NCBI GenBank assembly: GCA_934233745.1
Contig: CAKQGN010000001.1
Coordinates: forward strand, 322,621 to 386,620
DNA from: an uncultured Clostridia bacterium
GTDB lineage: Bacteria; Bacillota; Clostridia; Christensenellales; CAG-917
Length of the DNA stretch: 64,000 bases
Direction of reading: 5' to 3'
Shown here: in pieces, positions 1-64,000 of the stretch
How positions within the stretch are numbered: the stretch's first letter is position 1
Layout of the letters: every line of letters begins with the position of its first letter
Program-made: the position numbers and the translations under genes
The notes under the pieces: model-generated
Databases searched by the model: none
Told to the model about the DNA's origin: nothing
Seen by the model: only the letters and a program-made list of their open reading frames with translations

Positions 1-1798
1 GTCTCGATCGCTTTTGCTTTTCGGTAAGTTTTTTGTACGTGAATCTTTCCGCTGTGAATGGTTCGATCGCTGTAGGCGTGCAGTTTTTCAGGTTGTTGTC
101 GTTGAAACCGGTGAATGCGCCTTGTCTTGCACACACGTAACTTCTGATAAACTGTGTTGTCACGACAGGCATATATAGCCGTTTGAGGTACATTTGTCCG
201 GGTTTTATCAAATCCAAATCGCTTATAGGGACAAGCGGAACTTCACGAATGGAGTTGACAGACGGGTCTATTCTCGATTCAAGCGAGGGGATATAGTGTC
301 TGCCGCATTCATTGGCAAATATTTCTTTGGTGGCTCTGTTCTGTGCGCCCAAGAATATCTGTGCGTTGCAGTTGTCGCGGATGATGACCGATCTTTGTTC
401 ACCATAGACTACATCGATTTGTTTGTATGATTGAACAACCAAGTGAAACCAGATGTTGCGTGATCTCGAAGTCGCTATCTTGTTTTCTAAGTCTTTTATC
501 TCGGGGATGTTTCCGAATTCGTCGAGTAAGAAGTGAAGCGGCCTAGTTGCTTTGTTTTCTTCTGCACGCTTGAGCATTTGTCTGTAAACCCAATCGATGA
601 AAAGCCCCGCAATGAGGAAATCGCTCTTCTCATAATCTCTGGTGATGAGAAAGATTGCGAAGGGTTTGTCATATCCGGCGTTGTCGAGATTTATTGTGTT
701 GTTTGTTGTGAGTGCAAAGATGTGTCCTTGGAACCAGTCTTTAATTGCGCCGTCGAAAACACCGCAATAACTTCTCATTGTGTTGGGTGCGTTTGCCAGT
801 GCAGTTGCCATCAGTGCTTTTATTTTATATGGTTTGTTTCGCAACAACCAATGGTTGTATAGTTGTGTTTCATCGGCGAAGATGGGGTCTTTGAGTGCAA
901 GGTAGTACTGTTGTATTGTGCGGAAAGTCATCATGTCACGAGTAAAACCCGATGAGTCGTCGGCGGCGTCTTCCAACATACTGAGAATTATGCCTTTTAA
1001 CAAGTCTTGCGCACCATATTCCCAAGATTTATCTTGCATACATTGATCATTTATTAAGATGTGGACAAGTTGTCCCAAAAGGCTGTCGATGTTTGCTTCT
1101 AAAAAATCTTTTTCGAATTGGATGTAGTTGTCGCAAGTTGTGCCGTTAGGGAAGGCGAGCCCTTTATATTCGACATAGCCCTTGGGTGAATATTGACTTT
1201 CCGGATAGACGCATTTTAGTTCCGGTTTTACCTTGCCTGTGCGCATTTTGCAGCTTTTCCCGAGATTTTTGACTTGCATTTTAGTGTCGTAAATCTCGAG
1301 CAGAGGATTCCATCTGTCCGAGTGGATCAGGTCCTTGAAGTTCAAAACAAACAGTTGGTAGCCTTGATCCTTGAGATGCTGTGCATTCCTGTCAAACAAC
1401 TCGCCTTTCGGGTCTGTCAAAAAAAGGTTAGGTTTGTTCTTTTGAGAGGATATCGCTCTTAATTGCGGTTCCACACACCCCGTTGTCTTGCCACTGCCGG
1501 TTGTCCCGATATAGAGCTCGTGTGAATATGGCAGATAGTAATAGCGCAATCTACAAGCCTTTTGTTGCTCGTCGGTGAGCTTGTCAAATGCTTCGACGTC
1601 ATAAGAATTGCCTGCCGCATCCACATAATCGCTCGCAAAAGGATATCCCTTGACTTCTGTGTTTGGAAGCTCGTCATAAAAGACGGTGGTTACACCATGT
1701 TCTTTGGCGAGCTCGGTGTAATTAACCTTCTTTGCGCTTTCAAGATTTTCGTCTATGTAAGCAAATTTGATTTGGTCAATAATCGAACAGTTTTTCAT
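1..1798 (-). CDS. Type IV secretion coupling protein (VirD4/TraG/TraD-family T4CP), C-terminus cut by window edge
   Basis: Absent from the supplied ORF track because there is no stop codon inside the window. Manual minus-strand translation from ATG at 1798 (AGGAGG at 1805-1810) gives an uninterrupted ~599-codon frame, MKNCSIIDQIKFAY... It contains Walker A YIGTTGSGKTTG, Walker-B-like HFLLDEFGNIP and RDNCNAQIFLGAQN, as in conjugative coupling ATPases. Confidence 0.85.
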   Translation of the reverse strand, partial: MKNCSIIDQIKFAYIDENLESAKKVNYTELAKEHGVTTVFYDELPNTEVKGYPFASDYVDAAGNSYDVEAFDKLTDEQQKACRLRYYYLPYSHELYIGTTGSGKTTGCVEPQLRAISSQKNKPNLFLTDPKGELFDRNAQHLKDQGYQLFVLNFKDLIHSDRWNPLLEIYDTKMQVKNLGKSCKMRTGKVKPELKCVYPESQYSPKGYVEYKGLAFPNGTTCDNYIQFEKDFLEANIDSLLGQLVHILINDQCMQDKSWEYGAQDLLKGIILSMLEDAADDSSGFTRDMMTFRTIQQYYLALKDPIFADETQLYNHWLLRNKPYKIKALMATALANAPNTMRSYCGVFDGAIKDWFQGHIFALTTNNTINLDNAGYDKPFAIFLITRDYEKSDFLIAGLFIDWVYRQMLKRAEENKATRPLHFLLDEFGNIPEIKDLENKIATSRSRNIWFHLVVQSYKQIDVVYGEQRSVIIRDNCNAQIFLGAQNRATKEIFANECGRHYIPSLESRIDPSVNSIREVPLVPISDLDLIKPGQMYLKRLYMPVVTTQFIRSYVCARQGAFTGFNDNNLKNCTPTAIEPFTAERFTYKKLTEKQKRSR

Positions 1799-1809
1799 AG
1801 TTTTCCTCC

Positions 1810-2715
1810 TTATTTGAAACCGAGCTTTTTAGGTGGTTTTTCGGATGAATTTGTGACGTTTTTCCACTCCTTCTTCTCGTAGTTGTTGATATATTCCATT
1901 TTTTCGAAATAGTCCAAAGAATCGGATGTTATGGCTTCTACGAAAGAAAAGTCGATTGCGGTTTTGTCATAAGCATAAACGACATCTTGCTTTATCGAGG
2001 ATATGTATACATAATATGTCTGTGCTTCTTTGGAATATAAGTTCTTTACGGCATCCGGCAGGATGGTATATCCGCTCTTGAGATATTTTTCGGACAAATC
2101 CGCAAGTTCGTAGAAAACCTTGGATTTTTGTTTGTCGCCAGCAAGAATGTAGGTGTAGGCAAGGTAGAACATGGACGGAATGTCACCCCAAAATACGCAC
2201 TGGGTAAAACGATGAATCGCCTCGTTTATATCCGTGTCGCAACCGATGCCCAAAGCAAGCAAAATGCCGACCTGTCTTGTTGTCAAAAGGTTGCCCGATG
2301 CACTTGCTGTGTAAATTTTGGAGAATCTGATGTTTGATTGATATGTTTTATAGTGAGAGTAGTCAAACCAACTTGGGTTTATTTCAGCATTGTGCATATC
2401 CGAAAGGTTTTGAAGTCTTGTCAAAACATCGCCTTTGATATCAAACAAGATATCTTTGTCTGAATAGTTGTCGCCAAATGTTCTGCTACGATACACTGCC
2501 TGCTGGTCTGCCGTCAAACCTAAGGACGACAAATCGTCTAATATGATTCGTTTACTATGGTCAATAAAAGCCTCGTTCAAACGCAACGCACGACCGATAA
2601 AATCAATTATTCTATTTGCGTCTGCTTTTAGTTCGGGCGTTTGGGTATTGGACATCATGGTGGTTGAAAGCACCATGTTGTAGAAAGCTATGTAATTCTT
2701 GAAGATGGTATCCAT
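1810..2715 (-). CDS. Hypothetical protein, possibly Sel1-like repeat, co-transcribed upstream of the T4CP
   Basis: ORF track lists 1810..2727 with a GTG start. ATG at 2715 sits at a better distance from the AAAGGGGGG RBS. The stop overlaps the T4CP RBS. The GILLALGIGCDTDINEAIHRF...MFYLAYTYILAGD segment is weakly Sel1-like. Confidence 0.6.
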   Translation of the reverse strand: MDTIFKNYIAFYNMVLSTTMMSNTQTPELKADANRIIDFIGRALRLNEAFIDHSKRIILDDLSSLGLTADQQAVYRSRTFGDNYSDKDILFDIKGDVLTRLQNLSDMHNAEINPSWFDYSHYKTYQSNIRFSKIYTASASGNLLTTRQVGILLALGIGCDTDINEAIHRFTQCVFWGDIPSMFYLAYTYILAGDKQKSKVFYELADLSEKYLKSGYTILPDAVKNLYSKEAQTYYVYISSIKQDVVYAYDKTAIDFSFVEAITSDSLDYFEKMEYINNYEKKEWKNVTNSSEKPPKKLGFK

Positions 2716-2941
2716 ATAAAGAAACACCCCCCTTTGTCGGTTGTCATGTTTTTAGTATAAGGTGAATTAAAACAATTGTCAAGATATACAGAATGTTCGA
2801 AATCTCGTAAATATTGCGGGAAATCTACAAAAAATGAGGGGTGAAGTGCAGAAAATTTGAGCAAATTGTACAATAACAAAGTGTATTCCATTATGTTGGG
2901 CTTAGCAATCTGTTTTGTAAAACTCCGATAGAGGAGGCAAA

Positions 2942-3082
2942 ATGGATAACAGAACACCGGCACCGGTTTTAGATTTTGATGGAACGATAGTTCGTTTATT
3001 TGCAAATTACGACCTAACGGACTTAAGACAAGGGAAGTTTTCCTTTGCAAATAGCCGTTTATTATTTATTGATAGTCAATAA
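2942..3082 (+). pseudogene. 46-codon ORF resembling the N-terminal stub of a HAD-superfamily hydrolase
   Basis: Strong RBS GAGGAGG (2931-2937) precedes ATG 2942. Translation is MDNRTPAPVLDFDGTIVRLFANYDL..., and DFDGT matches HAD motif I (DxDxT). It is too short to be a complete HAD enzyme. Confidence 0.25.
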
Positions 3083-3172
3083 TTCATTTTCACTAATTAT
3101 TAGAGTTGTATATAGGCGAAGCTTATTTCTTGACAAAATGTTGTATTATTCGCCAAAAACCGCACTTTGATA

Positions 3173-3201
3173 TTGACAATGTTGAGGACATAAGATATAC
3201 T
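3173..3201 (+). promoter_or_regulatory. Sigma-70-type promoter (TTGACA-17 nt-TATACT) upstream of the XRE gene
   Basis: TTGACA at 3173-3178, 17-nt spacer, TATACT at 3196-3201, about 70 nt upstream of ATG 3273. Confidence 0.5.
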
Positions 3202-3272
3202 AAAACAAAAATGCGCAGTTTTTAGTTGTTAAATGTAGTTTTATTTGTTCTAAATCTTGCGAGGGAGAAAGA

Positions 3273-3602
3273 ATGTACAACGCCGAAAGAAAATATATCG
3301 ATTGGGATAAGACAGGTAAAAACCTCAAGTTGCTTAGGTGCGACAATATTCTTTTGCGCAAATATGTGTGCAGGGCTTTGAAAACCGCATCTAACGATTG
3401 CGACGGCGCAGATTGTGAAAACTGCCGTTTTGATATGGATAACAGCATCAGCCAAGCAGAACTTGCAAAAGTTTTTAACGTTTCAGAAAATATGGTGGCA
3501 AATTGGGAGAATAATCGCAGTACGCCGTCACTGGAAGATCTGATTTTTTATAGCCAAATTTGCGGAATTAAATTGGAAAATATTATAGTTTTTAGGAAAT
3601 AG
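3273..3602 (+). CDS. XRE-family helix-turn-helix transcriptional regulator
   Basis: The ISQAELAKVFNVSENMVANWENNRSTPSLEDLIFYSQICGIKLENI segment is a classic Cro/C1 HTH. RBS is GAGGGAG. Confidence 0.8.
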   Translation: MYNAERKYIDWDKTGKNLKLLRCDNILLRKYVCRALKTASNDCDGADCENCRFDMDNSISQAELAKVFNVSENMVANWENNRSTPSLEDLIFYSQICGIKLENIIVFRK

Positions 3603-3626
3603 CCCGTAGAAAATACGGGTTTTTTG
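3602..3626 (+). terminator. Rho-independent terminator
   Basis: CCCGTA-GAAAA-TACGGG hairpin followed by TTTTTT, immediately after the XRE stop. Confidence 0.7.
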
Positions 3627-3688
3627 TACTTTATACACTATAAGTCTAGAATTTGCCAAAAGGTATCACGAATCGAAGGGATGACGTA

Positions 3689-3718
3689 TAGACAAGTGTA
3701 AACATGCTATTGTAGAAT
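3689..3718 (+). promoter_or_regulatory. Candidate promoter for the YbjN-like/TerY-P genes (TAGACA-18 nt-TG-n-TAGAAT)
   Basis: TAGACA at 3689-3694 and an extended -10, TGTAGAAT, ending at 3718, about 60 nt upstream of ATG 3777. Confidence 0.35.
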
Positions 3719-3776
3719 GTTAGCGTAAGGGAAAACCTACGAAACATAGAAACAAAAAAAAGGAGCATTAAAGAAG

Positions 3777-4262
3777 ATGGAAAAGAAAGTCGAAAAACAA
3801 GCACAGGAAATTTTTGAAAGATTTTGCAACTATTTAAAGAGCGTGGACTGGCACTTCGACACGGACACGTCAAACGGGAATTTCATTATTCTTGCGTCGG
3901 CGCGCGGAGATGATTTGCCGATAAATCTTATCGTTCAAGTCGATCCGCAAAGGCAATTGATATCCTTGTTCTCAAATATGCCGTTTAATATGGATAAAGA
4001 AAAACTCTTTGAAGGTGCAGTTGCGACAAGCATCATAAATCATTTGTTGGCGGACGGCAGTTTTGACTACGATGTACATGATGGCTCTATCCTGTTCAGA
4101 ATGACTACCAGCTGGAGGGGCGGAGCAATAAGCGATGATGTGTTCGAGTATCTAATGATGGTTGCCTGTAGAACCATAGACGAGTATAACGACAAATTGT
4201 TGATGATATCCAAAGGGGTAATGTCGGTTGACGATTTGTATAAACTCACGCATCAAGAGTAA
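3777..4262 (+). CDS. YbjN-like (T3SS-chaperone-fold / putative sensory transduction regulator) protein
   Basis: 161 aa with RBS AAGGAG. The pattern FERFCNYL...WHFDTD...NFIILASARGDDLPINLIVQVDPQRQLISLFSNMPF...DGSFDYDVHDGSILFRMT is as remembered for the YbjN family. Confidence 0.5.
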   Translation: MEKKVEKQAQEIFERFCNYLKSVDWHFDTDTSNGNFIILASARGDDLPINLIVQVDPQRQLISLFSNMPFNMDKEKLFEGAVATSIINHLLADGSFDYDVHDGSILFRMTTSWRGGAISDDVFEYLMMVACRTIDEYNDKLLMISKGVMSVDDLYKLTHQE

Positions 4263-4321
4263 CAAAAACTTTGCAACAATAATAAAAACAACAATTAAAC
4301 ATTATAAAAGGAGAGGAAATT

Positions 4322-4990
4322 ATGTCTACAAACCAAGGATTAGATTACAATGTCGATATCGTTATGTGCATTGACGCGACAGGAAGTATGTCATCAATCA
4401 TTAACGAAGTAAAAACAAACGCGCTTTCGTTCTATCGCAGCTTTGTCAAAGCGATGCAAGATGGGGATAAATCCGTACAACAATTGCGCATCAAGGTGAT
4501 TGCATTCAGAGATTACGGTTGCGACACGGAGCCTATGGTAGAATCCAAGTTCTTTGTACTCGATGACGAAAGCACGGATTTCCACGATTTTGTCAACGGA
4601 ATAGAAGCGACAGGCGGCGGCGACGGTCCCGAAAACTCACTCGAGGCAATTGCTTTGGCGATGAAATCGGATTGGGTTAGAACGGGTACGAAGAGACGTC
4701 ATGTCATCATCATGTGGACGGACGCTCCGGCACTCGCACTCGGAGCAAGAAGAGAATCCCCCAACTACCCGAGCGACATGCCGGCAGACCTCGCAGAATT
4801 GCATGAATGGTGGGAAGGACAGGAGATGGATAAAAACGCAAAGAGACTGCTTATCTTTGCTCCCGATACCGAACCGTGGTCTGATTTGGTGGACTGGATG
4901 AACACATTTCACGAGGCATCGCAAGCAGGGCAAGGCTGTAAAGAGACGGATATCAACGCCTGCATACGCATGTTGGTAAACTCAATCTAA
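4322..4990 (+). CDS. vWA-domain protein (TerY-like component of a TerY-P triad)
   Basis: MIDAS-type motif DIVMCIDATGSM (DxTxS), then GGGDGPENSLEAIALAM and IIMWTDAP. RBS is AAAGGAGAGG. Confidence 0.85.
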   Translation: MSTNQGLDYNVDIVMCIDATGSMSSIINEVKTNALSFYRSFVKAMQDGDKSVQQLRIKVIAFRDYGCDTEPMVESKFFVLDDESTDFHDFVNGIEATGGGDGPENSLEAIALAMKSDWVRTGTKRRHVIIMWTDAPALALGARRESPNYPSDMPADLAELHEWWEGQEMDKNAKRLLIFAPDTEPWSDLVDWMNTFHEASQAGQGCKETDINACIRMLVNSI

Positions 4991-5063
4991 TCGGCATCTA
5001 TTTGTCCCGAGATAATTTACGGAGCAAAGAATTGTTATAAAAAGGCTTTGTGCCAATTGACAC

Positions 5064-5099
5064 AAACGGATTGCTCTCTTATAGGGCAATCCGTTTTTA
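5064..5099 (+). terminator. Terminator-like hairpin between the vWA and PP2C genes
   Basis: AAACGGATTGC - 11-nt loop - GCAATCCGTTT followed by TTTAT, located between the stop at 4990 and ATG 5118. Confidence 0.5.
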
Positions 5100-5117
5100 T
5101 TCCTAGGGGGAAAAGAG

Positions 5118-6878
5118 ATGATTGTTTACAATCAAAGAATTCAGAAATGGGAACCTAAAGTTTATATTGGAGAAGACGCGCATCCGTATGCGAAGGATGG
5201 AATTTTGCTCGTCGCAGACGGATTGGGTGGCAGGGGAGGATATCCTCATAAGAAGGCCGATAGGGGAATCATAGACAGAGACAAGTTTTATGACCTTGTC
5301 TTTGGCGATGTGTTTAAAGGGAACGTCGATGAGGATTTTGTAAATTACGTCGTGAATGGTTTTTCGGAAATTTTCGAGATGAAAGACTATTATTTTGAGT
5401 GCGAAAGAGCAATAAGAACGAGCGGGTATTTTGCTTCTCGTCTTGTGGCAGCCATTGCATTGTACGAGATTAAGTATGTCAAAACATTCGATAGAGAAAA
5501 GTTGTTTGACGACATACAAAACCATCAAGACACAATCGACCGGGTTTTGAGTGAATATGCAACACGTCTTGCGAAAGAGATTCGCGATAAACTTGAAAAA
5601 ATAGCGAAGAAAATAGGTTTGGAAATAGAAACGAGTGTCACGGGAGCATATCTGTTGCCGACAACACTGCAAATTGCGCTCACAAAAGAGGAAAAAAACG
5701 TCGTTAAATCTGTGTTTCTGTGGGCCGGTGATTCGCGCGCGTATATGTGGAATAAAGACGGGTTGGCACAAATAACAGACGATCACGAAAATGCCGAAAC
5801 CATGTATAATCTTGTGTGTCTATCGCGCGATTTTAAGATTGAAGCAAGATATGAGAGTTTTCAAAAACCATGTGTGTTGTTTGTTGCGACGGACGGATGT
5901 TATAAATGCTCTTGTTATTCATCTCCGCTTGAAATGGAAATGACGTTTTTGAACGCATTTAACGATGCAGATACATTTGAAGATGCGGCGAAAAATTTTG
6001 AGGAGACATACGACCGTATAGGCAGACACGACGACAGCAATTCAATGGCATTGCAATCGTTCGGCTACGATAATGAGGATAATGCCCGGGATTATGGCAT
6101 TTTTAAGAACGCAGTAAAAGAAAGACTGAAACATATTCAACAAAACATCATAAGAAAACTGCCGGATATATTCGAAGTGAATTATTCCGAAGAAAGCCGT
6201 AGAATAGAGGAAATGAAAAACGATATCGTTTTTGAAAACGCAACAGAGTGGATAAATTCACAAAAAGTTTTCGAATATGTTTCCCGACTGATGACCGATG
6301 CGCAATATGAGCCTTTTTTCAAGGCGAAAAAAGAAAACGCTGATAATTTGAATATGCTGAACGATAGGGCATCGAAAGCAAAAAAACAAGCAATGAATTG
6401 GTTTGGAACAAACAAGGAATTGTTTTTTAGTCCATCGGTGAACGAGAAAGACGACGAGACTCTGTATGATATGCTTATAAAGAAAGAATTGGAAGGACGA
6501 TTTACTTCGTTTAGCTTGGAAACATCTAGCGCAAAGCAATTGAGAAAAATTGCAGAAAAACTAGAAGAATTTCGTGCCGTTGAAGACGAGTTGAATATCA
6601 TTGAGGAAGCGAGAGCCCATCTTTATAACCAAGAAATAGAGATTCGCAATCAATATACTATGCGATTTTGGAGAACGAGGCGCAACGAGATTGTGCGAAA
6701 AATTTGGGAAGAAAAAAGAGATTTGCTCGCTGAGCAAGAGCGTGAGGAGAAAGAAAAAAAACTTGCCGCATTCGAAGAAGAAAACGAGCAGATATTGAAA
6801 AAAATCGGCATCATGGATGAAATATGTGCCGAGTATGACAGAAATTATAAGAAGTACTTTAAGGAGGCAAGAGTATGA
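5118..6878 (+). CDS. PP2C/PPM-family Ser/Thr phosphatase with long coiled-coil C-terminal half (TerY-P phosphatase)
   Basis: ILLVADGLGGRGG, WAGDSRAYMW and FVATDGCYK are PPM signature blocks. The C-terminal ~250 aa are K/E-rich coiled coil. Confidence 0.85.
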   Translation: MIVYNQRIQKWEPKVYIGEDAHPYAKDGILLVADGLGGRGGYPHKKADRGIIDRDKFYDLVFGDVFKGNVDEDFVNYVVNGFSEIFEMKDYYFECERAIRTSGYFASRLVAAIALYEIKYVKTFDREKLFDDIQNHQDTIDRVLSEYATRLAKEIRDKLEKIAKKIGLEIETSVTGAYLLPTTLQIALTKEEKNVVKSVFLWAGDSRAYMWNKDGLAQITDDHENAETMYNLVCLSRDFKIEARYESFQKPCVLFVATDGCYKCSCYSSPLEMEMTFLNAFNDADTFEDAAKNFEETYDRIGRHDDSNSMALQSFGYDNEDNARDYGIFKNAVKERLKHIQQNIIRKLPDIFEVNYSEESRRIEEMKNDIVFENATEWINSQKVFEYVSRLMTDAQYEPFFKAKKENADNLNMLNDRASKAKKQAMNWFGTNKELFFSPSVNEKDDETLYDMLIKKELEGRFTSFSLETSSAKQLRKIAEKLEEFRAVEDELNIIEEARAHLYNQEIEIRNQYTMRFWRTRRNEIVRKIWEEKRDLLAEQEREEKEKKLAAFEEENEQILKKIGIMDEICAEYDRNYKKYFKEARV

Positions 6879-8317
6879 ATGTCGGTGCATATGAACTGAT
6901 AGGCAATTGGAAAGTGTCGAATGTAGGTTTTACGGCATTGGCAATGAGAGGACACAAGAAGTATTTTCTCAAACGTTACGGCGAATATAAAAAACCAAGA
7001 CGGAATGCATCGACGAGCGACAAGCTTTATGCAAGGCTTGAAAGGGAATTTAACGATTTCGTGAAATATAGATCCGCCGTGAACGAGGCTCTTTCGACAG
7101 TTGCGTGCGAGGGGGGGAATATTATTCTTCCGACACATTGGTTCGTGGATGATATTAACTTCATAGAAGCCACTCAATTTATCGATGGTCTTTTGGAGGA
7201 TAAAGAAATAATGGCGTTGCCTGTCGATCAATTGCACTTCGTTATGATGACCGCGGCAAAAGCCGTGAAAGAAATTCATGGGAAGAATATTGTGCACAGT
7301 GACTTGAAGCGCACAAACATTCTTGCAGCACGAAATTCATCCGGAAAAGTTGTTGCAAAAATCATCGATTTTGATAAGAGCTATTTTCCGAACAGAGTGA
7401 GGGAGAATGATTTGGGCGGAGATCAACTTTATATGTCTCCGGAACTTACTTGGTGTCTTATTAGCGAATGTGAAGAGGATGCCGTGTCGAAATTGTCCAC
7501 AAAATCCGATGTGTTTTCGCTCGGTATTGTTTTTTACAACTATCTGACAAAAGGCGAATTCCCTCAAATTACAGGGTTAACCGGCAAACTAAAGGAAAAA
7601 GAAGATTCGGGGAAAGCGGTGTACTGCGGAGAGGCGTTAGTGTCGGGAGCAAAACTTGTAATATCAAAAAAAATAAAAGATGAATATATGCAACGCTTGC
7701 TTGCAAATATGTTGTATCTCGACCCGGAAAAACGAATTTCCGCACAAGAAGTGTTGGACGTGCTCAAAAATAAAAGGGTTCTTGCTTTTGATCCGAATCA
7801 AGGCATTGTTATTAATGGGACTACAAGCACGTTTTCGACAAGACCGAGCACGCCGACGGAAAGGTCTGACACTGACACACCGAGAAGCTATTGTGAGCCA
7901 TGGGACGAGCATAAATGCAAATTCGATATTGCGGAGCTTAAAGCAAGCGGATTCGTATCATCGAAGAAAATCAATAGAAAAGGGGTAAATTGTTATCAAT
8001 TTTACAGAGCAGACGGCACCCATAATATATTTTCGATAAATACTCTGCGCATTTTAGGTTGGGTTACAGATATATCGAGTACGGATGAGAAAATGGATGA
8101 AAAAACATCTGATACATTTGTTCCTTCCGATGATGTTTGGGACTCGGATGCAGGTTACCGTATATATAATGAAAAGGCAAAAAACGATGGTTATGCAGGA
8201 ATTGCAAAACATCGAAAAAACGGTAGAAACGGGTATGTTTTGTTGAGAAAAGACGGCACAAATCAATTTGTATTGATAAATCAACTCCTAATGATCGGAT
8301 ATGCCGAGAAGAAGTGA
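6875..8317 (+). CDS. Ser/Thr protein kinase (TerY-P kinase) with duplicated C-terminal ~45-aa module
   Basis: IVHSDLKRTNIL (catalytic loop), IIDFDKS (DFG-like) and YMSPE (APE-like). The start overlaps the PP2C stop (ATGA). Confidence 0.85.
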   Translation: MNVGAYELIGNWKVSNVGFTALAMRGHKKYFLKRYGEYKKPRRNASTSDKLYARLEREFNDFVKYRSAVNEALSTVACEGGNIILPTHWFVDDINFIEATQFIDGLLEDKEIMALPVDQLHFVMMTAAKAVKEIHGKNIVHSDLKRTNILAARNSSGKVVAKIIDFDKSYFPNRVRENDLGGDQLYMSPELTWCLISECEEDAVSKLSTKSDVFSLGIVFYNYLTKGEFPQITGLTGKLKEKEDSGKAVYCGEALVSGAKLVISKKIKDEYMQRLLANMLYLDPEKRISAQEVLDVLKNKRVLAFDPNQGIVINGTTSTFSTRPSTPTERSDTDTPRSYCEPWDEHKCKFDIAELKASGFVSSKKINRKGVNCYQFYRADGTHNIFSINTLRILGWVTDISSTDEKMDEKTSDTFVPSDDVWDSDAGYRIYNEKAKNDGYAGIAKHRKNGRNGYVLLRKDGTNQFVLINQLLMIGYAEKK

Positions 8318-8468
8318 CGCGGTTAATCCGACGGAAAAAGAGCATATGGAAAGTACAAGGGTATTTCCCCGATAAAACACAGTTATTCAAATTGGTAAAA
8401 TCACAGATAAGAGAGATTGACTCTGTCGCTATCCGCAAGGATGGGTCAATAATTATTCGAGGTCAAAA

Positions 8469-9377
8469 ATGGAGAACACTAAGTATTTGAAAGCACAATG
8501 TTCGCTTACCCGGAAGCATTTTTGTTTGGAAATCAAACAATTCGGTAGAGATTGGAAAGTCGTAAACTTTTTGGGAATATCCGCCGACGAGGCGAAAGTT
8601 ATGACCTCCGAAATAAGACAGGCAAAGTTCGAGACAAATTCGACTCTTTTGCCGTGCACCAAGTGCAAAAGTAGAGTTGTGGGAGGTTGTGCCTGCAAGA
8701 CAAAAGGATGCCAAGGCGGCGCTGATTTTCAGTGTATATACTGTAAGAATATGAAAATCGATTATTCGGATGCGGCGCGAGTGTCTTGCTACAAAGATGG
8801 CGACACAATCAAATTGTCACAGGGACAAGAAATAAAGATTAGATACAAAAATAAGCCTTTAACGAGAATTGTCGTCGGACTGGGGTGGGATCCCGTAGGC
8901 GGTTTTAGGGGTGCAAATATGGACATTGACTCGTCGGTGTTCGTGATGGGGTCGAGAGGGTTTGACATCGTGTATTTCGGACAATTGAAACATCCGAGCG
9001 GATGCGTGGTGCATCACGGAGACAATCTAACGGGTGAAAATAGAGGCTTCAATGTCGATGACGAAAACATAGATGTTTTTTTGGATAAGGTGCCTCAGGA
9101 CAGGAATCAACTTGTGTTTGTGTTGAACATATACAAGTGTGTGGAAAGAAATCAGAATTTGTCGAAAGTGAAGAATATGTACATAAAACTTTACGATCCT
9201 ATTTCACACACTCCGCTTGTTGAATATAGAGTAAACGAGAACTTGAACAACGGCACGGCGTTGATTATCGGTGTGGCAACAAGGGTTGGCGGCGAATGGG
9301 TTTTCAAAGCCGTCGGCAGAGGCAGTAATGCGACATCGATTTCAGAACTGGCGGTTGAATACGGCAAATTGTACTGA
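8469..9377 (+). CDS. Zn-ribbon + TerD-domain protein
   Basis: N-terminal Cys cluster CTKCKSRVVGGCACKTKGCQGGADFQCIYC. The TerD core reads IVVGLGWDP...NMDIDSSVFVM...VYFGQLKHPSGCVVHHGDNLTGE...DDENIDVFLDKVP. Confidence 0.85.
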   Translation: MENTKYLKAQCSLTRKHFCLEIKQFGRDWKVVNFLGISADEAKVMTSEIRQAKFETNSTLLPCTKCKSRVVGGCACKTKGCQGGADFQCIYCKNMKIDYSDAARVSCYKDGDTIKLSQGQEIKIRYKNKPLTRIVVGLGWDPVGGFRGANMDIDSSVFVMGSRGFDIVYFGQLKHPSGCVVHHGDNLTGENRGFNVDDENIDVFLDKVPQDRNQLVFVLNIYKCVERNQNLSKVKNMYIKLYDPISHTPLVEYRVNENLNNGTALIIGVATRVGGEWVFKAVGRGSNATSISELAVEYGKLY

Positions 9378-9397
9378 TAAAGTGTGGAATATGAAAG

Positions 9398-11461
9398 ATG
9401 GCATGGGTTTGTAAAAATTGCAACTCGGATAATGACGATTCGCTTACCGCTTGCGAGCTGTGCGGATGTACGGAGAAACTTGTGATAGAAAGTCACAAGT
9501 CTGTTTTGATGCGCAAGCAGGCTCTTGAGTTGGATGTTGTATCGGGCGTGGTTATCGTTCCTTCTGCATATAATATAATCGGCGCACATGCTTTTGAGGG
9601 AAACAATAATATAAAAACGGTTGTTTTGCATGATGAAGTCATAAGCATTTATAAGCAAGCTTTTAAAGACTGTGTCAACCTTGAAAAAGTCGTGTGTGAG
9701 GGCATGCTTGACAGCATAGGCCCGGAGGCGTTTAGAAATTGCAGGGCATTAAAAATAAAACCTGTGGCAAAATCTGTTGATAAGAGTGCGTTTGAAACGG
9801 ATTCATTATTTATGGAAGAAGGGTCGGTTCCATCGCGTACAAGTACTATGACTCCCTCTATCACGACCACTCCGATTCGTTCCGGCGTCACAAGTTATGA
9901 AGATACAACTAGACATACATCGTATCATTTTAACCTTGAAACACTTGTCAAGACACTGGCTGTCGTGATACCGATAATCGCTTTTATTGTCGGGCAAGCA
10001 TTGCAGTACTATTGGCTTTTTATTAAGAATAAAATATATTTTCTTGATATGTTTTTTTCAGCTGTTCCCGCAACGGTATTATATGTTTCGTCTGCGTTTT
10101 GCCTTGTTTCGACCATTCACGTTATAATTAGGTCTTGGAAACTTGCCGATGACGACGAATTGGGCTTGGGAGCGTTGTATTTTAGTTTTTCATCGTTGTT
10201 TTTAGGCGGTATAGCCCCTGTTGCCGGTTATGTCGGGATTATTGTTACTTCGGCGCTCTCATGGCTGTGTGTTACATTCAACGAAGAAAAAGTACCGGCT
10301 TTGTTGCTTTTCCTTTCTTGTGCGGTAGGATTAACATTTATGTGGCTAAGCTATAACAGGGACGTCAATATCTTTTTATTTACAAAATTCATGCGATTGA
10401 TAGACGCAGACCCTTTTCGCGTGATGATTTACTTAAGCGTTGCGACAGGAGTAAGTATCGTTGCGTCCGCAGTGATGGCGGTTGGGATGGCTTATTTCCC
10501 GAATCCGACGGTAGGATACGGTTCACTGGGTGTGTTTTGCAGTTTGATGGCAATTGTGCCGGCGATTGCAATCCCCGGATTGTTAATATACGCTATCGTA
10601 TTTGCCATTATATCAAAAAACGATGACGAACATGTCGCAAAAGTAGGTGCGATAGCCGTTGTTGTCGTATTTTTAATAACGGTTGGCGGATTGGGTGTTT
10701 TCTGTGGAGTGGGAAAGCAGAAAACGTACACACTTTCGGATTACGAGATAGTGAGCATAAGTTCTTTTCAGGACTTTCGACAATATCTGAATGAAGAAGT
10801 CATAGCGATGAATATCTCAAAGGTTTCGGAGTCCGATGTCGCGACTATTATTACCGGAGAAAACTGTAAGACATTGGTGCTTGTGTCCGATCATAATAAG
10901 AAATTTTCACTTACAATCAAGACATCTGCAAAGAAGATTATTCTGAGTGATGTGAATATCAACTACGGCGGACTTGTGTTGGATGCAGAAAAAGTCGAAA
11001 TCAAACTGTACGGACGTAACAGCATAATGGGAGAGACAGGAAAGTCCGGCACGACAGGAAAAGACGGCGAGGACGGAAAAGCGGCTATAATCGGGAAAGA
11101 TATTACTTTTACGGGGAAAGGTCGTATTACGCTCATTGCAGGAAACGGCGGAACGGGCGGTGTCGGCGAAAAGGGCTCTAAAGGATCTTTCACAGGAAGC
11201 GGTGGAAAAGGCGGTACGGGTGGAAAAGGCGGCAACTCAGGTTATACCATAGACTGTGAATATGTCGAGGCAAATTATTTCTCAGGGAAAATAACACTAA
11301 AGAAAGGCTATGCCGGAAGCGGAGGCAACGGAGGTCCTGGAGGGGACGGAGGATTCTTTGGATGGAGCGGTCAAAAGGGAGATAGAGGTGAGAGAGGAGA
11401 GGTTTCCGATTATTGCTCGGGGAAAATCACAATCGATGATAAACGCATTAAAAAAGCGTGA
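9398..11461 (+). CDS. Zn-ribbon / BspA-type LRR / polytopic membrane / Gly-rich collagen-like-tail protein
   Basis: WVCKNCNSDNDDSLTACELCG is a RanBP2-like ribbon. VPSAYNIIGAHAFEGNNNIKTVVLHDEVISIYKQAFKDCVNLEKV is LRR_5-like. About 8 hydrophobic helices follow (aa ~190-450). The C-terminus reads GKSGTTGKDGEDGK...GGTGGVGEKGSKG...GQKGDRGERGE. Confidence 0.7.
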   Translation: MAWVCKNCNSDNDDSLTACELCGCTEKLVIESHKSVLMRKQALELDVVSGVVIVPSAYNIIGAHAFEGNNNIKTVVLHDEVISIYKQAFKDCVNLEKVVCEGMLDSIGPEAFRNCRALKIKPVAKSVDKSAFETDSLFMEEGSVPSRTSTMTPSITTTPIRSGVTSYEDTTRHTSYHFNLETLVKTLAVVIPIIAFIVGQALQYYWLFIKNKIYFLDMFFSAVPATVLYVSSAFCLVSTIHVIIRSWKLADDDELGLGALYFSFSSLFLGGIAPVAGYVGIIVTSALSWLCVTFNEEKVPALLLFLSCAVGLTFMWLSYNRDVNIFLFTKFMRLIDADPFRVMIYLSVATGVSIVASAVMAVGMAYFPNPTVGYGSLGVFCSLMAIVPAIAIPGLLIYAIVFAIISKNDDEHVAKVGAIAVVVVFLITVGGLGVFCGVGKQKTYTLSDYEIVSISSFQDFRQYLNEEVIAMNISKVSESDVATIITGENCKTLVLVSDHNKKFSLTIKTSAKKIILSDVNINYGGLVLDAEKVEIKLYGRNSIMGETGKSGTTGKDGEDGKAAIIGKDITFTGKGRITLIAGNGGTGGVGEKGSKGSFTGSGGKGGTGGKGGNSGYTIDCEYVEANYFSGKITLKKGYAGSGGNGGPGGDGGFFGWSGQKGDRGERGEVSDYCSGKITIDDKRIKKA

Positions 11462-11547
11462 ATGTAACTGTAAATACAGTATGAATGATATTAAAAGCCT
11501 TAAAAGCACCGATGCACGGTTATGAACATTGTTAAGGAGAGTAGGTT

Positions 11548-14500
11548 ATGAACTACAACCACAAACTAGACGAGAGCGCAAAGTATTTGAAGGTTGTTAC
11601 ACGCGGGGGCTCTACGCCGAAGGGAAAGCGAAGAGTGTATTTCACTTGCCATCCGAAGGATTTTGACAAGTACTTCCAAAAGGTGTGCGACGATATCTTC
11701 AAAACGCAGGATTGCGCGATTTATTATACGGCAGATATGTCCGCGCCGATACCCGAACAATACGTGGAGTCGGACTTGGGACAGATGAATTTGTTTGTTG
11801 TACCGATAACGTATGCTCTTCTTACGGAGAAAAACAGGGCAATGGATTTCGATCTCGCATACGCTATGCGAGACGACGTGTCTATCCCCATTCTTCCGCT
11901 GATGATGGAAAATGGTATAGATTTCTTTTATGAGAAAAAGTTTGGCAATCGTCAATATTTCAGCCCCTATTCACAAGATTTGTCAGCAATCGGTTACGAG
12001 GAAAAGCTGAAAAAATATCTGTCGTCAGTTTTGCTCGACGACGGAACGATAGAGCGTATTCGCAAGGCTTTTGACGCTTATATTTTCCTCAGTTACCGCA
12101 AAAAAGACCGAAACTTTGCAAATGAACTGATGAAACAAATCCACCAAAATCCATTGTATAGAGATATTGCGATTTGGTATGACGAGTTTTTGACACCCGG
12201 TGAAGATTTTGAGGAAAACATCCATAAAGCATTTGACATAAGCAAGCTGTTCGCATTGCTTGTAACGCCGAACCTTGTGAATGAAAAAAACTACGTGCAA
12301 ACCACGGAATACCCGCTTGCAAGAAAAAGCGGAAAGAAAATTTTGCCGGCAGAGTGGGTGGATACCGACAAAAAACTGCTGAAAGAGCAATATCCCGACA
12401 TTCCGCAATGCGTAAACGGAAAAGACCAAGCGGAGCTGGATAAGGGAATTGCCGACGCACTTAAGACAATAGCATTGCAATCCAACGATAACGATCCCGA
12501 GCATTGTTATCTCATAGGTCTTGCATATCTCGACGGAATAGACGTTGAGATAAACGTCCCGTACGCCATTGAGCTTATCACGCGTGCCGCCGAAAAAGAT
12601 TATCCCGATGCTATGGATAAGCTGTTTTTTATGTATTACAATGGCGATCGTGTAAAAGTAGATTACACAGAGGCATTAAAATGGTCAGAAAAACAATATG
12701 GGTTTTATCTGCGTACAAAGGGGGAAGATGCACTTGAGACGCTTGCCACGTTAAACAATATCGGCATGGTTTACAACAGCATCGGGGAATACAACAAAGC
12801 GCAAGAAATAATGCAACAGGCATACGAACGTTTACGTATTGCATATGGCGAAAAACACAAAAAAACCATTAAGATTCTAAGCAATCTTGCGGTTGTATAT
12901 TTTTACCGCGGTGACTATGAGAAATCTGTAGAGCTTGGCGAAAAAGCCTATAGTATAAAATGTGAAGTGTCGGGCGCTTTGGAGCAGGATGCGATTATAA
13001 CATTAACAAATCTTGCTCACACATATAATTGTCTTGGAAATTATAAAAAAGCATTTGAATTAGGACAAAAGGCATATGAACAATTCCGCGAAACGCTAGG
13101 AGAGCAACATTATCATGCTGTAGTTGCGTTAAATAACTTGGCAATGGTATATTATACAACCGGAGATTTTAAAAAAGCGTTGGAATTGGCGTTGAAGGCA
13201 AATCAACAAAACAAAGAAGTGCTGGGAGAGGGGCACCCTGAAACATTTAGGGTATTAGGAAACGCTGCTATAATTTATAACAAACTTGGTGATTTCAATA
13301 ACGCACTGGAATTAAGCAAAAAAGCATATGGTCTTGCAAATGAAGTGTTTGGTGAAAAACATCCTGAAACAATTAAACAGTTGACGAACATCGCAGTCAC
13401 TTATATTAGCCTTGGAGATTATAGAAAAGCATTTGAGTTAAGTCAAAAGGCATATGACCTTGCTTGTGAAACGCTAGGAGAACAACATCCAAATACCATA
13501 CTTGCGTTAAATAACTTGGTAATGGTATATTATACAACCGGAGATTTTAAAAAAGCTCTAGAATTAAGCCAGAAAGCATACGATTTATATTGCGAAGAAT
13601 GTGGCGAAAAGCATCCCGATACTATCACTGCGCTAAACAATCTTGCCCAAACATACATGAAACTCGGAGAGCATCATAAAACACTTGAACTAAGTCAAAA
13701 AGTGTATGACTTAGATTGCGAAATACGCGGTGAGAAACACTTGGAAACCATAGTTGCGTTAAATAATCTTGCCTTAGCATATGGCCAACTTGGTGATTTC
13801 AATAAAGCACTTGAATTAATGTTGAAGGCATACAATCTTTGCTTTGAAGAATGTGGCAAGAAACATCCTAATACTATATTGACGTTACTCAATTCCGCAA
13901 AAGTATATTTGGAGCTTGGCGATTGTGCTAAGGCACTTGAACTAAGTCAAAAAGCGTACGACTTAGCTTGTGAAATACTCGGTGAGAAACACCCAAATAC
14001 TATCATGGCGCTAAATAGTCTTGCCATGGCTTATGTGCAGCTCGGAGATTATAATAAAGCACTTGAACTAAGTCAAAATGCATATGATTTATGTTGCGAA
14101 ATACTCGGTGAGAAAAACCCAGATACTATCATGGTGCTAAATAATCTTGCCCAAGCATATGATCAACACGGAGACTACAGTAAAGCACTCGAATTAATGC
14201 TGAATGTATATTATCTTAGCCGTGAAGCAAGCGGCAAGAGCCATCCGGATACTATACTGTTTTTATACAATCTTACTCAAGAATGTGTAGAGATTGGAAA
14301 TTATAAAAAAGCATTGAAGTTAGCTAAATATGTCTATGCCCTTAGAAAAAAGGCTTTTGGCACAAAACATCCAGATACGATTGATTCAATTGATCTTATT
14401 TCTGACATATATCACAATTTAGGGCGAGATAGGATTGAGTTGAAATTGGTGCGAAAAAAATATCTTTTATTGCGTGATGTTAGCGGCGAAAAGCATCCCG

Positions 14501-15186
14501 AAACAATTACTGCATTAGGTGAGCTTGCTTTATTGTATAGTAACATAGGGAAATTAAAAAAAGCACAAGAATTGAACATGCAGGCATATGCGCTTTCGTG
14601 TGAGGTGCTTGGCGAAAAGCACCCCGATACGCTTACGTCTCTAAATAATTTAGCATATGTATATGATGAAATAGGGAATTATGAAAAATCGGTAGAACTA
14701 AATGAACGATCATATGCTCTTTATCGTGAAGTCTATGGCGAAAAACACCCTGAAACGCTTACATCGTTGAGCAACCTTATTGCCACATATGGTAATGCCG
14801 GGAATTTTGAAAGGGTAATAGAACTAAATGAACAATCGTATGCACTTTGTCGTGAGGTGCTTGGTGAAGAACACCCGGATACACTTAAATCTTTAAGTAG
14901 TCTTGCAATTGCATATGGCTATATAGGAAATGATGAAAAATCATTGGAATTAAATAAACAAGCATACGTTCTTTATTGCAAGGTATTTGGTGAAGAACAT
15001 CCTGAAACGCTTACATCATTGAGTAATCTTGCCATCGCATATAGTAATCTTTGGGATGTTGAAAAAGCAATAGAACTTGGCGAGAGGGCATATGATCTAA
15101 GATGTAAGGTGTTAGGGAAAAAGCATCCTGACACACAAGAATCTCTAGCAAACTTATATATAATATACAGAAGATTCGAAGATTAG
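11548..15186 (+). CDS. Tandem TIR-like domains + Sel1 repeats + ~19 kinesin-light-chain-type 42-aa TPR repeats (1212 aa)
   Basis: RBS AAGGAG. The first TIR-like unit is RRVYFTCHPKDFDKYF...LFVVPITYALL. The second is AYIFLSYRKKDRNFANEL...IAIWYDEFLTPGEDFEENI...LFALLVTPNLV...TTEYPLA. Sel1-like segment: CYLIGLAYLDGIDVEINVPYAIELITRAAEKDYPDAMDKLFFMYYNGD. This is followed by the repeated unit LNNLAxxYxxxGDYxKALELxxKAYDLxxExLGEKHPDT. Confidence 0.8.
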   Translation: MNYNHKLDESAKYLKVVTRGGSTPKGKRRVYFTCHPKDFDKYFQKVCDDIFKTQDCAIYYTADMSAPIPEQYVESDLGQMNLFVVPITYALLTEKNRAMDFDLAYAMRDDVSIPILPLMMENGIDFFYEKKFGNRQYFSPYSQDLSAIGYEEKLKKYLSSVLLDDGTIERIRKAFDAYIFLSYRKKDRNFANELMKQIHQNPLYRDIAIWYDEFLTPGEDFEENIHKAFDISKLFALLVTPNLVNEKNYVQTTEYPLARKSGKKILPAEWVDTDKKLLKEQYPDIPQCVNGKDQAELDKGIADALKTIALQSNDNDPEHCYLIGLAYLDGIDVEINVPYAIELITRAAEKDYPDAMDKLFFMYYNGDRVKVDYTEALKWSEKQYGFYLRTKGEDALETLATLNNIGMVYNSIGEYNKAQEIMQQAYERLRIAYGEKHKKTIKILSNLAVVYFYRGDYEKSVELGEKAYSIKCEVSGALEQDAIITLTNLAHTYNCLGNYKKAFELGQKAYEQFRETLGEQHYHAVVALNNLAMVYYTTGDFKKALELALKANQQNKEVLGEGHPETFRVLGNAAIIYNKLGDFNNALELSKKAYGLANEVFGEKHPETIKQLTNIAVTYISLGDYRKAFELSQKAYDLACETLGEQHPNTILALNNLVMVYYTTGDFKKALELSQKAYDLYCEECGEKHPDTITALNNLAQTYMKLGEHHKTLELSQKVYDLDCEIRGEKHLETIVALNNLALAYGQLGDFNKALELMLKAYNLCFEECGKKHPNTILTLLNSAKVYLELGDCAKALELSQKAYDLACEILGEKHPNTIMALNSLAMAYVQLGDYNKALELSQNAYDLCCEILGEKNPDTIMVLNNLAQAYDQHGDYSKALELMLNVYYLSREASGKSHPDTILFLYNLTQECVEIGNYKKALKLAKYVYALRKKAFGTKHPDTIDSIDLISDIYHNLGRDRIELKLVRKKYLLLRDVSGEKHPETITALGELALLYSNIGKLKKAQELNMQAYALSCEVLGEKHPDTLTSLNNLAYVYDEIGNYEKSVELNERSYALYREVYGEKHPETLTSLSNLIATYGNAGNFERVIELNEQSYALCREVLGEEHPDTLKSLSSLAIAYGYIGNDEKSLELNKQAYVLYCKVFGEEHPETLTSLSNLAIAYSNLWDVEKAIELGERAYDLRCKVLGKKHPDTQESLANLYIIYRRFED
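12700..15180 (+). repeat. Intragenic tandem array of ~126-bp (42-codon) TPR-coding repeats, some pairs nearly identical at DNA level
   Basis: About 19 consecutive units. For example, 13126-13177 versus 13504-13555 has 1 mismatch in ~52 nt at an offset of 378 nt (3 units). Also, ~13940-14025 versus ~14066-14150 are highly similar. Confidence 0.8.
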
Positions 15187-15261
15187 AGAAAAGACGTATA
15201 AGCTCTTATAAATAGCGAAGTATAAAGCAGAAAAAGAACAAGAGATAAAGGAGGAAGGATT

Positions 15262-15810
15262 ATGGCAAAAGAGGGAAGGTCGCTTGGCGAGGAGTTGAAA
15301 GAGAGCCGTATTATCGTCGTGAGCGGATATATCGACTCGGACAAGGCGGCGACAATTATTTATCAATTGATGGATTACAATGCGAAAAGCGAAAAGGAAG
15401 ATATTCAGTTGTTTATCGGCTCGGGCGGCGGAAGTTACTTGGATATGATGGCGATTATCGATACGATGAACACGATAAAAGCTCCTATATCGGGGACGTG
15501 TATCGGTATGGCGGACGGGTATAGCGCATTGTTGCTTGCGTGCTGCACCAACGGAAAGAGATATGCGCTCAAGCATAGTCAGATTTCTTTCGAACAGCCG
15601 TACGGAGTGTTGCAATCGGGTGCCAATCAAGAGACGGAGATTGCAATCGAGGCAAGAGAAGTCAAACTCGAAAGAGAAATTTTTGAGAATATGCTTGCCC
15701 AAAAGACGAATACGGAATTTGACAAAATACACCGTGATTGCGAGGTCGGGGTGAGCTTAAGCGCACAACAGGCTTTGGAATACGGAATTGTCGATGAGAT
15801 ACTCGAGTGA
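15262..15810 (+). CDS. ClpP-fold protein lacking the catalytic triad (pseudo-protease ClpP paralog)
   Basis: By-eye alignment to E. coli ClpP. GQAASMGAFLL becomes GMADGYSALLL (Ser->Gly). VMIHQP becomes ISFEQP (His->Glu). ERDRFLSA becomes EVGVSLSA (Asp->Gly). The N-terminal axial-loop region is absent. RBS AAGGAGGAAGG. Confidence 0.8.
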   Translation: MAKEGRSLGEELKESRIIVVSGYIDSDKAATIIYQLMDYNAKSEKEDIQLFIGSGGGSYLDMMAIIDTMNTIKAPISGTCIGMADGYSALLLACCTNGKRYALKHSQISFEQPYGVLQSGANQETEIAIEAREVKLEREIFENMLAQKTNTEFDKIHRDCEVGVSLSAQQALEYGIVDEILE

Positions 15811-15826
15811 AAAGGAGGAGAACGAT

Positions 15827-16351
15827 ATGAAAAACAATAACCCTCGTATAGTGTTGTTAAACGGGGCGGTGGATGAAGAATCCGCAATGAAAGTTATTTT
15901 GCAGTTGCTCGAGCTTAACAGACAGGATGAAAACAAAGAGATAAGTCTGTATATCAATTCAAACGGCGGTAGCATAGTTTACGGATTGGCAATCTACGAT
16001 ACGATAAAACTCATCAAAGCGCCTGTTTCGACCGTTTGTTGCGGTATGGCGGCATCTATGGGGGCGTTCTTGCTTTCGTGCGGAGAGAGGGGGAAAAGAT
16101 ATGCTTTGCCGCATAGCAGAATACTCATTCATCAACCCCTCATGCAGATAAGACAAGGAGTGTCTCGCCCTCAAACCGCTATGCAACGTATAGCGGAAGA
16201 TATGGCGAAATCCCGAAAGGAGTTGGAGTCCGTTATGGCAGACAATACGGGTAAATCTCTCGAAACGCTGCATGCGGATTGCGAGAGGGATAAATGGATG
16301 AGTGCAAAAGAAGCCTTAGAATATGGAATTATAGATAAAATATTGGAATAA
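15827..16351 (+). CDS. clpP: ClpP-family serine protease (triad intact, N-terminally short)
   Basis: GMAASMGAFLL (Ser), RILIHQP (His) and CERDKWMSA (Asp). I prefer ATG 15827 with RBS AAAGGAGGAG over the track start 15788, which lies inside the upstream gene. The protein begins at RIVLLNG, so it lacks the canonical N-terminal ~20 aa. Confidence 0.85.
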   Translation: MKNNNPRIVLLNGAVDEESAMKVILQLLELNRQDENKEISLYINSNGGSIVYGLAIYDTIKLIKAPVSTVCCGMAASMGAFLLSCGERGKRYALPHSRILIHQPLMQIRQGVSRPQTAMQRIAEDMAKSRKELESVMADNTGKSLETLHADCERDKWMSAKEALEYGIIDKILE

Positions 16352-16428
16352 TCTACGGTTATTGATAAAAAGCCAAGGTTAGACATACGAAATTTAAAAA
16401 ATAACAAAAGAAAAAGGAGACAATTGAT

Positions 16429-19053
16429 ATGTTGGGAGCAGTTTCTTGGAATTTGATAGGCGGAGCGTTTACCGGCTTTATAACGTTAATAGTTTTTTAT
16501 GTCGGTATTATGTGGGCGTATATTGCATCGAGAAAAAAGTTTTCGGGTGCAAAGTATGCTGTCGAGCTGTTTTATATTGCGTTGGTGGTTTTGTTTGGCT
16601 TCGGCGTAAAATGCGCTATTTTTGTGGCAAACAGACCCGACACGTTCGATGACGGACTTGCCGCATTCTTCTATGCCATTTATTCGAGTATCGGCGGGCT
16701 CGAGTTCGAAGGCCTGGCGGACGCGGGTGAGGTTGGTACGGCATTGTTACAATGGCTGTATTCGGGAAGTTCGGTGCTTGCCGGACTTGTGTTCTTCAGC
16801 ATCATCCTTACAAAAATCAGCTACGAGATGTACAGCGGAATTTTGCTGTTTTTCTTGCGTATGAGGTTAAAGACAAGCGTGAATACCGACATCTATTTAT
16901 TTACGTCCGTCACGCAGGATTCGTTGCTTTTGGCAAACAGCATCAACGAGAAGAGACTCGGTGATAAGAATAATTACAAAAAAGCACTAAAGGCATATAA
17001 AGAGGACAAAGGAAACGGTAAAGTCGCTCAAAAACCCGAGAAAGCCAGAAATAGTAAGGTGATTTTTGCCGGCGACGATATCGGATCTTTCGATCGTAAA
17101 AATCCGCTGCATAGAGAAATTATGTCCAACGGGTATATGTTTTGGTCTTACTCAAAGAAAACGGGCGGTAATGGACCGTCTATGCTCAAAAGGCTTGGAT
17201 TGTATATCGACAATGTGTTTTTTGAAATAGAATCGCCAAAAGACAAGCAAAAGCAAAACGAGCAAGAGAAAAAAGACAGAGAAAACAAAAAAATCGTTGT
17301 AAAAGCCAAGGCAAAAAATAGCAGGATACATGTTTTTGCAATGCACAACGACGAGGCTTTCAGTGGCGAAGAGACTGTGAATGCAGAAACCGTTTTTGAC
17401 GAAATCGAGACTGTCGTGCGAGAAATCGTGGAGTATAATAAGAAACCTGTTTTCGTCGATTACTACATACTTACGAACACTGATATAAACTACACGTATT
17501 ACGACAATTACAAAAAGAAGTGCATAGAAAGTGCCTTAGAATCCGCAAAAACGAGGACTCACCGTAAAAATAATGTGAAAGATCCTGTTCTTGTAAATGA
17601 CGTAATCGAAGTGCGCAACGAAAGGGGAAGGGTTTGCGAAAGTGAGTTCGCTTTGCATATTATCAACGAGTCCGATATAACGTCAAAACTGTTTGTGGAG
17701 GCTAGAAATAAGGATTGGGATGCGAATTTATTGATTCAGGATACGGGCGAATCGACTTACAAAGTTATGGTTGTCGGCTTTGGTGCGACGGGACAACGGA
17801 CTATGTTGCAATCCTATATCATGTCGACGAAAATAGACAATAAACAACCCGATTATCACATGCCTACGCAATTCAGAGCCGACGTATTCGATAAGGACGC
17901 AGACTCTGTGTGTGGGATTTTTGAATTGCAACATCCTCTTATCGTCTGTGTTAACGATAAGGATGCAAAGGACAATCCTGATAAACTCGAAACACAAATT
18001 GAAAAGAAACGCAGAGAAAGAATCGATATGACATATCATAGCGTAGTCGGCAAGACAATGAATCTTTCTTCGGATTTCAAAAAAGATCGCGCGGCGACAA
18101 TCGAGGACATCGAAAATCAAATGAAATTGCCTGTGGTTGTTATGCACAATGCGTCGTGTTTCGGCTCGGATTATCTCGATTATTTGGATTCGAGAACAGG
18201 CGCAGATTCGCGCTCGCAGGAATATAACCTTATAATAGTTGCTCTCGGGAAAGACGAGGATAATATCAAGATGGCGAATGCTTTGCTTGCGGATATCAAG
18301 CACGAACTCAACAATCTGCGCAATGCAACGAGACCTGCAAAACTGCAAACAATTGCAATCAATTTACTTAACAAGAGAAACCGCGATAGAATCAACTGGA
18401 GCAAAGAGGATAACGAAAGATATGGAAATTTGAAAGTGATTATCTTCGGAAGTAGGGATGATATTTACTCGTATAGACAAATTATAGACGAAACAGAGTG
18501 CATGGAATATCATCACGCATATTATCTTCTCGATACCAACAAAATACCAAACCAAAGCAAACCAATGAAATCATATTATCTTAACAGAGAAACACCGTAC
18601 GTGGGGTGGGGATATTTTGAGTTGTTGTGTGGCTTTTACGATGCTGTAAGATGTGAAGATAAAGAGAATTTAAGATTGGAATGGAAAGACGTTCCGCTTG
18701 TGGAAAGAGAATCGAACAGATCTGCATTGTTATTTAAGAATGTTATGGCGGCGATGAAGTCGTTCTATTGTACGAGTTATTCTTATAGCGAGTTGCGCTT
18801 GTTGGTAGAACTCGAACATGATAGATGGAATAGGTCGTATATCGCCAACGGCTGGACTTATAATCAAAAAATGCCGAAAAAACAAGAAGATGAGTCCGAT
18901 GAAGCTTTTAAAAAACGTCGCAAGAAAGCAAAGAATGACGGTAAAGATAGATGTGAACACGATTGCCTGTTGCCGTATTCTATGTTGGAAGAAAAGTACA
19001 CGGATTATGATATAGCGAATGTCGCCTGTGTGTTTGAAAAAAAGCAACACTAA
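16429..19053 (+). CDS. Membrane protein: channel-like N-terminal TM/pore-loop region + TrkA-N/RCK-like Rossmann domain(s) + C-terminal RyR domain
   Basis: The first ~150 aa contain 3-4 TM helices with a pore-loop-like segment, FFYAIYSSIGGLEFEG, between them. Rossmann signature: YKVMVVGFGATGQRTM...RADVFDKD...LIIVALGKDEDNIKMAN. C-terminal RyR-domain signature: LVELEHDRWNRSYIANGWTY...CEHDCLLPYSMLEEKYTDYDIANV. RBS AAGGAG. Confidence 0.7.
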   Translation: MLGAVSWNLIGGAFTGFITLIVFYVGIMWAYIASRKKFSGAKYAVELFYIALVVLFGFGVKCAIFVANRPDTFDDGLAAFFYAIYSSIGGLEFEGLADAGEVGTALLQWLYSGSSVLAGLVFFSIILTKISYEMYSGILLFFLRMRLKTSVNTDIYLFTSVTQDSLLLANSINEKRLGDKNNYKKALKAYKEDKGNGKVAQKPEKARNSKVIFAGDDIGSFDRKNPLHREIMSNGYMFWSYSKKTGGNGPSMLKRLGLYIDNVFFEIESPKDKQKQNEQEKKDRENKKIVVKAKAKNSRIHVFAMHNDEAFSGEETVNAETVFDEIETVVREIVEYNKKPVFVDYYILTNTDINYTYYDNYKKKCIESALESAKTRTHRKNNVKDPVLVNDVIEVRNERGRVCESEFALHIINESDITSKLFVEARNKDWDANLLIQDTGESTYKVMVVGFGATGQRTMLQSYIMSTKIDNKQPDYHMPTQFRADVFDKDADSVCGIFELQHPLIVCVNDKDAKDNPDKLETQIEKKRRERIDMTYHSVVGKTMNLSSDFKKDRAATIEDIENQMKLPVVVMHNASCFGSDYLDYLDSRTGADSRSQEYNLIIVALGKDEDNIKMANALLADIKHELNNLRNATRPAKLQTIAINLLNKRNRDRINWSKEDNERYGNLKVIIFGSRDDIYSYRQIIDETECMEYHHAYYLLDTNKIPNQSKPMKSYYLNRETPYVGWGYFELLCGFYDAVRCEDKENLRLEWKDVPLVERESNRSALLFKNVMAAMKSFYCTSYSYSELRLLVELEHDRWNRSYIANGWTYNQKMPKKQEDESDEAFKKRRKKAKNDGKDRCEHDCLLPYSMLEEKYTDYDIANVACVFEKKQH

Positions 19054-19068
19054 TGTGAGAGGTGCAAA

Positions 19069-20154
19069 ATGAACGAGAGGCTGTTGATAAGAACGCTCAG
19101 AAAAATTATGAAAACAAAATCACTCAATCTCGAAAGCGTGTCGGCAATCGGAAGTTGCTCGTATGCGGAGGCTTTCGATGTTATGCGATATTTGCTTGAA
19201 AAAGGCATTATCAAAGAAAGCAATGACGGGGAGTTTGCCGTTACGGAAGATAATGAACAAATCGAAGAGTTGCGCAGAGCGAACGGGGACTGGAAAAAAG
19301 AGTTCTCCAACAGCGAACTTAAAAGCATCCTGTATGAAATAGATATGCAAGCGTTTAACATCATCAGAATGTTGGAAGATCTCGATGGGAAGACCATTGA
19401 GGAACTTCGCACCGCATCAAAAGACGCCGCAATCGACGTGGATGCCACGCTTGCATATCTGCAATCGCGAGGGCTGGTTGTGCCGGACGGAGATACGTAT
19501 CGGGGCATAATAGGCGAAGAGAACTACATCAAAATGGTGAATATGTTCAAAAAAGACAAAGCCGAAATGCAACGGAAGATCGATGCGGAAGGCGAACGTC
19601 AGGCAAAGGCTGCTACGGCAAGAAAAGCCGAGGAAGATGAAAAGGAAAGGGAACTTTCCGAAATTATTGCCAATGCGAGAGCGTTGCAAGCGGAAGAGCA
19701 GAAAAAGGAAGAATCTGCCGATGAAACGCCATTGGCGGAAGATACCGAAGTGAGCGCAATTATGTCGCAAGTCGATAGGTTTAGGAAAAAACTCGGTCAA
19801 AAAGAAGAGAATGTTGCGGAGATACCGGTGTGGTTGAATTCAATCCACACCACCGTAATGGTGAAAGCGGATTTGTCGGATACACCGATTGCGGTTTTGC
19901 AAAAAATATATTTGCATTACAACAAAAGAGGCATTGTTAAAAAGTTTGGTGAAAACAACTCGCTTTGCAGTTTTAACGGGAACGTGGCGGCGTTGGATAA
20001 AAAGAAAAGCGTGTTCCAACTTGTGTTTAAGAATGAACTTGTTACGCTCAACTGGGATTTGCCGATAAAAGAGCAGATCAGCGCAAAGCACAGCAGGACG
20101 ATTGGTGAAGATGGCGAACTTGCAGTGTTTGTTTTTGTAGCAATGCAAAATTGA
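19069..20154 (+). CDS. Hypothetical protein with N-terminal winged-helix-like repeats, central charged coiled coil and unknown C-terminal domain
   Basis: 361 aa, starting 15 nt after the preceding stop, RBS GAGAGG. Two wHTH-like segments: YAEAFDVMRYLLEKGIIKESNDGEFAV and AIDVDATLAYLQSRGLVVPDGDTY. I recognised no catalytic motif. Confidence 0.5.
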   Translation: MNERLLIRTLRKIMKTKSLNLESVSAIGSCSYAEAFDVMRYLLEKGIIKESNDGEFAVTEDNEQIEELRRANGDWKKEFSNSELKSILYEIDMQAFNIIRMLEDLDGKTIEELRTASKDAAIDVDATLAYLQSRGLVVPDGDTYRGIIGEENYIKMVNMFKKDKAEMQRKIDAEGERQAKAATARKAEEDEKERELSEIIANARALQAEEQKKEESADETPLAEDTEVSAIMSQVDRFRKKLGQKEENVAEIPVWLNSIHTTVMVKADLSDTPIAVLQKIYLHYNKRGIVKKFGENNSLCSFNGNVAALDKKKSVFQLVFKNELVTLNWDLPIKEQISAKHSRTIGEDGELAVFVFVAMQN

Positions 20155-20306
20155 GAAAAGGCTCATTATAAGTCACAAAACAAAAGTTACAGCTAGTTAT
20201 GTGCAAACAAATTAGAGACTAAAAATGTTGGCGATCATTTTTGAGTTGCGATAATGGCAATATTTTTATACGAAAATAACGTTCACAGTATATCGGGTGT
20301 TATGGC

Positions 20307-20335
20307 TTGCAATATGTACCGAAATATAGTAGAAT
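20307..20335 (+). promoter_or_regulatory. Sigma-70-type promoter (TTGCAA-17 nt-TAGAAT) for the PHP/TIR-NACHT/MBL operon
   Basis: TTGCAA at 20307-20312, 17-nt spacer, TAGAAT at 20330-20335. This leaves a ~70-nt leader before ATG 20413. Confidence 0.45.
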
Positions 20336-20412
20336 ATAACCATTGTTTACGAGAGATGGAAAGTCTCTGCCTGCTCGGGAGAAACGGCACTCGTTTACGG
20401 GGGGGGGGAAGC

Positions 20413-21306
20413 ATGATTGATTTGCATATGCACTCTGTTAATTCAGATGGAACATGCACAACAGAAGAACTTTTACAGCAGTTGGTAGAACTCAATGCTG
20501 AAATAATTTCCTTTACAGACCATGACAGCGTGGGCTGCTATTTTGATTTGAACGATATTTATATTAAACATAATATTCCAATAAAAATTGTACATGGAGT
20601 CGAGTTGAGTTTTTTAGAAGATGGTGTTTTAAGGGATATGTTAGGTTATGGCATCGATGTAAAAATAATAATTAATTGGCTTAATACACGATATTCTAAG
20701 GAGTACAGAATAGCGAAGCAACGAAAGATATTAACAAAATTCAAGGAAATATGTAGAAATAAAGGGATGAAGTTTTCGAACGATCTTGATATTTGCACCG
20801 GAAATAAAAGCGAAGCATTTGTTGTCATGTATAACGAACTAATTAATTATCCCACAAATCGTGAGGCTTTTCCATTTATTACAAACAACACAGCCTTTTA
20901 TTGGCAATACTTTGCAAATAAGTCTAGCGAATACTATGTTGATGAAACGGATGGACTACCTACAATGAAAGATGTTATTGACATAATACATAAATCGGGA
21001 GGTTATGCATTTTTGGCACATCCTTGTGCTTACAAATTAAATAGAACAGAAGTATCTGCGTTTATAGATATTGCCATAAAAAATGGTATAAATGGAATTG
21101 AAGTAAAACACTCATCAAATAAAGATGACGATGTTCCTTTCCTAAGACAAATCGCAGAAATTAACAATCTGTATATTAGTGGGGGCAGTGATTTTCATGG
21201 TTCAACAAAACCAGGATTAAATCTTATCGTTGGGTACAATAATATGTTAGTAACAAAGGATGATATTGGAAACTGGATAAATAGTGTGGAGTCAACCATA
21301 TTTTGA
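20413..21306 (+). CDS. PHP-domain (polymerase/histidinol-phosphatase family) metal-dependent phosphoesterase
   Basis: MIDLHMHSVNSDGTCTTEELL...ISFTDHDSV...HGVELS...AHP...GGSDFHG are the PHP His/Asp motifs. I prefer ATG 20413 (G-rich RBS GGGGGGGGAAGC) to the track start 20254, which overlaps the predicted promoter. Confidence 0.75.
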   Translation: MIDLHMHSVNSDGTCTTEELLQQLVELNAEIISFTDHDSVGCYFDLNDIYIKHNIPIKIVHGVELSFLEDGVLRDMLGYGIDVKIIINWLNTRYSKEYRIAKQRKILTKFKEICRNKGMKFSNDLDICTGNKSEAFVVMYNELINYPTNREAFPFITNNTAFYWQYFANKSSEYYVDETDGLPTMKDVIDIIHKSGGYAFLAHPCAYKLNRTEVSAFIDIAIKNGINGIEVKHSSNKDDDVPFLRQIAEINNLYISGGSDFHGSTKPGLNLIVGYNNMLVTKDDIGNWINSVESTIF

Positions 21307-21314
21307 GGTGAGAT

Positions 21315-24095
21315 ATGAATATTTTTATTAGCTATGGACACGACGGCTTTTCCTCTCTTGCTGAAAGGTTAAAGCATGATTTAGATAGTATGGGTCATAA
21401 CGTTTGGTTTGACAAAGAAAAGCTGAAAGGCTCGGCGGAATGGGAAACTGAAATTGAAAAAAATATTATTTCATCCGATTGGTTAATACTTTTGATGACT
21501 AATCATTCGGTAAGACGTCCCGATGGAGTTTGTTTGGATGAGGTAAGTGTGGCTAGATATATGAACAAAAAGATTTTGCCTATAATGATTCAGAATGTGA
21601 TGCCGCCGTTTTGTATTGCAAGAATTCAATGGCTTGATATGCAGAACAATTGCTGTGATGAAAATGGAGTAATTAATGAACTTAAATATGCCGAGAAACT
21701 GGAACAAATCCTTCAAATAGTTGAGGGTATATTTCAAATAAATCACGAGGGTAGCCAATCCAATTTATTGAGATCTCTTTCTCCGCTGGATAATGATGTT
21801 TACATTGAAAGTATTAAACAAAAATTTTATGGAAGGAATTGGCTGTTTGATAAATATGACAATTGGGTGACATCACACTCATCGCCGAGAGCCTTTATGA
21901 TTACAGGACAAGCTGGAATTGGAAAAACCGCATTCGTTGTGGCGCTTAGTTCAATGCGTCCAGAAATAGTAGGGATACATTTTTGCAAATATAATGATAA
22001 TGATAGATCTAACCCCAAAAGGGCTCTTATGTCGATAGCATATCATTTATCGACTCAAATACCAGAGTATTCTGCACAATTAATGTTATTAAACGATCTA
22101 AACAGATTGGAAGAAAAAAGCGTTACAAGATTATTTGAATATTTATTTATAGAACCACTAAACAAGATACCGTCTAGAGACAAAACATCAGTAATTATTA
22201 TTGATGCATTAGATGAGGCTGCAAAAGAGACCAAAAATGAATTGCTCGATATTATTGCAATGGAGTTTGATAAAACACCAAGTTGGCTAAAATTGTTGGT
22301 CACAAGCAGACCAGAAAATCAGATTTTGCGGAAAATGGCTAAGTATAATCCGATTGTTATTGAAAAGAACAAGGAATGCGATGACGATATCTTGGAATTT
22401 TTAACGAAAGAACTGGTTGATGTAAACTGTTTAGACAAAGAACAAAAAATATTTGAACTTTCAAAAAAGTGCCAAGGCAGCTTTTTATATGCAAAAGAAG
22501 TCATGCGTAATATAAAAGATAAACATTATGATTTATCAAATGTGGATAGTTTTCCAAAAGGGTTGGCGGGCATATATGAGTCATATTTTAATAGGCTATT
22601 TTCAGGTGATATGCAGTTTTATAAAACTATGATAAGGCCCGTTCTTGAAGTGTTAGTGGCTAGTTTTGAGCCCTTAACATTGGAGTTGGTTCAAAAAATA
22701 TCAATGGTTGATGAATATGAATTTGACGATGTAATTGAAGCCATTAGTTCCTTATTTCCATTGAGAAACAACACAGCGACGGCGATGCATAAGAGTTTAT
22801 ATGACTGGATAATTGATGCCGAAAAGGCAGGTCAATATAGGGTATCTCTGAAACGCGGACATAAAAAACTGTCGGATTACTATTTTCAAATGAATAAGAA
22901 CGAGAAATTAACATCTCAAGTAATAAAATACACAACGATGCACTGCATTTTTGCCGAAGAGTATAATTTTGCCTATGAGTTATTAATAAACAATTCATTC
23001 CAAAATACTCGAATTAAATCTCTTGGATTGGATACTGCGCTAAGGGAGTATTTTTCAGAGATATATAAGCTAAAAGAAAAAGAGCCTACGTTGTGTTTAA
23101 ATGTATTGCGTAGTGAATGTTTTTTGTCAATTATCAAAAATAATCGAGCATTTCTATATAATTCCGGATTATTTTTCGAAATAAAAGAATGTGGCTTTGA
23201 TCAAGTTGCAGAAACCATTATTTCAAATTATTCGGATGCTGAATTGATAGTATCAATTGCTTACTACTTCTATATTACCGAAAGGTTTAAGCAAGCGGAA
23301 TTATTGTTTTCTAGGCTAATTGATTTTCAATTTTCCACATTTCCAGAACGACTTAAAGCAGGCGTTTTTAATACTCTTGCTTTATGCAATAGAAAGTATG
23401 CGGATTTTGACAAAGCAAAGGATTATTTTTTGCTTGCAGAGAGTACTGCCGTCCACTCATCTGATTATGAAAGGTCAATTGCTGTTGTAAATTTAGGGAA
23501 AATCGCATATCATCAACTTGATTGGGAGTTGGCTAAAGAATATAGCGAAAAAGCTATTAAAATACTGCGACGCGAATACGACAATTGCGAATTAGATGAT
23601 GATGTTAATTCGTTGAGATTATTTGTTGCGGAATATCATCGATTATTTGCTGAAGCAGTAATTTGGCATGGAGATGTGGAATTGGCTAAAAAACACCTTT
23701 CTGAAGCAGCAAAACTGTACTCAATTAACAAAGCCCGAGACAGATACTATGTGCGATATCTTTATACTGGAATATTGGTCGATATTATTGGCAAACGAAA
23801 TATTGATCTTCGTCGTATTGATGAGGTGAAATCCTTAGCATCCAGCAAATACGACAAGTCGCAAATTTTATACTATGAAGGGCTTTACTTTTACTTAAAA
23901 GATGATGTTGTTGGAAGTAAAGAAAAGTTGCGAGAGGCATTGGTTTATACTGAAGATATAAATGCATCCCTTGAGGTCGGAGAAATAACAATGTTGCTCG
24001 ATTTGTGCGGAGAACACATTAAAACAAACAATAACAATCGTTATATAGAAAAATGGTGCAAATATGTAAAGAACTTTATTGAGGAATTAAAATGA
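21315..24095 (+). CDS. TIR - NACHT/STAND NTPase - TPR-like sensor protein (bacterial NLR-like / Avs-like)
   Basis: N-terminal TIR: MNIFISYGHDGFSSLAERL...VWFDKEKLKGSAEWETEI...LILLMTNHSVRRPDGVCLDEVSVA. P-loop: FMITGQAGIGKTAFVVAL. Walker B: VIIIDALDEA. The C-terminal ~400 aa are helical-repeat/TPR-like. Confidence 0.85.
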   Translation: MNIFISYGHDGFSSLAERLKHDLDSMGHNVWFDKEKLKGSAEWETEIEKNIISSDWLILLMTNHSVRRPDGVCLDEVSVARYMNKKILPIMIQNVMPPFCIARIQWLDMQNNCCDENGVINELKYAEKLEQILQIVEGIFQINHEGSQSNLLRSLSPLDNDVYIESIKQKFYGRNWLFDKYDNWVTSHSSPRAFMITGQAGIGKTAFVVALSSMRPEIVGIHFCKYNDNDRSNPKRALMSIAYHLSTQIPEYSAQLMLLNDLNRLEEKSVTRLFEYLFIEPLNKIPSRDKTSVIIIDALDEAAKETKNELLDIIAMEFDKTPSWLKLLVTSRPENQILRKMAKYNPIVIEKNKECDDDILEFLTKELVDVNCLDKEQKIFELSKKCQGSFLYAKEVMRNIKDKHYDLSNVDSFPKGLAGIYESYFNRLFSGDMQFYKTMIRPVLEVLVASFEPLTLELVQKISMVDEYEFDDVIEAISSLFPLRNNTATAMHKSLYDWIIDAEKAGQYRVSLKRGHKKLSDYYFQMNKNEKLTSQVIKYTTMHCIFAEEYNFAYELLINNSFQNTRIKSLGLDTALREYFSEIYKLKEKEPTLCLNVLRSECFLSIIKNNRAFLYNSGLFFEIKECGFDQVAETIISNYSDAELIVSIAYYFYITERFKQAELLFSRLIDFQFSTFPERLKAGVFNTLALCNRKYADFDKAKDYFLLAESTAVHSSDYERSIAVVNLGKIAYHQLDWELAKEYSEKAIKILRREYDNCELDDDVNSLRLFVAEYHRLFAEAVIWHGDVELAKKHLSEAAKLYSINKARDRYYVRYLYTGILVDIIGKRNIDLRRIDEVKSLASSKYDKSQILYYEGLYFYLKDDVVGSKEKLREALVYTEDINASLEVGEITMLLDLCGEHIKTNNNNRYIEKWCKYVKNFIEELK

Positions 24096-24847
24096 AAATA
24101 CATGTATTAGGTTCTGGTGGGTGGATGCCAGGTAATAATAGAGAAACTTCTTGTCTGCTTATTGAATATAAGGGAAAGTTGCTAATGATTGATGCAGGTA
24201 CTGGCGTTGCGAATCTGTCAGGGTATGGTGATGTTCTCGACAGATATAATGAAATACACATATTGTTAAGTCATTACCATCTTGATCATATTATAGGACT
24301 AACTTATATCAGCAAGTTTTTTGGGAGTAAAAAAATATGTATATACGGACCTCAATATGGTGTATTTTCTAATGTAAAAAAGGAGTTAAGTAAATTATTC
24401 ATCCCAAGCTTTCACTCTAGAAGTTTGAAAGATTTAGGGGAAAGTGTGCTTTTTTTTGAGTATACTGCAATACCATTTATGATTGATGATATTCTCGTTG
24501 AAACCAGAGAGCTAAACCACTCTAGTATAACTTATGCTTTTTTTATTGATAAGATATTCGCATATATTAGCGATACTTTATTTTTGAAAAAAATAATAGA
24601 GGAAACGGCTAATTTTAAATGGGTATTTCATGAATGTTGGGGAATCGAAAAAACAAATGCTGCACATTCCTATCTGCAAGAACTTAAAGAAAAACTGTAT
24701 TGCACTTGCAAGTATTATCTAATTCACCTTAACCCAGATATACCATATTGCGAATATAAAGCGGCTATAAAAGGATTTGACAATGTATATGTTGGTCAAG
24801 ATTTTGATATGGTGTTGATTAATAATATACTCGGCTTAATGGAATGA
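24092..24847 (+). CDS. Metallo-beta-lactamase-fold hydrolase (RNase Z / phosphodiesterase-like)
   Basis: LLIDAGTG...ILLSHYHLDHIIGL carries the HxHxDH motif. The start overlaps the TIR-NACHT stop (ATGA). Confidence 0.8.
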   Translation: MKIHVLGSGGWMPGNNRETSCLLIEYKGKLLMIDAGTGVANLSGYGDVLDRYNEIHILLSHYHLDHIIGLTYISKFFGSKKICIYGPQYGVFSNVKKELSKLFIPSFHSRSLKDLGESVLFFEYTAIPFMIDDILVETRELNHSSITYAFFIDKIFAYISDTLFLKKIIEETANFKWVFHECWGIEKTNAAHSYLQELKEKLYCTCKYYLIHLNPDIPYCEYKAAIKGFDNVYVGQDFDMVLINNILGLME

Positions 24848-24983
24848 GTTGAGCCTATACCTCCTTTTTTAGTATTTTTTTGCAAGGACGGAAAAGGAAG
24901 TAAAGACGAAGATTTGGCTTTCACGGACTTGGTTGCTACATGTGCTTTACCTCTTTTTCTCGACCTTGCGATTTTATTCATAA

Positions 24984-25830
24984 CACAGGTGAATCGGCGT
25001 TGTACACAGACTCCATCCGGACACTTTTGGATATGAGTAGGACAGTTTCAAGACTCAGCCGTACTTTGCCAAGATTAACCCGTACTCTATCAAGACTCAG
25101 TTGTACTCGCTACACCTTTACATGTTGTGAACAATACACATCGTAAACATAGACGAATGAACAAATAAGAACATCGTTGTGCGCAATTTGGACAAGTTTG
25201 AAATCGTGACCGAACACCGTTCGAGCCCTGTTGTGATATGAACTACCGACAGCGTATCATTGCCGACGTATTTTGCACAAATGGGTGCAAGTTTAGTTTC
25301 AATGGTTTTCGTTCGGTTTTGCGGGACAACTCTCGGGAGCGAGAATGGCTACGCAATGGCTTTTGTGTGTTATGAACAGTTTTTAAGTTAGCACAGAATC
25401 GTTTTTGAGCGTGAGTACATAAAATCCAACTTTAGGGGAAATTTTTGTGAAAAAGCGAATGTTGAGTGGGAATTTGAATGGGAAAACGCATATTAAGGTA
25501 AACTCGAGCGGGAATCCCGATGCCGAAAAGATAAAAGCAGAATTCGCCGGTTGATATAAAAAAAAGAAAAAATCCGCCTATGAAAAAGAGGACAAAAAAT
25601 CACATTGCCGATGTGCGAGAAAAACGGGCCCGATTCGCCAAGCGGTTTAGCGCGAACGGCCCGTTCCGCACGGCTGCGATTTTGCCTTTTTAGGCGGTTT
25701 GTTTTTATACAAGGCGTATGCTTGTCTCGGCGAGGCGCATCGGGGTTCCCCGCAAAACGGAGCGCAGCGACGTTTTGTGGGGTGAAAGGCTCGCCGACTT
25801 GTTCAAAGACAAGTATACGCCTAAGTGCCA
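24984..25830 (-). repeat. Diverged inverted copy of the R scaffold module (element terminus)
   Basis: The reverse complement of 24984-25215 aligns with 49560-49786, including the GTAC-N6-AGTCTTG iterons and the terminal TGTACAACGCC(A/G)ATTCA block. 25640-25710 aligns in reverse complement with 49315-49385 (ATAAAAACAAACC ... CGCGCTAA(A/C)CCGCTTGGCGAA). The middle section is only weakly similar. Confidence 0.55.
25712..25822. repeat. Long imperfect nested hairpin at the cargo-proximal side of inverted R copy
   Basis: Outer arms AGGCGTATGCTTGTCT (25712-25727) and AGACAAGTATACGCCT (25807-25822). Nested arms TCGGCGAGGC / GGCTCGCCGA and CCCCGCAAAACG (25748-25759) / CGTTTTGTGGGG (25771-25782). Confidence 0.6.
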
Positions 25831-25940
25831 AAAAGAATTTTTGCGCAACACACGAGAGGTAAAATATTAAAACTTTGACAATGTCCCGCAGATGGTACGT
25901 TCGATTGGATAAGATAAAAAAAATTATACAGGAGATTGTC

Positions 25941-26774
25941 ATGGGGTTTGAAACGATTATTGATTTGGAACGAATTGCAAGAAATAATGTCAAAAAAATG
26001 TTGCCTTGCGATACAAGATGGGACGGTATGATTGAGAAAGAGATCATACGGATAACAGAACTTGATATGGCAAAATATTTTTGCATTGTAAGAAGGATAA
26101 GAGAGTTTTTGAAAGAGAAGGATAAAAGCACTCGGTTTTTCGGGAACGGGGGTTGCAGTTTAGTTGCGTATCTGCTTGGGATAACCGATATAAACCCGTA
26201 TGAACATGGTTTGATATTTGAAAGATATTTTAATGAAAAGTACAATATGCAATGTTTATTTGGTTTTTACATGGACGAGGATACGCTTGACGAGTTGGCG
26301 GAATATCTCAAAAAAGACTTTGAGTTTGTGGAAATCGAGATTGGGGAAAGAGAAAACATTTTGCATATCGACAAAGTTGAGATACCGATAATAACGTCTG
26401 CCGTAACGATGAAAGAAGTTGAAGGTTGGATGTTTGATAGATTTCGCTATTTGGGAACTACGCCGTATACCGAAGATTATATGCATTTCATTCATTATAT
26501 TGCGGGGTATAGTTATGACGAAGTCGAAAAAATACGGCGTACTATATGTAGCTTCAAAAAGAATGAAATAGACGCACTAGAAGCACAGTTCATCATGCGT
26601 TGTCCTCAATGGATTGCTTGTGCCGAAAGGTTTGCGCTTTTTTACAAAATTGCGCGAAGAATGCGCATGTCGATAAGTAAGGCGTATTGCGTGTCGGCGT
26701 TAAAAGTGCTTGGATGCAAAGAAATCGATTGCGATGAGATGCCGTTTGGCGGTGAGTACGATGACGAAAAGTAA
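25941..26774 (+). CDS. Small DnaE (Pol III alpha)-like fragment protein lacking recognisable catalytic palm residues
   Basis: FGNGGCSLVAYLLGITDINPYEHGLIFERYFN resembles DnaE GRGSAAGSLVAYxLGITDxDPxxYxLLFERFLN. The following PDFDIDF catalytic block is replaced by LFGFYMDED. A later segment, GYSYDEVEKIRRTICSFKKNE, resembles DnaE ...ADxLRRAMGKKK. I prefer ATG 25941 with RBS AGGAG over the TTG at 25875. Confidence 0.5.
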   Translation: MGFETIIDLERIARNNVKKMLPCDTRWDGMIEKEIIRITELDMAKYFCIVRRIREFLKEKDKSTRFFGNGGCSLVAYLLGITDINPYEHGLIFERYFNEKYNMQCLFGFYMDEDTLDELAEYLKKDFEFVEIEIGERENILHIDKVEIPIITSAVTMKEVEGWMFDRFRYLGTTPYTEDYMHFIHYIAGYSYDEVEKIRRTICSFKKNEIDALEAQFIMRCPQWIACAERFALFYKIARRMRMSISKAYCVSALKVLGCKEIDCDEMPFGGEYDDEK

Positions 26775-26864
26775 TATGCGAAGAATTGTTTGCACTGTAT
26801 ACGGTACATTGTGTATTTACATTTCGATAAATCGGGGGTATGATATATGAAAGGAGATTTGCTT

Positions 26865-27851
26865 ATGGGATTTGAAAATAAACAAACTTTGCTTTTCAGA
26901 TTGTATCAAGTGCTTTTTGATTATTCGGACGAAAACAATTTGCTTACGCAACAGGACATCATCGATATTCTTGAAAGGGAATACGGCTTGGCGGTGGAGC
27001 GCAAGGCAATCGGGCGCAATATATCCTATCTCAACGAGATGGGAATTGACGTGGATACAAGCCGCAAGGGTGCGTATCTCGTGGATAGACCGATTGAAAA
27101 ATCCGAACTGCACATGCTCATAGACAGTGTGCTTTGCTCGACGCATATAAGTGCGACTCATTCCAAACAACTTATCGACAAACTCGTAAGAATGGGCGGT
27201 CGCAACTTCAAATCGCGCGTTAGATACGTGCAATCGCTCAACGATTGGAACAAAACCGAAAACAAGGCGGTGTTTTTCAATATATCGGTGATAGACGATG
27301 CGATAAGTCAAGGCAAACAGATAAAATTCTACTACAATAAAATCGGCGCGGACAAGCAACTGCACCACACGTCGCACCCGTGCGTAAGCCCGTATAGAAT
27401 GGTGCTGCACAATCAGCACTACTATCTTATGGGATGCAACCACAAGTGGATGAACATAAGCTTCTACCGCCTTGACAAAATCACGGGAATCGAAATAATC
27501 GACCAGCCGATTGTGCCTATCAAGAGCCTCGACGGATACAAAAACGGCATAAATTATAAGGAATTGTCCACCGCACGCCCATATATGTTTACAGATAAAC
27601 CCGAAAAGGTTGTTATTTCAGCGAAAAAATGGATGATGGACGACATCGTGGATTGGTTTGGCAAAGACGTAAAAGTGTCAACAATCGATGACGAAAACAT
27701 AAAAGTCGAACTGATTGTCAGCCCGACGGCGATGAAGTTTTGGGCATTGCAATACGGAGAAAACGCCGAAGTGCTTGCGCCTAAGCATTTGCGCAACGAA
27801 ATAAGACAAAGCATAGAGCAAATGTGTGAAAAATACAAAAGGGGATGTTAA
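26865..27851 (+). CDS. HTH-WYL-domain transcriptional regulator (BrxR/CapW-like)
   Basis: N-terminal wHTH: LLTQQDIIDILEREYGLAVERKAIGRNISYLNEMGIDV. WYL core: IKFYYNK...HPCVSPYRMVLHNQHYYLMGC...ISFYRLDKITGIEIID. There is also a C-terminal WCX-like domain. ATG 26865 follows AAAGGAG; ATG 26847 is an alternative start. Confidence 0.8.
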   Translation: MGFENKQTLLFRLYQVLFDYSDENNLLTQQDIIDILEREYGLAVERKAIGRNISYLNEMGIDVDTSRKGAYLVDRPIEKSELHMLIDSVLCSTHISATHSKQLIDKLVRMGGRNFKSRVRYVQSLNDWNKTENKAVFFNISVIDDAISQGKQIKFYYNKIGADKQLHHTSHPCVSPYRMVLHNQHYYLMGCNHKWMNISFYRLDKITGIEIIDQPIVPIKSLDGYKNGINYKELSTARPYMFTDKPEKVVISAKKWMMDDIVDWFGKDVKVSTIDDENIKVELIVSPTAMKFWALQYGENAEVLAPKHLRNEIRQSIEQMCEKYKRGC

Positions 27852-27852
27852 A

Positions 27853-28602
27853 GTGGAAAAACATAACAAAACCGAAAAAAATGAAATTTTTGATTTGATA
27901 ATCACGCTTACAAAAGGAATACAAAATAAAGATAATGCTGTAAAGTGCAAGTACCGTAACGACGATTACAAACTAAACGCTTGTACGTATTTGTTGGGGC
28001 AAGTTTTAAGACAGTACAGCAAAAACGGAGGACGTATTTACGTTTCGGAGAAAGCAGCCGAAAAATGGGAACTTTTAAGTGGTCATGACATGAATGACTA
28101 TTGGTATAGGAATACGGTTAGATGCGACGGCGAAGCGTTCAAAAACAGCGAAGAGGTGGAAGAGTATTTGTACAAAGGTAATTCAAATACGCCTGAGAAA
28201 GTATGTTTTAAGAAAGGGAATAAATTTTCATTTCGCGAAATTTTCCATGACGAACATATAATTCCGATTGCAAGCATAATTGAAGATTTGACAAACCTTA
28301 AAGGTGATGACTTGAACTACGACAACGTAGAAAAGGTGCTTGCCAATCTATGCCTTTGCCGAATATTAAAGTCGGAAGATCGTAGCATTAAAAGCAGATA
28401 TGCAAGACCAAAATGCTTGATAAAGGCGTATGAAGAAGTATATCAAAAAGTGAATGGCAAACCTATAAATCTAATAGGTTGGGACAAAATCGAAGAAGAA
28501 TATAGAAAAGAACATGGTTGTGACTGCGGTTGCGATAAGTGTAGTTTGAAAGGCACATTTAGACGCTCAAGGAAATCTAAAAACACTCAAGATAAGGAGT
28601 AA
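27853..28602 (+). CDS. HNH / DUF1524-like His-Me-finger nuclease candidate with C-terminal Cys cluster
   Basis: EIFHDEHIIPIASII...NLCLCRILKSEDRSIK is an HNH-like D-E-H...N...N pattern. The C-terminus reads GCDCGCDKC. GTG 27853 lies directly after the WYL stop with RBS AAAAGGGGA. The track start is ATG 27826, in the same frame. Confidence 0.5.
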   Translation: MEKHNKTEKNEIFDLIITLTKGIQNKDNAVKCKYRNDDYKLNACTYLLGQVLRQYSKNGGRIYVSEKAAEKWELLSGHDMNDYWYRNTVRCDGEAFKNSEEVEEYLYKGNSNTPEKVCFKKGNKFSFREIFHDEHIIPIASIIEDLTNLKGDDLNYDNVEKVLANLCLCRILKSEDRSIKSRYARPKCLIKAYEEVYQKVNGKPINLIGWDKIEEEYRKEHGCDCGCDKCSLKGTFRRSRKSKNTQDKE

Positions 28603-28604
28603 TT

Positions 28605-30101
28605 ATGTATTTCAGCAAATCAAGATATTGCTCTTTGTGTCAATGCCCAAAGAGTGTGTGGCTCAAAAAGTTTAAGCCCGATGAATATGAAATTGACGAA
28701 AGCGTCAAGGCAAGAATGGACAACGGCAACGTCGTTGGCGATTTTGCCATGGGGCTGTTTGGCGATTACGTTGAAGTGACCGCAACAAAAGAAAACGGCG
28801 CGCTCGACTTGTCCAAAATGATTGCAAAAACCAAGGAGTGCATTGCAAACGGAGTGCAGAACATTTGCGAAGCATCCTTTGATTTTTGCGGTTTGTATTG
28901 CGCCGTGGACATTTTGCGCAAGGACGGTGACGGCTATTCCATCTACGAAGTCAAGAGCGCAACCGACATAAAAGCGGTGTACATCTATGACGTGAGTTAT
29001 CAAAAATACGTGCTTGAAAAATGCGGTGTCAACGTCAAACATACATATCTCGTGTACATCAACAACGAGTACGTCAGAGGCAAAGAGCTTGACATCAAGC
29101 AAGTGTTCAAGGTGCGCAATGTTGACGAGCTGGTGGCACAGGAATACGGCAACGTTGAAGGGCTTTTGCAAGGCGCGGAAGAATTGCTTGCCGATGAGCA
29201 AGAGCCCCGAATCGACATTTCAATCAACTGTTTTGCACCCTACAAGTGCGGATTTTGGAAATATTGCTCGCAGCATCTTCCCAAACCGAGCGTGTTTGAT
29301 ATGTATCGTTTGCCAAAGCCGAAAGCCTTTGAATGTTATGAGCAAGGCGTTGTTTCGTTTGAAGATTACGCGCGCACGGGGTGGTATTTTTCCGACAAAA
29401 TCGACAAGCAAGTTGACTTCTATTTGCATGATCGCGGAGTGTATACGGACAAGGACGGCATCAAGCAGTTTCTTGCCACGCTCTCTTATCCGCTGTACTT
29501 TTTGGACTTTGAAACAATGCAACCCATCATTCCGCCGTTTGAGGGCGTGCGACCGTATCAGCAAATCCCGTTTCAATATTCCTTGCATTATATCGAGAGT
29601 GAAGGCGGTGCGCTCAAACACAAAGAGTTCTTGGCAGTGTCCGGCGAAAATCCGCTCCGCGCCATTGCCGAAAGCCTTGTGCGAGATATCCCCATGAACG
29701 TATGCACGCTTGCCTACAACAAGGCGTTTGAGTGCTCGCGCATAAAGGAGCTTGCCGATATGTTTCCGGACTTGCGCGCACATCTTCTCAACATAAGGGA
29801 CAACATCAAAGATTTGCTCGACGTGTTTAGGGGCGGATACTATTATCGCAAGGAAATCGGCGGCTCGTTCTCGATCAAATCGGTGCTGCCTGCAATGTTC
29901 CCAAATGATTCCGAACTCGATTATCACAATCTTGACGGCGTGCACAACGGCGGTGAAGCAATGAGCATATTCCCGGCAATCAAAGATATGCCGCCCAAAG
30001 AGCAAGCAATCGCGCGCCACAACCTGCTGAAATATTGCGAACTTGACACCTACGCCATGGTGAAAATCTGGCAAGCCCTCTGCGACCTAGTCAAAGATTG
30101 A
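28605..30101 (+). CDS. DUF2779-type protein: Cas4/RecB-like PD-(D/E)XK nuclease with Cys cluster + DnaQ-like exonuclease-fold C-terminal domain
   Basis: N-terminal Cys residues in CSLCQC. PD-(D/E)XK-like segment: CAVDILRKDGDGYSIYEVKSAT. Further Cys residues in NCFAPYKCGFWKYC. C-terminal segment YPLYFLDFETMQPIIPPFEGVRPYQQIPFQYSLH has a DFET acidic motif. RBS AAGGAG. Confidence 0.7.
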   Translation: MYFSKSRYCSLCQCPKSVWLKKFKPDEYEIDESVKARMDNGNVVGDFAMGLFGDYVEVTATKENGALDLSKMIAKTKECIANGVQNICEASFDFCGLYCAVDILRKDGDGYSIYEVKSATDIKAVYIYDVSYQKYVLEKCGVNVKHTYLVYINNEYVRGKELDIKQVFKVRNVDELVAQEYGNVEGLLQGAEELLADEQEPRIDISINCFAPYKCGFWKYCSQHLPKPSVFDMYRLPKPKAFECYEQGVVSFEDYARTGWYFSDKIDKQVDFYLHDRGVYTDKDGIKQFLATLSYPLYFLDFETMQPIIPPFEGVRPYQQIPFQYSLHYIESEGGALKHKEFLAVSGENPLRAIAESLVRDIPMNVCTLAYNKAFECSRIKELADMFPDLRAHLLNIRDNIKDLLDVFRGGYYYRKEIGGSFSIKSVLPAMFPNDSELDYHNLDGVHNGGEAMSIFPAIKDMPPKEQAIARHNLLKYCELDTYAMVKIWQALCDLVKD

Positions 30102-30129
30102 AAATATACAATGCAAAGGAGAAAATGAT

Positions 30130-30723
30130 ATGCAAATTGATTTAACAAGTATCACCGATAGACAAATTTTGAATTTGGAAAAAGCATTGCTTGATTATGA
30201 ATATATACAAAGTCATTGCCAGAATCCTTGTAATAAGGATTTTCAGGAAGTGTATTATTCTTTTTATTTAAAGGCAAGGTGGGCACAGATTGGGGGAAAA
30301 TATGGTTCTAAATGTGGCGCATATTTCAATGTTTTGAATTCAATAAATGGGACAGCGTCATTGGAAGACGTTTTGAAAAAATTAATAGTAGCGGGGGTGT
30401 CGGATACGTATGAGTGTTCAATAGGCTCAAAATTGTTGCATACAAAAAATCCAAATTCGCCGATTTTTGATTCTAAAGTTTATAGTTATTTGACAAAAGA
30501 TGAAGGACTTCAATTGCAATACCGCGAAGCATTAAAAAATGGGCAAACAAAACTTCAACAAATCCAACATGATTGGAACATAATAAACGACTGGTATGAC
30601 AATCTTATAAAAAATGATCCTAGAGGCAAACAATGGATTGCTTGGTTTGACAACAAATTTCCGCAATATAAAGGAATATCAGATGTGAAAAAGATAGATT
30701 TTTTAATCTTTATTTTTAATTAA
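30130..30723 (+). CDS. Hypothetical protein (197 aa)
   Basis: RBS AAGGAG 7 nt upstream of the ATG, clean ORF, no recognisable motif. Visibly more AT-rich than the flanking genes. Confidence 0.6.
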   Translation: MQIDLTSITDRQILNLEKALLDYEYIQSHCQNPCNKDFQEVYYSFYLKARWAQIGGKYGSKCGAYFNVLNSINGTASLEDVLKKLIVAGVSDTYECSIGSKLLHTKNPNSPIFDSKVYSYLTKDEGLQLQYREALKNGQTKLQQIQHDWNIINDWYDNLIKNDPRGKQWIAWFDNKFPQYKGISDVKKIDFLIFIFN

Positions 30724-30835
30724 AGCCAATTATACGAGCAGATATATGTTTTGCTATTTGGCACAAAAACAAGGTGTAAGCCCCCATCGAATATGACTAT
30801 TTGATGTGGAATAATTAAACAAAAGAGGTGGAAAA

Positions 30836-31564
30836 ATGCTAAAAAACACTCAAATCAACGATTTTATCAATGAAGTTACTTCTGCTTATAATAAAGCAGC
30901 GCATTTGATAACAGAAGACACCATTCGTTCTTTGCTTATCAAAGCTATGAAAGTTCCTGTTTCAGATATTGAAATCGAAGTGCCATATGTTGTAAATCCG
31001 GGAACAAAAACTAATAAAAATAGAAATTATACACCAATAAAAGTGTTGAACTCAACATGGTTTAATAGTGAAAGGAACAGGGCTGATATTTATTATTCTA
31101 CGGATGATATGGTGATAGAAGTTAAATATCATAGAGTAACACCATATAGTGACAGTTGTACGACTTCAAAAGCGGGAGAAGTTTTCAATGATTTAAACAG
31201 ATTGTCAATGATCGACGCAAAGAATAAGTATTTTGTCTACGTGTTTGATGATGATATGTATAACACATATAACGGAGACAGGACAAACTATAATGCAACG
31301 ATTCTCAAAACAACGTTTAACATTGGGGATACTGCCGTGATTGATAATAATTATCCTATCACCTCAACATCTAAGAAAGTAAAAAATTTTAAGGAAAATG
31401 CATTTAAGACTTTCAAAGATAAGTATTCAGATTTTAGTTACTTTAACTACAAAGTTAAATGTGTCTATAACGCAAATATTGTATCCCAAAAACTGTGGTG
31501 TATAATATTGGAAGTTGAAAAGAATAAAATAGTAACAAGCGATTTGGAATTGCAAGGGTGCTAA
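30836..31564 (+). CDS. Hypothetical protein with possible PD-(D/E)XK restriction-endonuclease-like core
   Basis: RBS GAGGTGG. RADIYYSTDDMVIEVKYH fits a D...(D/E)xK pattern. There is no other support. Confidence 0.45.
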   Translation: MLKNTQINDFINEVTSAYNKAAHLITEDTIRSLLIKAMKVPVSDIEIEVPYVVNPGTKTNKNRNYTPIKVLNSTWFNSERNRADIYYSTDDMVIEVKYHRVTPYSDSCTTSKAGEVFNDLNRLSMIDAKNKYFVYVFDDDMYNTYNGDRTNYNATILKTTFNIGDTAVIDNNYPITSTSKKVKNFKENAFKTFKDKYSDFSYFNYKVKCVYNANIVSQKLWCIILEVEKNKIVTSDLELQGC

Positions 31565-31569
31565 TATAA

Positions 31570-31603
31570 AAAAAACGAGAGAGCAAAGTTCTTTCGTTTT
31601 TTA
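31570..31603 (+). terminator. Rho-independent terminator
   Basis: AAAACGAGAG - loop - CTTTCGTTTT (one mismatch) followed by a T-run, directly after the stop at 31564. Confidence 0.5.
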
Positions 31604-31955
31604 TATTATTAAATCCCAGTTGTTAAGCATATTATACGATTGCAAGTTTATGTACCATACGCGGTACAATGTTGGGCGAGATTTAGTGGATTTTTTTGGG
31701 AAGGATGGTGTATGATAATGTTGTAAATCAACCAAATCACACAAACAAATACAAAAACACAACATAATCAATCACAGAAACAAACAGGCAATCGACAGCA
31801 ACGAAAACGCAGCATTGACACACCGACTTTTCAAGGTAGGGGGAGCAAAACACAACAACACCGCACAATCGATTTTGCATTGACGGGCAATTTGTAACAA
31901 TCACAACGACAACTAAAAACAATGTATTATTTCATTAAATTTCGGAGAGAAAACA

Positions 31956-33938
31956 ATGAGGTTTTTTAATATTACCATAAAAGTGAAAGATGCAAAGCAA
32001 ATCAAGGATTTTAAGCCGGAAGAAGCGGCTTGCGCTAGCGGCAAACTTTTTGAAGAAAATCCGGCGTGTTTTGTCTATGTTCGCGAAATACGCAAAACCG
32101 TGGTCGACGCCATTGCGTGTATTGATTGTGCATGCGATGAAAAGAAATTTGCCAAGACTTTTGCCGAAAAACTTTTTGACAACATTGCGGATATCAAGGT
32201 TTCCGAGGGGAAAATGTTTGATTTTGTGAACAATATAGGCGATGCGGAGATTGACAGCTATTTGACCGACAGCAGCGCGACGATAGACAGATTGGGACTT
32301 GGTTTTTTCTATGAAATTTGCCATGGTTCGTTTGACGAACGTATCGTGACGGAACATAAAACCAAAACAAGTGTATACGCGGATGTAAACAAATACTTTT
32401 TGGATGAAGAATACAAGCGCGAACTTGACCGCATTTATGCGAGTAAAACTCTCAAAAAACCGATTGGCAATCCGGCGCACTATTTTATGGTGTCCAATGA
32501 CGACGACGCTCGCATGGCGCGCAATCGCAATCTTGTCTTTTCGCTGTTTCACAAAGGAAGAATAAACACCAAAAAGTACACGATAATCGGGCTTAGAGAT
32601 CGGCGCATTTCAGAATGGCACATCGAACAGTTGTACAGGATAAACGCAGACGGCGTGATAGTCCTGCGCGTCGACGAAGATATTTTGTTCGAGAGCGAAG
32701 AAAAGTCTTACAAATGGAAGTGGAGTGGCGTTGTCAACATCATAAAAAGATATGCGTCAAGCGTTGTTACGATCATTTCTATGGACAATGCGTCTATGAA
32801 TACGCGCAACAGAATTATAAGCAGCCTACACGGCATTGCGTTGATCAAGTTTTATGATCAAGAATACAAGGGAGAATCCGCAGTGGATTGCTTTTGCGAG
32901 ATCGCGCGTCAAAACGGCACAAACGCGCCCGAAAGCGAGATTGAAAAAATCAGAAAATCCGATAGGACGTATTCAAAAAGAGCGTTGCAGACCATATATA
33001 GCGAGTGGCACAACGAGTACGTTGCCACGGTGCAGTTTCCGGAATATGGCGCATATTTCAACGGCAAAAGCGGAGAAGACGATACATTGAACGAGAAAAA
33101 TGCGTATGACAAGTTGTCCGAGATGATAGGGCTTGGCAATGTCAAAAAAGTCATTGACGGCGCAATCAACTATTTCAAGCTACAAAAGGAATACAAAGAG
33201 CGCGGCATTGACTTTGCGCGCCCTGCAATGCACATGGTGTTTTCGGGCAATCCCGGCACGGCAAAGACAACGGTAGCGCGTCTTTTGGCGCAGATATTGC
33301 GAGATAACAAGATTATAAGTCGCGGCGGACTCGTTGAAGTGGGCAGGGCGGATTTGGTAGGCGAATACGTCGGACAAACCGCGCCCCAAGTCAAGGAGGT
33401 ATTTAGACGAGCAAAAGGCTCGGTGCTGTTTATTGACGAGGCGTACTCGCTGTTGGACAACAAAAAGGGGCTTTACGGCGACGAGGCAATCAACACCATA
33501 GTGCAAGAAATGGAAAACGCACGCGACGATGTAATCGTGATTTTTGCAGGGTATAAAAACGAAATGGAAGAGTTTGTAGAGCGAAATCCCGGTCTTTCGT
33601 CGAGAATAGCGTTCCACGTTGACTTTGACGACTATTCTGAGGATGAACTTTTGGCTATCACCAAATTGCTCGCGCGCCAAAATAGCATCATCATTGATGA
33701 ATCTTGCGATCAAAAGTTGCTCGATATATACAAAACAGCGCGCCAAAATCCGTCTTTCGGCAACGGCAGATATGCAAGAAACGTGCTTGAAAAAGCAAAG
33801 CTCAATCAGGCAAGCCGTATAGCGAAGCAAAACATCGAATATTTGTCAAACGAGCAACTGAAGACGATAGTTGCCGACGATATAGGCGTAGATGACCAAA
33901 GACAAAAACAAACGATAAGTCGACTGGGCTTTTATTGA
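31956..33938 (+). CDS. AAA+ ATPase of the CbxX/CfxQ-SpoVK type with a large N-terminal extension
   Basis: MHMVFSGNPGTAKTTVARLLAQIL (Walker A), GSVLFIDEAYSL (Walker B) and VIFAGYKNEMEEFVERNPGLSSRIAFHVDFDDYSEDEL match the CbxX/SpoVK family pattern. Confidence 0.8.
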   Translation: MRFFNITIKVKDAKQIKDFKPEEAACASGKLFEENPACFVYVREIRKTVVDAIACIDCACDEKKFAKTFAEKLFDNIADIKVSEGKMFDFVNNIGDAEIDSYLTDSSATIDRLGLGFFYEICHGSFDERIVTEHKTKTSVYADVNKYFLDEEYKRELDRIYASKTLKKPIGNPAHYFMVSNDDDARMARNRNLVFSLFHKGRINTKKYTIIGLRDRRISEWHIEQLYRINADGVIVLRVDEDILFESEEKSYKWKWSGVVNIIKRYASSVVTIISMDNASMNTRNRIISSLHGIALIKFYDQEYKGESAVDCFCEIARQNGTNAPESEIEKIRKSDRTYSKRALQTIYSEWHNEYVATVQFPEYGAYFNGKSGEDDTLNEKNAYDKLSEMIGLGNVKKVIDGAINYFKLQKEYKERGIDFARPAMHMVFSGNPGTAKTTVARLLAQILRDNKIISRGGLVEVGRADLVGEYVGQTAPQVKEVFRRAKGSVLFIDEAYSLLDNKKGLYGDEAINTIVQEMENARDDVIVIFAGYKNEMEEFVERNPGLSSRIAFHVDFDDYSEDELLAITKLLARQNSIIIDESCDQKLLDIYKTARQNPSFGNGRYARNVLEKAKLNQASRIAKQNIEYLSNEQLKTIVADDIGVDDQRQKQTISRLGFY

Positions 33939-33953
33939 TTATGGAGAGAAAAC

Positions 33954-34832
33954 GTGAAAAGAAAAAACGATTTGAACGGCATCTATAAAGAAGCAACACA
34001 AAACGCAGAGTTTTGCAAGAGTGTGGAGAGATTTGCAAACGAGGCTGAAGCGTTGGCATTTGCATATGAAAATGCACCCGATAAAAGTGTCGAAATAAAT
34101 GCACTTATCGGTATACATGGCAGTGAACCCATATTTTGGAATATGTCAAAGCAAAACGTGCTCGCGTCGTGCGACTCGGGATACGGTGTTTACTTGTATG
34201 GTCACAATTTGCCGATTATGAACATAAGAGAACACTATTCCGCTCAGAAAGTAGGATATTACGTGTTCGTTGGCGACGGCACGGTGTGGAACGCGCGATA
34301 CGACGAGCATTGTATTGCATGCTGCGAATTATACAATGAAAATCAAGACCGGAAAGAATCCGACGAAATTGTACGTAAATTGTATATGCTGATGAAAGAG
34401 CGTGAGAACATGTCTGACGATGACTTAAAAAATCAAAAGCATATAGAGCTGTTTTTCGTAGGCATCAACGTGCCGAGTGCCTATGATTTTTATGTGCGTA
34501 ACAAGTATGAATTTGATGAGATAATCAAAGCAGTGTTTGATGATGGCAACAGATTGAAAATCGGATTGTATTTGTCAGGACGTCCGAATTTGTTTGATAT
34601 GAGCCCTACGAGAGATATGTTTTGGGCGTATCGCAAATCGTTTGACGCAAAACTAATAGGCGTTTGCAGATCAAAATTATCGTCTGTGTTGCTGACCGGA
34701 AGCGACGTTGCGTATTACGACAAATATAGGTTCGTAAGTCCGCTTATGCCTAGACTGCCGGCAGTGTTTATTCACGGTGATAGTATCGAAAACTTGAAGT
34801 TCCCGAACACTTGGCAAATAAACAGAGATTGA
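33954..34832 (+). CDS. Hypothetical protein (292 aa)
   Basis: GTG start with RBS GGAGAG, the same RBS context as the upstream AAA+ gene. No recognised motif. Confidence 0.55.
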   Translation: MKRKNDLNGIYKEATQNAEFCKSVERFANEAEALAFAYENAPDKSVEINALIGIHGSEPIFWNMSKQNVLASCDSGYGVYLYGHNLPIMNIREHYSAQKVGYYVFVGDGTVWNARYDEHCIACCELYNENQDRKESDEIVRKLYMLMKERENMSDDDLKNQKHIELFFVGINVPSAYDFYVRNKYEFDEIIKAVFDDGNRLKIGLYLSGRPNLFDMSPTRDMFWAYRKSFDAKLIGVCRSKLSSVLLTGSDVAYYDKYRFVSPLMPRLPAVFIHGDSIENLKFPNTWQINRD

Positions 34833-34845
34833 AAAGGAGAAAAAC

Positions 34846-35550
34846 ATGACGCTTTATATATCGGGAGATACTCACGGAATTTGGGACGTAAACAAGCTCA
34901 AAGAACTCAATGCCACCAAGGACGACTATATAATTATATGCGGTGACTGCGGTGTGCTGTGGGACAAAAAGGGGCTTGGCAAAATGATTGAACTGTACGA
35001 GAGCTTCGGCGCAACGGTGTTGTTTGTGGACGGCAATCACGAAAACTTCGATATGCTCAAGGCGTTGCCGATCGTGGAGATTTTAGGCGGGCGCGCGCAT
35101 AAAGTGAGCGATAGAATTTATCATTTAATGCGCGGAGAAGTTTTTGATATAGGCGGCAAGAAAATCCTTGCGATAGGCGGTGCGGAGTCGCACGATAAAG
35201 AGTGGAGATTGGAGCATAAAACGTGGTGGAAAGACGAAGAAATTTGCGAGGCTGATATTCGAAATGCAATGTTTAACCTTGCAAAATGCGACAATAAAGT
35301 TGATATTGTGTTGACACACATACCGCCATCCAGATTTAAGAAACGCATAATCGAAGAACTCACGCAATGCGGAGAAGATGTGCCTTGCTATCTCGAACCG
35401 AAACTTAAAAACACTCAAAGCGAGGAGCTTTTGAAACAAATCGAAAAGGTCGTAGAGTTCAAATATTGGTTTTCGGGACACCTGCACACGGACACGCACA
35501 TAGGCAAATATTATTCGCTTTATGACGACGTTGTGTCGATAAAACTTTGA
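34846..35550 (+). CDS. Calcineurin-like metallophosphoesterase
   Basis: The motif series is YISGDTHG, IICGDCG, VDGNHEN, GGAESHD and VLTHIPP. RBS AAAGGAG. Confidence 0.8.
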   Translation: MTLYISGDTHGIWDVNKLKELNATKDDYIIICGDCGVLWDKKGLGKMIELYESFGATVLFVDGNHENFDMLKALPIVEILGGRAHKVSDRIYHLMRGEVFDIGGKKILAIGGAESHDKEWRLEHKTWWKDEEICEADIRNAMFNLAKCDNKVDIVLTHIPPSRFKKRIIEELTQCGEDVPCYLEPKLKNTQSEELLKQIEKVVEFKYWFSGHLHTDTHIGKYYSLYDDVVSIKL

Positions 35551-35595
35551 GTTGTGGCGGTGCAACGCTTGCAAAAAAATCGGAGGCAATAGCAT

Positions 35596-36345
35596 ATGAA
35601 ATGGAAAATATGGCTTGACGATATACGAGAATCCCCACAAGATTACGTATGGTGTCGCAGCGTCAACGAATGCAAAAAACAAATTGAATTGTGTGAAGCC
35701 TTGGATGGTGTCGAGTTGCTCGATATCGACCACGATCTCGGCGAATATTCATCGGACGGCGGTGACGGAATCGCACTTATTGATTGGCTTGCAAAGAGAG
35801 ATACTATGTACCCCATTGCTTTGCACACGCAAAACCCTGTTGGTCGGAACAATATGCTCCGCGCAATCGAGGCATATTATAGGTATAAGAATAAACGAGA
35901 GGAACAGGCGATGCCATTCGATAGTATTGATGAAAACCCAAAAACACGCGTGTACTACAAGGGCATCTTTTGGATTGTGGATGAAAATCATTTAGAAAAC
36001 AACAATGATTATATTTTCAGAATACCCGTGGATTGCAACGGTAACTTGCTTGATATCGGTTTGTTTTATCCCCTCAACAGCAAGAGCGGGAGAGGCTACA
36101 ACCATCGACTGACTTGGCTTACATATGTCAAAAATGAGTTGCAAAAGGGCAAAGAATACAATTATTTTCCGCGCGGACGGGTGGAGATTAGAAACTCAAC
36201 GGCAACGATTTTTCTCAATCCCGACATTGCAACAAAGGGAATCCTGGAACACTTATCCGCACAATTTGCGCTTGCCGATCTTTCGATTAAAGTTGTGTGC
36301 GACGGCTCTAAGCATTATAGAAGTTTTTTAGATTTTGACACTTAA
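35596..36345 (+). CDS. Protein with N-terminal cREC-like (cyclic-phosphate-processing receiver-like) domain and unknown C-terminal domain
   Basis: KIWLDDIRESPQDYVW...ELLDIDHDLGEYSSDGGDGIALIDWL...IALHTQNPVGRNNM matches my recollection of the cREC/REC-like family pattern (W-DD-R ... DHDLG ... H-NP). RBS GGAGG. Confidence 0.5.
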   Translation: MKWKIWLDDIRESPQDYVWCRSVNECKKQIELCEALDGVELLDIDHDLGEYSSDGGDGIALIDWLAKRDTMYPIALHTQNPVGRNNMLRAIEAYYRYKNKREEQAMPFDSIDENPKTRVYYKGIFWIVDENHLENNNDYIFRIPVDCNGNLLDIGLFYPLNSKSGRGYNHRLTWLTYVKNELQKGKEYNYFPRGRVEIRNSTATIFLNPDIATKGILEHLSAQFALADLSIKVVCDGSKHYRSFLDFDT

Positions 36346-36400
36346 TGTACCGTATATGGTACAAAGTGTGGATTATAATGCAATTACAATAAATGATAGG

Positions 36401-36841
36401 ATGGAAATTAAAATGAAAAACCTTCTCACAATCAAAAATATCAACGACCTTTCAAACACTCAAATCGTGGACGCTTTGTTTGGCGCAATCCAAGACGGAG
36501 TGTTGAATGTCGGTTTTGAAAGCGCCGAGGATTATTGCGTGATTGCAGATGATGCCAAGAGTGCAAATATCATTGAGACTTGCACGATCGATTGCAAAAA
36601 AGAAGACTGTGCGCAATTTCTCAAAAGTTTTGACGAGACTCTTGCAAAACTCTCGCAAGTGAAGACGGATAAGATCACCGGGACGTTTTCAGGTGAAGTG
36701 TCCTGCTATATCAAGCGACTTTGCAAACTTATCGAACTCGGCGCACCGCAAATTCTCATTCGCAACGAGCAGATTTCTTTGCTTATTTATTCGTTCTTGA
36801 ACGAATACACGTTGCTTAGAGATATAGAGTGCGTCGGATAA
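36401..36841 (+). CDS. Hypothetical protein
   Basis: The track ORF starts at a TTG inside the upstream gene. The likely start is ATG 36401 or 36413, downstream of a TATAAT box (36374-36379). No motif recognised. Confidence 0.45.
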   Translation: MEIKMKNLLTIKNINDLSNTQIVDALFGAIQDGVLNVGFESAEDYCVIADDAKSANIIETCTIDCKKEDCAQFLKSFDETLAKLSQVKTDKITGTFSGEVSCYIKRLCKLIELGAPQILIRNEQISLLIYSFLNEYTLLRDIECVG

Positions 36842-37040
36842 AAATGGGCAATGCTTGTTGAAAGTCGCAAGCAAAGCGGCTTTCGACAAAAAAAGGGAAA
36901 CCGACACACTAAAAATAATGTCATATTGTCGTATGGGACGATAGGTTTTTTTCGAAAGTGGCGGCGAGTCGCCGTCTTGCCACTCAATTTCTCTCACTCC
37001 CTGCGCTTGTATGTCATTATAGGGAGAATAGGAGAAACAC

Positions 37041-37232
37041 ATGGAACTTATCAGCCCAGATGCAAAAAATATGCTCGTCAAACACCAGGAAGAAATCAAA
37101 AGAAGCGTGCTTTTGCCATTGTTTATCGATGCTCTCCTTACAGGCGGCATAACGCTGTTCGATGAGGTGCGCTCGCTGCTTGAAAATTCAGGAATTTGTT
37201 TGGATGACTTTGATTTTTCCAAATTGAAGTAA
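37041..37232 (+). CDS. Small hypothetical protein (63 aa)
   Basis: RBS AGGAGA 6 nt upstream of the ATG. Acidic, helical-looking sequence. Last ORF before the L scaffold module. Confidence 0.35.
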   Translation: MELISPDAKNMLVKHQEEIKRSVLLPLFIDALLTGGITLFDEVRSLLENSGICLDDFDFSKLK

Positions 37233-37441
37233 AACGGCTGTGTTTTTATGAAAAAAGTTAATGATATGGGTGTAGCATTGTGAGAATTATTGCCTAATTG
37301 CTCCGAGTTTTTGTTACCTTTCGGCGTGGCGGTTTAGCACAGAGAAAAGACTATATCAACGGCATAAAAATCTTGTAATATTGCTTCAAAAATTATCTCA
37401 AATCTAATGCGCATTTTATATGCTTTTTAGTCGTTTGCCTG

Positions 37442-37514
37442 TTAGACGAGCCGTAGTCTTGATACAAGTGTGACGATTAGACGTGCCGTAGTCTTTGATA
37501 CAAGTGCGCACGCG
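37442..37514 (+). repeat. Two tandem direct-repeat units TTAGACG(A/T)GCCGTAGTCTT(T)GATACAAGTG
   Basis: Unit a is 37442-37470 and unit b is 37477-37514. Unit b is identical over ~38 nt to the cores at 50647-50684 and 63610-63647, and has 1 mismatch to 49247-49284. Confidence 0.85.
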
Positions 37515-37672
37515 CGTGCGCGAGGGATTGTTTTGATGCACTTTTTACACAACATTTTTATGCGATTCGTTGACATAGGCATCTTGCAATTTGAAATGAT
37601 ATGTTTTTGAGTTTTCTCGGTGCTGCGCCGTCTTGTTGCCGAAAGACAAATAAACTCGGAGCGTATACAAAA

Positions 37673-37885
37673 ATGAAAACTCAAATCAAAGATCAAAATC
37701 AACTTAATGAACAAAATCAATTTAGTAAGCAGTGCAAAATTAGCGAAGGAAAACGTATTAATGGTCAAATTCTAAAGAAATAGTATTTGCTTTATTATCT
37801 CGAAGTCACACAACTTTTGAAAGTCAATCGCACAACTATATGGCGCATAAGAACGAGAATACAAGAAAAGTATTATTTATTGGGA
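37673..37885 (+). pseudogene. Remnant of the sigma-r4-type HTH gene (internally deleted copy of 50875-51573)
   Basis: The 5' end MKTQIKDQNQ matches MKSQINLQNQ. The 3' DNA TATCTCGAAGTCACACAACTTTTGAAAGTCAATCGCACAACTATATGGCGCA matches 51471-51525. The central ~480 nt are missing and a stop occurs at 37781-37783. Confidence 0.65.
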
Positions 37886-38103
37886 AACATCAGATTTTTA
37901 ATTTGAGTGTATATGTGCTGATTTTTAAAAGCGAACGAGAAATACAAAAATGATAAACACAAATATGATTGAAGGAATGTATATTGACCTATCGCACAAA
38001 TTATGATAGTATTTATTATAATATTTAATCATAAACGCGAATGCCGACTCGGCTACGATTTTGCAAATCGGAAAGCAAATGTGCAATACAAAGGACAAGA
38101 ATT

Positions 38104-40203
38104 ATGAGTGTAAACAAGATACTCGACACAATGTGGGACGACAACCCGATTGACATAACACAGGAAGCGAATTTTATATGGTCAATTGCAAATAAATTGC
38201 GCGGATCATATATGCCGGACAAATATGGCGATGTTGTGATACCGATGACGATATTGCGCCGTTTCGAGTGCGCGCTTGCCGACACAAAAAAGCAAGTGGT
38301 TGACGCATACAAAAAGAATCCGAATTATCCTGCGAAAGCGTTATGCAAAATTTCGGGTTTTTCTTTTTACAATACGAGCGAGTATGACTTGAAAGAGCTT
38401 TGCAACGATCCCAATCATATTGCCGCAAATTTCAAGAATTATATAAGTGGTTTTTCATCAAATGTAAAAGATATATTCGGTGAACTCGAAATGTCCAAGC
38501 ACATTGACAAAATGGAGAAAGACGGCTGTCTTTATTCGGTTGTTGAGGCGTTTTCCGTGCTTGACCTATCCATAAAAACTTACGACAGTATCAAGATGGG
38601 CTATATTTTTGAAAATCTTATCGGTAGATTTTATCAAAATGTGGATGCCGGACAATTTTACACAGGCAGAGATATTATTAAGCTACTCGTCGAAATTTTA
38701 ATGGCGGAAGGATGCGACGATATTTTTGACAGCCATAAGGTTATCACCGTTCTCGATCAAGCTTGCGGAACGGGCGGTATGCTTTCCACGGCGTATACCT
38801 ACATAAAACACTATAATCCTACGGCGGAAGTCAAACTGTTCGGACAAGAATTTATGGGGCAGTCTTACGCAGTAGGCCTTGCCGAAATGCTCATCAAAAA
38901 TCAAGACTCGGACAATTTCCGCCACGTCGATACCTTCAAAACGGACTGCTTTGCGGACACAAAGATGCGTTTTGTGCTTGAAAATCCGCCGTTTGGCACG
39001 CCGTGGTCGGGCAAAGACGCAAAAGACGGACAGGAGCAAGCCGTCCGTGAAGAGTATGCAAAAGGCGAGATGGGAAGATGGGGACACGGGCTTCCAAGCG
39101 GTGGCGACTCTCAAATGATTTTCTTGCAATCCGCCGTTGACAAAATGGATGACAAATGCGGAAGAGCTGCAATTATTGAAAACGGCTCGCCACTGTTCAA
39201 CGGCGATACGGCATCCGGCGAAAGCCAAATCCGCAGATGGTTGCTTGAAAGTGATCTTATTGAAGCAATCATTGCGTTGCCAACAGACTTGTTCTACAAC
39301 ACGGGAATACAAACGTACGTGTGGATACTTTCCAAAAACAAGAGAAAAGAGCGCAAAGGCAAGGTGCAACTCATCAATGCCGCGGAGATCTATCACAAAT
39401 TGAGAAAAGCCGTAGGCAACAAAAAGAATGAGATCACAAAAGAAGATAGAAAGGTGATAACTCATCTCTATGCCGATTTTGTGCAAAACGACGTTTGCAA
39501 AATCTACGACAACACGGAGTTCCTTTATAAGGAATACACTGTTATGCAACCGCTTCAACGCAGTTATGCCATAACGGAAGAGCGTATTGAACAGATGCTG
39601 ATGAAAGGCGCGCTGTCGGGTGTGTATGATGAGGCAAAAATTGCCGATTATGAAAGCCAGGGCGTTGCGCTTGCCGATAAGGACAAGAAAAAATACGAAG
39701 AAATGCTTGCAAGAAAGCCGTTATATGAGGACATTCTGCAAACGCTGAAAGAGCATATCTCGGACAAGGTGTATAAAGAGCCGACAAGTTTTGTCAAACA
39801 TCTTTCGGGGATTTTGTCGTGCGACAAAAAGCTCATAGACCGCATTGCGGACGGACTTTCCGAAATGGACAAAACGGCAGAAATTCAGCGTGATAAAAAG
39901 GGCAATATCATCTACGACAAAGAAACGCGCGACACCGAAATCGTCAAATACACCGAAGATATACAAACTTATATGGCAAGAGAAGTGTTGCCTTACGTCC
40001 CCGATGCAAAATGGTTTTGGGAAGAAAATCTTGGTGCAAAAAAGCCCGTAATTAAAATCGGCGCGGAAATACCGTTTACAAGATATTTCTATAAGTACAC
40101 GCAACCCGAAAAGAGCGAGGTTTTAGAGCAGAAGTTTTTAACGCTTGAAAAGAGCGTAAGCGAAAGAATAAGAGAGTTATTTAGGGAGCAAAAAGATGAG
40201 TGA
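38104..40203 (+). CDS. hsdM: Type I restriction-modification system, DNA methyltransferase subunit M
   Basis: N-terminal HsdM_N pattern: FIWSIANKLRGSYMPDKYGDVVIPMTILRRFECAL. Motif I: VLDQACGTGGML. Motif IV: VLENPPFG. I prefer ATG 38104 (RBS AAAGGA) to the track start 38041. Confidence 0.9.
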   Translation: MSVNKILDTMWDDNPIDITQEANFIWSIANKLRGSYMPDKYGDVVIPMTILRRFECALADTKKQVVDAYKKNPNYPAKALCKISGFSFYNTSEYDLKELCNDPNHIAANFKNYISGFSSNVKDIFGELEMSKHIDKMEKDGCLYSVVEAFSVLDLSIKTYDSIKMGYIFENLIGRFYQNVDAGQFYTGRDIIKLLVEILMAEGCDDIFDSHKVITVLDQACGTGGMLSTAYTYIKHYNPTAEVKLFGQEFMGQSYAVGLAEMLIKNQDSDNFRHVDTFKTDCFADTKMRFVLENPPFGTPWSGKDAKDGQEQAVREEYAKGEMGRWGHGLPSGGDSQMIFLQSAVDKMDDKCGRAAIIENGSPLFNGDTASGESQIRRWLLESDLIEAIIALPTDLFYNTGIQTYVWILSKNKRKERKGKVQLINAAEIYHKLRKAVGNKKNEITKEDRKVITHLYADFVQNDVCKIYDNTEFLYKEYTVMQPLQRSYAITEERIEQMLMKGALSGVYDEAKIADYESQGVALADKDKKKYEEMLARKPLYEDILQTLKEHISDKVYKEPTSFVKHLSGILSCDKKLIDRIADGLSEMDKTAEIQRDKKGNIIYDKETRDTEIVKYTEDIQTYMAREVLPYVPDAKWFWEENLGAKKPVIKIGAEIPFTRYFYKYTQPEKSEVLEQKFLTLEKSVSERIRELFREQKDE

Positions 40204-41098
40204 AATTAAAAAGGTGCAAGTTCGTGGCGGATTTAGTGATAGAAGAGGCATTAAACCGCTTAATACAAAAATGCAATTAGATGAATTAGACAAGCGTACA
40301 CGGATAGGAATTGCGAATTTGCTTCGTGAATGGTATGACGATGGGGAATTTGCGAGATATCGCTCTGATTTTTGCGAACGATTGCTAAAAGATATATATT
40401 TTGAATTTGTCGACGATCAAGCGAGATATATAATTAAATATCAAAACGATGATTTTATTGAATTATATATTTATTTGCCAATAAGTGAAAACAGTTATGA
40501 TGAAGTTCTTACGGTTGTCGAATATGTCACGAATTATTTTATTCAATGGCAAATATCGCAATGTCAAAAGGGTGTTCTCTATTACGATTTGATTGACTAT
40601 AAAGCCGAAATAAATGAACTATTTCAAAGGGAATATGTGGGTTATCGCTTTATAGACGGCGAAATAACCCCGATTAGCGACGAGATTGAAGTTGCCGAAA
40701 TTGAAAAAAGTTTTGATATTGAATTCCAAGGTTGCAAATCTCACATAAAGAAGGCATTGGGCTTTTTATCTGATAGGGAAAACCCGGATTACAAAAACAG
40801 CATAAAAGAAAGCATTAGTGCGGTAGAGTCGATCTGTCAGATAATTGCACAAAACAGCAAGGCAACTTTAGGTGAAGCCTTGAAGAAGCTGGAAGACCAC
40901 GGAGTGAAAATTCACGAAGCCATGAAAAAGTCATTTTCTTCACTGTACGGTTATACGTCTGACGAGGGAGGAATACGCCATTGCGAGGGGATGTTTGAAA
41001 GTAACGTTACATTCGAAGAAGCTAAATTTATGCTTGTAAGTTGCTCGGCTTTTGTAAACTATCTTATAGCGGAATACGGAAAAATAGATAAGGATTAA
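40196..41098 (+). CDS. AbiJ-N-terminal-domain-like / putative HEPN-type protein embedded between hsdM and hsdS
   Basis: The N-terminus GGFSDRRGIKPLNTKMQLDELDKRTRIGIANLL resembles the AbiJ-NTD pattern as I remember it. The C-terminal helical region carries YGYTSDEGGIRHCEG. The start overlaps the hsdM stop by 8 nt. Confidence 0.5.
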   Translation: MSEIKKVQVRGGFSDRRGIKPLNTKMQLDELDKRTRIGIANLLREWYDDGEFARYRSDFCERLLKDIYFEFVDDQARYIIKYQNDDFIELYIYLPISENSYDEVLTVVEYVTNYFIQWQISQCQKGVLYYDLIDYKAEINELFQREYVGYRFIDGEITPISDEIEVAEIEKSFDIEFQGCKSHIKKALGFLSDRENPDYKNSIKESISAVESICQIIAQNSKATLGEALKKLEDHGVKIHEAMKKSFSSLYGYTSDEGGIRHCEGMFESNVTFEEAKFMLVSCSAFVNYLIAEYGKIDKD

Positions 41099-41104
41099 AA
41101 CACA

Positions 41105-42400
41105 ATGCGAGAGATGAAAGACAGCGGAATATCTTGGGTAGGAGAGATACCCAAAGAGTGGCTTTGCATAAAATCTAAAAATATAATCAAGTCGAATGAT
41201 GGCGGGGTTTGGGGAAATGAACCAACAAGTACAGAAAATGATAAAATTGTATTGCGTTCTACCGAACAAACAATTGACGGAAAATGGATAATTGAAGAGC
41301 CTGCAAAGCGAGATTTAAGTAAAATACCATATAAAAATTGTCTTATTAAGCCTAATGATTTACTGATTACGAAATCAAGCGGGAGTTCTTTACATATCGG
41401 AAAAACCACTTTGGCTGATGACTATTTTACAACTAATGAATGTTATTACTCTAATTTTTTGCAACGCATTAGACTGCAAAAATCATATTATCCGTTATAT
41501 GCTTGGTTTATTTTTAATGCAGTTTTTGTTAGAGAACAATTTGCATATATGCAAAATTCTACATCGGGCTTAGGAAATATTAACTCAACGGATATAGAAA
41601 ATATAATAGTACCAATCCCGACACTTGACGAGCAACAGAGGATTGCGGAGTTTTTGGATAGGGAGTGCGGAAAGATTGACGAATTGGAAGCGGATATTCA
41701 AGCGCAGATCGATACGCTTGAACAGTACAAGCGTTCCGTCATCACCGAAGCCGTTACCCATGGTCTGAACCCGTCTGCCCCGATGAAAGAGTGTAGTGTT
41801 TCGTGGGCGCGGCAAATACCACAGCATTGGAAAGTTATGCCGAACAAACACTTAATGACGAAGATAAAGAATATTTGTCCTATATACAAGGGAGAAGATA
41901 TTTTATCTTTGACTATGTATGGTGTGATTGTACGGGATTTAGACGCAGGGGGTAAAATGCCGTCATCTTTTGATGGCTATCAATACATAAAAAAGGGCAA
42001 TTTGTTGATGTGCCTTTTTGATATTGATGTTACACCGAGATGTATAGGAATTATAAAGCAAAACGGTATAACAAGTCCTGCGTATAGTCAGTTCAAAATG
42101 AAAAAATTAGCAAATGCGAGATTTTATTATTACTATTATCTAATGTTGGACTATACAAAGGAACTATTGCATCTTGCAAAAAATCTGCGGCATTCGCTTA
42201 CAGAAGATCAATTGGGTGCAATAAAACAACTTGTTCCGCCGCTTGACGAACAGCAAGAAATAGCCGATTATCTCGATAACAAATGCGCCGAAATTGAGCA
42301 GATTATCGCGGATAAAAAATCGCAAATCGAAACGCTGGACGGCTACAAAAAATCACTCATTTTTGAGTATGCTACAGGCAAAAAGGAGATCGCATTATGA
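41105..42400 (+). CDS. hsdS: Type I restriction-modification system, specificity subunit S
   Basis: Two target-recognition halves are each followed by the conserved coiled-coil spacer: PTLDEQQRIAEFLDRECGKIDELEADIQAQIDTLEQYKRSVITEAVTHG and PPLDEQQEIADYLDNKCAEIEQIIADKKSQIETLDGYKKSLIFEYATG. Confidence 0.9.
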   Translation: MREMKDSGISWVGEIPKEWLCIKSKNIIKSNDGGVWGNEPTSTENDKIVLRSTEQTIDGKWIIEEPAKRDLSKIPYKNCLIKPNDLLITKSSGSSLHIGKTTLADDYFTTNECYYSNFLQRIRLQKSYYPLYAWFIFNAVFVREQFAYMQNSTSGLGNINSTDIENIIVPIPTLDEQQRIAEFLDRECGKIDELEADIQAQIDTLEQYKRSVITEAVTHGLNPSAPMKECSVSWARQIPQHWKVMPNKHLMTKIKNICPIYKGEDILSLTMYGVIVRDLDAGGKMPSSFDGYQYIKKGNLLMCLFDIDVTPRCIGIIKQNGITSPAYSQFKMKKLANARFYYYYYLMLDYTKELLHLAKNLRHSLTEDQLGAIKQLVPPLDEQQEIADYLDNKCAEIEQIIADKKSQIETLDGYKKSLIFEYATGKKEIAL

Positions 42401-43095
42401 GTGAATGGTGGCAACTTGTTATTGCAATAAGTGGCAGCATTGTCACAGGCATAGTTTCTCTTGTCGGTGTTTATCTTACATTGAGACATAATGAGAAACT
42501 AGAACAAAAAAGATTTGCTCAACTGCAAAAAGATAAACAGCAAGAGATAATTGAAAATCGACCGGAATTTGAAATTTGCAGTTGGAACTTCGACACAACA
42601 GAAAAAGGATACGAGCCTGATGATTCTGTTGATATTGATTGTATGTTGACTTTGTATGGCGAGAAATATAAGAAAACTGATTTTGAAAATAAGTTGGTTT
42701 GTGCCAATTACACGATTAAAAATATAAGCAACAATGTCGTTGAATTTGTTGATTTGTGTTTTTATGACAATCAATACGAATTATTGAATATGAAAAAAGC
42801 AAATATAATCAAATTTGTTAAAGATCCTGATGCATATCCTACGACAACTTATATTAGATATTCGGGAATGAAAGTTAAACACAACCAAGAGATAAAGGTC
42901 AGGATATGGTATAGAGTCAACAATGTGCCACAGCGATTCATCTCATATTTGTGTTTTATCGGGTGCAGATCATTTGACAAAAGGTATTGGATTCAAAATT
43001 TTGAAGCACCGTTTGACGGAATAGAAGATAGTTGTCTTAATACCGAAAATGAATACTATTCGCTAATACATAGAAAAGGACAATGGGGAGCATAA
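42397..43095 (+). CDS. Hypothetical N-terminally membrane-anchored protein embedded between hsdS and hsdR
   Basis: Single TM segment WWQLVIAISGSIVTGIVSLVGVYLTL followed by a ~190-aa soluble domain with no recognised motif. The start overlaps the hsdS stop (ATGA). Confidence 0.6.
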   Translation: MSEWWQLVIAISGSIVTGIVSLVGVYLTLRHNEKLEQKRFAQLQKDKQQEIIENRPEFEICSWNFDTTEKGYEPDDSVDIDCMLTLYGEKYKKTDFENKLVCANYTIKNISNNVVEFVDLCFYDNQYELLNMKKANIIKFVKDPDAYPTTTYIRYSGMKVKHNQEIKVRIWYRVNNVPQRFISYLCFIGCRSFDKRYWIQNFEAPFDGIEDSCLNTENEYYSLIHRKGQWGA

Positions 43096-43096
43096 A

Positions 43097-46081
43097 ATGA
43101 ACAACATACTCACAGAAAAAGAATATCAGCGTTTTATCATAGATAAACTCGTTTTGGAAAACGGGTACATAGAGCGGAAAAGTGTGAAGTTTGACCGTAA
43201 TTTTGCCATAGACCGAGAAGTTTTGTTCAAGTTCTTGGACGACACACAGCCCGATGCAATGGCAAATATCCGCAAAGTGTATAAGGATGCGACGGAGGAT
43301 ACTGTCGTAAACTTTATCAATGCGGAAATCATAAAATCGCGCAGTAGCCTTGTTTCGGTGCTCAAGCACGGCGTTGAAATCGCAGGATACAAGATCGATT
43401 TGATGTACACGAAGCCGGCAACCACTTTCAACAAGGAACTTCTCGACAAATACAACAAAAACATTTTTTCCGTTATGGAAGAAGTGTGGGCAAGCGATAC
43501 GGAGCGTGTTGATCTTGTCGTGTTCTTAAACGGGTTTGCGATAATGTCATTTGAGTTGAAGTGCAATCTTGCAGGGCAGAATTATCAGGATGCCATAATG
43601 CAATTTCGCATGAATAGAAGCCCAAAAACGAGATTGTTTTTCTTCAAAGCAGGGTGCATTGTCAATTTTGCCATGGACTTGCAAGAAGTGTATATGACAA
43701 CGCGTCTTGCAGGTGAAAGCACGTTCTTTTTGCCGTTCAATATGGGCAGCGGAACCGGGATCGACGCCGGCAAAGGAAACCCTATATATGCGGATAGATA
43801 CTCGGTTTTCTATATGTGGGAAGATATACTCAAAAAAGATACGGTGTTAGACCTTATCTCGGAGTTTATCTTTATCGAACGCAAGGAAAAGATCGATGAC
43901 GTCACCGGCAAGGTTGTCGCAAAGGAAAGTGTTATATTCCCAAGATATCATCAACTTGACGTAATCCGCAAGGCGATTGCCGACGTGAAGGTCAATCGCA
44001 CGTCGCAAAACTATCTTATTCAACATAGCGCAGGCTCCGGAAAAACAAATTCGATTGCGTGGCTTGCACACAGGCTTTCGTCTTTGCACGACGATGACAA
44101 TAAGATTGTTTTTGACAACATCATTATTTGCACCGACCGTGTGGTTGTGGATAGACAATTGCAAGACGCAGTGCGTGGCATAGAGCATAAGACAGGGCTT
44201 ATAAAGGTGATGGACGACAAATGCTCGTCGGCAGATCTTGCACAGGCGCTTCAAAGCAATATCAAGATTATCGGAACGACAATACAGAAGTTTCCTTATA
44301 TCGTGGATACGGTCAAAAACCTGAAAAACAAGACTTTTGCAGTAATCATCGACGAGGCGCATTCTTCCACAGCCGGCAAGGATATGGCGGCAATCACAAT
44401 GACGCTTGGCGCGGGCGAAGTTGATTTTGAAGAGGGCGTTACCGATACGCAGGATATGATTGCGGACGAGATTGCCCGAAACGGAAAGCAAAAGAACGTT
44501 TCTATGTTTGCGTTTACCGCCACGCCAAAAGCAACGACTTTGGATTTGTTCGGCAGGCTGAATTCAAAAGGACAAAAAGAGGCGTTCCATCTGTATTCTA
44601 TGAAACAAGCCATAGAAGAAGGCTTTATTTTGGACGTGCTTGCAAATTTCACCGAATACAACACTTATTATACGCTAAACAAGGAAATATCCGAAGATCC
44701 CCAATATAAAACGGCAGAGGCAAAACGAAAGATTGCGCGATTCGTCGAGTTGCACGAAACAAATATTGCGCAAAGGGTGGAAGTTATCGTTGAACACTTC
44801 CGCACAACAGTTATGCAAGAGCTTGGCGGAATGGCAAAGGCGATGGTTGTTACTGCATCACGCGCAAGTGCGGTGAAGTATCGTCAAGCATTCGAAGATT
44901 ATGTTGCAAAGAAGGGTTATGACGGAATTCATGCACTCGTGGCATTTTCCGGAAAAGTCAAACTCGACGGCGACGAAACCGAGTATACGGAAACGTTATT
45001 GAACGGTTTTTCGGAAGATAAACTGCCCAAACGATTCGATTCCGACGATTACAACGTTTTGCTTGTTGCAAACAAGTATCAAACGGGCTTTGATCAACCC
45101 AAACTTTGTGCAATGTACGTTTTGAAGAAGTTGCGCGGTGTGAATGCCGTACAAACGTTGTCGAGATTGAATCGTATCTGTCCGCCGTTTGAGAAAAAGA
45201 CGTTTATTCTCGATTTCGTCAACACTTATCAGGATATAGTAAATGCGTTTGCACCATACTATACGACAACGTTGCTTGCAAATTCCGTTACGCCAACGGC
45301 AGTGTACAATATGGAAACGAAACTTGACGGATATATGATATTCGATCCCTATGATATAGATATGGCGGCGGAAATTATCTATAAAAAGTCAATTGACGCA
45401 CGAGCAAAAAAGCAACTGCAGTTTTATTTGCAACGCGCGGAAAAGAAACTCAAAGAATTCGATATACAAAAGCAAATCGAAATTATGGCGGTCATAAGGC
45501 ACTTTCTGCGTTTTTATGAATTCCTAATACAAGCGTCGTGCTTTGAAGACGTCGAGTTGCACAAAAAGTATTTGTTCTTGACCTATTTTATCTCGTACGT
45601 CAGCATATCGCAACCCGGTGGCGGATTTGACCTTTCGGGCAAGATTAAGGCGGATAATTTCATCCAAAAGAAAGGCGAAGAACATAAAACCGTAAAAGTT
45701 ATGCCGAGTCCGCTTGTTAGATTGCCAATTGCTGATGATTTCAATCTCAACGAAGATCAGATGAAACGTTTGTCTGAGATTATTGACGAAATCAACAGCA
45801 AAACCGGCAAAACGTATGACAATGACGTTGTGATCAAATCTATGCTGCAAATCAAGGATTTGATGATGAAATCCGACAAGCTGCGCGAGAGTGCAAAAGC
45901 AAATACTGAAAGTGACTTTGCGTTTTCTTATTTCGACGGGATCGACGACGCGCTTATAGAAGGTCTCTCACAGAATCAAGATTTCTTCTCGCTTTTGCTT
46001 TCAAATGACGAAATGAAAAAAGAAGTTTTGGGCATATTCGTCAGCGAAATATATAAGAGTTTGAGGGAAGATAGAAAATAA
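43097..46081 (+). CDS. hsdR: Type I restriction enzyme, R subunit (nuclease + SF2 helicase/translocase)
   Basis: N-terminal nuclease region: VDLVVFLNGFAIMSFELK (D...ExK). Helicase motif I: IQHSAGSGKTNSIAWLA. Motif II: VIIDEAHSS. Also VANKYQTGFDQP. Confidence 0.9.
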   Translation: MNNILTEKEYQRFIIDKLVLENGYIERKSVKFDRNFAIDREVLFKFLDDTQPDAMANIRKVYKDATEDTVVNFINAEIIKSRSSLVSVLKHGVEIAGYKIDLMYTKPATTFNKELLDKYNKNIFSVMEEVWASDTERVDLVVFLNGFAIMSFELKCNLAGQNYQDAIMQFRMNRSPKTRLFFFKAGCIVNFAMDLQEVYMTTRLAGESTFFLPFNMGSGTGIDAGKGNPIYADRYSVFYMWEDILKKDTVLDLISEFIFIERKEKIDDVTGKVVAKESVIFPRYHQLDVIRKAIADVKVNRTSQNYLIQHSAGSGKTNSIAWLAHRLSSLHDDDNKIVFDNIIICTDRVVVDRQLQDAVRGIEHKTGLIKVMDDKCSSADLAQALQSNIKIIGTTIQKFPYIVDTVKNLKNKTFAVIIDEAHSSTAGKDMAAITMTLGAGEVDFEEGVTDTQDMIADEIARNGKQKNVSMFAFTATPKATTLDLFGRLNSKGQKEAFHLYSMKQAIEEGFILDVLANFTEYNTYYTLNKEISEDPQYKTAEAKRKIARFVELHETNIAQRVEVIVEHFRTTVMQELGGMAKAMVVTASRASAVKYRQAFEDYVAKKGYDGIHALVAFSGKVKLDGDETEYTETLLNGFSEDKLPKRFDSDDYNVLLVANKYQTGFDQPKLCAMYVLKKLRGVNAVQTLSRLNRICPPFEKKTFILDFVNTYQDIVNAFAPYYTTTLLANSVTPTAVYNMETKLDGYMIFDPYDIDMAAEIIYKKSIDARAKKQLQFYLQRAEKKLKEFDIQKQIEIMAVIRHFLRFYEFLIQASCFEDVELHKKYLFLTYFISYVSISQPGGGFDLSGKIKADNFIQKKGEEHKTVKVMPSPLVRLPIADDFNLNEDQMKRLSEIIDEINSKTGKTYDNDVVIKSMLQIKDLMMKSDKLRESAKANTESDFAFSYFDGIDDALIEGLSQNQDFFSLLLSNDEMKKEVLGIFVSEIYKSLREDRK

Positions 46082-46146
46082 TATAAAGTTGGATAATATT
46101 GTGTTGTTAGTCCTTGCCAAGAAATGCAGATGATTCATTTATTGTA

Positions 46147-46788
46147 ATGAAAGAATATCTAATAAAAACATTTGATAAAAAAGAATATGCAGAGCGATTT
46201 CTCAAAGATGGAGAAATGCTTTTTCGTAACGTGTCTTATTTCCGTAAAATTGAAGACGATAGAGTCAGAGGAGACATAAATGAGGGTTTCTCAAAGGAAA
46301 GAATTTATGTTAATGTTAATCCAAATCTCAATACCATCTATTTAGGAGATAAATATATTATTGATTGGAGAAAGGTAAAACAGAATGTGCCTGATTTTAG
46401 AAGAAAGTCAGGTCAAGTTTATTTTGATATTTCATACATAGCAGATATACAAATGTATTGTCTTACATATATATCTGATGATATGGATAATAAATATGAA
46501 GTCATTAGTAATTTGAAAACTTTCGGAGAATATTGTGTTGTAATTATAGACTATAAAGAATTCATAGACAGAATAAACAAAATACTCAAAATTCAATATG
46601 GCAAAGTTCACTACATAGATGGCGAAATCAAGAGTGTTTTTGAGAAAAAATCTATTTATAAGCCACAGAGCGAATTCAGAATAATAACTGAATGCAGTGA
46701 ACAATACTTATTAAAACGAATAGGCGCAATAAGAGGATTTATGTCAAAAACAAATGACACACAAAAGATGTTAGAATATTTATTCTAA
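46147..46788 (+). CDS. Hypothetical protein (AT-rich)
   Basis: The track ORF begins at TTG 46114. ATG 46147 (MKEYLIKTFDKKEY...) is more likely, though no strong RBS is visible. No motif recognised. Confidence 0.45.
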   Translation: MKEYLIKTFDKKEYAERFLKDGEMLFRNVSYFRKIEDDRVRGDINEGFSKERIYVNVNPNLNTIYLGDKYIIDWRKVKQNVPDFRRKSGQVYFDISYIADIQMYCLTYISDDMDNKYEVISNLKTFGEYCVVIIDYKEFIDRINKILKIQYGKVHYIDGEIKSVFEKKSIYKPQSEFRIITECSEQYLLKRIGAIRGFMSKTNDTQKMLEYLF

Positions 46789-46852
46789 ATCAATCAGTTC
46801 CGTCTTTTTATTAATACAAATTTCACGCTATAAAAAGTTAAGGAGAATAAAA

Positions 46853-47731
46853 ATGGCAATAGATATAACAATCCACATTTTGCTTGGTATTATGATAATA
46901 CTTATGTATTTTGAGTTGGCGTATTACATGGAGCGAGAATTATTAATTCAAAAAATACTTCATAAATGTAAAAAAGTGATTGATTTTTCAATAGTTATTT
47001 TAATTTCAATAATAGGAATATTGGGGTGTTTTATTGAAAAAACAAGTATTGCAATCGCATATTTATTGGTTTATCTTTCGGTATATTCATTATTAAAAGA
47101 AGTGTACGATGTCACTGTTACAAGAAGACAGAATAATGCGCTTTTATCAAAATTACAAACATATGTTGAAAAGGAAATCGCATTTTTAGATATTTTTAGA
47201 CTTGTTCAAACAGAGTACTCAAAAGGGACTTCTTCAACATGGTGGGTTTCAACATCTAAAGATAGAACAAAACTAGTTTTCTCTTTCAAAAATATGAAGT
47301 ACACATATAAATTAAAAGACGATTTCTACAAAGACAACGTTGCTTTTATAGTAAAACAACTATATGAAAATATTGGAGATATAAAAACCAAAGAAGACAT
47401 AGAAAATATGTCATTTTTTACAATTACTGACAATAGAATTGTAAATGATTTTTATAATGATTTGTATATCCATAAAACTAATACCCCATCTCCTATAAAG
47501 CCAGTATTCTATAATAAAACTGTTTTTAATTTATATATGATTTCAGGATTCATTGTTGGATTGAGTGTAATAAACCTAATTTTTAAATGGCAAGATATTA
47601 ACACAGTTGAAAAGGTGTTTTGGTTTATTTTTGGAATTTTCTTTCTTTTGTCTTTTTTGTGTGGCACAATTCTTTTTACACTTAGCAGTATATGTGATAT
47701 ATCTGTATGGAATAATTATAAAAAATCTTGA
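46853..47731 (+). CDS. Hypothetical polytopic membrane protein
   Basis: RBS AAGGAG. Three N-terminal and two C-terminal hydrophobic helices (ITIHILLGIMIILMYF..., FSIVILISIIGILGCFI, IAIAYLLVYLSVY..., MISGFIVGLSVINLIF, VFWFIFGIFFLLSFLCGTILFTL) flank a soluble central region. Confidence 0.6.
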   Translation: MAIDITIHILLGIMIILMYFELAYYMERELLIQKILHKCKKVIDFSIVILISIIGILGCFIEKTSIAIAYLLVYLSVYSLLKEVYDVTVTRRQNNALLSKLQTYVEKEIAFLDIFRLVQTEYSKGTSSTWWVSTSKDRTKLVFSFKNMKYTYKLKDDFYKDNVAFIVKQLYENIGDIKTKEDIENMSFFTITDNRIVNDFYNDLYIHKTNTPSPIKPVFYNKTVFNLYMISGFIVGLSVINLIFKWQDINTVEKVFWFIFGIFFLLSFLCGTILFTLSSICDISVWNNYKKS

Positions 47732-47789
47732 CAAAGTTTACAATATGGTTTACGATTATTACAAACTAGGTTTACAATATGGTTTACGA
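47728..47789 (+). promoter_or_regulatory. Promoter (TTGACA-17 nt-TACGAT) overlapped by two 20-bp direct repeats GTTTACAATATGGTTTACGA (candidate operator)
   Basis: TTGACA at 47728-47733 and TACGAT at 47751-47756. Perfect repeats at 47736-47755 and 47770-47789, immediately upstream of the RBS AAGGAG and ATG 47803. Confidence 0.5.
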
Positions 47790-47802
47790 CAAGGAGCGAT
47801 AT

Positions 47803-49050
47803 ATGAACGAAAAATTTGATTTAATGTTGTTTGGTCCAATGTATTATGACACGAAAGATTTGCGCTATAATAATGTTTATAAATTCTTTCTGTCAAATCA
47901 GCAACTCATAGAGTATAAGCAATATAAAAAGCAGCTTATTCAAAATCACGATAAAAAAATTGTGGTTGTAGATTTAAAACCATTCAACTCAGATTATATT
48001 TTCTTTGTCGAAGGGTTATGTTTGCTTAATTTGCAAACCACATACTTGCGAATTCTGAAAGATGACTTTCAAAACTTTCAATCAACCGTCGTTGAAAGAA
48101 ACCTTGGAGATATTTTGTGGGCGAGAGTATATTCTGAACTTGAAGGAAGTATGGAACTAGAAAATGTCCCAACCACACGTACGAGATTAGAACAAATAAA
48201 AAAAGGTTCTATGCCTAAAAATAAAAATGAAATCATTGCGAAAAACATGCTTGATGCGATAGAATTCATTTTGTCAAAACCAAAGTTTAACAAGGAAAAC
48301 CTATACTCGCTTTATAGTATTTTGAGCCATGATTGTTTGGAAGACCAACAAAAACTAAATGGTAATTATTACAGAAACGACAGCGTATATATTGGCAACT
48401 ATGAAGGCTGTCCATTTGAAAAAATCGATGACTGCATGAATAGCCTTTTCGATTTTGTCAATGCAAACTTAAGCGAAAAAAGCTACGTTAGTGAGAGCCT
48501 ATCTCATATTTGCCATTACTACGTGTTATATATACACCCGTACTTTGACTATAACGGAAGAACAGCGAGAATGGTTTCTCTTTGGATAAGCGTTTTGCAA
48601 AATGACTTCTCAACTGCGCCGCTTTTCATTAGTGAGGCAATTAATGACGATAAAAAACGTTATTACGATGCATTGAGCGAAACGAGAGATATGGAAAACG
48701 ATATGACATATTTTTTGATTTACATTATGAATACGTCTATTAGGTATTCCCTACTTTATAAGAATCTAAATTATATAAGCGACGAGATGTTAAAAAAGGG
48801 CATCACATTGACAAATTATGAAAAAGCTTATATTAAGAAGATTTTGCTCGGTGCGGAAGAAGGATATTTCGATTATAAAAAATTCCTAACTATCGCAAAT
48901 ATCGACATATCAAAGCAAGCAGCATTAAAAGCGTTGAATAAACTTGTAGAATATGGAATTTTATCAAGCATAATAAATGACAAAAGAGTAAAACTGTTCA
49001 AGCTGAACAATGAATTTGTCAAATATCGTTGTGTAAAAGATGTTAAATAG
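47803..49050 (+). CDS. Fic/DOC-family protein (AMPylase-type motif) with C-terminal wHTH-like domain
   Basis: Fic motif HPYFDYNGRTARMV matches HxFx(D/E)xNGRxxR. I prefer ATG 47803 (RBS AAGGAG at 47791-47796) to the track start 47779, which lies inside the repeat operator. Confidence 0.85.
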   Translation: MNEKFDLMLFGPMYYDTKDLRYNNVYKFFLSNQQLIEYKQYKKQLIQNHDKKIVVVDLKPFNSDYIFFVEGLCLLNLQTTYLRILKDDFQNFQSTVVERNLGDILWARVYSELEGSMELENVPTTRTRLEQIKKGSMPKNKNEIIAKNMLDAIEFILSKPKFNKENLYSLYSILSHDCLEDQQKLNGNYYRNDSVYIGNYEGCPFEKIDDCMNSLFDFVNANLSEKSYVSESLSHICHYYVLYIHPYFDYNGRTARMVSLWISVLQNDFSTAPLFISEAINDDKKRYYDALSETRDMENDMTYFLIYIMNTSIRYSLLYKNLNYISDEMLKKGITLTNYEKAYIKKILLGAEEGYFDYKKFLTIANIDISKQAALKALNKLVEYGILSSIINDKRVKLFKLNNEFVKYRCVKDVK

Positions 49051-49248
49051 TGTTTGCCAATTAAATGGGTTCTTGTCTTGAACAAGTCGGCTCGCTTCAA
49101 CTTTCAAAGGCATGTATGCGAAGGACAAATTAAACTCGAAAAGGCAATATCTTTTTGAAAATCACAACACAAATGTTTTGTAACCATCATACATTTTCGC
49201 ACGCTAGAAATGACTTGTTCCTATCTATATTTTCTCAATTTGCCTGTT

Positions 49249-49312
49249 AGACGTGCCGTAGTCTTTAATACAAGTGCGCACGCGTACGCGCGCGCAAGAC
49301 TACGGCACGTCT
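49249..49312. repeat. Perfect 17-bp inverted repeat (hairpin/cruciform) with 30-nt GC-alternating loop
   Basis: AGACGTGCCGTAGTCTT (49249-49265) pairs with AAGACTACGGCACGTCT (49296-49312). The loop contains GCGCACGCGTACGCGCGCGC. Confidence 0.85.
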
Positions 49313-49661
49313 TTGCATAAAAACAAACCCAATTCCGCAAAAGGCGGCACGGAGCGGAGCGAGGTTTCGCGCTAACCCGCTTGGCGAAAACACTCGCTTA
49401 TCCGCCATGCCGTTGCCGTCGCTTTTTCTTGCGGTTTCCTTGGGTATTTTGTATATTGCAAAATCTCGTTTGCCGTTTCGTTCTTTTGTGTTGCGTAGGC
49501 GTTGCACTATTGTTCCGCAATCATATTTTTATTATCAAAATTGCGTTCAAATCACGTTCCGTTATCGTTCAAAAATGTCCAAATCACGCACATTGATGTT
49601 CTTGTTTGTCCATTCGGTCTCGTTTACGATGTGTATTGTTCACAACACGAAAAAGTGTAGC

Positions 49662-49726
49662 GAGTATGGATAAGTCTTGATAGAGTACGGGCAAGTCTTG
49701 GTAAAGTACGGTTGAGTATTGAAATT
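49662..49726 (+). repeat. Three ~21-22-bp iterons (GAGTA(T/C)-N5-AAGTCTTG-like) next to the R terminus
   Basis: The three units are GAGTATGGATAAGTCTTGATA, GAGTACGGGCAAGTCTTGGTAAA and GTACGGTTGAGTATTGAAATT. The equivalent inverted units are at ~25049-25106. Confidence 0.7.
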
Positions 49727-49786
49727 GGGCGGCATTGTTTAGGAAGATGACCGGTTTAGTCAGTGTACAACGCCAATTCAACCGTG

Positions 49787-50215
49787 AACGCACTTTTGAA
49801 AGAGAAAACGAAGATAGACAAACAGCTCGAAAACATCGCCAACGCCATACAAAACGGAATTGTGTCGAAAACAACCGCAAAACGATTGCAAGACCTTGAA
49901 GAACAACAAGAGAAACTTGAGCGAGAAATACTGATAGAACAAAGCAAACAGGCAACGCCGCTGACAAGAGCGCAGATAAAAGAGTTTTATTCGGATGCGC
50001 TCGGAATGGAACCGCGAATGCTTATTGAGTATCTTGTCAAAGAAGTGATAATGTACGATGATAAAATACAAATAATATTCAAATCTTCGATAAACACCGT
50101 CCCCGACGAAGATCGGGGATTTTTATTTTATGAGGGCATAAAACAACCAAAAACAATAATTTCAAGACGATGGTCTACAAAGCGCAAGATAATTGTTGAT
50201 ATAAGGGTGGAATAG
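49787..50215 (+). pseudogene. C-terminal remnant of a large serine recombinase gene
   Basis: ...NALLKEKTKIDKQLENIANAIQNGIVSKTTAKRLQDLEEQQEKLEREI...LIEYLVKEVIMYDDKIQIIFKS matches the coiled-coil and C-terminal tail of Firmicutes large serine recombinases. There are no resolvase or recombinase domains upstream, only the non-coding R module. The ATG at 49763 in the track is probably fortuitous. Confidence 0.7.
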
Positions 50216-50468
50216 CGCAAGACACCTCAAAAAAGACAAAAAAATAATAACCTAACTTGGAAATTCAAGCTAGGTTATTCGTGGTGAGCAAAATAATGCA
50301 TCAATTGATTTGAATCTCTATTCTCATTTTTTGCAGCAGTTCGCAAAAATTGTCAAATCTAAAAATTGCGAAACGAAACAAATCAAAAAAATTAGTTTGA
50401 ATAAACTTAAAAAAGTGGTTGCGCTCAAATTATGTGCGCAACCAAAATGTATGATATCTTGCCTAATT

Positions 50469-51573
50469 GCTCCGAGTTTTTGTTACCTTTCGGCGTGGCG
50501 GTTTAGCACAGAGAAAAGCCTATATCAACGACATAAAAATCTTGTTATATTGCTATCAAAAATTGTTTCAAATTTAATGCGTATTTTAACCGATTTTTTA
50601 AGCGTTGGCGATTAGACGTGCCGTAGTCTTGATACAAGTGTGACGATTAGACGTGCCGTAGTCTTTGATACAAGTGCGCACGCGCGTGCGCGAGAGATTA
50701 ATTATGCGCACTGATATGTGTTTTATACAAAATTCAAGTAAAGGCTCTTACACAACATTTTTATGCTGGTCGTTGACATAGGCATCTTGCGATTTGAACC
50801 AATACGTTTTTGAGTTTTCTCGGTGCTGCGCCGTCTTGTTGCCGAAAGGCAAATAAAACTCGGAGCATATCAATATGAAATCGCAAATCAATCTTCAAAA
50901 TCAAAATGCAATTAGTATTTATGATAGCAATCAAGCACAAATCAAAATCGTTGCGAAAAGACAATACATATTGGGCGATGACGTTGTTATTACCGTCGAC
51001 AATATCAAGAAAATCGGCGAATTGATAGCGTTGCTTACTATAAGAACCGTTATGTGTCGTTCGGGCAAGGACTTATATCGTCTTTATGACGGGCTTATCC
51101 AGGATTGCAACAAATCGAATGATTCTCTTGACGAATACTCGGATGGATATGACATAGCTCAAACCGCAATGTTGTTCCTTTGTGAACACATTGGCAAAAG
51201 ACTTGGCGACAATTATACGACCGCACATGGAAACATTATCTCGATCAAGCAAGCGTGCTTTCGTTTTACGGATAGATATTTGGACAAACAGTTCACACGC
51301 CATTTGGCGCACACAACCGCCATAAGCGACAGCGTTGCATCATCGCACATAACTTTTATCGACGATGAATCCGACAACGATTATACCACCATTGACGCGC
51401 TCATAGAAAGAATGAATTTAACGCAAGGCGAGTATGACGTTCTCTGCGCCTATATGTCGGGATTGACCTATCTCGAAGTAACACAACTTTTGAAAGTCAA
51501 CCGCACAACCATATGGCGCAGAAAGATGAATTTGCAAAAAAAATATTTACTATCAACAAATGTCTATAAATAA
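50469..51573 (+). repeat. L scaffold module, intact copy (leader + sigma-r4-type HTH gene)
   Basis: Homologous to 37290-37900 (see that entry). Carries the tandem DR units at 50612-50640 and 50647-50684. Confidence 0.8.
50875..51573 (+). CDS. Sigma-70 region-4-type HTH protein (ICE regulatory, Tn916 Orf7-like class)
   Basis: The C-terminus LTQGEYDVLCAYMSGLTYLEVTQLLKVNRTTIWRRKMNLQKKY is a sigma-r4/LuxR-type HTH. The gene sits behind a conserved leader. Confidence 0.55.
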   Translation: MKSQINLQNQNAISIYDSNQAQIKIVAKRQYILGDDVVITVDNIKKIGELIALLTIRTVMCRSGKDLYRLYDGLIQDCNKSNDSLDEYSDGYDIAQTAMLFLCEHIGKRLGDNYTTAHGNIISIKQACFRFTDRYLDKQFTRHLAHTTAISDSVASSHITFIDDESDNDYTTIDALIERMNLTQGEYDVLCAYMSGLTYLEVTQLLKVNRTTIWRRKMNLQKKYLLSTNVYK

Positions 51574-51696
51574 ATGCATTGAAAAAAACAATTGCAATTA
51601 TGACATCTTCATATTGATTTGATATTATGCTGTGTTATAATTTATCAGTAGCTTCGAAATAGGCAATTTTATTGAGCGATGTAGATGGAGGAAAGT

Positions 51697-52587
51697 ATGA
51701 TATTTTCAAAACGATATAAAGACCTGTTAGTTAATGGCGATGACGTCCCCAATACTTTAAATTTTATTGGAGATATTGACTATTTCGCAAGGAAAGGGAT
51801 TGTTAGTGTTTTGAAGTCTTTTAATGAACCCAAAAAAGTAAAGATAAGCAGATATAGTAACGAAACCAGCGATAATGATGCATTTACATTAGCCTTAATG
51901 AAATTAAATCAAGAACTAGGCTATGATTTGTTCAACTTTAATGCGTTGTCATGTAATTACGGGACATCAATGGTTGATGAACAGTTGATGGGCGGAAACC
52001 TAAACTATCTTTTTGACGTGATTGAATTACAACATGACTTTTTATCCTCCAAGGAAAAATGTGAATTTACAAAGAATATCAATTCAGTTTTAAACGAATG
52101 CGAAATTCCATGGATGTTGGTTGATGGCAAAATGACAAAAGTAGATGCCAAACAGTTTGAATGTGATATAAAAAGAAAAACACTTGAAAAAATGAAAGAA
52201 TTATCAGATTGTGATTCAAAGTTTAAGCCCGCTTTTGAAGAGCTGCAAAAAGCTATAGAATTTTACAACAAAGAAGATTATTCGGAATCGATAACGAATG
52301 CGAACAAATGTTATGAAAGTGTGATGAAAGTCATTATGGGCACAAATGACGGAAATGCAGGTGAATTAACAAACAATATCAAGAACAAATTAGAATTGCC
52401 ATCAGCTATTAACAAAAATGGCTTTAAAGATCGCATACTTATGAGTTTGCCGTATCTACGCAACGAATTATCTTCACACGGTGCAGGAAGTGAAAAAAAC
52501 ACAATATCAAAGTCTTTGGCAAATCTTGCACTTAATTTAGCTGCATCGCTTTGCACATTTGTAATTGAAGATTTGCAACATAAGTAA
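51697..52587 (+). CDS. AbiJ-like / HEPN-motif protein
   Basis: ATG 51697 follows RBS GGAGGA. The C-terminal helical domain has LPYLRNELSSHGAGS, an Rx5H HEPN-type motif with Asn after the Arg. Confidence 0.45.
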   Translation: MIFSKRYKDLLVNGDDVPNTLNFIGDIDYFARKGIVSVLKSFNEPKKVKISRYSNETSDNDAFTLALMKLNQELGYDLFNFNALSCNYGTSMVDEQLMGGNLNYLFDVIELQHDFLSSKEKCEFTKNINSVLNECEIPWMLVDGKMTKVDAKQFECDIKRKTLEKMKELSDCDSKFKPAFEELQKAIEFYNKEDYSESITNANKCYESVMKVIMGTNDGNAGELTNNIKNKLELPSAINKNGFKDRILMSLPYLRNELSSHGAGSEKNTISKSLANLALNLAASLCTFVIEDLQHK

Positions 52588-52844
52588 TTTCTGTTTGTAC
52601 AAAACGAATTCACATGGCTTTAACTAAAACAACCCGACGTTATGTAGGGCTGTTCTTATATTATTTTAGCACTAAAAACTGATATGAATGCATCGGGGAT
52701 TATAAATTGTTTTTCTCCGATAGCATATTTGACGCGAATATGTATTTTGACGTTATCCATCCAAATTATAGTGCCATCGCCAAATTTTTATGTGTTACGA
52801 CGGTTCCGATGTTTCTAAGCGAGAACGCAATGGGTAGGAGTTAA

Positions 52845-52872
52845 GTTGACAATATTGGTCAAAATGTTATAT
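52845..52872 (+). promoter_or_regulatory. Candidate promoter (TTGACA-16 nt-TATATT) for the helicase gene
   Basis: TTGACA at 52845-52850 and TATATT at 52867-52872, about 70 nt upstream of ATG 52945. Confidence 0.4.
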
Positions 52873-52944
52873 TATTAAAAAAATCAGATTTATTACAACG
52901 AGGCGGATATAAGTACTTCTTTGTTGATTTAATAAGGAGTGAAA

Positions 52945-55900
52945 ATGGGGTTCATTTCCAGTCTTTTGGGAAAATTGCGAAAAGACAAAACAAATAATCT
53001 CCCGGTAGAATATAAATTAGTCCTTGATTTCAATAAGGATTTTTCTGACTTGTTAAAAAAAGACAAATTTTTAGCAAGAAGCGATTATAAACATTTAATT
53101 GAACAGTATAAAGATATTTATGTGTTTTTTAACAGTTGTCAAAACGCAAAAACATTGCAGTACTATTGTAAACAAAACAAAGTAGACGAGAAGACAATTG
53201 ATTATTTTTTGCATTCATATAAAGATATCGAGAACTTGCAAATAGGTTCAACAATAATTAATGAACACAATGAAAACTACATTGCTTTACATTTAAAAAC
53301 AGAAAAACCGTATCTTGACTCTATATTGCAAGAAATTGACCCAAAAATAATTCTTGACGAAGAGCAACGCAGAGTTATTCTTTCAGATGAGGATTATTCT
53401 TTAGTAATTGCGGGGGCTGGAGCGGGTAAAACGACAACCGTTGCGGCAAAAGTTCGCTATCTTGTAGAGAAGAAACACATCGATCCTAAACAAATACTTG
53501 TTATTTCTTTTACAAACAAAGCCGTTGGGGAGTTAAAAGAACGGATAAATGAAGGGCTAAAAATTCAGTGCCCCATAACAACTTTCCATAGCGCAGGTTA
53601 TGCTATATTACGAAAACAAGATGTCGAAAAGAGAAACATCGTCAGTGATGGGTTCCTTTTTAAGACCGTTAGCGATTACCTAGTAGGGAACATTTTAGAA
53701 CAACCGGAATTGGTCGATAAGCTGATAATGTTTTTCGGCTCATATTTTGATGCTCCGTATGAAGGTAACGATTTGAATTTGTTCTTTAATTATGTCTCGA
53801 AAGCCGACTTTTCTACATTGAAGAGTAATGTTAATGAGTATAACGAACAGATAATAGATAGAAGAACCAATAAAGCAATAACTATAACTAATGAATCGTT
53901 AAGATCGATTCAAGAAGTTCGCATAGCAAATTTTCTGTATCTTAACAATATTGATTATGTTTATGAAGAACCATATCAGTATCACATATTAAAAGCAAAG
54001 AAGCCTTATACGCCTGATTTCTGTATTAGACAAGGCGACAAAATCGCATATATCGAACATTTTGGAATAACAGAGGATGGACATCATAGTTTCTATTCTT
54101 CGGATGAATTGTTAAAGTATAAGAAAGAGATTAATGACAAAATCGCACTGCATAGAAAGCATGGTACAACGCTTATTTATACTTTTTCGAAGTATAATGA
54201 TGGTAGAGATTTGCTTGAGCACTTAAAAGAACAACTTGAAACAAATGGCTTTAAATTGCAACCGCGTTCATCTCAAGAAGTATTTGAAAAACTCGTTAAT
54301 ACCGAAGAAAACAAGTATATTTTGAAACTTGTCAAGTTGATATGCGTTTTTATAAATAACTTCAAGACTAACGGTTATGTTTTGGAGGATTTTTCTCGCT
54401 TTGAGAGAATGACCTCAAATGTTAGAACAAAACTGTTTTTAGATGTGTGCCAAGCATGTTATCATGAGTATCAAAAAAAATTGAGAGAGATCAATGCGAT
54501 TGATTTCCAAGATATGATAAACGATTCCGCTCGTATTTTGAGAGAAAAAGCCGTAGCAAAAGAGGCATTGGATTTCAAATATATTATAGTCGACGAGTAT
54601 CAAGATATATCGAGACAAAGATTTGATTTGACGAAAGAATTGTCAAATCTTTGTTCTGCAAAAATTATTGCCGTGGGTGATGATTGGCAATCTATTTATG
54701 CGTTTAGCGGATCTGACATAACACTGTTTACGCATTTTTGCTCAATAATGGGATATGGCCAAGAACTGAAAATAACTAAAACTTATAGGAATGCGCAAGA
54801 AGTTATAGATATAGCCGGTAATTTTATTCAAAAAAATGATAGCCAGATAAAAAAGTCATTGATTTCGCCCAAACATATTCAGAAGCCAGTTATCATTGAA
54901 ACGTATAGCGAGGATTTTGATAGAAAACAATTCCAAGGAAAGGGTGGAAAATACTATCAATTAGGCAAACAGCTTGAAACGGTTATCGGTCAAATATTAA
55001 AGAAAAATCAAGAAGAAGGCAAGGGCGCAAATTCTCCGATTTTGCTAATAGGTAGATATGGCTTTGATGCAAACAATCTCTGCTTTTCAAACGATTTTGT
55101 ATACGATGAGCAGAATAACAAAATATTCAGTAAAAAATACCGCAATGCAAAACTCGAATTTCTAACTGCACATAGTTCTAAAGGATTGGGTTATGACAAT
55201 GTCGTTATAGTCAATGCAAGGAACGAAATGTATGGATTTCCATCGAAAGTCGATAACGATCCCGTGATGCAGTACGTAGTTAAAGACGATAAAACGATTG
55301 ATTATGCAGAGGAACGGCGTTTGTTCTATGTCGCAATGACAAGAACAAAAAATCGGGTATACATAATTACCCCGCAACAACATCCTTCCGAGTTTATCTT
55401 GGAGTTAATTAAAGACTACCCAAACACCTTGGTTATCGGACAAATCGAGAAAGATAACCCAACGAATGTAGGGACTATAAAGAAATGCCCGATTTGCGGA
55501 TATCCTCTCCAATTGAAATGGAAAAAGAACTACGGCCTAAAGCTATGGATTTGCACGAACGAGCCAGAGGTTTGTGGCTTTATGACTAACGACTTAAAAG
55601 GCGGAGATATGTCGATACAAAAATGTCCCAAATGTAGAGACGGGTATTTGATTGTAAAGCCCGGTACAACTGAGCCTATTCTAGGATGCACCAACTATAA
55701 GCACGATAAAACGGGTTGTGATTGTCTAATGTCAAGAGAATATTACAAAAGGTGGCTTACGAATGGCTATGAAGATGATTTGTCTGTAGATAAACCTTCA
55801 TATTCTCAAAGTGAAATAAAGGAAATGCCTAAACTTGTTCCTCAAAAGTCAAAACCGATAATCGAAAGAAAGCCAATTCGAGTTCATACTACATCAGTAG

Positions 55901-56202
55901 AAGAAAAGTATATTGAAAAAGACGGTTTTGCTGTGATTGTAGATGATGATGGTGAACTGATAACGGATATGAAGTTGTTAAGACAATTAAGGGGGCTTAG
56001 GATTAAACTGATGAAGGAGAATAATTGTCAGGCTTATAATATCATTGGCAACAAAGGGTTAGTATCGTTGGCAACCTATAAACCCGAAACTAAAGAAGAG
56101 TTTATTGGCCTAAAAGGATTAGGTGAATCTACATACAGTTCATTCGGTAAGGCTTTTATTGATGAAATAAGGGAATATAATCGATTTGGCCACAGTGAAT
56201 GA
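52945..56202 (+). CDS. UvrD/Rep-family SF1 helicase of the helicase IV (HelD)-like type with C-terminal Topo-type C4 Zn-ribbons and an HRDC domain
   Basis: Walker A: LVIAGAGAGKTTTVAAK. Motif II: YIIVDEYQDIS. Helicase-IV-like insert: IANFLYLNNIDYVYEEPY...YTPDFCIRQGDKIAYIEHFG. Zn-ribbons: KKCPICGYPL...WICTN..VCGF and QKCPKCRDGYL...LGCTNY. HRDC-like segment: LLRQLRGLRIKLMKENNCQAYNIIGNKGLVSLATYKPETKEEFIGLKGLG. Confidence 0.85.
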   Translation: MGFISSLLGKLRKDKTNNLPVEYKLVLDFNKDFSDLLKKDKFLARSDYKHLIEQYKDIYVFFNSCQNAKTLQYYCKQNKVDEKTIDYFLHSYKDIENLQIGSTIINEHNENYIALHLKTEKPYLDSILQEIDPKIILDEEQRRVILSDEDYSLVIAGAGAGKTTTVAAKVRYLVEKKHIDPKQILVISFTNKAVGELKERINEGLKIQCPITTFHSAGYAILRKQDVEKRNIVSDGFLFKTVSDYLVGNILEQPELVDKLIMFFGSYFDAPYEGNDLNLFFNYVSKADFSTLKSNVNEYNEQIIDRRTNKAITITNESLRSIQEVRIANFLYLNNIDYVYEEPYQYHILKAKKPYTPDFCIRQGDKIAYIEHFGITEDGHHSFYSSDELLKYKKEINDKIALHRKHGTTLIYTFSKYNDGRDLLEHLKEQLETNGFKLQPRSSQEVFEKLVNTEENKYILKLVKLICVFINNFKTNGYVLEDFSRFERMTSNVRTKLFLDVCQACYHEYQKKLREINAIDFQDMINDSARILREKAVAKEALDFKYIIVDEYQDISRQRFDLTKELSNLCSAKIIAVGDDWQSIYAFSGSDITLFTHFCSIMGYGQELKITKTYRNAQEVIDIAGNFIQKNDSQIKKSLISPKHIQKPVIIETYSEDFDRKQFQGKGGKYYQLGKQLETVIGQILKKNQEEGKGANSPILLIGRYGFDANNLCFSNDFVYDEQNNKIFSKKYRNAKLEFLTAHSSKGLGYDNVVIVNARNEMYGFPSKVDNDPVMQYVVKDDKTIDYAEERRLFYVAMTRTKNRVYIITPQQHPSEFILELIKDYPNTLVIGQIEKDNPTNVGTIKKCPICGYPLQLKWKKNYGLKLWICTNEPEVCGFMTNDLKGGDMSIQKCPKCRDGYLIVKPGTTEPILGCTNYKHDKTGCDCLMSREYYKRWLTNGYEDDLSVDKPSYSQSEIKEMPKLVPQKSKPIIERKPIRVHTTSVEEKYIEKDGFAVIVDDDGELITDMKLLRQLRGLRIKLMKENNCQAYNIIGNKGLVSLATYKPETKEEFIGLKGLGESTYSSFGKAFIDEIREYNRFGHSE

Positions 56203-56411
56203 GTGCTTTTGCCACACGAAAAACAAGGATCGAAGTGTGTTGGTGTTTATCAATCTAATAAGAATAGACAGCTATCTGTATTTATAGAGTTCGTTGTCTT
56301 TGTTTTTCCCATATGCCTGAATGGCTTAAAAGCAATAGACGGCACGACCTATAAAACCGTAAAAGTCGGAGAAAAATCCATATTCCTAACAACTAAAAAT
56401 TCCCTCAAAGC

Positions 56412-56450
56412 AAACGAAAAGCCGGGAGCAAAACCTCTCGGCTTTCGTTT
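56412..56450. terminator. Bidirectional terminator between convergent genes
   Basis: AAACGAAAAGCCGGGAG - loop - CTCTCGGCTTTCGTTT, an imperfect ~16-bp stem flanked by A/T runs. It overlaps the stop codon of the minus-strand rSAM-like gene. Confidence 0.6.
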
Positions 56451-57210
56451 AATCTGATATGGTTCCTTCTTTGATATGATAAGCAATGTCGTGTTCATTG
56501 CAAAACTCGATAGTTTGCTGTGCCAACATGTTAAAAAATTCCTTATGATTTTTATACGCTGAGACCAGTTTATTGTAGTTTAATCTTCCAAAGATTATTT
56601 TATCTACGAATTTTATTGTCTCTAATATGTCGCGAAAATCCTGTTCGATTATATTAGGCGTCGGATAGGGTTCTATGCTCACCCAAGTCTTATAACCAGA
56701 GTCGTGCAAGTATTTTAATGCTTCTATTCTATCAACATATGAAGCTGAAAAGGGTTCCATTTCTTTCCTAAAATCTTCATTTAAAGAAATCAATGATATT
56801 CCATATTCATTTTCTTTTGATAAATTTGCTAGTTCATGAGGCAATATACCTTTGGTTAACACGGTACATTTTATTCCAGCGGAATTCAGTTTTTCAATAC
56901 AATTTAGACTCATCTTTTGAATTTCTTCATAACCATACATAAACGGATCTGTTGTAAAACACAGCTGAACAGATTTGATTTTATCTTTTAATTTAGGGAT
57001 CTCATTATCCAATAGCTCAAGAGCATTGATTACCAATTTAGGCTCACACCATTCTTCATATGACTTAATTTTGCCAAAACGCTTTGCTAAAAGCATAGCA
57101 TAACAGGGATACTTGCAACCATGTGCACATCCTTCAGCAATGTTGATTGTATAGTCGCCATATTCAACGCCTGTTTTATAAAGCAGACTTTTTCTTTCAA
57201 TGTAGTTCAT
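56449..57210 (-). CDS. Radical-SAM-like protein (SplB/COG1533-like) with CX3CX3C cluster spacing
   Basis: YTINIAEGCAHGCKYPCYAM resembles the GCxHxCxYCYA block of SplB-like radical SAM enzymes, but with one extra residue before the third Cys. Confidence 0.7.
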   Translation of the reverse strand: MNYIERKSLLYKTGVEYGDYTINIAEGCAHGCKYPCYAMLLAKRFGKIKSYEEWCEPKLVINALELLDNEIPKLKDKIKSVQLCFTTDPFMYGYEEIQKMSLNCIEKLNSAGIKCTVLTKGILPHELANLSKENEYGISLISLNEDFRKEMEPFSASYVDRIEALKYLHDSGYKTWVSIEPYPTPNIIEQDFRDILETIKFVDKIIFGRLNYNKLVSAYKNHKEFFNMLAQQTIEFCNEHDIAYHIKEGTISD

Positions 57211-58379
57211 AACAACTCCACAAATATATCATTTTTTAAAAAATCCAAAGACTTGGATGGCTTTCCAGCCGGCGTCAAAGGATTTTTACGGTGAATACGA
57301 ATTTTGCCAGCTATTTCTAGTTTTTGAAGTGCTTCTCTTATGTCCTTATGCAAATACTTTGGACCGTTTAAAGTGTTCGCTTTTAGACACAACTCCTTGC
57401 AATCAATTGGTTTATTAGTTCCATATTGTTGGAGTAACAAAATAATATCATCCTCACAAGAAACGCGAGAATAATCATAATCAAATATGGACTCTTGTTG
57501 CCCTCTATTATCCAAACTCATTTGATAACTACATTTTATCATGTTTTCGCACATAAATAAAGCCCCGTGAATATGTCGAGTGGCAAAAATCATTCTATAT
57601 TTTGGAATCTTGCAATCGCCGGTCTTGACTGCAAATTCAAATACATATTCAAAATCTTTACTTAGCACATTCATATATTGCTGGACAAACAATTCTTCCG
57701 CTTTGCGACCTGAAATGACGCCTTCTTTTTTTTGGTTGATAATATCCTGCCAATATGTACCATTTGCAATGGCATTCATATTTTCAACGCTATTTGCAAA
57801 AGTATCGTCGTCACTTTCTTCGAATGAACCTAAATCTTCATCAACTTCCGCGCCGAGAAGACGACAGCCTTCTCGAATAAATCCAAATGAATTTAGATTC
57901 AGCAACAACTCAACGCTATTCGGGTTTGACGCCAATTCAGAGAAAACATTGTACCGTAAATGCTTTATTCCAAACGGATCAACGCACATGAATATATTCT
58001 TGCCCTTATTCTTATCGCGAGACAAAATCGATAATGCTTCCTCTTTATAATCTTTATTAAGGACATAGCACCAATCGCGATCTAAAGCTTGCTTTAGACA
58101 ACTAGCATATTTCCTATTATATTCAATAAAAATTGGTATTACTTTGTTAGGATAACGGGTGGATTCGTGTGCTTGTTCGATTTTATCTCGTATTATTATT
58201 GGAGAACCATCCGTACCATCATCAAATTTTCCTTTTCCTGCAAAACCGTCAATGAATAACGTGTCTCGTCCTGTTGAGAGAATCTTTGAAAGATATAATT
58301 GCAAATAGTTTTCCAATAATTTATCTTTATAGATTGACCATCCTTTTTTCGTTTTAAAAAAACTTGAAGTGTTGCTCAT
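57207..58379 (-). CDS. TcmP-like (three-Cys-motif partner protein-like) protein with MTase-like DGFAGKG motif
   Basis: WSIYKDKLLENYLQLYLSKIL...TLFIDGFAGKGKFDDGTDGSPIII resembles my recollection of the TIGRFAM three-Cys-motif partner family. Its stop overlaps the start of the rSAM-like gene (ATGA-type 4-nt overlap). Confidence 0.5.
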   Translation of the reverse strand: MSNTSSFFKTKKGWSIYKDKLLENYLQLYLSKILSTGRDTLFIDGFAGKGKFDDGTDGSPIIIRDKIEQAHESTRYPNKVIPIFIEYNRKYASCLKQALDRDWCYVLNKDYKEEALSILSRDKNKGKNIFMCVDPFGIKHLRYNVFSELASNPNSVELLLNLNSFGFIREGCRLLGAEVDEDLGSFEESDDDTFANSVENMNAIANGTYWQDIINQKKEGVISGRKAEELFVQQYMNVLSKDFEYVFEFAVKTGDCKIPKYRMIFATRHIHGALFMCENMIKCSYQMSLDNRGQQESIFDYDYSRVSCEDDIILLLQQYGTNKPIDCKELCLKANTLNGPKYLHKDIREALQKLEIAGKIRIHRKNPLTPAGKPSKSLDFLKNDIFVELL

Positions 58380-58382
58380 CGT

Positions 58383-61300
58383 TTACTCCATGGGTTTTAT
58401 CATTGTATTGATGAAAGAGATTTCTTCCAATGTCAACTTGCATTTATCGCAGATTTGCTGATTTATTTCGTTTATGGTTTTTGAAAAATCAATAAGACTA
58501 CTCGTGTCTGTATAATCCAAAATATCAGGCACAAATTTTGCGAGAGCGGATAAGGATTCATCAGACAACAAGAAGGCATATTTAATAATTGGACAATTAG
58601 CATATTTGAAAAAGTTTTTGGCCTCTTGTTCTGTTTTAAAAGATTTTAATGCAACTCTTGCGCGTCCAAAAACACTGTGATTATCAATTATCGCCATTTG
58701 ATTATCCCTGCCTTCTTGACCGCCTGGATGAGCACTTGAAACTACAACTTGCCATTCATTTATATACCCAAGATTATTAGTGATCAAGCTTTTATTTATG
58801 ACAAACCAACCGCTTCTTCCTGCAGGTCCTGCTTTATCATTTGTTAATACTTTTATATCATTGGGGCCTAAAGACTCTCCCTCAATATATTTTCTTGTTG
58901 CAACAAGATTTTTTTCGATAAAATCACTTTCAATTCCGAACAGAGATCTTGACAAAATACTTTTATGCAAATATTCTAAATTATTAGATTCCACAAATTG
59001 TTTTATTTTGTTTGCAATGCTTATGTCTTGAGGGTTGATAAGCAGCAAATCGTCTCCTGGATTGGTTTGAATCACGGAAAGCTTGCTTCGGTCCGTGATA
59101 TACTCATATTTAAATTCCTCCGAATCCTTATCTTTGTCCATTACGACAATAGAAATACCGTCAGAAATGTCAGTACATTCAAATACATCTTTTGACTTTG
59201 GATAAAAGATAACCTTGCTGAGATTTCTTGAATTTATCAACTGTTTACCAAATTCTTTTAATCCTTTTCCCGATTGATGAATCCAACGGATGCCAGGGAA
59301 AATCAAAACTGAATATTTATTCGCTATTTGTTCAGATAGAATTTGAAAGTATTGAAAAATATTTGTCCGCGGGTTTTGTCCATTTGTATTGCTGTTATTT
59401 TTTGCTTCAGATTGATACGGAGGATTACCTACAACTGCTTCAAATTTTATCATATCGTTTTCTCCTTCGGTGAGGGTATCTGTCAATTTTATTGTATCGA
59501 ACGGCTTGTTCTGCGTCAGCAACGCCTTGATCTTATCGTAATCGACGTTGTTATCCTTTTTGACTTCAAGTAAGTCGGTTGCTACAAATTCTTTTGCTAT
59601 GTTTGCCACGTTTAACCCCAGCATTTCGTAAAGCTTTCGCGTGAGTTCATAACATACGGACGATTTTGGAATGATGTATATGCTGTTTTTGACAATCTCT
59701 TCCGATACACCCAAAGCGCACATTTTTTTATAGAGCGCAACGGCATATTCGCCGGCAGTCCCTGCAATATCCAAAACTTTTCCGTTTGTTTGAGAGAGTG
59801 CTGTGTAGGTTTCATCGGGGATGAGGCTTACCATATCATCACAAATATTCGACGGCGTAACGACAATCGCATCGCCTAATTTCCCGAATTTGTTTATTGC
59901 AACGGACGCTTTTTCTGCAGGGCTCAAAGTGTCGTCATTTGACAATTTGTTCAAATTTTGGATTTTATAATCCAAATCGCTTAGTACAAACTTGTTTGTT
60001 TGTTGATTCAGCAAAGAAAGAACTTCGACGTTTAAGCCCAGATTTTTGATTATTCTTGCATTATCTTCGGTGGTGCTTTTTACAATAATATCGGCAAGAG
60101 AAATCACCGTATCTTTTGTGATAAATGCAAATAGCAAAATCCTTGCGTAATAACTCTGAATCTTTTTCGACAAGCTTTGTTCTTTATTTTTTTGCTCGTC
60201 AATAGAAATAGGCTCGGCTTTAGTAGGATTGTCAGGATTATCTTTGTTGTTGGACGAATCTGGGATATTCATATCTTCGACTTCTTCTTCGCCGTCTTCT
60301 TGTTCATGTGCGACAGTGGAAAGACCCGACTTTGAGCCGATTTCGTTCTCTTTTTCTATTGCGGAACGAATTGTGTCGTCGTTAAGAACGCTTAAATCGA
60401 CGGGGACTTCCAATGCCTCGTCTTTTATACCTTTGTTCTTTTGATAATTGCTGACCGCTTCAAGAATGTCGCTTGCGACAACTTTGACGATTTTATCTTT
60501 ATTCAGCGTAATTATAGGAGAAATTTCCAACTCTTGTCGTATGCGTTTTTCGAGTTCGGTATTTCCGCCTGTTTCAACGTTTACATTATAGATTTTGGAT
60601 TTTCTTTCTTGCATAGCGAACATTCTGTTCGGATCGAAATCGACGAGCAGAGTCTGCGGCTTCTTATTGAATTTTATCGTATGTCCGTTGCTATCTGTAT
60701 AAGTCGTAACATACTGATTTTGCAGGCGAAAAACTGCCTGATCATATTCTTGCGGTGATGCTGTATCTTTGAAAAACAGCATCGTATCCCATTCGCGCAC
60801 GGTGCTGCCTGTAAGCATACGATTGACCGTGAGCGTTATAGTCTTTTTGCCTTCAGATTCAAATTTTGCAATTGCTCGCTTTACATCTTCGGCTGTTTTA
60901 TACTTATTGGGATTATCTACGCCGGATATGTTTACGATTTCATATTCGCCGAGATTTTTGAAATGTTTTTCGTTATTTTTAATTAACGCTTCTAATGCGT
61001 CACAAGATGCGCAATACGGCAAAACAATAACCATATGCCTGCACATTTTGCCTTCTTTGATTTTATCGTAATCAAGAAAACCTAAAAGACAATCGTCCTC
61101 TTTACTTCCGTCAATAACCGAGAACAAATCCAATAGTTCTTCTTCATTTTCGAATAGTTTATGTGAGCCGTCATCTGCCTTTTTGATTGATTTGGGTTTG
61201 AAAAGAGCAGAAAAAGCATACGTTGTTCCGCTTGTTCTAAGACTTTCGAGTTTTTTGCGCGACGATTCGTTAGGTACAAATGCAAAACGAACCATCTGCG

Positions 61301-62483
61301 GGAAACCATAATAAGGGTTCTCCCAATCTTCTTTCTTTTCTTCTTCGGGTAAAGCGAAATTTTCTTCGTCCCATTTCTTTTGGTCGTTTACTATATCCGT
61401 AAATTGGTAAAAAGCGATAATATCTTCTTTCGAAAATTCGCTTCCCATCAAAATGCGATACGGCGTTCCCGACAAATGAATTGTATTTTTTGCTTTTAAT
61501 ACTTTGATTGCGGCATCCGCTTCGCTTGCTTCTACAAAATCGTCGGCATCCTTTTTATTCTTTGCGTCGGCAACGTAATTCGTCGCTCCTTTAAGAACTT
61601 CTCCGTATTTTTCTGCGCGTGCTCCGAAATGTGTTTCATCTACGAGCAATAAATCGATATCTTGTCCAAAGACTTCTTGATGCTTGTTTTTTATGGCTTT
61701 GCCTTGCAAGTCTTGTAAGGTCAAAAAGACGACAACCTTTTTGCCCGACGATAATTTTTCGGTAATCAAATGATTGTTTCGCAATAAATTTTTCGCCGAA
61801 ATAAAATCATAATCTGCAAAAAGAACGTGACTTTCGACCGTCTTTTTCCATTCGGACAAAACGTCGGCTTTTGCCGATACGACAACCACCAAACTATCAT
61901 TATTCGCAACGGCGCAGCACATAGAAGTGAACGACTTGCCGAAACGCATTACGGCATACATCAATAAATTGTGGCGGTCGTCTGCAACTGCCTTTTTGAA
62001 TGCCTTAACCGTATCTTCCTGATTCGGACGCAATGGATAAGTTTCCGTGCGCTGAAAAGCCATATCTTCCGGTTTAAGCGTTTCCGCATTATAAAAAGAG
62101 TATTTTTGTGTTTTTGCCGAAAAATCTCTTTTTATATCTTCAATAGCTTCTTCCAAATCTTCGACGGAAGCATCCTTGAAAAACTCTTTCGAATAATATA
62201 CATCGGCAGGAATATCTGAAAGAAGAAGCCTTATTCTGCTTTTTTCGGTTTCTAAGAATTTATGTACTGCAAAATCGCGAAAATAAACATCATCGATTTT
62301 CGCAATAGAATCAAACTCCTTTTTTAATGTGGGGAAATACGCTTCCCATTCTTTTAATCTGACGGACACAGGACGATACGTATCGCCGACCTTCAGATAA
62401 TTAGGAATTGTATTCGTCGAAAACGCATAGATATGAGGCTCTACGCGCCCAATGATTATTTCGTCCAAAAGCGAGTAATCCAT
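58383..62483 (-). CDS. Giant fusion: T5orf172/GIY-YIG-like N-domain + SF2 (DExH) helicase + gamma-class N6-adenine DNA methyltransferase + C-terminal recognition-like region (Type ISP-like architecture)
   Basis: N-terminus: GRVEPHIYAFSTNTIPNYLKVGDTYRPVSVRLKEW (T5orf172-like). Helicase motifs: MYAVMRFGKSFT (motif I), LLLVDETHFGA (motif II), VNRMLTGSTVREWDTMLFF...QAVFRLQN (motifs V/VI). MTase motifs: VLDIAGTAGEYA (motif I), FEAVVGNPPYQ (motif IV). Confidence 0.85.
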   Translation of the reverse strand: MDYSLLDEIIIGRVEPHIYAFSTNTIPNYLKVGDTYRPVSVRLKEWEAYFPTLKKEFDSIAKIDDVYFRDFAVHKFLETEKSRIRLLLSDIPADVYYSKEFFKDASVEDLEEAIEDIKRDFSAKTQKYSFYNAETLKPEDMAFQRTETYPLRPNQEDTVKAFKKAVADDRHNLLMYAVMRFGKSFTSMCCAVANNDSLVVVVSAKADVLSEWKKTVESHVLFADYDFISAKNLLRNNHLITEKLSSGKKVVVFLTLQDLQGKAIKNKHQEVFGQDIDLLLVDETHFGARAEKYGEVLKGATNYVADAKNKKDADDFVEASEADAAIKVLKAKNTIHLSGTPYRILMGSEFSKEDIIAFYQFTDIVNDQKKWDEENFALPEEEKKEDWENPYYGFPQMVRFAFVPNESSRKKLESLRTSGTTYAFSALFKPKSIKKADDGSHKLFENEEELLDLFSVIDGSKEDDCLLGFLDYDKIKEGKMCRHMVIVLPYCASCDALEALIKNNEKHFKNLGEYEIVNISGVDNPNKYKTAEDVKRAIAKFESEGKKTITLTVNRMLTGSTVREWDTMLFFKDTASPQEYDQAVFRLQNQYVTTYTDSNGHTIKFNKKPQTLLVDFDPNRMFAMQERKSKIYNVNVETGGNTELEKRIRQELEISPIITLNKDKIVKVVASDILEAVSNYQKNKGIKDEALEVPVDLSVLNDDTIRSAIEKENEIGSKSGLSTVAHEQEDGEEEVEDMNIPDSSNNKDNPDNPTKAEPISIDEQKNKEQSLSKKIQSYYARILLFAFITKDTVISLADIIVKSTTEDNARIIKNLGLNVEVLSLLNQQTNKFVLSDLDYKIQNLNKLSNDDTLSPAEKASVAINKFGKLGDAIVVTPSNICDDMVSLIPDETYTALSQTNGKVLDIAGTAGEYAVALYKKMCALGVSEEIVKNSIYIIPKSSVCYELTRKLYEMLGLNVANIAKEFVATDLLEVKKDNNVDYDKIKALLTQNKPFDTIKLTDTLTEGENDMIKFEAVVGNPPYQSEAKNNSNTNGQNPRTNIFQYFQILSEQIANKYSVLIFPGIRWIHQSGKGLKEFGKQLINSRNLSKVIFYPKSKDVFECTDISDGISIVVMDKDKDSEEFKYEYITDRSKLSVIQTNPGDDLLLINPQDISIANKIKQFVESNNLEYLHKSILSRSLFGIESDFIEKNLVATRKYIEGESLGPNDIKVLTNDKAGPAGRSGWFVINKSLITNNLGYINEWQVVVSSAHPGGQEGRDNQMAIIDNHSVFGRARVALKSFKTEQEAKNFFKYANCPIIKYAFLLSDESLSALAKFVPDILDYTDTSSLIDFSKTINEINQQICDKCKLTLEEISFINTMIKPME

Positions 62484-62497
62484 GTCGTTTCCTGTCC

Positions 62498-63463
62498 TTA
62501 CCTTTTGATTAGACTGACAAATTTAACTCTTTTATTTGTCGACCAGTCCATGATATAGCAATAGATACCGTTATGTTTATTGGGGGTGTTTGTTTTACAA
62601 CCTTCACATTCCATTTTGTGATGCTCCTCGCCGAACAGCGTATATACTGTTTCGTCAACGGATTTGCAACTGTTTGGAATTACATATTTCAAACCGTCCA
62701 TTTGCCAAATGTTCCAAGAAATTATCTCTGCGAAGTCAATGAGGTATTCGGTGATGGGAGAAAGCCCGAATTTATCTGTGTAGTAGTCGATAAAAGTGCG
62801 TAAAAGATTTTCACGAGCAAGCAGAACATTGTCGCCTTGCCAATCGAATCCATAGACACTTTTGAACGCAATTTTTGCCCATTCAACCCATTCTTGCTCG
62901 CCATCGACGTTTTCAGAAATGACGCGAAGTTTTCTGTCAAGTAACCCGATTCTTTCTTTTATAGCAATTATATTGCCGGTTACAGTATCATAACGACTGA
63001 CAAGATAAGGAGCTTCTCCACAAGTTATCTCAAGGCGATTTTCTTTAACGTAGTCTTGCCATGATTTTCCTTCGGGGAAAGTTATTCTCTCAAGATTAAC
63101 AATCCACCCTTTATCTGTTTCGGTGTTGAATACATTTCCTTTTCCAAACCAAGCATCATCAATAAGGTTATTTTGCGCATTACAAATCCATGATGGGGTA
63201 AAAACCTCGGCTTTGTCTTTAACACGTGATGCTTGTTCTTTTTTTGATTTTTCAACACGCGGCTTTATAACGCTGCCATTGCGTTTTATGATTGCATTGC
63301 TTGTTATATGATCGTATGATTGGTATCCAACTCCTCTTGACGCGTAATTATCTGTCGCCCAAATCAAGTTCTTTTTGGACGAGTGGTCTATAAGCAGTGC
63401 TTCGAGCAACTTGCTGTCAAGTTTAAAAATATTCGTTTCCTTGATGTCAATATTATAGTTCAT
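62498..63463 (-). CDS. MTase-fold-like protein with degenerate motifs, function unknown (first gene of the minus-strand operon)
   Basis: KAEVFTPSWICNAQNN resembles the xVxTP block of gamma-class MTases. LEITCGEAPYL resembles a degenerate motif I, and VYGFDWQGDNVLLARENL resembles motif II/III. No NPPY was found. The next gene starts 14 nt downstream. Confidence 0.4.
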   Translation of the reverse strand: MNYNIDIKETNIFKLDSKLLEALLIDHSSKKNLIWATDNYASRGVGYQSYDHITSNAIIKRNGSVIKPRVEKSKKEQASRVKDKAEVFTPSWICNAQNNLIDDAWFGKGNVFNTETDKGWIVNLERITFPEGKSWQDYVKENRLEITCGEAPYLVSRYDTVTGNIIAIKERIGLLDRKLRVISENVDGEQEWVEWAKIAFKSVYGFDWQGDNVLLARENLLRTFIDYYTDKFGLSPITEYLIDFAEIISWNIWQMDGLKYVIPNSCKSVDETVYTLFGEEHHKMECEGCKTNTPNKHNGIYCYIMDWSTNKRVKFVSLIKR

Positions 63464-63600
63464 TATTTATCCTCAATGCTAATCGGTAGGGAAGCGCAAT
63501 AGAAATGCACTGACTAACTATTAAAATGTATAATAACATAATAGACGCCAAAAATCAAGATGGTTAGCAGTTGCGTTTAATAAAAGATAAGGCTTTTTAG

Positions 63601-64000
63601 ATTTGCCTGTTAGACGTGCCGTAGTCTTTGATACAAGTGCGCACGCGTACGCGCGCGCAAGACTACGGCACGTCTTTGCATAAAAACAAACCCAAATCCG
63701 CAAAAGGCGGCACGGAGCGGAGCGAGGTTTCGCGCTAACCCGCTTGGCGAAATCCTCGCTTATCCGCCATGCCGTTGCCGTCGCTTTTTCTTGCGGTTTT
63801 CTTGGGTATTTTGTATATTGCAAAATCTCGTTTGCCGTTTCGTTCTTTTGTGTTGCGTAGGCGTTGCACTATTGTTCCGCAATCATATTTTCATTATCAA
63901 ATTTGTGTTCAAATCACGTTCCGTTATTGTTTCAAATTTGTCCAAATCACGCACAACAGTGTTCTTGTTTGTTCATTCGTCTATGTTTACGATGTGTATT
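63601..64000 (+). repeat. R scaffold module, copy B (runs off window)
   Basis: Near-identical to 49238-49637. Includes the perfect 17-bp inverted repeat at 63612-63628 / 63659-63675 and the 38-bp core at 63610-63647. Confidence 0.85.

Follow-up and report, generated by a model that had tools for sequence, protein, structure and literature searches.

A recurring cassette of a ClpR-ClpP pair and an RyR-repeat membrane protein in uncultured Clostridia, accompanied by TIR genes in one clade

Genes and features of the locus

The window, i.e. the whole stretch of 64,000 nucleotides that was analysed, carries five open reading frames (ORFs) of 1212, 182, 174, 874 and 361 aa at positions 11548-20154, all on the plus strand and designated g1 to g5. 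The gaps between them are 75, 16, 77 and 15 nt, and a GGAG-type Shine-Dalgarno (SD) sequence precedes all five start codons (the 174 aa of g3 are counted from the ATG; the mechanical ORF begins earlier, at TTG 15788). No terminator-like hairpin was found in the intergenic gaps of the scanned region 11461-20254. An earlier interpretation of the DNA (here called the sequence-only reading) had described five tightly packed same-strand genes with this spacing and their own SD sequences, which the ORF coordinates and an inspection of the SD sequences confirm; its observation thus holds, and its interpretation of the genes as one TIR-based defence system is supported in part. The features of the locus are:

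20-1798, minus strand: soluble VirD4/TraG-like P-loop ATPase, C-terminal end beyond the window start; conserved divergent neighbour of the ClpP pair
1810-2727, minus strand: Sel1-repeat protein (about 302 aa) that invariably accompanies the VirD4-like ATPase
3777-4262, plus strand: YbjN/CesT-like protein of 161 aa, with a counterpart immediately 5' of ClpR in loci L014-L017
4322-11461, plus strand: inserted accessory block of vWA protein, PP2C-like protein (586 aa) and Ser/Thr kinase (a TerY-P-type triad), TerD and BspA-type LRR protein
11548-15186, plus strand: g1, with an unassigned N-terminal domain (aa 1-165), TIR_2, Sel1 and about 19 TPR_10/12 repeats
15262-15810, plus strand: g2, ClpR, a ClpP fold without Ser, His and Asp and without the canonical N-terminal axial loop
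15827-16351, plus strand: g3, ClpP with intact Ser-His-Asp triad
16429-19053, plus strand: g4, 874-aa hub protein with membrane domain, two alpha/beta domains, variable linker and a single RyR repeat
19069-20154, plus strand: g5, 361 aa, comprising a pair of putative winged-helix units, one long charged helix and, at the C-terminus, a small alpha/beta domain
20254-24847, plus strand: variable slot with PHP phosphoesterase, TIR-NACHT(NPHP3_N)-wHTH-TPR protein and MBL-fold hydrolase

In Pfam searches g1 yielded TIR_2 at aa 179-272 (E 7e-10), with E254 as the conserved TIR Glu, Sel1 (E 3.5e-12) and 16-17 TPR_10/TPR_12 stretches (E 1e-144 to 1e-167), the TPR array being visible in the DNA as 126-bp tandem repeats. 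The Sel1 region and the approximately 19 TPRs of the sequence-only reading are thereby corroborated. Of the two TIR domains that it had placed in tandem, the second is recovered and the first is not: aa 1-165 gave no Pfam match and only a weak alignment with the second TIR (BLAST E 0.46).

Both g2 and g3 match Pfam CLP_protease (E 5e-42 and 8e-62, respectively). In alignments the catalytic positions are occupied by GMADGYS, FEQP and EVGVS in g2, where the triad is gone, and by GMAASMG, IHQP and ERDKW in g3, where it is kept; a pseudo-ClpP followed by a live ClpP had been correctly recognized. The first residue of g3 aligns with canonical residue ~25, leaving no axial loop. The ClpR family comprises 23 clusters of 48-92% identity and about 181 aa and stands clearly apart from canonical ClpP (at most 41%); every aligned member has lost the triad, and the 23 clusters with their conserved motifs, such as NQQTEIAIEA, indicate purifying selection. 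Judged from their sequences, ClpR and ClpP probably form a heteromer. Heteromeric ClpP complexes with inactive subunits are known from cyanobacteria and plastids (ClpP3-ClpR) and from Mycobacterium and Listeria (ClpP1P2). The g2/g3 pair likewise combines an inactive and an active ClpP fold, encoded in tandem, but its subunits are only ~175-182 aa long and lack the N-terminal axial loop region, and the neighbour of the pair is a VirD4-like ATPase or the membrane RyR protein instead of an AAA+ partner gene.

The N-terminal membrane domain of g4 (aa 1-150, hydrophobic helices within aa 4-134) contains a conserved loop, GGLxFEG, and no K+ selectivity signature. It is followed by two alpha/beta (Rossmann-like) domains with a GxGxxG motif (GFGATG, 450-455) and an acidic D488, and by an RyR repeat of the R12 type (aa ~785-870, nt ~18781-19038). 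This repeat scores below the cutoff in a single-sequence Pfam search (19.7 versus 27.4 bits), yet the family profile of g4 matches solved RyR R12 domains at E 6e-8, which upholds the RyR assignment made earlier. The accompanying assignment as 'Rossmann/RCK' stands for the Rossmann part; RCK, plausible in itself, found no TrkA_N match in Pfam. Nor was there a Pfam match to Ion_trans_2, so that 'channel' is kept as a plausible rather than a demonstrated call, and any pore activity of g4 is putative. A Foldseek search with the whole g4 model returned at best weak generic Rossmann matches (E >= 0.02); the membrane region of this AF2 model has a pLDDT of 35-50. For g5, whose AF2 model is poor (pLDDT 53), the proposed winged helix is at most weakly supported by a TrmB match of 25.9 bits in the L014 homologue and a PDB profile match of E 0.0035, and the role of g5 is conjectural.

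The VirD4-like ATPase shares with VirD4/TraG/TrwB coupling proteins three T4CP domains in Pfam (T4SS-DNA_transf, 3.6e-31; TraG-D_C, 2e-22; TrwB_AAD_bind, 2.7e-18) and a Walker A motif (GTTGSGKT), and is 63-70% identical to the TraG-like genes beside ClpR-ClpP in L001, L014 and L018. Unlike type IV coupling proteins, it has neither a hydrophobic helix nor an N-terminal membrane anchor, lies below the cutoff of its best NCBIfam match, the CD1115 VirD4-like family (229 versus 250 bits), and has the Sel1 protein and the ClpP pair as partners, with no relaxase, VirB4 or other T4SS genes nearby. The Sel1 protein, 48-64% identical to its partners in the same three loci, has no Pfam match when searched alone; its family profile matches solved Sel1-repeat proteins (E 6.6e-7). 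The 161-aa protein is 55% identical to the product of a 163-aa gene in L014, with sub-cutoff Pfam matches to YbjN (6e-4) and CesT_Tir_1 (9e-4). Matches in the accessory block to VWA_4 (4e-11), PP2C_2 (1e-3, weak), Pkinase (2e-23), TerD (4e-45) and LRR_5 (1e-12), together with TIR-NACHT downstream, agree with the flanking modules named in the sequence-only reading. The 64-kb window is indeed a defence island, and besides TerY-P/TerD and TIR-NACHT it holds WYL, type I RM with AbiJ, Fic and an Eco57I-like enzyme.

Recurrence and divergence of the cassette

The genes g2-g5 are a conserved, undescribed cassette that recurs in about 11-16 lineages of uncultured Clostridia. A g4 homologue follows ClpR-ClpP in eight of the 11 ClpR lineages, with a g5-like gene next in at least six of those, and the ClpP pair or a g4 paralogue lies directly upstream in 15 of the 16 g4 lineages. 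Homologues of g5 are located downstream of g4 (of ClpP in L014) in L002, L007, L009, L011, L014, L018, L020 and L102, and L105 has a 288-aa gene at this place that was called by position, not homology. Since L014 has ClpR-ClpP-g5 without g4, and L103 the ClpP pair without g4 or g5, the protease pair is not strictly dependent on g4. The usual neighbours of the cassette elsewhere are the VirD4/TraG-like ATPase and Sel1-repeat protein, or a distant g4 paralogue. The former two flank the ClpP pair in eight of the ten lineages with a visible upstream side (window included), and in L103 they share its strand with gaps of 5-14 nt; in L102 and the paralogue-type loci g4 occurs but the ATPase does not. 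The recurring unit is thus ClpR-ClpP-g4-g5 with ATPase and Sel1 protein or with a g4 paralogue, not the five genes as one conserved system: the g2-g5 part of the neighbourhood recurs, the whole set including g1 does not.

The g1 gene is a swappable TIR sensor and not a core gene of the cassette. It belongs to a block extending from vWA to TIR-TPR (4322-15186), an insertion that splits cassette genes found side by side elsewhere; the accessory genes of this block occur only in the window clade (L002, L007, L009) and are absent from L001, L014, L018, L020, L102, L103 and L105. The segment 12472-15248, which includes the whole Sel1 and TPR part of g1, is absent from the closest relative, L007, which elsewhere is 97% identical. 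A g1 homologue is still near the cassette in L007 and L009, the TIR-TPR gene of L009 sitting downstream of g5, and in L002 a paralogue of g4 stands in place of g1 and both ClpP genes.

Each of the four window-clade loci has TIR genes beside the cassette, in varying positions and with six architectures between them, and a different TIR gene follows g5 in every one. Homology between the window and L007 stops at 20191, and the slot 3' of g5 is filled by two TIR-methyltransferases in L007, a TIR-TPR protein in L009 and a TIR-NACHT-LRR protein in L002. The TIR genes are confined to this clade: none was detected within 10 kb of the cassette in the sampled lineages outside it (about 13 of the 16 g4 lineages), using a small purpose-built HMM that could miss divergent TIRs. 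Because the window-clade loci are interrelated (g4 at least 70% identical), the TIR association amounts to approximately one evolutionary observation.

Housekeeping genes (Lon/EngB and RuvCAB) enclose the cassette in L018, L020 and L105, where no defence gene could be recognised in the vicinity, and in L103 the ClpP pair adjoins WYL and type II-A CRISPR-Cas. When the syntenic loci L018 and L020 are compared, the housekeeping flanks are 85-96%, ClpR/ClpP 85-87% and the VirD4-like ATPase 80% identical, compared with 49% for g4 and 32% for g5. As g4 and g5 change far more quickly than the ClpP pair, the plain label 'effector', which the sequence-only reading had given as a potential role to the genes after g1, is uncertain. 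Their rapid divergence is a signature of conflict systems and is counted as support for the explanation favoured below. The g4 proteins of the window and L007 share 90-100% identity as far as aa 700 but only 48-71% over the linker and RyR region, and the two loci differ in their TIR sets too. Some members of the g4 family are fused to an M20/M28 peptidase and others carry a second Rossmann and RyR-like module; phage, plasmid and IMG/VR collections yielded no member of the family.

Comparison with known systems

According to two independent 2026 preprints, the RyR domains of phages act as dimers that bind or cleave 2'cADPR, 3'cADPR and cADPR, RyDEP being a phage cADPR glycosidase and RyR Tad a phage gcADPR sponge (PMC13232231; 10.64898/2026.06.04.730250). 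With RyDEP, RyR Tad and RyR Repeat12 (PF02026; PDB 3NRT, 6UHI), g4 shares the fold family by the above profile match. The four ligand or catalytic residues of the phage proteins are also found in g4, where H797, W800, H844 and D861 correspond to RyDEP H75, W78, H100 and D117 with equal spacing save one loop insertion, and are 94-98% conserved across 117 diverse family members. As in the phage proteins, a single repeat needs a partner for the two-fold domain. Whereas these anti-defence proteins are small and soluble, the 874-aa g4 is encoded by the host, has a membrane domain and includes Rossmann-like domains; a basic insertion of ~22 aa separates its W800 from H844. Given that phage RyR domains bind cADPR-type TIR products, the proposed signalling from TIR to membrane protein gains a concrete molecular basis. 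R12 domains bind ATP/ADP too, and the conserved tetrad therefore does not identify the ligand of g4.

KTN/RCK-gated K+ channels of prokaryotes include MthK and Ktr/Trk. In the manner of these and of the eukaryotic ryanodine receptor, g4 unites in one membrane protein a possible pore loop, one or more cytoplasmic nucleotide-binding Rossmann domains and an RyR repeat; beyond the RyR repeat, however, no sequence or fold match to either was detectable. Modulation of RyR channels by cADPR is reported.

Thoeris types I-XI, according to a 2025 survey, consist of a TIR protein, ThsB, and a signal-activated effector, such as an ion channel in type X, Macro-TM in type II and a caspase-like protease in type IV. 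Here, too, a TIR with the conserved Glu adjoins a protein one of whose domains can bind ADPR derivatives made by TIRs, and the candidate outputs, membrane damage and proteolysis, each have a Thoeris precedent. TIR and effector are adjacent in the Thoeris systems known to us. The present cassette differs in that the coupling of TIR and effector is not conserved, with TIR in one clade only, and in its four to seven genes, an ATPase included. With the ORFs confirmed, no PADLOC-DB v2 model for g2-g5, and neither an RyR nor a ClpP effector mentioned in the accessible text and supplements of the survey, the genes are real and uncharacterised, in agreement with the earlier statement that no named system with this gene content was known.

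Candidate functions

We tentatively favour, at somewhat less than even confidence, the explanation that g2-g5 are one cassette with g4 as hub, and g1 an exchangeable TIR sensor that most likely supplies the ligand, as would the other TIR genes of the clade. It draws on the recurrence of g2-g5, the RyR tetrad, the clade-wide packing of TIR genes, the differing RyR regions of the window and L007 and the defence setting; the M20/M28 fusions and the second Rossmann and RyR-like modules link the family to proteolysis and to paired RyR repeats. Counted against it are the lack of TIR genes outside the window clade, unlike the adjacency kept in Thoeris systems, the kinship of the window-clade loci, the housekeeping setting of three loci, the binding of ATP/ADP by R12 domains, the ClpP pairs of L014 and L103 that lack g4, and, for g4, the missing tool support for channel or RCK and the low pLDDT of the membrane region. 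That all five genes are one obligate TIR-based (Thoeris-like) system, with the ClpP pair and g4 as dedicated effectors of the TIR-Sel1-TPR sensor and signal generator, was the sequence-only reading. Common strand, short gaps without terminator-like hairpins and individual SDs fit it, as do the joint presence of TIR Glu and RyR tetrad and the nearby g1 homologues of L007 and L009, but it is very improbable in view of the cassettes without TIR in about 13 other lineages, the missing TPR arm in L007, the relocated homologue in L009, the paralogue replacing g1 and the ClpP pair in L002, and the position of g1 within an inserted block.

The frequent company of the ATPase (eight of ten lineages, closely spaced on the same strand in L103) would fit a self-contained system unrelated to TIR, in which a soluble hexameric VirD4/TraG-like ATPase and the Sel1 adaptor would recognise and unfold substrates, e.g. 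invading conjugative or phage proteins, or g5, and feed them into the ClpR/ClpP chamber. In this scheme g4 and g5 would be fast-evolving specificity or sensor parts, as befits the fastest-evolving genes, the RyR repeat would read a general adenine nucleotide (ATP/ADP/ADPR), and the nearby TIR proteins would be independent single-gene NADase defences that had settled at a shared hotspot. The ATPase is not membrane-anchored and stands apart from any further T4SS genes, its housekeeping-like conservation between L018 and L020 argues against a decaying remnant, and neither Clp subunit has the N-terminal loops through which canonical ClpP works with AAA+ partners. However, we know of no partnership of ClpP with an FtsK/VirD4-class ATPase, a literature search for such a pairing found none, and the ATPase is missing where g4 occurs in L102 and in the paralogue-type loci. 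Several different TIR genes packed against g4-g5 in every window-clade locus and the divergent RyR region of near-identical loci would also be left unexplained, and we regard this scheme as rather unlikely. A non-immune role appears improbable: the cassette would be a lineage-specific housekeeping module of gut Clostridia, combining a nucleotide-regulated (KTN-like) membrane transporter or channel with peptidases and g5 as regulator, serving peptide turnover or membrane-protein quality control, and the anchor around which defence genes gathered. Syntenic, vertical inheritance between Lon/EngB and RuvCAB in three genomes, the housekeeping-like conservation of ClpR/ClpP, the M20/M28 exopeptidase fusions and the absence from PADLOC and mobile-element collections are consistent with it; g4 and g5 are far more divergent than the flanks, the content is patchy and modular (paralogue or ClpP pair, with or without g4 and g5), defence cargo lies inside and on both sides of the cassette, one locus is next to CRISPR-Cas and WYL, and the strictly conserved RyR tetrad resembles immune-signal binders.

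If g4 is the hub and g1 an exchangeable sensor, the cassette would be a membrane/protease effector sensing adenine nucleotides or ADPR signals, here probably fed by neighbouring TIR proteins; the ligand, signalling direction and any anti-phage function that we infer would be as follows. Infection would be sensed via the TPR or NACHT arms of these proteins, whose TIR domains (with Glu254 of g1 at the catalytic position) would convert NAD+ into an ADPR-derived signal. This would be bound by the C-terminal RyR repeat of g4 via H797/W800/H844/D861, acting as a dimer with itself or, where present, with the repeat of a paralogue, and the Rossmann-like domains would relay the change to the pore-loop-like membrane domain and/or to ClpR/ClpP. 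As an inactive/active heteromer without axial gating loops, the latter would function as a peptidase whose pore is not gated, and membrane or proteolytic damage might then halt the infected cell. In TIR-less genomes the cassette presumably answers another adenine-nucleotide ligand, together with the soluble VirD4-like ATPase and Sel1 protein.

These two partners of the TIR-less cassettes are also encoded in the window, at 20-2727.

Gene arrangement and recurrence of the cassette

Five plus-strand genes, previously proposed as a candidate TIR-based defence operon in a sequence-only reading, were recovered as open reading frames (ORFs) with intergenic gaps of 75, 16, 77 and 15 nt. Each has its own GGAG-type Shine-Dalgarno (SD) sequence, located 6-10 nt upstream of the start codon.

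11548-15186, plus strand: g1, TIR-Sel1-TPR protein, ORF of 1212 aa
15262-15810, plus strand: g2, ClpR, ORF
15827-16351, plus strand: g3, ClpP, ORF from ATG (the mechanical listing begins at TTG 15788)
16429-19053, plus strand: g4, membrane protein with RyR domain, ORF of 874 aa
19069-20154, plus strand: g5, ORF of 361 aa

The ATG at 15827 was selected as the start of g3 because it is preceded by an SD sequence and yields a length that fits the homologues of 174-176 aa. Terminator-like hairpins were not found in the intergenic gaps of 11461-20254. Promoter and terminator scans performed at chance level overall and therefore do not delimit an operon or transcription unit.

Relatives of g4 form 11 clusters by indexed search and 196 clusters by exhaustive profile search at E<=1e-30. 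Neighbourhoods of 16 g4 lineages and 11 ClpR lineages were mapped by tblastn and compared. The complete order ClpR-ClpP-g4-g5, here called the cassette, is present in the window and in the relatives' loci L007, L009, L018, L020 and L102. Locus L105 contains ClpR-ClpP-g4 and a 288-aa gene that is a putative g5 counterpart by position alone, L001 lacks g5, and the sequence of L022 ends after g4. Reduced forms comprise ClpR-ClpP-g5 without g4 (L014) and the ClpP pair alone (L103, L023). In eight other lineages g4 occurs without the ClpP pair, and in seven of these it is preceded by a distant relative, the paralogue. Paralogue and ClpP pair are not mutually exclusive partners, as L009 and L102 carry both. 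No relatives of g4 were detected in IMG/VR, in the phage collection or in the plasmid collection.

The five genes do not recur as one unit, contrary to what had been proposed: g1 is not conserved with g2-g5, and TIR genes lie within 10 kb only in the window clade. The earlier observation is accurate, and its interpretation is supported in part only; the true unit, an undescribed cassette, differs from the proposed one and is larger. A comparison with PADLOC-DB v2.0, suggested with the original proposal, assigned g2-g5 to no named system; it yielded no matches for g2-g5 or the paralogue.

The ClpP pair and its ATPase/Sel1 neighbours

Both g2 and g3 have the ClpP fold and match CLP_protease (PF00574, MEROPS S14) with 144 and 209 bits, respectively (cutoff 20.2), and both score under the NCBIfam equivalog cutoffs. 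Their description as a pseudo-ClpP/ClpP pair holds: the triad residues Ser, His and Asp are replaced by G, E and G in g2 and are intact in g3. Because the triad is lost, g2 is considered a pseudo-protease. All aligned ClpR-family relatives (11/11) have G, then E, S or D, then G at the triad positions. The ClpR family of g2 comprises 23 clusters (48-92% identity, approximately 181 aa), with a break in identity between them and canonical ClpP (<=41%). When metagenomes were scanned with the ClpR profile, most matches were canonical ClpP, and only those in L022 and L023 were family members.

In canonical ClpP the N-terminal axial loop serves gating and the docking of AAA+ partners. This region (N-terminal ~20-25 residues) is absent from both subunit types in all family members; g3 begins at what corresponds to residue ~25 of canonical ClpP, and g2 lacks the hairpin. 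The pair is similar to known ClpP/ClpR heteromers but differs from them in the missing axial loops and in having no AAA+ partner nearby. Nothing relevant was found in the literature on ClpP with VirD4, on ClpP with TIR in anti-phage defence, or on ClpP in conflict systems.

The ClpP pair is flanked by genes for a soluble VirD4/TraG-like ATPase and a Sel1-repeat protein of ~302 aa in 8 of the 10 lineages whose sequence covers the flanking side. These genes are usually divergent in orientation; L103 has them on the strand of the pair, spaced by 5-14 nt. The ATPase shares the domains of type IV coupling proteins (Pfam: T4SS-DNA_transf, TrwB_AAD_bind, TraG-D_C), but it contains no hydrophobic segment, hence no membrane anchor was seen, and type IV secretion genes were found in none of the eight loci. 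In PADLOC-DB v2.0 it has only weak matches to mad8/HerA. Apart from any TIR link, the recurring combination of a dead/live ClpP pair lacking gating loops with this ATPase and the Sel1 protein is unreported, and it might constitute a class of regulated proteolysis not described before. At 6210-17797 of L103, the genes for the Sel1 protein, ATPase, ClpR and ClpP are followed by a gene for a WYL-domain protein and then by a complete CRISPR-Cas system of type II-A (cas9, cas1, cas2, csn2), with neither g4 nor g5.

The corresponding genes are also present at the start of the window.

20-2727: VirD4-like ATPase and Sel1 protein
3777-4262: YbjN-like gene, 161 aa, whose counterpart precedes ClpR in L014

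Given these genes, the vWA/PP2C/kinase/TerD/LRR/TIR-TPR block at 4322-15186 is interpreted as an insertion into the cassette. The TerY-P module reported upstream of g1 is indeed encoded here, with VWA_4 (4e-11), PP2C_2 (1e-3, below cutoff) and Pkinase (2e-23) in adjacent genes, followed by TerD (4e-45). A strong terminator-like hairpin (14-bp stem, T-rich tail) at 5064-5096, between the vWA and PP2C-like genes, may split this TerY-P-type triad into two transcripts.

The membrane protein g4, its paralogue and g5

The hydrophobic helices of g4 are located inside aa 4-134, and its alpha/beta domains contain the motif GFGATG (450) and D488. The C-terminal RyR repeat (PF02026) scores 19.7 bits for the single sequence, below the Pfam cutoff of 27.4. 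The family profile matches the solved RyR R12 domains in the PDB at E 6e-8, which upholds the RyR assignment. R12 domains also bind ATP and ADP. Residues H797, W800, H844 and D861 of g4 align with H75, W78, H100 and D117 of RyDEP, a phage cADPR glycosidase, with equal spacing except for an inserted basic loop of 22 aa; this H/W/H/D tetrad is 94-98% conserved among 117 diverse family members. In two 2026 preprints, the cADPR signals of Thoeris are bound or destroyed by phage proteins with RyR domains; as dimers, these act on 2'cADPR, 3'cADPR and cADPR by binding or by cleavage. RyDEP uses the four residues named, and the role of cellular RyR domains is left open there (PMC13232231; 10.64898/2026.06.04.730250).

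The designation of g4 as a channel found no support: Ion_trans_2 and the other channel families of Pfam gave no match, and the conserved GGLxFEG loop, flanked by hydrophobic helices, has no known filter signature. As for the proposed RCK domain, the conserved GFGATG and D488 are consistent with it, but TrkA_N is not matched in Pfam even at E<=1. The AF2 model of g4 has a pLDDT of 64 overall (35-50 in the membrane part), and when the whole model was compared with PDB structures by Foldseek, all matches were weak and of a generic NAD(P)-Rossmann type (E >= 0.02) and supported neither RCK nor channel.

Comparison of g4 from the window and from L007, two loci otherwise 93-98% identical, gives 90-100% identity over aa 1-700 and only 48-71% in the linker and RyR part. 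Over aa 700-874 (18529-19053; 12100-12607 in L007), the window is nearer to the more distant L002. Judged from these alignments, the divergent end looks like a recombination tract, a local replacement, or the result of rapid change or strong diversifying selection, and it would sit exactly at the presumed ligand or inhibitor site.

The paralogue (710-830 aa) has a membrane N-terminus, a Rossmann motif and an EHxRW RyR motif. Its profile alone does not match RyR structures; the RyR assignment follows from its profile-profile match to g4 (hhalign probability 97%, E 9e-11). In L009, the region 5052-8752 between an LRR gene and ClpR encodes a paralogue of 827 aa with a weak CofC-type nucleotidyltransferase match and a 401-aa HAD-family hydrolase. 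Among the g4-family representatives, P0131 and P0138 have an M20/M28-type metallopeptidase C-terminal to the RyR repeat, and P0179, P0184 and P0206 an extension of ~440 aa that resembles a second, degenerate Rossmann plus RyR-like module. With one repeat in g4, the second half of a two-fold RyR domain could be provided by the paralogue or by such a fused module.

For g5, the winged-helix signals that had been reported are present but weak. Its AF2 model (7-sequence alignment; pLDDT 53, pTM 0.32) is too poor for a structure search.

TIR neighbours, proposed mechanism and genomic island

In g1, TIR_2 is matched at aa 179-272 (E 7e-10), and an alignment with five further TIRs of related loci places Glu254 at the conserved TIR glutamate. 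The Sel1 repeat and the predicted TPR array are confirmed: 16-17 TPR_10/12 units were detected by Pfam, and the array spans aa ~390-1212 as ~19 units of 42 aa, which also show in the DNA as repeats of 126 bp. The proposed tandem TIR is not established beyond its second domain, because residues 1-165 match nothing in Pfam and resemble that domain only weakly, if position-consistently (E 0.46). The NCBIfam label 'FxSxx-COOH system TPR' was rejected for g1, as the match covers repeats only (four stretches inside the TPR array).

Within 10 kb of the cassette or g4, TIR genes were observed in one clade only, made up of the window, L002, L007 and L009; none was found within this distance in L001, L004-6, L010-15, L018, L020, L022, L023, L102 and L103, and the genes called in L105 include none either. 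The window runs colinear with L007, with 97.5% identity up to 12471 and 93% over 15249-20191; L007 lacks the 2.8-kb Sel1 and TPR segment of g1 and retains a TIR protein of 312 aa. L009 has a 35%-identical TIR-TPR gene downstream of g5, and both g1 and the ClpP pair are missing from L002. TIR genes are packed against the cassette at every locus of the clade, and the slot after g5 differs each time (TIR-NACHT-TPR, two TIR-methyltransferases, TIR-TPR, or TIR-NACHT-LRR). The TIR-NACHT gene reported earlier as downstream flank was found within 20254-24847, where a PHP phosphoesterase, a TIR-NACHT(NPHP3_N)-wHTH-TPR protein and an MBL-fold hydrolase are encoded by three closely packed genes (gap of 8 nt, overlap of 4 nt). 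The PHP phosphoesterase is RNase RNM/nucleoside-bisphosphate-phosphatase-like, and the MBL-fold protein weakly matches a cyclic-nucleotide-degrading phosphodiesterase. Nucleotide hydrolases on both sides of the TIR-STAND protein could act in signal making or trimming.

Among known systems, the locus works most like Thoeris, yet the TIR-effector coupling that defines Thoeris is not conserved across genomes, TIR being near the cassette or g4 in one clade only. By sequence, g1 has a glutamate at the catalytic position, as in Thoeris TIR proteins. On the side of the candidate effector, the RyR domain of g4 keeps the cADPR-binding tetrad of RyDEP and RyR Tad (a phage gcADPR sponge), with ATP and ADP also being R12 ligands. 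A 2025 survey of TIR systems distinguishes types I-XI and 29 putative types, among them type X, a TIR with an ion channel whose signal was unknown there; neither ClpP nor RyR is mentioned in its text or in the supplements covered. The BcTir/Tpr preprint, by its outline, concerns a different two-gene system.

We tentatively favor a model in which g4 would be a membrane receptor for an ADPR derivative or adenine nucleotide, with the adjacent TIR proteins as the source of this ligand in the window island. Its binding to a RyR dimer would be relayed through the Rossmann-like domains to the membrane domain and/or the ungated ClpR/ClpP peptidase. Proteolysis is proposed as part of the output because g4 relatives are linked to peptidases, both in ClpP operons and as M20/M28 fusions. 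Beyond domain identity, we infer every step. The TIR link is newly motivated and plausible, but limited to one clade. The main rival, somewhat doubtful, is a TIR-independent machine in which the VirD4-like ATPase and a Sel1 adaptor would feed the ClpR/ClpP chamber, with g4 and g5 as variable sensors. Unequal divergence between L018 and L020 is read as a sign of a conflict system: identity is 85-96% in the flanks, 80% for the ATPase, 85-87% for ClpR/ClpP, 71% for the Sel1 protein, 49% for g4 and 32% for g5.

Further such signs are the WYL and CRISPR-Cas neighbours in L103 and the window itself, a long defence island with TerY-P/TerD, TIR-NACHT, WYL-WCX, Cas4-like DUF2779, type I RM with AbiJ_NTD4, Fic, a UvrD-HRDC helicase and an Eco57I-like enzyme. 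L018, L020 and L105 carry the cassette at one shared chromosomal site between Lon/EngB and RuvCAB. Weighing against a conflict system are the missing PADLOC match, the absence from the phage, plasmid and IMG/VR collections, and three cassette genomes without recognisable defence genes nearby. A housekeeping role for the cassette appears improbable. Least probable is the original obligate five-gene model, given the distribution of g1. To return to the favored receptor model, a bolder version is unlikely, although less so than these last two: a host-encoded membrane protein with a pore-like loop would be gated via its R12 domain by a TIR-made cADPR-family signal, as a prokaryotic counterpart of cADPR-ryanodine receptor signalling, together with a novel type of proteolytic machine, a loop-less ClpR/ClpP chamber for which a soluble VirD4-like ATPase would take the place of an AAA+ unfoldase, and the phage RyR sponges and glycosidases would be captured copies of the receptor domain of the host.

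The cassette is best classed as a signal-sensing effector cassette, and might even be of a categorically new kind. The g4 family is a host-side RyR candidate, with ~200 clusters of membrane proteins carrying the full ligand tetrad, surrounded in one clade by exchangeable TIR sensors. If the TIR link holds, TIR immunity would gain both a receptor domain and an effector type that are new to it, and the proposed evolutionary tie of bacterial TIR to animal cADPR/ryanodine-receptor signalling would become directly testable.

Two genes typical of defence islands lie downstream of the TIR-NACHT set.

26847-27851: WYL-WCX regulator
28605-30101: DUF2779/Cas4-like nuclease

The same region (25875-30101) contains, as a third gene of this type, a fragment-like ORF of 299 aa with DNA_pol3_alpha NTPase and finger domains. 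In the type I RM locus (HsdM, HsdS, HsdR) at 38041-46081, the inserted AbiJ_NTD4 gene (40196-41098) separates hsdM from hsdS, and hsdR is preceded by a gene of 232 aa. The lowest G+C content of the window (27% versus ~40%) is found at 46001-48000, which may be a recent acquisition, with ORFs of 224 and 292 aa just before the Fic gene (47779-49050). Gene orientation and GC skew both reverse at ~56 kb, and the minus strand at 56449-63463 carries three genes of 253, 390 and 321 aa, with no Pfam match among those scanned, beside the gene for a 1366-aa fusion of a ResIII helicase and an Eco57I-type methylase.

Follow-up and report, generated by a model that had tools for sequence, protein, structure and literature searches.

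Can a bacterial membrane protein that ends in a ryanodine receptor (RyR) repeat be opened by the cADPR-type signal of a neighbouring TIR enzyme? This question is raised by a gene in the 64,000-nucleotide stretch of DNA from an uncultured Clostridia bacterium that was analysed here (the window). A first-pass annotation had described its product as a channel-like membrane protein with Rossmann/RCK and RyR domains, encoded next to a TIR enzyme in one operon.

The target gene is a genuine coding sequence. Its ORF opens with ATG, a ribosome-binding site (AAAGGAG) lies 8 nt upstream, and all the motif strings quoted in the first-pass annotation were found in the translation: FFYAIYSSIGGLEFEG at residues 80-95, VVGFGATGQ at 447-455, ADVFDKD at 484-490, EHDRWNRSYIANGWTY at 796-811, LLPYSMLEE at 847-855 and YDIANV at 860-865. 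Full-length homologs with 23-98% identity exclude a chance ORF. The family is unnamed, widespread and large, and is found chiefly in gut Clostridia; its cluster representatives number 805 at E<1e-3 and 193 at E<1e-30. Apart from a sub-threshold RyR match, the target is not recognised by Pfam, NCBIfam or PADLOC models; PADLOC matched none of 52 family members, and a direct search of the PDB with the single protein sequence found nothing. A word-indexed homolog search that started from 70 aligned sequences yielded the same 11 proteins again, probably as an effect of K/E-rich words filling up the list of candidates. Promoter and terminator scans gave counts at the level of shuffled sequence, i.e. 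of chance. The features of the window referred to below are collected in Table 1.

Table 1. Positions of the target gene, its domains and its neighbours in the window
Feature	Position	Strand	Basis and remarks
Conjugative coupling protein (T4CP, truncated at the window edge) and 305-aa partner	1..2727	-	phmmer 4.8e-279 and 4.1e-123 to L001 genes
TIR-TPR protein, 1212 aa	11548..15186	+	TIR_2 6.9e-10, many TPR matches; PADLOC ThsB-like; candidate signal producer, context only
ClpP paralog 1, ClpR-like	15262..15810	+	Pfam CLP_protease 4.9e-42; triad Ser, His, Asp replaced by G/E/G
ClpP paralog 2, active-type	15827..16351	+	Pfam 8.4e-62; full Ser-His-Asp triad
Target gene, 874 aa (TM pore-like domain, alpha/beta domain 1, Rossmann domain 2, helical linker, RyR domain)	16429..19053	+	ORF and translation, family alignments A1-A3, full-length AF2 model (pLDDT 66)
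Membrane domain, aa 1-150	16429..16878	+	AF2 on 65 sequences: pLDDT 93.2, pTM 0.82
Signature Y85-S-S-I-G-G-L-E-F-E-G95, candidate selectivity-filter or ligand loop	16681..16713	+	End of pore-helix-like segment; 70 diverse members
Alpha/beta domain 1, aa ~153-430	16885..17718	+	Secondary structure of AF2 model; invariant or near-invariant alignment columns
Rossmann-like domain 2, aa ~443-690	17755..18498	+	Conserved motifs, beta-alpha-beta pattern, weak Foldseek matches
Single RyR/R12-type domain, aa ~786-866, with H797, W800, H844, D861	18784..19026	+	Family profile against PDB; Pfam sub-threshold
361-aa protein	19069..20154	+	Starts 16 nt after target; 48% identity to L002 gene
PHP gene	20254-21306	+	NCBIfam; flanks TIR-NACHT gene
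TIR-NACHT/NPHP3_N-TPR STAND protein, 926 aa	21315..24095	+	TIR_2 1e-18, NPHP3_N 2.1e-25; PADLOC TIR models; context only
MBL gene	24092-24847		NCBIfam; flanks TIR-NACHT gene

The C-terminal RyR domain was confirmed. The Pfam model (PF02026) scores the target at 19.7 bits (E 0.001), below its gathering cut-off of 27.4, and reaches E<0.01 in 22 of 52 family members (best 1.1e-5). Searched against the PDB, the profile of family alignment A2 matches RyR structures: 6uhi, a chimera, at 8.5e-14, 4n05 at 9.4e-7, 3nrt at 1.5e-6 and the R12 repeat of RyR3 at about 7e-4. Phage RyR-domain proteins bind 2'cADPR, 3'cADPR and cADPR at nM affinity, or hydrolyse them; RyDEP is a 2'/3'cADPR glycosidase and RyR Tad a gcADPR sponge. 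Their ligand residues (H75/W78/H100/D117 in RyDEP, H129/W132/H154/D171 in RyR Tad) recur in the target with the same spacing, H-x2-W and H-x16-D, and are near-invariant among 70 family members: H797 is kept in 66, W800 in 70, H844 in 69 and D861 in 70. A K/E-rich insertion of 22 residues lies between the two half-sites of the target domain. Because the His/Asp dyad responsible for catalysis in RyDEP is part of the tetrad, the domain may act as an enzyme instead of a sensor.

The same domain is thus present in RyDEP, RyR Tad, the 'putative ryanodine receptor' of B. thetaiotaomicron (3NRT/4N05) and the target. Whereas the former three are small, soluble, dimeric and encoded by phages or as stand-alone genes, in the target the domain forms the C-terminus of a polytopic membrane protein of 874 aa, whose gene belongs to bacteria or a conjugative element. 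With eukaryotic ryanodine receptors the target has in common a homologous nucleotide- or drug-binding repeat (R12), joined to a P-loop-type cation channel, which in the target is a prediction. Those receptors, with 5,000 aa, six TM helices and tandem repeats at the cytosolic periphery, do not share the rest of the target, and the data do not imply that channel and RyR domain were combined in a common ancestor.

Whether the N-terminus can form a pore was judged from its predicted structure. The model of residues 1-152 contains helices at 7-37, 42-68 and 73-91, the last of them pore-helix-like, then a loop at 92-104 and an inner-helix-like helix at 105-150 that is predicted to extend into the cytoplasm. 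This pLDDT-93 model has the topology of an outer TM helix, a re-entrant pore helix, a loop and an inner TM helix. Hydropathy gives three hydrophobic helices, of which the second and third are separated by a segment that is half-hydrophobic. Four K/R residues lie in the loop 34-42, and segment 69-104 holds seven D/E against one R; these charges fit a topology with the N-terminus outside and the C-terminus inside, in which the soluble domains would be cytoplasmic and both ends of segment 69-104 would face outward. Conservation within the domain is highest in the loop signature and at polar positions of the TM helices. Among 70 diverse members, Y85 is found in 57, G89 in 63, G90 in 56, L91 in 56, F93 in 68, E94 in 59 (D in five more) and G95 in 63.

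When the membrane domain model was compared with the PDB by Foldseek, P-loop cation channels accounted for 40 of the 50 top matches, among them GluA2, Shaker, KvAP, KcsA, K2P, KCNQ1, TRPV6 and SthK, although the best E was only 0.4 and none of the matches is significant (KcsA: prob 0.84, TMt 0.65, rmsd 4.7 A). The full-length model finds 8hk6_A, an entry labelled potassium channel (prob 0.91); full-length searches of the PDB and BFVD gave weak matches only (best E 0.004, PDB, full chain), because the pLDDT of that model is only 66. No Ion_trans match was obtained in 52 family members, no channel or RCK structure was found in the PDB with the family profile, and the TxGYG filter is absent from the target, its loop reading IGGLEFEG. 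The TM helices and pore loop proposed earlier are therefore upheld by the predicted fold, and not by match significance, sequence profile or a K+ filter, so that the support for a channel lies at fold level only. The acidic loop residue E94 suggests conduction of cations rather than K+-selective conduction.

Two alpha/beta domains follow. The first has its own conserved motifs (FDRKNPLHREIM, E315/N318 and LH410xxNE414) and matches no known family, including Pfam in 52 members. The second carries the motifs beta1-GFGATGQ (about 450-455), ADVFD (484-488) and ALGKDEDNIKMAN (605-617). Its GxGxxG motif and the acidic residue after beta2 (A-D-V-F-D488) are conserved: G450 is invariant among 70 members, and F451, G452 and D488 are kept in at least 90% of them. 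The strand and helix pattern in the AF2 model is beta-alpha-beta, and Foldseek gives weak matches to NAD(P) Rossmann enzymes. TrkA_N (RCK/KTN) matched 0 of 52 members and the PDB profile search found nothing of the kind. Hence the Rossmann part of the earlier Rossmann/RCK assignment stands, at motif level only, and membership of the RCK family does not. By hhalign, probabilities were below 4% against KcsA, MthK, NaK, Kch and KtrA, and 3.4% against the RCK domains of MthK, Kch and KtrA, which is weak negative evidence because the comparators were thin.

MthK, Kch and GsuK (Ion_trans_2 plus TrkA_N) offer the nearest comparison in general plan. Like them, the target is predicted to fold into outer helix, pore helix, loop and inner helix, with the inner helix running on to cytoplasmic alpha/beta domains, one of which has GxGxxG and an acidic residue after beta2. 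Unlike them, it lacks profile-level similarity to Ion_trans_2 or TrkA_N, has GGLxFEG in place of TxGYG and an additional N-terminal TM helix, carries as its first cytoplasmic domain one devoid of GxGxxG, and ends in a RyR domain.

Next to be considered are the TIR genes. The target, both TIR genes and the genes between them lie on the same strand with short gaps, but target and TIR genes are not adjacent: two ClpP-family genes separate the TIR-TPR gene from the target, and the genes for the 361-aa protein and PHP lie between the target and the TIR-NACHT-TPR gene. The latter is packed with PHP and MBL into what resembles a separate unit. Out of about 17 distinct loci, a TIR gene occurs near the target gene only in the window, L002/L003 and L007; none was found in L001, L008, L010, L011, L012, L013, L018, L021 and L023, the loci with enough flanking sequence. 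The first-pass annotation had itself named a lack of association between RyR-domain homologs and TIR genes as grounds for refutation, and as a general rule the association is abandoned here. The three TIR-positive loci are not independent, because they are syntenic and closely related. Within this close clade, the TIR type varies (TIR-TPR and TIR-NACHT-TPR in the window, TIR-NACHT-LRR in L002, an 816-aa TIR in L007) and yet a TIR gene stays within two genes of the target each time, so TIR coupling of the target is possible there.

Precedent for such coupling exists. In Thoeris type X, a ThsB TIR acts with an ion-channel effector, ThsK, and the system has been validated as defence; types II, V and VII also have TM effectors. 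The logic of a TIR signal acting on a membrane or channel effector is that proposed for the target. A strict model of this kind would have the neighbouring TIR-TPR and/or TIR-NACHT protein sense infection and make a cADPR-type signal, which would be received by the RyR or Rossmann domain and open the pore, causing abortive infection. It draws on the conserved ligand tetrad, on the ligands that RyR domains are known to bind, on the glutamate of the NADase motif, which by inspection is retained in the window TIRs, and on the window being a dense defence island. Nevertheless, Thoeris operons are compact, with small ThsB TIRs directly adjacent, whereas the window TIRs are large STAND/TPR proteins, of a kind that usually has its own effector logic, located two genes away and missing from most family loci. 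The target also shows no homology to the putative ThsK of L026, a 208-aa protein identified by its position between two ThsB genes (hhalign prob 0.7%), even though that protein has a P-loop-like 'TLTYGGF' segment as well. The main text of the Thoeris type X study and those of its supplementary tables that were consulted make no mention of a RyR domain. Membership of the target in Thoeris type X was rejected, there being no such homology and no adjacent ThsB, and we consider the strict Thoeris-like model unlikely.

What constantly accompanies the target gene, in place of the TIR genes close by, is either a ClpR-like and ClpP pair or a distant paralog. ClpR and ClpP genes lie directly upstream of the target in the window, L001, L007/L022, L008, L011 and L012, and their orthology holds while target identity falls to 33%. 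When the window genes were aligned with E. coli ClpP and with their orthologs in five other loci, the catalytic triad was absent from paralog 1 and present in paralog 2 in all six loci. Paralog 2 of the window probably starts at ATG 15827, behind a AAAGGAGG site; the ORF list begins it at TTG 15788. About half of the loci contain no Clp genes, and the gene directly upstream encodes a distant TM-Rossmann-RyR protein, paralogous to the target by hhalign (prob 97.6), in L002, L004, L005, L006, L009/L017, L010, L018, L020/L021 and L023. On the downstream side, the 361-aa protein is a conserved partner of the target in the close clade; phmmer found relatives in L002, L003, L007, L009 and L012 (weaker in L009 and L012), and Pfam and PADLOC gave no match.

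This arrangement raises the question whether a protease is the real effector. The target might be a membrane regulator, anchor or substrate of ClpR/ClpP, with a nucleotide at its RyR or Rossmann domain controlling proteolysis by ClpP or by a fused peptidase: some relatives carry a C-terminal M20/M28 peptidase, and an M29 aminopeptidase gene follows the target gene in L018 and L005. These traits, together with the persistence of the pair upstream, would suit such a role. On the other hand, a loop for docking to ClpP was not recognised in the target, about half of the loci make do with the paralog, and the conserved membrane loop would be left unexplained; we regard this reading as improbable. 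The more specific idea that the target is a ClpP-docking unfoldase was rejected for absence of an AAA+ domain. Tandem ClpP paralogs of which one lacks the triad are also known as cyanobacterial and plastid ClpR and actinobacterial ClpP1P2, but the window pair differs from these in being the cargo of a mobile element, tied to a membrane RyR protein and without an adjacent AAA+ partner.

The mobile element was recognised by its coupling protein. The L001 homolog of this gene carries T4SS-DNA_transf, TrwB and TraG-D_C, and in L001, L011 and L012 the coupling-protein gene and its 305-aa partner directly and divergently adjoin ClpR-ClpP-target. In the window, a defence-gene block of 12.5 kb is inserted between the two. 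No module pairing ClpR-ClpP or the paralog with the target next to a conjugative coupling-protein gene was found in the libraries and literature searched. Mobile elements carry anti-defence genes close to their transfer genes. Given this location and the RyDEP dyad, the target might be a membrane-anchored enzyme or sponge, not a channel, acting through its RyR domain to hydrolyse or sequester immune signals based on ADPR and so shielding the element or silencing host TIR signalling. Known RyR anti-defence proteins are, however, small and soluble, and a sponge would need far less than the target has, with its 874 aa, several membrane passes, two additional alpha/beta domains and strongly conserved membrane loop. 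No relatives of the family were found in plasmids and phages (tblastn) or in viral contigs (scan). Many family loci are chromosomal, outside the island and amid housekeeping genes (ruvCAB, DeoR, LysR), and an anti-defence function of this type seems to us hardly probable.

These housekeeping neighbourhoods also count against assuming an immune role for the family. Together with the layout of a pore and cytoplasmic Rossmann domains, they would agree with an ordinary RCK-regulated K+ or cation channel whose location in a defence island is accidental. An ordinary channel would not account for the missing K+ filter and the missing TrkA_N and Ion_trans_2 matches, nor for the steady pairing with a dead and active ClpP pair or paralog, the location in a conjugative element and the conserved RyR tetrad, and is very improbable.

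We tentatively favour, at nearly even chances, a nucleotide-gated oligomeric cation channel that is the cargo of a conjugative element and forms a module with ClpR/ClpP or the paralog. In such a channel, the membrane domain with its outer helix, re-entrant helix, Y-S-x-I-G-G-L-x-F-E-G loop and long inner helix would be the pore unit. RyR repeats would pair between subunits, as in RyDEP, RyR Tad and the B. thetaiotaomicron protein, and an adenine or ADP-ribose-type ligand would bind at H797/W800/H844/D861. Its binding would move the cytoplasmic assembly hanging on the inner helix and so open or close the pore. The protein would work together with its dedicated dead ClpR-like and active ClpP pair, or with the distant TM-Rossmann-RyR paralog, as cargo beside the coupling-protein gene, at a site which in the window has also gathered TIR-TPR, TIR-NACHT and other defence genes. 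Given this pairing with ClpR/ClpP or the paralog, and a site that accumulates varied defence genes, a general nucleotide (ATP/ADP, NAD+, ADPR) or a signal produced in trans is a likelier ligand than what a single dedicated TIR nearby would make. In the close clade of the target, a TIR-made cADPR isomer is plausible as ligand. The full proposal, that TIR-made cADPR isomers gate a mobile-element channel through its R12-type domain, restrained or aided by its own ClpR/ClpP, is in our view rather improbable.

If true, this last proposal would make the target a prokaryotic counterpart of the disputed link from cADPR to ryanodine receptors and a new class of Thoeris-like effector. According to two 2026 preprints, the cADPR isomers that serve as signals in TIR immunity are bound or cleaved by RyR/R12 domains of phages; both preprints raise, as a matter beyond their own reach, the question whether cADPR could act through this pocket on the ryanodine receptors of animals. 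The family described here, large and without an entry in Pfam, NCBIfam or PADLOC, joins that pocket, with all four ligand residues, to a membrane domain whose predicted fold resembles P-loop channels, and could serve as a compact bacterial model for direct tests of how a ligand of the RyR domain gates a channel. Should the TIR link fail, the target would still be a novel kind of membrane module, regulated by nucleotides, in gut Clostridia.

The motifs that the first-pass annotation had quoted from the gene under study, the target, were all found in its translation where they had been placed. By hydropathy the protein has three hydrophobic helices, and a segment lying between helices two and three is half-hydrophobic. 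Searches of NCBIfam, PADLOC and, directly by sequence, the PDB gave no match to this protein. A word-indexed search retrieved 11 homologs. An exhaustive profile search brought up 805 cluster representatives at E<1e-3, of which 193 passed E<1e-30; most have 760-1000 aa and match end to end, so that homologs span the full length of the target. No family member bears a name in any source searched, and PADLOC matched none of 52 diverse members. Relatives from named genome records are MAGs, chiefly of Clostridia and Christensenellaceae from gut or rumen. Both the gene and its family are established.

Coordinates of the target, its partners and neighbouring features in the window and in related loci (L)
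Feature	Sequence	Position	Strand	Remarks
T4SS coupling protein (T4CP) and 305-aa partner	window	1-2727	-	opens the window
T4CP and ~300-aa partner	L001; L011; L012	6006-8725; 3960-6688; 63-2819		
VWA to LRR genes	window	4322-11461		
TIR-TPR gene	window	11548-15186		
Tandem ClpP paralogs	window	15262-16351		upstream of target; first without triad, second with triad
Target ORF	window	16429-19053	+	874 aa; ATG start, AAAGGAG site ahead of it
PHP, TIR-NACHT-TPR, MBL	window	20254-24847		
299-aa ORF	window	25875-26774		TTG start
AAA+ to cREC_REC genes	window	31956-36345		
Type I RM operon (hsdM, hsdS, hsdR)	window	38041-46081		AbiJ_NTD4 gene between hsdM and hsdS
Fic	window	47779-49050		
Second AbiJ-like gene	window	51685-52587		
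UvrD-HRDC	window	52939-56202		
Eco57I-like fused RM gene	window	58383-62483	-	
~700-aa paralog	L002; L004; L006; L007; L010; others	7621-9939; 509-2638; 1238-3370; 3052-5535; 5668-7992		
M29 aminopeptidase gene	L018; L005	11020-12267; 4322-4801		after target
Putative Thoeris type X locus, Vibrio	L026	3740-5468		208-aa membrane protein between two ThsB TIR genes

For the C-terminal RyR domain, Pfam RyR scores 19.7 bits on the window protein, under the cut-off of 27.4, and is the sole Pfam family that recurs among the diverse members (22 of 52, best E 1.1e-5). Against solved structures, a profile of 70 members matches an RyR1 chimera (8.5e-14), the Bacteroides thetaiotaomicron "putative ryanodine receptor" 4N05/3NRT (~1e-6) and RyR3 R12 (~7e-4). 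Phage RyR-domain proteins act on TIR signals (PMC13232231; 10.64898/2026.06.04.730250, both 2026 preprints), and some RyR-domain homologs are nanomolar sponges (PMC13232231). The phage protein RyR Tad binds 3'cADPR with an affinity of 43 nM, and also 2'cADPR and cADPR, its ligand residues being H129/W132, K147/H154 and K170/D171 (10.64898/2026.06.04.730250). The target has the half-sites H797-x2-W800 and H844-x16-D861, conserved in 66, 70, 69 and 70 of the 70 members, respectively. Spacings within the half-sites are identical to those of the phage proteins, whereas a 22-residue K/E-rich insertion separates the half-sites in the target. The profile matches and the conserved ligand residues confirm the RyR domain, and we infer on good grounds that its ligand would be of ADPR or adenine type. 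Because the sponges share these residues with an enzyme (RyDEP, a 2'/3'cADPR glycosidase), the sequence does not decide between sensing and cleavage.

The first-pass annotation also read the N-terminus as channel-like. The full-length model is middling (pLDDT 66, loop <50), whereas residues 1-152, modelled with 65 sequences, reach pLDDT 93.2 and pTM 0.82, with three helices (7-37, 42-68, 73-91), then a loop (92-104) and a long helix (105-150). Foldseek of this model against the PDB gave no significant match (best E 0.4); tetrameric P-loop cation channels make up 40 of the 50 best, non-significant matches, among them AMPA-receptor TMDs, Shaker/Kv, KvAP, KcsA (prob 0.84, TMt 0.65, rmsd 4.7 A, 99 columns), K2P, KCNQ1, TRPV6 and SthK. 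Four K/R in loop 34-42 and RMRLK after the last helix, with seven D/E in segment 69-104, fit a K-channel-like orientation in which the former two would face inside and the latter outside. Conservation in the domain peaks at Y85-S-x-I-G-G-L-x-F-E-G95, where F93 is retained by 68 of 70 members and G89 and G95 by 63 each; the conserved acid there, E94, would be in keeping with a cation site. This loop is ruled out as a K+ filter. The channel claim is therefore supported as a predicted fold, a pore loop being likely, and fails as sequence-level membership, for which Pfam in 52 members (no Ion_trans), the family profile against the PDB and hhalign were all negative.

Likewise, the proposed Rossmann/RCK domain stood in its first half. 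Domain 2 (residues ~443-690) is Rossmann-like, with three conserved motifs, beta1-GFGATGQ, ADVFD (following beta2) and ALGxDExN; weak fold matches of the full-length model are to NAD(P)-Rossmann enzymes and a "potassium channel" (8hk6_A, prob 0.91). Neither hhalign nor Pfam in the 52 members, where TrkA_N and other NAD-binding models were absent, supports RCK/TrkA_N membership. Domain 1 (~153-430) is without GxGxxG and matches nothing known; its invariant residues include FDRKNPLHREIM, E315, N318 (invariant in 70), H410 and E414.

Seed proteins mapped onto 25 related loci, which represent about 17 distinct ones, revealed two kinds of upstream partner. A tandem ClpP pair directly precedes the target in the window, L001, L008, L011, L012 and L007/L022, and is orthologous across loci even where target identity falls to 33%. 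Ser, His and Asp are all lost from the first, ClpR-like gene in six of six loci (G/E/G in the window), and the triad is kept in the second, again in six of six. In half of the loci, a ~700-aa gene takes the place directly upstream: L002, L004, L005, L006, L009/L017, L010, L018, L020/L021 and L023; L007/L022 possess both. Its product is a distant paralog of the target (hhalign prob 97.6) with TM helices, two Rossmann-like segments and an RyR-like EHQRWN...RRHG tail, which suggests hetero-oligomers. Some family members (P0058, P0064) carry an M20/M28 metallopeptidase C-terminal to the RyR domain, and in two loci the target is followed by an M29 aminopeptidase gene. The M20/M28 fusions and the Clp pair hint at a recurring peptidase connection.

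The first-pass annotation put the target and a TIR enzyme side by side in a single operon. The two ClpP-family genes actually intervene before the upstream TIR-TPR gene, and a 361-aa gene and a PHP gene lie before the downstream TIR-NACHT-TPR gene. Among related loci, TIR domains occur only in the window, L002/L003 and L007, syntenic relatives 70-76% identical. None was found in the nearest genes of L008, L012, L013, L018, L021 and L023 (Pfam scans) or L001 (precomputed Pfam), where ruvCAB, DeoR/LysR regulators, M29 peptidase, ParA, DUF885 and others occur instead. Over the family as a whole there is thus no statistical association with TIR genes, an outcome that the first-pass annotation had itself named as refuting its hypothesis. 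In each locus of the close clade, some TIR protein is encoded within two genes of the target, its kind differing per locus, and a local link may exist there. The proposed logic, in which a TIR signal activates a membrane effector, has a validated precedent in Thoeris type X, a phage defence in which a small ThsB TIR works with an ion-channel effector through an unknown signal (10.64898/2025.12.03.692087). We retrieved a putative type X locus with the published TIR sequence; its membrane protein has a K-channel-like "TLTYGGF" segment and no homology to the target family, which rules out the target as a type X member. Here again, a T4SS coupling-protein gene is found a few kb away. We consider the strict TIR-RyR-pore model unlikely.

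Ahead of its Pfam TIR_2 (179-272), the TIR-TPR protein contains another TIR-like region (residues 1-160, "RVYFTCHPKD"), a layout common to the 816-aa TIR protein of L007. The PHP (RNase RNM/pAp-phosphatase-like), TIR-NACHT-TPR and MBL (RNase Z/cyclic-nucleotide-phosphodiesterase-like) genes follow one another closely (9-nt gap, 4-nt overlap) and look like a separate three-gene TIR-STAND system with possible signal-processing enzymes.

In L001, L011 and L012, the T4CP gene and its partner directly and divergently adjoin ClpR-ClpP-target. In the window, 12.5 kb with YbjN-like, VWA, 586-aa protein, Ser/Thr kinase, TerD, LRR and TIR-TPR genes separate them. The run from VWA through the 586-aa protein, kinase and TerD to the BspA-type LRR gene is syntenic with L002 and partly L007, and recalls a TerY-P-like triad accompanied by TerD. 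Elsewhere, too, the window is dense in defence genes: WYL, Cas4-like, AAA+/metallophosphatase/cREC, type I RM with AbiJ, Fic, UvrD and Eco57I-like RM. An AAA+ ATPase, a 292-aa protein, a calcineurin-like phosphoesterase and a cREC_REC (cyclic-phosphate-processing receiver) protein stand in a row that could be another nucleotide-signal system. The 299-aa ORF, whose sole match is to the NTPase portion of DNA polymerase III alpha, could be a fragment of a gene or a protein made of that domain alone. No target relatives turned up in plasmid, phage and viral-contig collections. The window probably belongs to a conjugative element, and on the simplest reading ClpR-ClpP-target represents cargo, lodged at a hotspot that adjoins the T4CP gene and to which TIR genes also came.

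The original observation is thus confirmed and its interpretation partly supported. The reading that we tentatively favour makes the target a nucleotide-gated P-loop-type cation channel whose RyR/R12 pocket would be the sensor. The analysis shows the gene with its family, the RyR domain with its ligand residues, the predicted TM fold, the partnership with the Clp pair or the paralog, and the T4CP synteny. Ligand identity, an oligomeric pore with its conduction and gating direction, what the protease does and any part played in immunity are inferences. Such a channel would work with its dedicated ClpR/ClpP pair, and a conjugative element would be the carrier of both.

Follow-up and report, generated by a model that had tools for sequence, protein, structure and literature searches.

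Among described anti-phage systems, the closest in architecture to the locus analysed here are the single-gene TIR-STAND proteins (Avs, bNACHT and the 'TIR-NLR' of P2/P4 hotspots), which join a TIR domain, a NACHT-clade P-loop NTPase and a C-terminal repeat sensor and lie in defence islands. In their TIR survey, Yirmiya et al. classed Avs-type TIRs as effectors that deplete NAD+ and put them to one side. The window, a stretch of 64,000 nucleotides from an uncultured Clostridia bacterium, encodes a protein of the same architecture in the same kind of setting. Unlike the single-gene systems, however, the clade of this protein has nearly universal linked esterase partners, here a PHP-domain and an MBL-fold enzyme. 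The initial annotation knew of no such configuration. We ran PADLOC, which has no model for a PHP/TIR-NACHT/MBL system, and a literature search likewise returned no description of it. We tentatively propose that the cassette encodes an anti-phage sensor of NLR type together with its own nucleotide-esterase module, the esterases of which would destroy the TIR product.

Three coupled plus-strand ORFs occupy positions 20413-24847 of the window. The features of the region are as follows.

16429-19053, plus strand: candidate associated gene, 874 aa, with an RyR-like C-terminal domain and N-terminal hydrophobic helices, outside the mobile cassette
20307-20335, plus strand: promoter-like TTGCAA-17-TAGAAT, 78 nt upstream of the PHP start, a 9/12 consensus match and weak evidence of a promoter
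20413-21306, plus strand: PHP-domain phosphoesterase, 297 aa; the ORF also opens at 20254
21315-24095, plus strand: TIR-NACHT-helical-repeat (NLR-like) protein, 926 aa
21315-21650, plus strand: TIR domain of this protein, aa 1-112 (TIR_2 E 1e-18, 68.4 bits against a cutoff of 28), with E76 as putative catalytic glutamate
21822-22964, plus strand: NACHT-clade STAND NTPase (aa ~170-336) with helical/winged-helix domains (winged-helix region aa ~439-550)
22992-24092, plus strand: C-terminal helical-repeat region, presumed sensor, weakly TPR-like
24092-24847, plus strand: 251-aa MBL-fold phosphodiesterase, a small enzyme of the branch comprising Apyc1, YhfI, PhnP and short RNase Z

The junction sequences bear out the three-gene operon that had been annotated: an 8-nt gap separates the PHP and NLR genes (TGA-ggtgagat-ATG), and the MBL start overlaps the NLR stop (ATGA, within AAATGA). 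A copy of the cassette in another locus (L005) is 75-78% identical in DNA from the PHP ATG at 20413 to ~24807, within the 3'-terminal part of the MBL gene (stop at 24847). Since this homology begins at the PHP ATG and ends within MBL, the three genes, which are translationally coupled, move as one unit. The true start of PHP is almost certainly the ATG at 20413, because its homologs are 297-304 aa long and the L005 homology begins exactly there. The cassette is indeed more AT-rich than its neighbours, with a GC content of 0.334 against 0.417 and 0.409 in the flanks and a GC shift near 24.9-25.1 kb on its downstream side. Its surroundings form a defence island, with a type I R-M system, an Eco57I-like enzyme, UvrD, WYL-WCX, a DUF2779 nuclease and a second TIR-TPR protein. 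The annotated promoter fared less well: the site is present, but promoter-like sites are not enriched in the region (31 found against 25 +/- 5.4 in shuffles) and the stretch is not conserved in the DNA alignment with L005. The element terminus annotated at 24984 is likewise no more than putative, the homology to L005 ending at ~24807.

Domain matches and invariant residues agree with the annotated arrangement of a TIR, a NACHT P-loop and a helical-repeat region flanked by PHP and an HxHxDH MBL. Full-length homologs of the 926-aa protein form more than 80 clusters at 31-75% identity. Residues invariant in 29 homologs are F4, S6, Y7, G8, D33, W43, C73 and E76 in the TIR, G198, G201, G203 and K204 in Walker A (GQAGIGKT), I296, D297, A298, D300 and E301 in Walker B (IIIDALDEA), and H492, K493, S494 and D497 in the winged-helix region. 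The NTPase is matched by the NACHT-clade family NPHP3_N (E 2e-25, 90.2 bits against a cutoff of 24.8) and the winged helix by the TANC1-type HTH_TANC1 (E 3e-10, 40.3 bits against 27); Pfam NACHT itself scores 22.6 bits, under its cutoff of 26.7. With PADLOC, the protein matches TIR-domain models only (Argonaute-associated TIR, SAVED-TIR, ThsB), and no Avs, bNACHT or TIR-NLR model. A repeat tail is present as annotated, but its designation as TPR is less secure, TPR_12 (E 5e-4) falling below the Pfam cutoff; the designed CTPR protein 7obi also matches the tail (E 0.003). Conservation is lowest in this tail, with a mean pairwise identity of 30% versus 48% for the TIR and for NACHT.

Do homologs of this protein occur alone? 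A neighbourhood survey, which had been suggested as a check, found that they do not: the full-length NLR homolog has a closely linked phosphoesterase gene in 24 of the 25 informative contexts, on the same strand and at a distance of -129 to +16 nt. A phosphomonoesterase is the most universal partner (21 of 25 contexts). Partner folds vary by NLR clade, comprising PHP, histidine phosphatase (His_Phos_1), HAD (Hydrolase_3), the inositol-monophosphatase family (Inositol_P) and MBL, and at least four further contexts (L005, L013 of Olsenella, L083 and L084), a different phylum included, have exactly the PHP-NLR-MBL trio. The earlier view of a TIR-NACHT 'obligately bracketed' by PHP and MBL is right as to esterase class, but not as to PHP, which can be swapped for a histidine phosphatase, HAD or IMPase-family enzyme. 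What is conserved is the enzyme class, a phosphomonoesterase with or without an MBL phosphodiesterase, while the fold is free to change.

Partner type follows the NLR tree, and the sequence identities of partner and NLR are correlated (Pearson 0.88 for MBL, 0.78 for IMPase). In an outgroup of ~43 TIR-NACHT relatives with other C-termini, an esterase partner was found once (L029), the tightly linked neighbours being otherwise unrelated genes; relatives sharing only residues 1 to ~550 have no esterase partners. The esterase-linked clade is defined by the C-terminal helical-repeat region. The PHP, MBL, HAD and IMPase families are common in housekeeping, and the flanking genes could be housekeeping enzymes that lie beside the NLR by accident. 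We disfavour this explanation as highly improbable in view of the 24 of 25 contexts against one in ~43, the overlapping or nearly overlapping reading frames, the horizontal transfer of the genes together, with homology that starts and stops at the cassette ends, and the correlated divergence of partner and NLR.

The PHP protein matches Pfam PHP (E 7e-9 to 1e-8) and the PDB sequences 9etk, 3e0f, 7ug9 and 2yb1 (E 1e-14 to 4e-16), as well as the NCBIfam models for RNase RNM (3e-28) and 3',5'-nucleoside bisphosphate phosphatase (1e-26), both well short of the equivalog cutoffs. The folds nearest to its AF2 model (pLDDT 95.8) are RNase AM, BAD_1165 and Cv1693 bound to AMP and phosphate (TM 0.66-0.72). 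By sequence, the metal site is complete and the catalytic residues are intact: the metal ligands H7, D12, H37, E64, H203 and H262 are invariant in 40 homologs, and H5, H233 and D260 nearly so. The predicted family is that of TrpH / RNase AM / 3',5'-nucleoside-bisphosphate phosphatase (COG0613-like), and characterised members of this branch take 3'-phosphates off nucleotides (pAp phosphatase / RNase AM).

The metal site and catalytic residues of the MBL protein are likewise complete and intact, with D34, H61, H63, D65, H66, H143, D161 and H212 invariant in 41 homologs. Pfam matches are Lactamase_B (8e-9) and Lactamase_B_2 (1.7e-6), to which the identical cluster P0121 adds a precomputed match to PF23023, Anti-Pycsar_Apyc1. 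NCBIfam matches to RNase Z (1.6e-17), PhnP (1.4e-11) and a cyclic-nucleotide-degrading phosphodiesterase (7e-9) are all below cutoffs. The AF2 model (pLDDT 93.3) has as nearest folds Apyc1 7u2s (E 3e-15), BA1088, the PhnP-family diphosphatase 6b9v, YhfI, PhnP and RNase Z (TM 0.65-0.76). Characterised members of the branch (Apyc1, YhfI, PhnP) act on nucleotides and phosphoribose by opening cyclic or diester phosphates.

The initial annotation offered two options for these hydrolases, nuclease effectors or enzymes that trim or quench a TIR-derived nucleotide. In the first, PHP (RNase AM-like) and MBL (RNase Z-like or Avs1a/HamM DNase-like) would kill once switched on by the NLR. The PHP relatives include a 5'-3' exoribonuclease, RNase AM, which is among the closest solved structures, and the MBL relatives include RNase Z, the top NCBIfam match; both count against destruction of a TIR product. 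MBL nucleases are also known as partners of STAND and Hachiman systems (PMC12799240; PMC13069673). However, the MBL known from Avs1a is a ComEC-like gated proenzyme of some 46 kDa, whereas the window MBL has 251 aa, no PADLOC match and no protease domain beside it, and the NLR already has an effector domain of its own, the TIR. Non-homologous phosphatase folds displace PHP, the equivalent operon slots being filled elsewhere by HAD, IMPase-family and histidine phosphatases. These are small-molecule or sugar-phosphate enzymes, among which we know of no nucleases. This displacement favours the second option and leaves nuclease effectors with little probability. The best reading is that the esterases would hydrolyse the NAD(P)-derived nucleotide of the TIR, either quenching a signal or locking in NAD loss.

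How might such a cassette work? In the model that we prefer, the C-terminal repeats would bind a phage cue and trigger NTP-dependent oligomerisation, bringing TIR domains together to cut NAD(P)+ into ADP-ribose-type products (ADPR, cADPR isomers or 2'-phosphorylated forms). MBL would then cut a phosphodiester, pyrophosphate or cyclic phosphate in this product, and PHP, or in other clades a histidine phosphatase, HAD or IMPase-family enzyme, would take off the exposed phosphomonoester, so that the product would be destroyed. The purpose, which is the least certain step, may be to set a threshold and reset the system, much as host ring nucleases clear cyclic oligoadenylate in type III CRISPR. 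The co-inheritance of partner type with the NLR tree, the near-absence of esterase partners from the outgroup, the enzyme families with their intact active sites, the defence-island setting and the mobility of the low-GC cassette as a unit all support quenching. ADPR and cADPR isomers carry no phosphomonoester; quenching therefore needs a phosphorylated product, formed from NADP+ or after the MBL cut, and the HAD-only and IMPase-only clades, which have no linked diesterase, count against it.

Further support comes from RyR domains encoded near the NLRs, since binding or cleavage of 2'cADPR, 3'cADPR and cADPR has been reported for such domains (PMC13232231; 10.64898/2026.06.04.730250); quenching would matter most where nearby RyR-domain proteins read the TIR product. 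In 7 of 25 contexts an RyR-domain gene is found no more than 6 kb from the NLR, and in L026 (RyR-MBL-NLR-IMPase) and L097 the two share an operon. In the window, the 874-aa protein scores 97.5 bits with a local RyR HMM, aligns over aa 750-866 to the TrkA_N-RyR family (hhalign probability 89%, E 2e-6) and has hydrophobic segments within aa 5-128; it has no Pfam, NCBIfam or PHROG match, and the GC content of its gene (0.41-0.44) is unlike that of the cassette. Around the minimal cassettes L005, L013 and L083/84, no RyR domain or other reader is encoded within 5 kb, which leaves quenching there without an obvious beneficiary.

RyR domains fused to effector-like modules also adjoin TIR-NACHT genes, as would be expected if a TIR precursor were made into an active messenger by MBL, phosphatase or, in some clades, kinase, and then read by RyR or other effectors. 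Kinase-like genes are in fact linked in two clades, instead of or besides the phosphatase (APH-like in L091; shikimate-kinase-like in L021 and L052). Their equivalent operon positions suggest that the phosphorylation state of a small molecule matters, and they weigh against quenching. Such maturation nevertheless seems quite unlikely to us: the swapping of four unrelated phosphatase folds fits generic destruction better than a specific product, and a reader is absent from most contexts.

The esterase link tracks the clade of the C-terminal domain, not the N-terminal half, and this would fit enzymes acting on the trigger too. The esterases might hold down a phosphorylated small molecule sensed by that clade-specific domain, the receptor firing once infection exceeds their capacity or a phage inhibits them; defence triggered by a small molecule has a precedent in m6-dAMP sensing by a PUA-Cal-HAD module (10.64898/2026.01.15.699771). 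We hold this to be improbable. The C-terminal region is the most variable, as expected of a protein-binding sensor and not of a conserved ligand pocket, and L089 keeps the esterases with a different NADase. In L089/L090, a PHP-MBL-DUF4062-IMPase array lacks an NLR, its MBL is 37% identical to that of the window, and the L089 protein has no detectable similarity to the NLR C-terminus, hhalign finding a TIR-like stretch only. This arrangement links the esterases with NADase chemistry and not with the sensor.

DUF4062 has been described as a TIR-like NADase that yields plain ADPR (10.64898/2026.05.01.722283), which would suit esterases that make NAD(P) loss complete and irreversible. The phosphatase could convert NADP(H) to NAD(H) and feed the TIR; alternatively, MBL and phosphatase could destroy ADPR or ADPR-pyrophosphate so that the NAD+ reconstitution pathways of phages (NARP1 Adps and Namat) or host salvage cannot rebuild NAD+, the input of NARP1 being ADPR (PMC13232231; PMC12774641). 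Reader-less three-gene cassettes move alone between genomes, and in these the TIR itself probably does the killing. Models for NADP phosphatase and 3'(2'),5'-bisphosphate nucleotidase belong to the IMPase family and give weak NCBIfam matches to the partners, and PHP and MBL relatives act on phosphoribosyl 1,2-cyclic phosphate (PhnPP-like E 4e-13, PhnP E 1e-11; diphosphatase 6b9v), a chemistry close to that of ADPR-PP. Yet a host anti-NARP enzyme is without precedent, ADPR offers the most universal partner no phosphomonoester, a constitutive NADP phosphatase would itself be harmful, and the RyR association is left unexplained. We rate such an enhancement of the effector as rather unlikely. Whatever its fold, a near-constant adjacent phosphoesterase suggests that TIR immunity has a nucleotide-processing layer not described before.

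Like Thoeris, the cassette places a TIR enzyme in a multigene defence operon; its TIR has weak ThsB-type matches (PADLOC ThsB1 E 9e-5; NCBIfam Thoeris type III ThcB4 E 4e-5), and several contexts have nearby genes for RyR domains, which bind Thoeris signals. In contrast to Thoeris, the TIR forms one protein with an NLR-type NTPase and sensor, and the partners are hydrolases without a recognisable killing domain, there being no ThsA-type (SLOG, Macro and similar) effector. A 2025 survey mentions no Thoeris type with esterase partners or RyR effectors. Swarozyc, a defence built on a DUF4062 TIR-like NADase, resembles the L089/L090 arrangement of DUF4062 flanked by PHP, MBL and IMPase-family genes; its preprint speaks of 'operons alongside diverse enzymes' and leaves phosphatases, PHP and lactamase-fold proteins unmentioned (10.64898/2026.05.01.722283). 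The window protein, unlike Swarozyc, has a canonical TIR_2 and an NLR core. AVAST type 1 and the Hachiman/Lamassu trypsin-MBL modules also pair a sensor, of STAND type, with a separately encoded MBL-fold partner. The window-type MBL differs in being of Apyc1/RNase Z type and usually downstream, with no protease, and the partner can be replaced by phosphatases.

Plant NUDT7 acts on TIR products with a similar signal-degrading logic. The proposed self-destruction of a system's own messenger for threshold and reset also recalls the ring nucleases of type III CRISPR (PMC11724313), although in both comparisons the enzymes differ in fold and the messengers differ. For bacterial TIR systems, the literature that we searched reports no enzyme destroying its own messenger. 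Finally, phage Apyc1, an MBL cNMP phosphodiesterase, is the nearest fold to the window MBL (7u2s, 7u2r, 7t28), and MBL relatives carry PF23023 matches (46 vs 50 bits, below the Pfam cutoff where measured), but sequence identity is only ~19-21%. Similarly, the small RyR proteins within the NLR operons of L026, L097, L001 and L079 resemble phage RyDEP / RyR Tad, an RyR-domain cADPR-isomer glycosidase or sponge. No NLR relative was found in IMG/VR viral contigs. In contrast to these phage proteins, the window-type genes are host-encoded, belong to a defence cassette and are coupled to the sensor gene.

The cassette comprises three genes on the forward strand, the central one encoding the 926-aa TIR-NACHT-helical-repeat protein (hereafter the NLR), flanked by genes for a PHP-domain phosphoesterase and an MBL-fold hydrolase:

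20254/20413-21306, + strand: PHP ORF (Pfam PHP, E 1e-8)
21315-24095, + strand: NLR ORF (TIR_2, 68 bits; NPHP3_N, 90 bits; TANC1-type winged helix, 40 bits)
24092-24847, + strand: MBL ORF (Pfam Lactamase_B and Lactamase_B_2)

The tight spacing and coupling of the three genes described in the initial annotation are borne out: the PHP/NLR junction reads TGA-ggtgagat-ATG (8 nt), and NLR and MBL share an ATGA stop/start overlap. A longer PHP ORF starting at 20254 was dropped in favour of the ATG at 20413, because homologs measure 297-304 aa and DNA similarity to L005, a locus carrying a 75%-identical copy of the cassette, begins at that very base. The block is indeed AT-rich, with a GC content of 0.334 versus 0.417 and 0.409 in its flanks. 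The hexamers of the promoter proposed upstream are present at 20307-20335, but we do not count them as evidence, since they match at 9 of 12 positions, such sites are not above chance in the region (31 found versus 25 +/- 5 expected) and this one is absent from the related copy L005. At 24984, where an element terminus had been proposed, there is neither a repeat nor a homology boundary.

Two features lie 3' of the cassette. Three direct repeats of TCAAGACTCAGCCGTACT, with 21 nt spacing (25048-25107), fall within a 68-aa ORF of doubtful reality; they might be iterons, or an array to which a protein binds. A GC-rich intergenic stretch (25590-25830, + strand), located between the MBL gene and a 299-aa DnaE-fragment-like ORF (25875-26774), is predicted to fold far more stably than its shuffled counterparts (MFE -111.6 kcal/mol, z = -7.3), forming a long hairpin with a closing 16-nt inverted repeat (25712-25727 / 25807-25822). 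It could represent a structured element, RNA or DNA, not yet characterised; Rfam returned no match in 19800-26000 at gathering thresholds, and none in 24800-25950 at E <= 1.

The NLR-like architecture reported initially was recovered, with an N-terminal TIR_2 domain (aa 3-112), an NTPase (aa 170-336) and a C-terminal region of 370 aa that appears helical by composition, its TPR matches being below threshold. NPHP3_N (90.2 bits, cutoff 24.8) and HTH_TANC1 (40.3 bits, cutoff 27) pass their cutoffs; PF05729 NACHT does not (22.6 bits, cutoff 26.7), and AAA_16 and TPR_12 are also sub-threshold. As in STAND/NACHT-clade NTPases, GxxGxGKT and hhhhDALDE motifs are present, and they are invariant in an alignment of 29 full-length homologs, including G198, G201, G203 and K204 of Walker A and I296, D297, A298, D300 and E301 of Walker B. 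The TIR glutamate E76, within a C-L-D-E motif, and the H-K-S-x-x-D motif of the winged helix are invariant in the same homologs. A PADLOC search, recommended at the outset, gave no system-level match, and none for the PHP or MBL proteins (for the latter at E <= 0.01): in PADLOC-DB v2.0.0, no Avs1-5, bNACHT or TIR-NLR model matched, the only hits being TIR-domain models (Aga_TIR, PDC-S66, SAVED_TIR and ThsB1). By its architecture and motifs, the predicted protein fits the bacterial NLR-like/Avs/bNACHT kind, under no curated system model.

The PHP protein keeps all nine metal ligands of its family, H7, D12, H37, E64, H203 and H262 being invariant and H5, H233 and D260 nearly so. Its closest relatives by sequence are RNase AM (Vibrio and E. 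coli), BAD_1165 and the Chromobacterium 3',5'-nucleotide bisphosphate phosphatase, and the folds nearest to its AF2 model (pLDDT 95.8) are 9etk, 3e0f and 2yb1 (TM 0.66-0.72). On sequence grounds, the putative enzyme is a divergent member of the TrpH / RNase AM / 3',5'-nucleoside bisphosphate phosphatase (COG0613-like) family; it is not an ortholog of RNase AM or pAp phosphatase, since its scores against the corresponding NCBIfam equivalogs (98.8 bits, cutoff 375, and 93.6 bits, cutoff 400) fall far below the cutoffs. Among PHP homologs, the NLR-linked clade shows at least 42% identity to the query and a second block stands at 34-41%.

In the MBL protein, the metal site (D34, H61, H63, D65, H66, H143, D161 and H212, including the HxHxDH motif) is invariant. 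The folds nearest to its model (pLDDT 93.3) are Apyc1, BA1088, a PhnP-family diphosphatase, YhfI, PhnP and short RNase Z, with Apyc1 (7u2s) as top match (E 3e-15, TM 0.70). The enzymes characterised so far in this branch have cyclic nucleotides or phosphoribosyl cyclic phosphate as substrates. The NCBIfam model cyc_nuc_deg_phdiest scores 35.5 bits (cutoff 400). The Apyc1-family model PF23023 is listed in precomputed tables for the cluster identical to the window MBL and was not reported for this protein in our local scan, even at E <= 10; on the partner MBLs of three related loci (L018, L026 and L028) it scores 46-47 bits, below its cutoff of 50. PHROGs returned only a generic 'metal-dependent hydrolase', and a BFVD fold search with the MBL model only generic viral MBL proteins. 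Judged from their sequences, the three proteins of the cassette look catalytically competent.

Are PHP and MBL conserved partners of the NLR? We collected full-length homologs from one-genome-per-species GTDB contigs, exact-protein look-ups and JGI metagenomes, searched every ORF for each of the partner families by local HMMs and checked representatives against Pfam. The JGI scan returned mostly distant relatives, with three or four full-length sequences only, so that the census, once near-identical loci were collapsed, amounts to 25 informative contexts rather than hundreds, out of roughly 400+ detectable homologs. The partnership holds as far as the predicted class of activity is concerned: 24 of the 25 contexts have a phosphoesterase gene (hereafter esterase) that shares the strand of the NLR gene and lies at a distance of -129 to +16 nt. 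It does not hold for the fold, which may be PHP, histidine phosphatase (HisPhos), HAD phosphatase (HAD), inositol-monophosphatase family (IMPase) or MBL. A phosphomonoesterase is found in 21 contexts and an MBL in 14, in the following arrangements.

Gene order around NLR homologs (L numbers designate genomic loci)
PHP-NLR-MBL: window, L005, L013, L083/84
HisPhos-NLR-MBL: L001
NLR-MBL with divergent IMPase and HAD_2 genes: L007/L076
NLR-MBL: L006, L079, L097
NLR-HAD: L008-L011, L081/82, L094
NLR-IMPase: L014, L020, L021, L049
MBL-NLR-IMPase: L015, L018/19, L026, L028
NLR-MBL-IMPase: L078
IMPase-NLR: L052

The sole exception, L099, has a protein with a ryanodine-receptor-type (RyR) domain upstream of the NLR, and PUA and HD-phosphohydrolase genes just downstream. 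Partner type tracks NLR clade in an NJ tree, and partner identity correlates with NLR identity (Pearson 0.88 for MBL, 0.78 for IMPase). The TIR-NACHT half itself is widespread (1522 clusters at 50% identity, E <= 1e-30), most often with other C-termini. In about 43 control TIR-NACHT loci with such C-termini, an adjacent member of these esterase families was seen once (L029), and the ten annotated neighbours that are tightly linked are unrelated genes or repeat extensions (sigma-54 activator, TctC, tRNA methyltransferase, glycosyltransferase, resolvase, porphobilinogen deaminase, TPR or LRR proteins). The linkage is therefore specific to the clade sharing the C-terminal region of the window NLR; an adjacency arising by chance is effectively excluded.

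Genes resembling small-molecule kinases also take up operon positions beside TIR-NACHT genes: an APH/choline-kinase family gene downstream of an outgroup NLR (L091-L093; L091:6904-7929), and a shikimate-kinase-like P-loop kinase gene upstream of the NLR in two IMPase-clade loci (L021, 5477-5977, and L052).

Four unrelated phosphomonoesterase folds thus swap in equivalent operon slots. Cof-type HAD enzymes, the IMPase family and histidine phosphatases have small phosphorylated molecules as substrates, and are not known to be nucleases. The presence of such enzymes in equivalent slots suggests that the window PHP and MBL also act on a small phosphorylated molecule, despite their RNase relatives; that the esterases are nuclease effectors, as these relatives might lead one to propose, has a low probability. 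The repeated replacement of the fold, with the activity class kept, suggests that hydrolysis of a phosphorylated nucleotide is part of the function of these receptors.

Two further loci (L089:4184-7720 and L090:42-3578) hold a four-gene PHP-MBL-DUF4062-IMPase-family cassette beside a resolvase, with no NLR; their MBL is 37% identical to that of the window. DUF4062 is reported to be a TIR-like NADase, of the Swarozyc system (10.64898/2026.05.01.722283). Esterases accompanying DUF4062 where there is no NLR would belong with NAD chemistry and not with the sensor.

Our leading interpretation, to which we give slightly less than even credence, is that the cassette combines an NLR-type TIR sensor with flanking enzymes that hydrolyse the NAD(P)-derived product of the TIR, the favoured role of this hydrolysis being to set a threshold or to reset the system. 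The association of an MBL with a phosphomonoesterase suggests a breakdown in two steps: the bond opened first, by the MBL as a diesterase, would be a cyclic, diester or pyrophosphate one, after which the phosphomonoesterase would take off the phosphate.

Four problems with this interpretation keep four rival readings alive. The phosphomonoesterase is the most universal partner, yet ADPR and cADPR isomers carry no phosphomonoester. Minimal cassettes have no reader protein nearby, the linkage tracks the C-terminal clade, and some clades have kinase-like genes. Among the rivals, the esterases may enhance the effector, through NADP feeding or by destroying ADPR or ADPR-PP against phage NAD+ reconstitution; they may edit a small-molecule trigger; or they may mature the TIR signal instead of degrading it. 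The fourth, at low probability, is the nuclease reading mentioned above. Region-wise conservation does not single out the C-terminus of the NLR as unusually conserved, and thus lends no support to a small-molecule pocket there.

In 7 of the 25 contexts, an RyR-domain gene is found no more than 6 kb away from the NLR; L026 (RyR-MBL-NLR-IMPase, the genes being only a few nt apart) and L097 (RyR-NLR-MBL) have both in one operon. Directly beside more distant TIR-NACHT genes, the domain forms the C-terminus of channel-like 2TM-TrkA_N/RCK-RyR proteins (L078, L091-93, L032, L117, L119 and L079), of a RelA/SpoT-RyR protein (L101:2150-4909) and of an AAA/STAND-RyR protein (L120:1903-4482). Two 2026 preprints show binding or cleavage of 2'cADPR, 3'cADPR and cADPR by RyR-domain proteins of phages (PMC13232231; 10.64898/2026.06.04.730250). 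To find a ligand-binding domain joined to diverse outputs next to a TIR enzyme is what one would expect of a signal reader, and suggests that RyR is a bacterial reader domain for TIR products and that these TIR domains make cADPR-type molecules. In its fullest form, the NLR would generate a messenger from NAD, be it a cADPR isomer or a phosphorylated relative, for RyR proteins to read, and the esterases, with kinases in some clades, would shape or erase it; we consider this larger scheme rather unlikely.

The window has an RyR-like sequence of its own, at the C-terminus of an 874-aa protein with N-terminal hydrophobic helices (16429-19053), encoded two genes upstream of the cassette on the same strand; its GC content is unlike that of the cassette and it lies outside the mobile unit. 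We do not claim it as a member of the TrkA_N-RyR family, the match being restricted to the C-terminal ~100 aa. The 361-aa protein encoded at 19069-20154, between this gene and the cassette and on the same strand, has no match in Pfam, NCBIfam or PHROG, and no similarity to the 600-aa protein at the equivalent position of L078.

Several RyR loci have a more elaborate content. In Bacteroides (L079/L080:4001-11063), an NLR homolog, an MBL, a TIR-STING, a small RyR protein and a TrkA_N/RCK-RyR protein follow each other on one strand, a TIR-STING effector thus lying beside a TIR-NLR, and no cyclase is visible in the 11 kb covered. Elsewhere (L001-L004:1-5990 and L097:480-4956), a ~1390-aa fusion of protein kinase and Card1-like endonuclease, then a small RyR protein, precede the NLR homolog; L001 has TIR (438 aa)-DUF218-TIR (261 aa)-HisPhos as an additional block inserted between these genes and the NLR homolog.

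The cassette is mobile as a whole and is set in a defence island. L005 carries the same three genes, with protein identities of 74%, 75% and 69%, and blastn of the window against this locus gives a single alignment of 4399 nt at 78% identity (window 20413-24807), the flanks having nothing in common. The PHP-NLR-MBL order also occurs in Olsenella (L013), in another phylum and at a GC content of 0.59, and in L083/L084, beside serine recombinase or R-M genes. Other genes of the window code for a Ser/Thr kinase, an LRR protein, a 1212-aa TIR-TPR protein, two ClpP-like proteins, a WYL-WCX regulator, a DUF2779/Cas4-like nuclease, a type I R-M system, a UvrD-type helicase and an Eco57I-like enzyme. 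Phage and plasmid collections, queried by Megablast with window 15000-30000, contain no match, hence no annotated close relative. Nor did the NLR alignment retrieve any relative from IMG/VR, so that there is no sign of a phage-borne cassette.

Two of these neighbours deserve mention. At 11548-16351, the TIR-TPR protein (TIR_2, ~17 TPR_12 repeats and an NPHP3-type TPR match) is followed by the two adjacent ClpP-like genes, and together they may form a separate TIR-TPR/ClpP system; a ClpP-like gene is also found near the NLR homolog of L001. The WYL-WCX gene (26847-27851) lies downstream of the cassette, 2 kb away, and another directly follows the IMPase gene of the Phosphitispora locus (L078:8474-9472); this may reflect a shared regulator or a defence-island coincidence.

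TIR-STAND proteins are usually viewed as self-contained sensor-killers that burn NAD+. If the esterases clear the TIR product, we would have in them the first host-encoded off-switch of bacterial TIR signalling known to us; if NAD+ rebuilding is what they block, they would counteract phage NARP pathways. In both cases, the purified enzymes of the cassette could reveal the actual products of these TIR domains. The fusions of RyR to channel-like and enzymatic modules found beside TIR-NACHT genes offer a concrete lead on the function of RyR in bacteria, and may bear on the presence of this domain in animal ryanodine receptors. Should RyR proteins indeed be the readers, the animal cADPR-to-ryanodine-receptor axis would have a counterpart in prokaryotes, and for the first time a TIR immune pathway would include enzymes for the catabolism of its own signal.

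How does the cassette compare with known systems? The initial annotation knew of no TIR-NACHT flanked by PHP and MBL enzymes, and this configuration is undescribed in the literature that we searched. According to a published report, bNACHT genes are rarely in operons. A 2025 survey of TIR proteins set Avs-type TIRs aside and makes no mention of phosphatase, lactamase-fold or RyR partners, and a 2026 STAND survey makes none of such partners either. As regards Thoeris, no ThsA-type model matched; candidates for a cognate signal-binding effector would be the 874-aa protein with its RyR-like C-terminus, outside the mobile unit, and the RyR fusions encoded next to relatives. The known STAND-MBL pairing, the trypsin-MBL pair of AVAST type 1, has an MBL of another family and a protease-gated DNase mechanism, whereas the window NLR has no protease domain, its N-terminus being the TIR. 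The Avs1a MBL is a ComEC-like gated DNase of about 46 kDa, encoded upstream (PMC12799240); in contrast, the window MBL has 251 aa, is encoded downstream and has Apyc1, YhfI, PhnP and RNase Z as nearest folds. In the literature, bacterial Apyc1 homologs figure as housekeeping regulators of cNMPs and not as partners of a TIR, and the window MBL scores below the curated thresholds of the Apyc1 family but shares its fold and its metal ligands.
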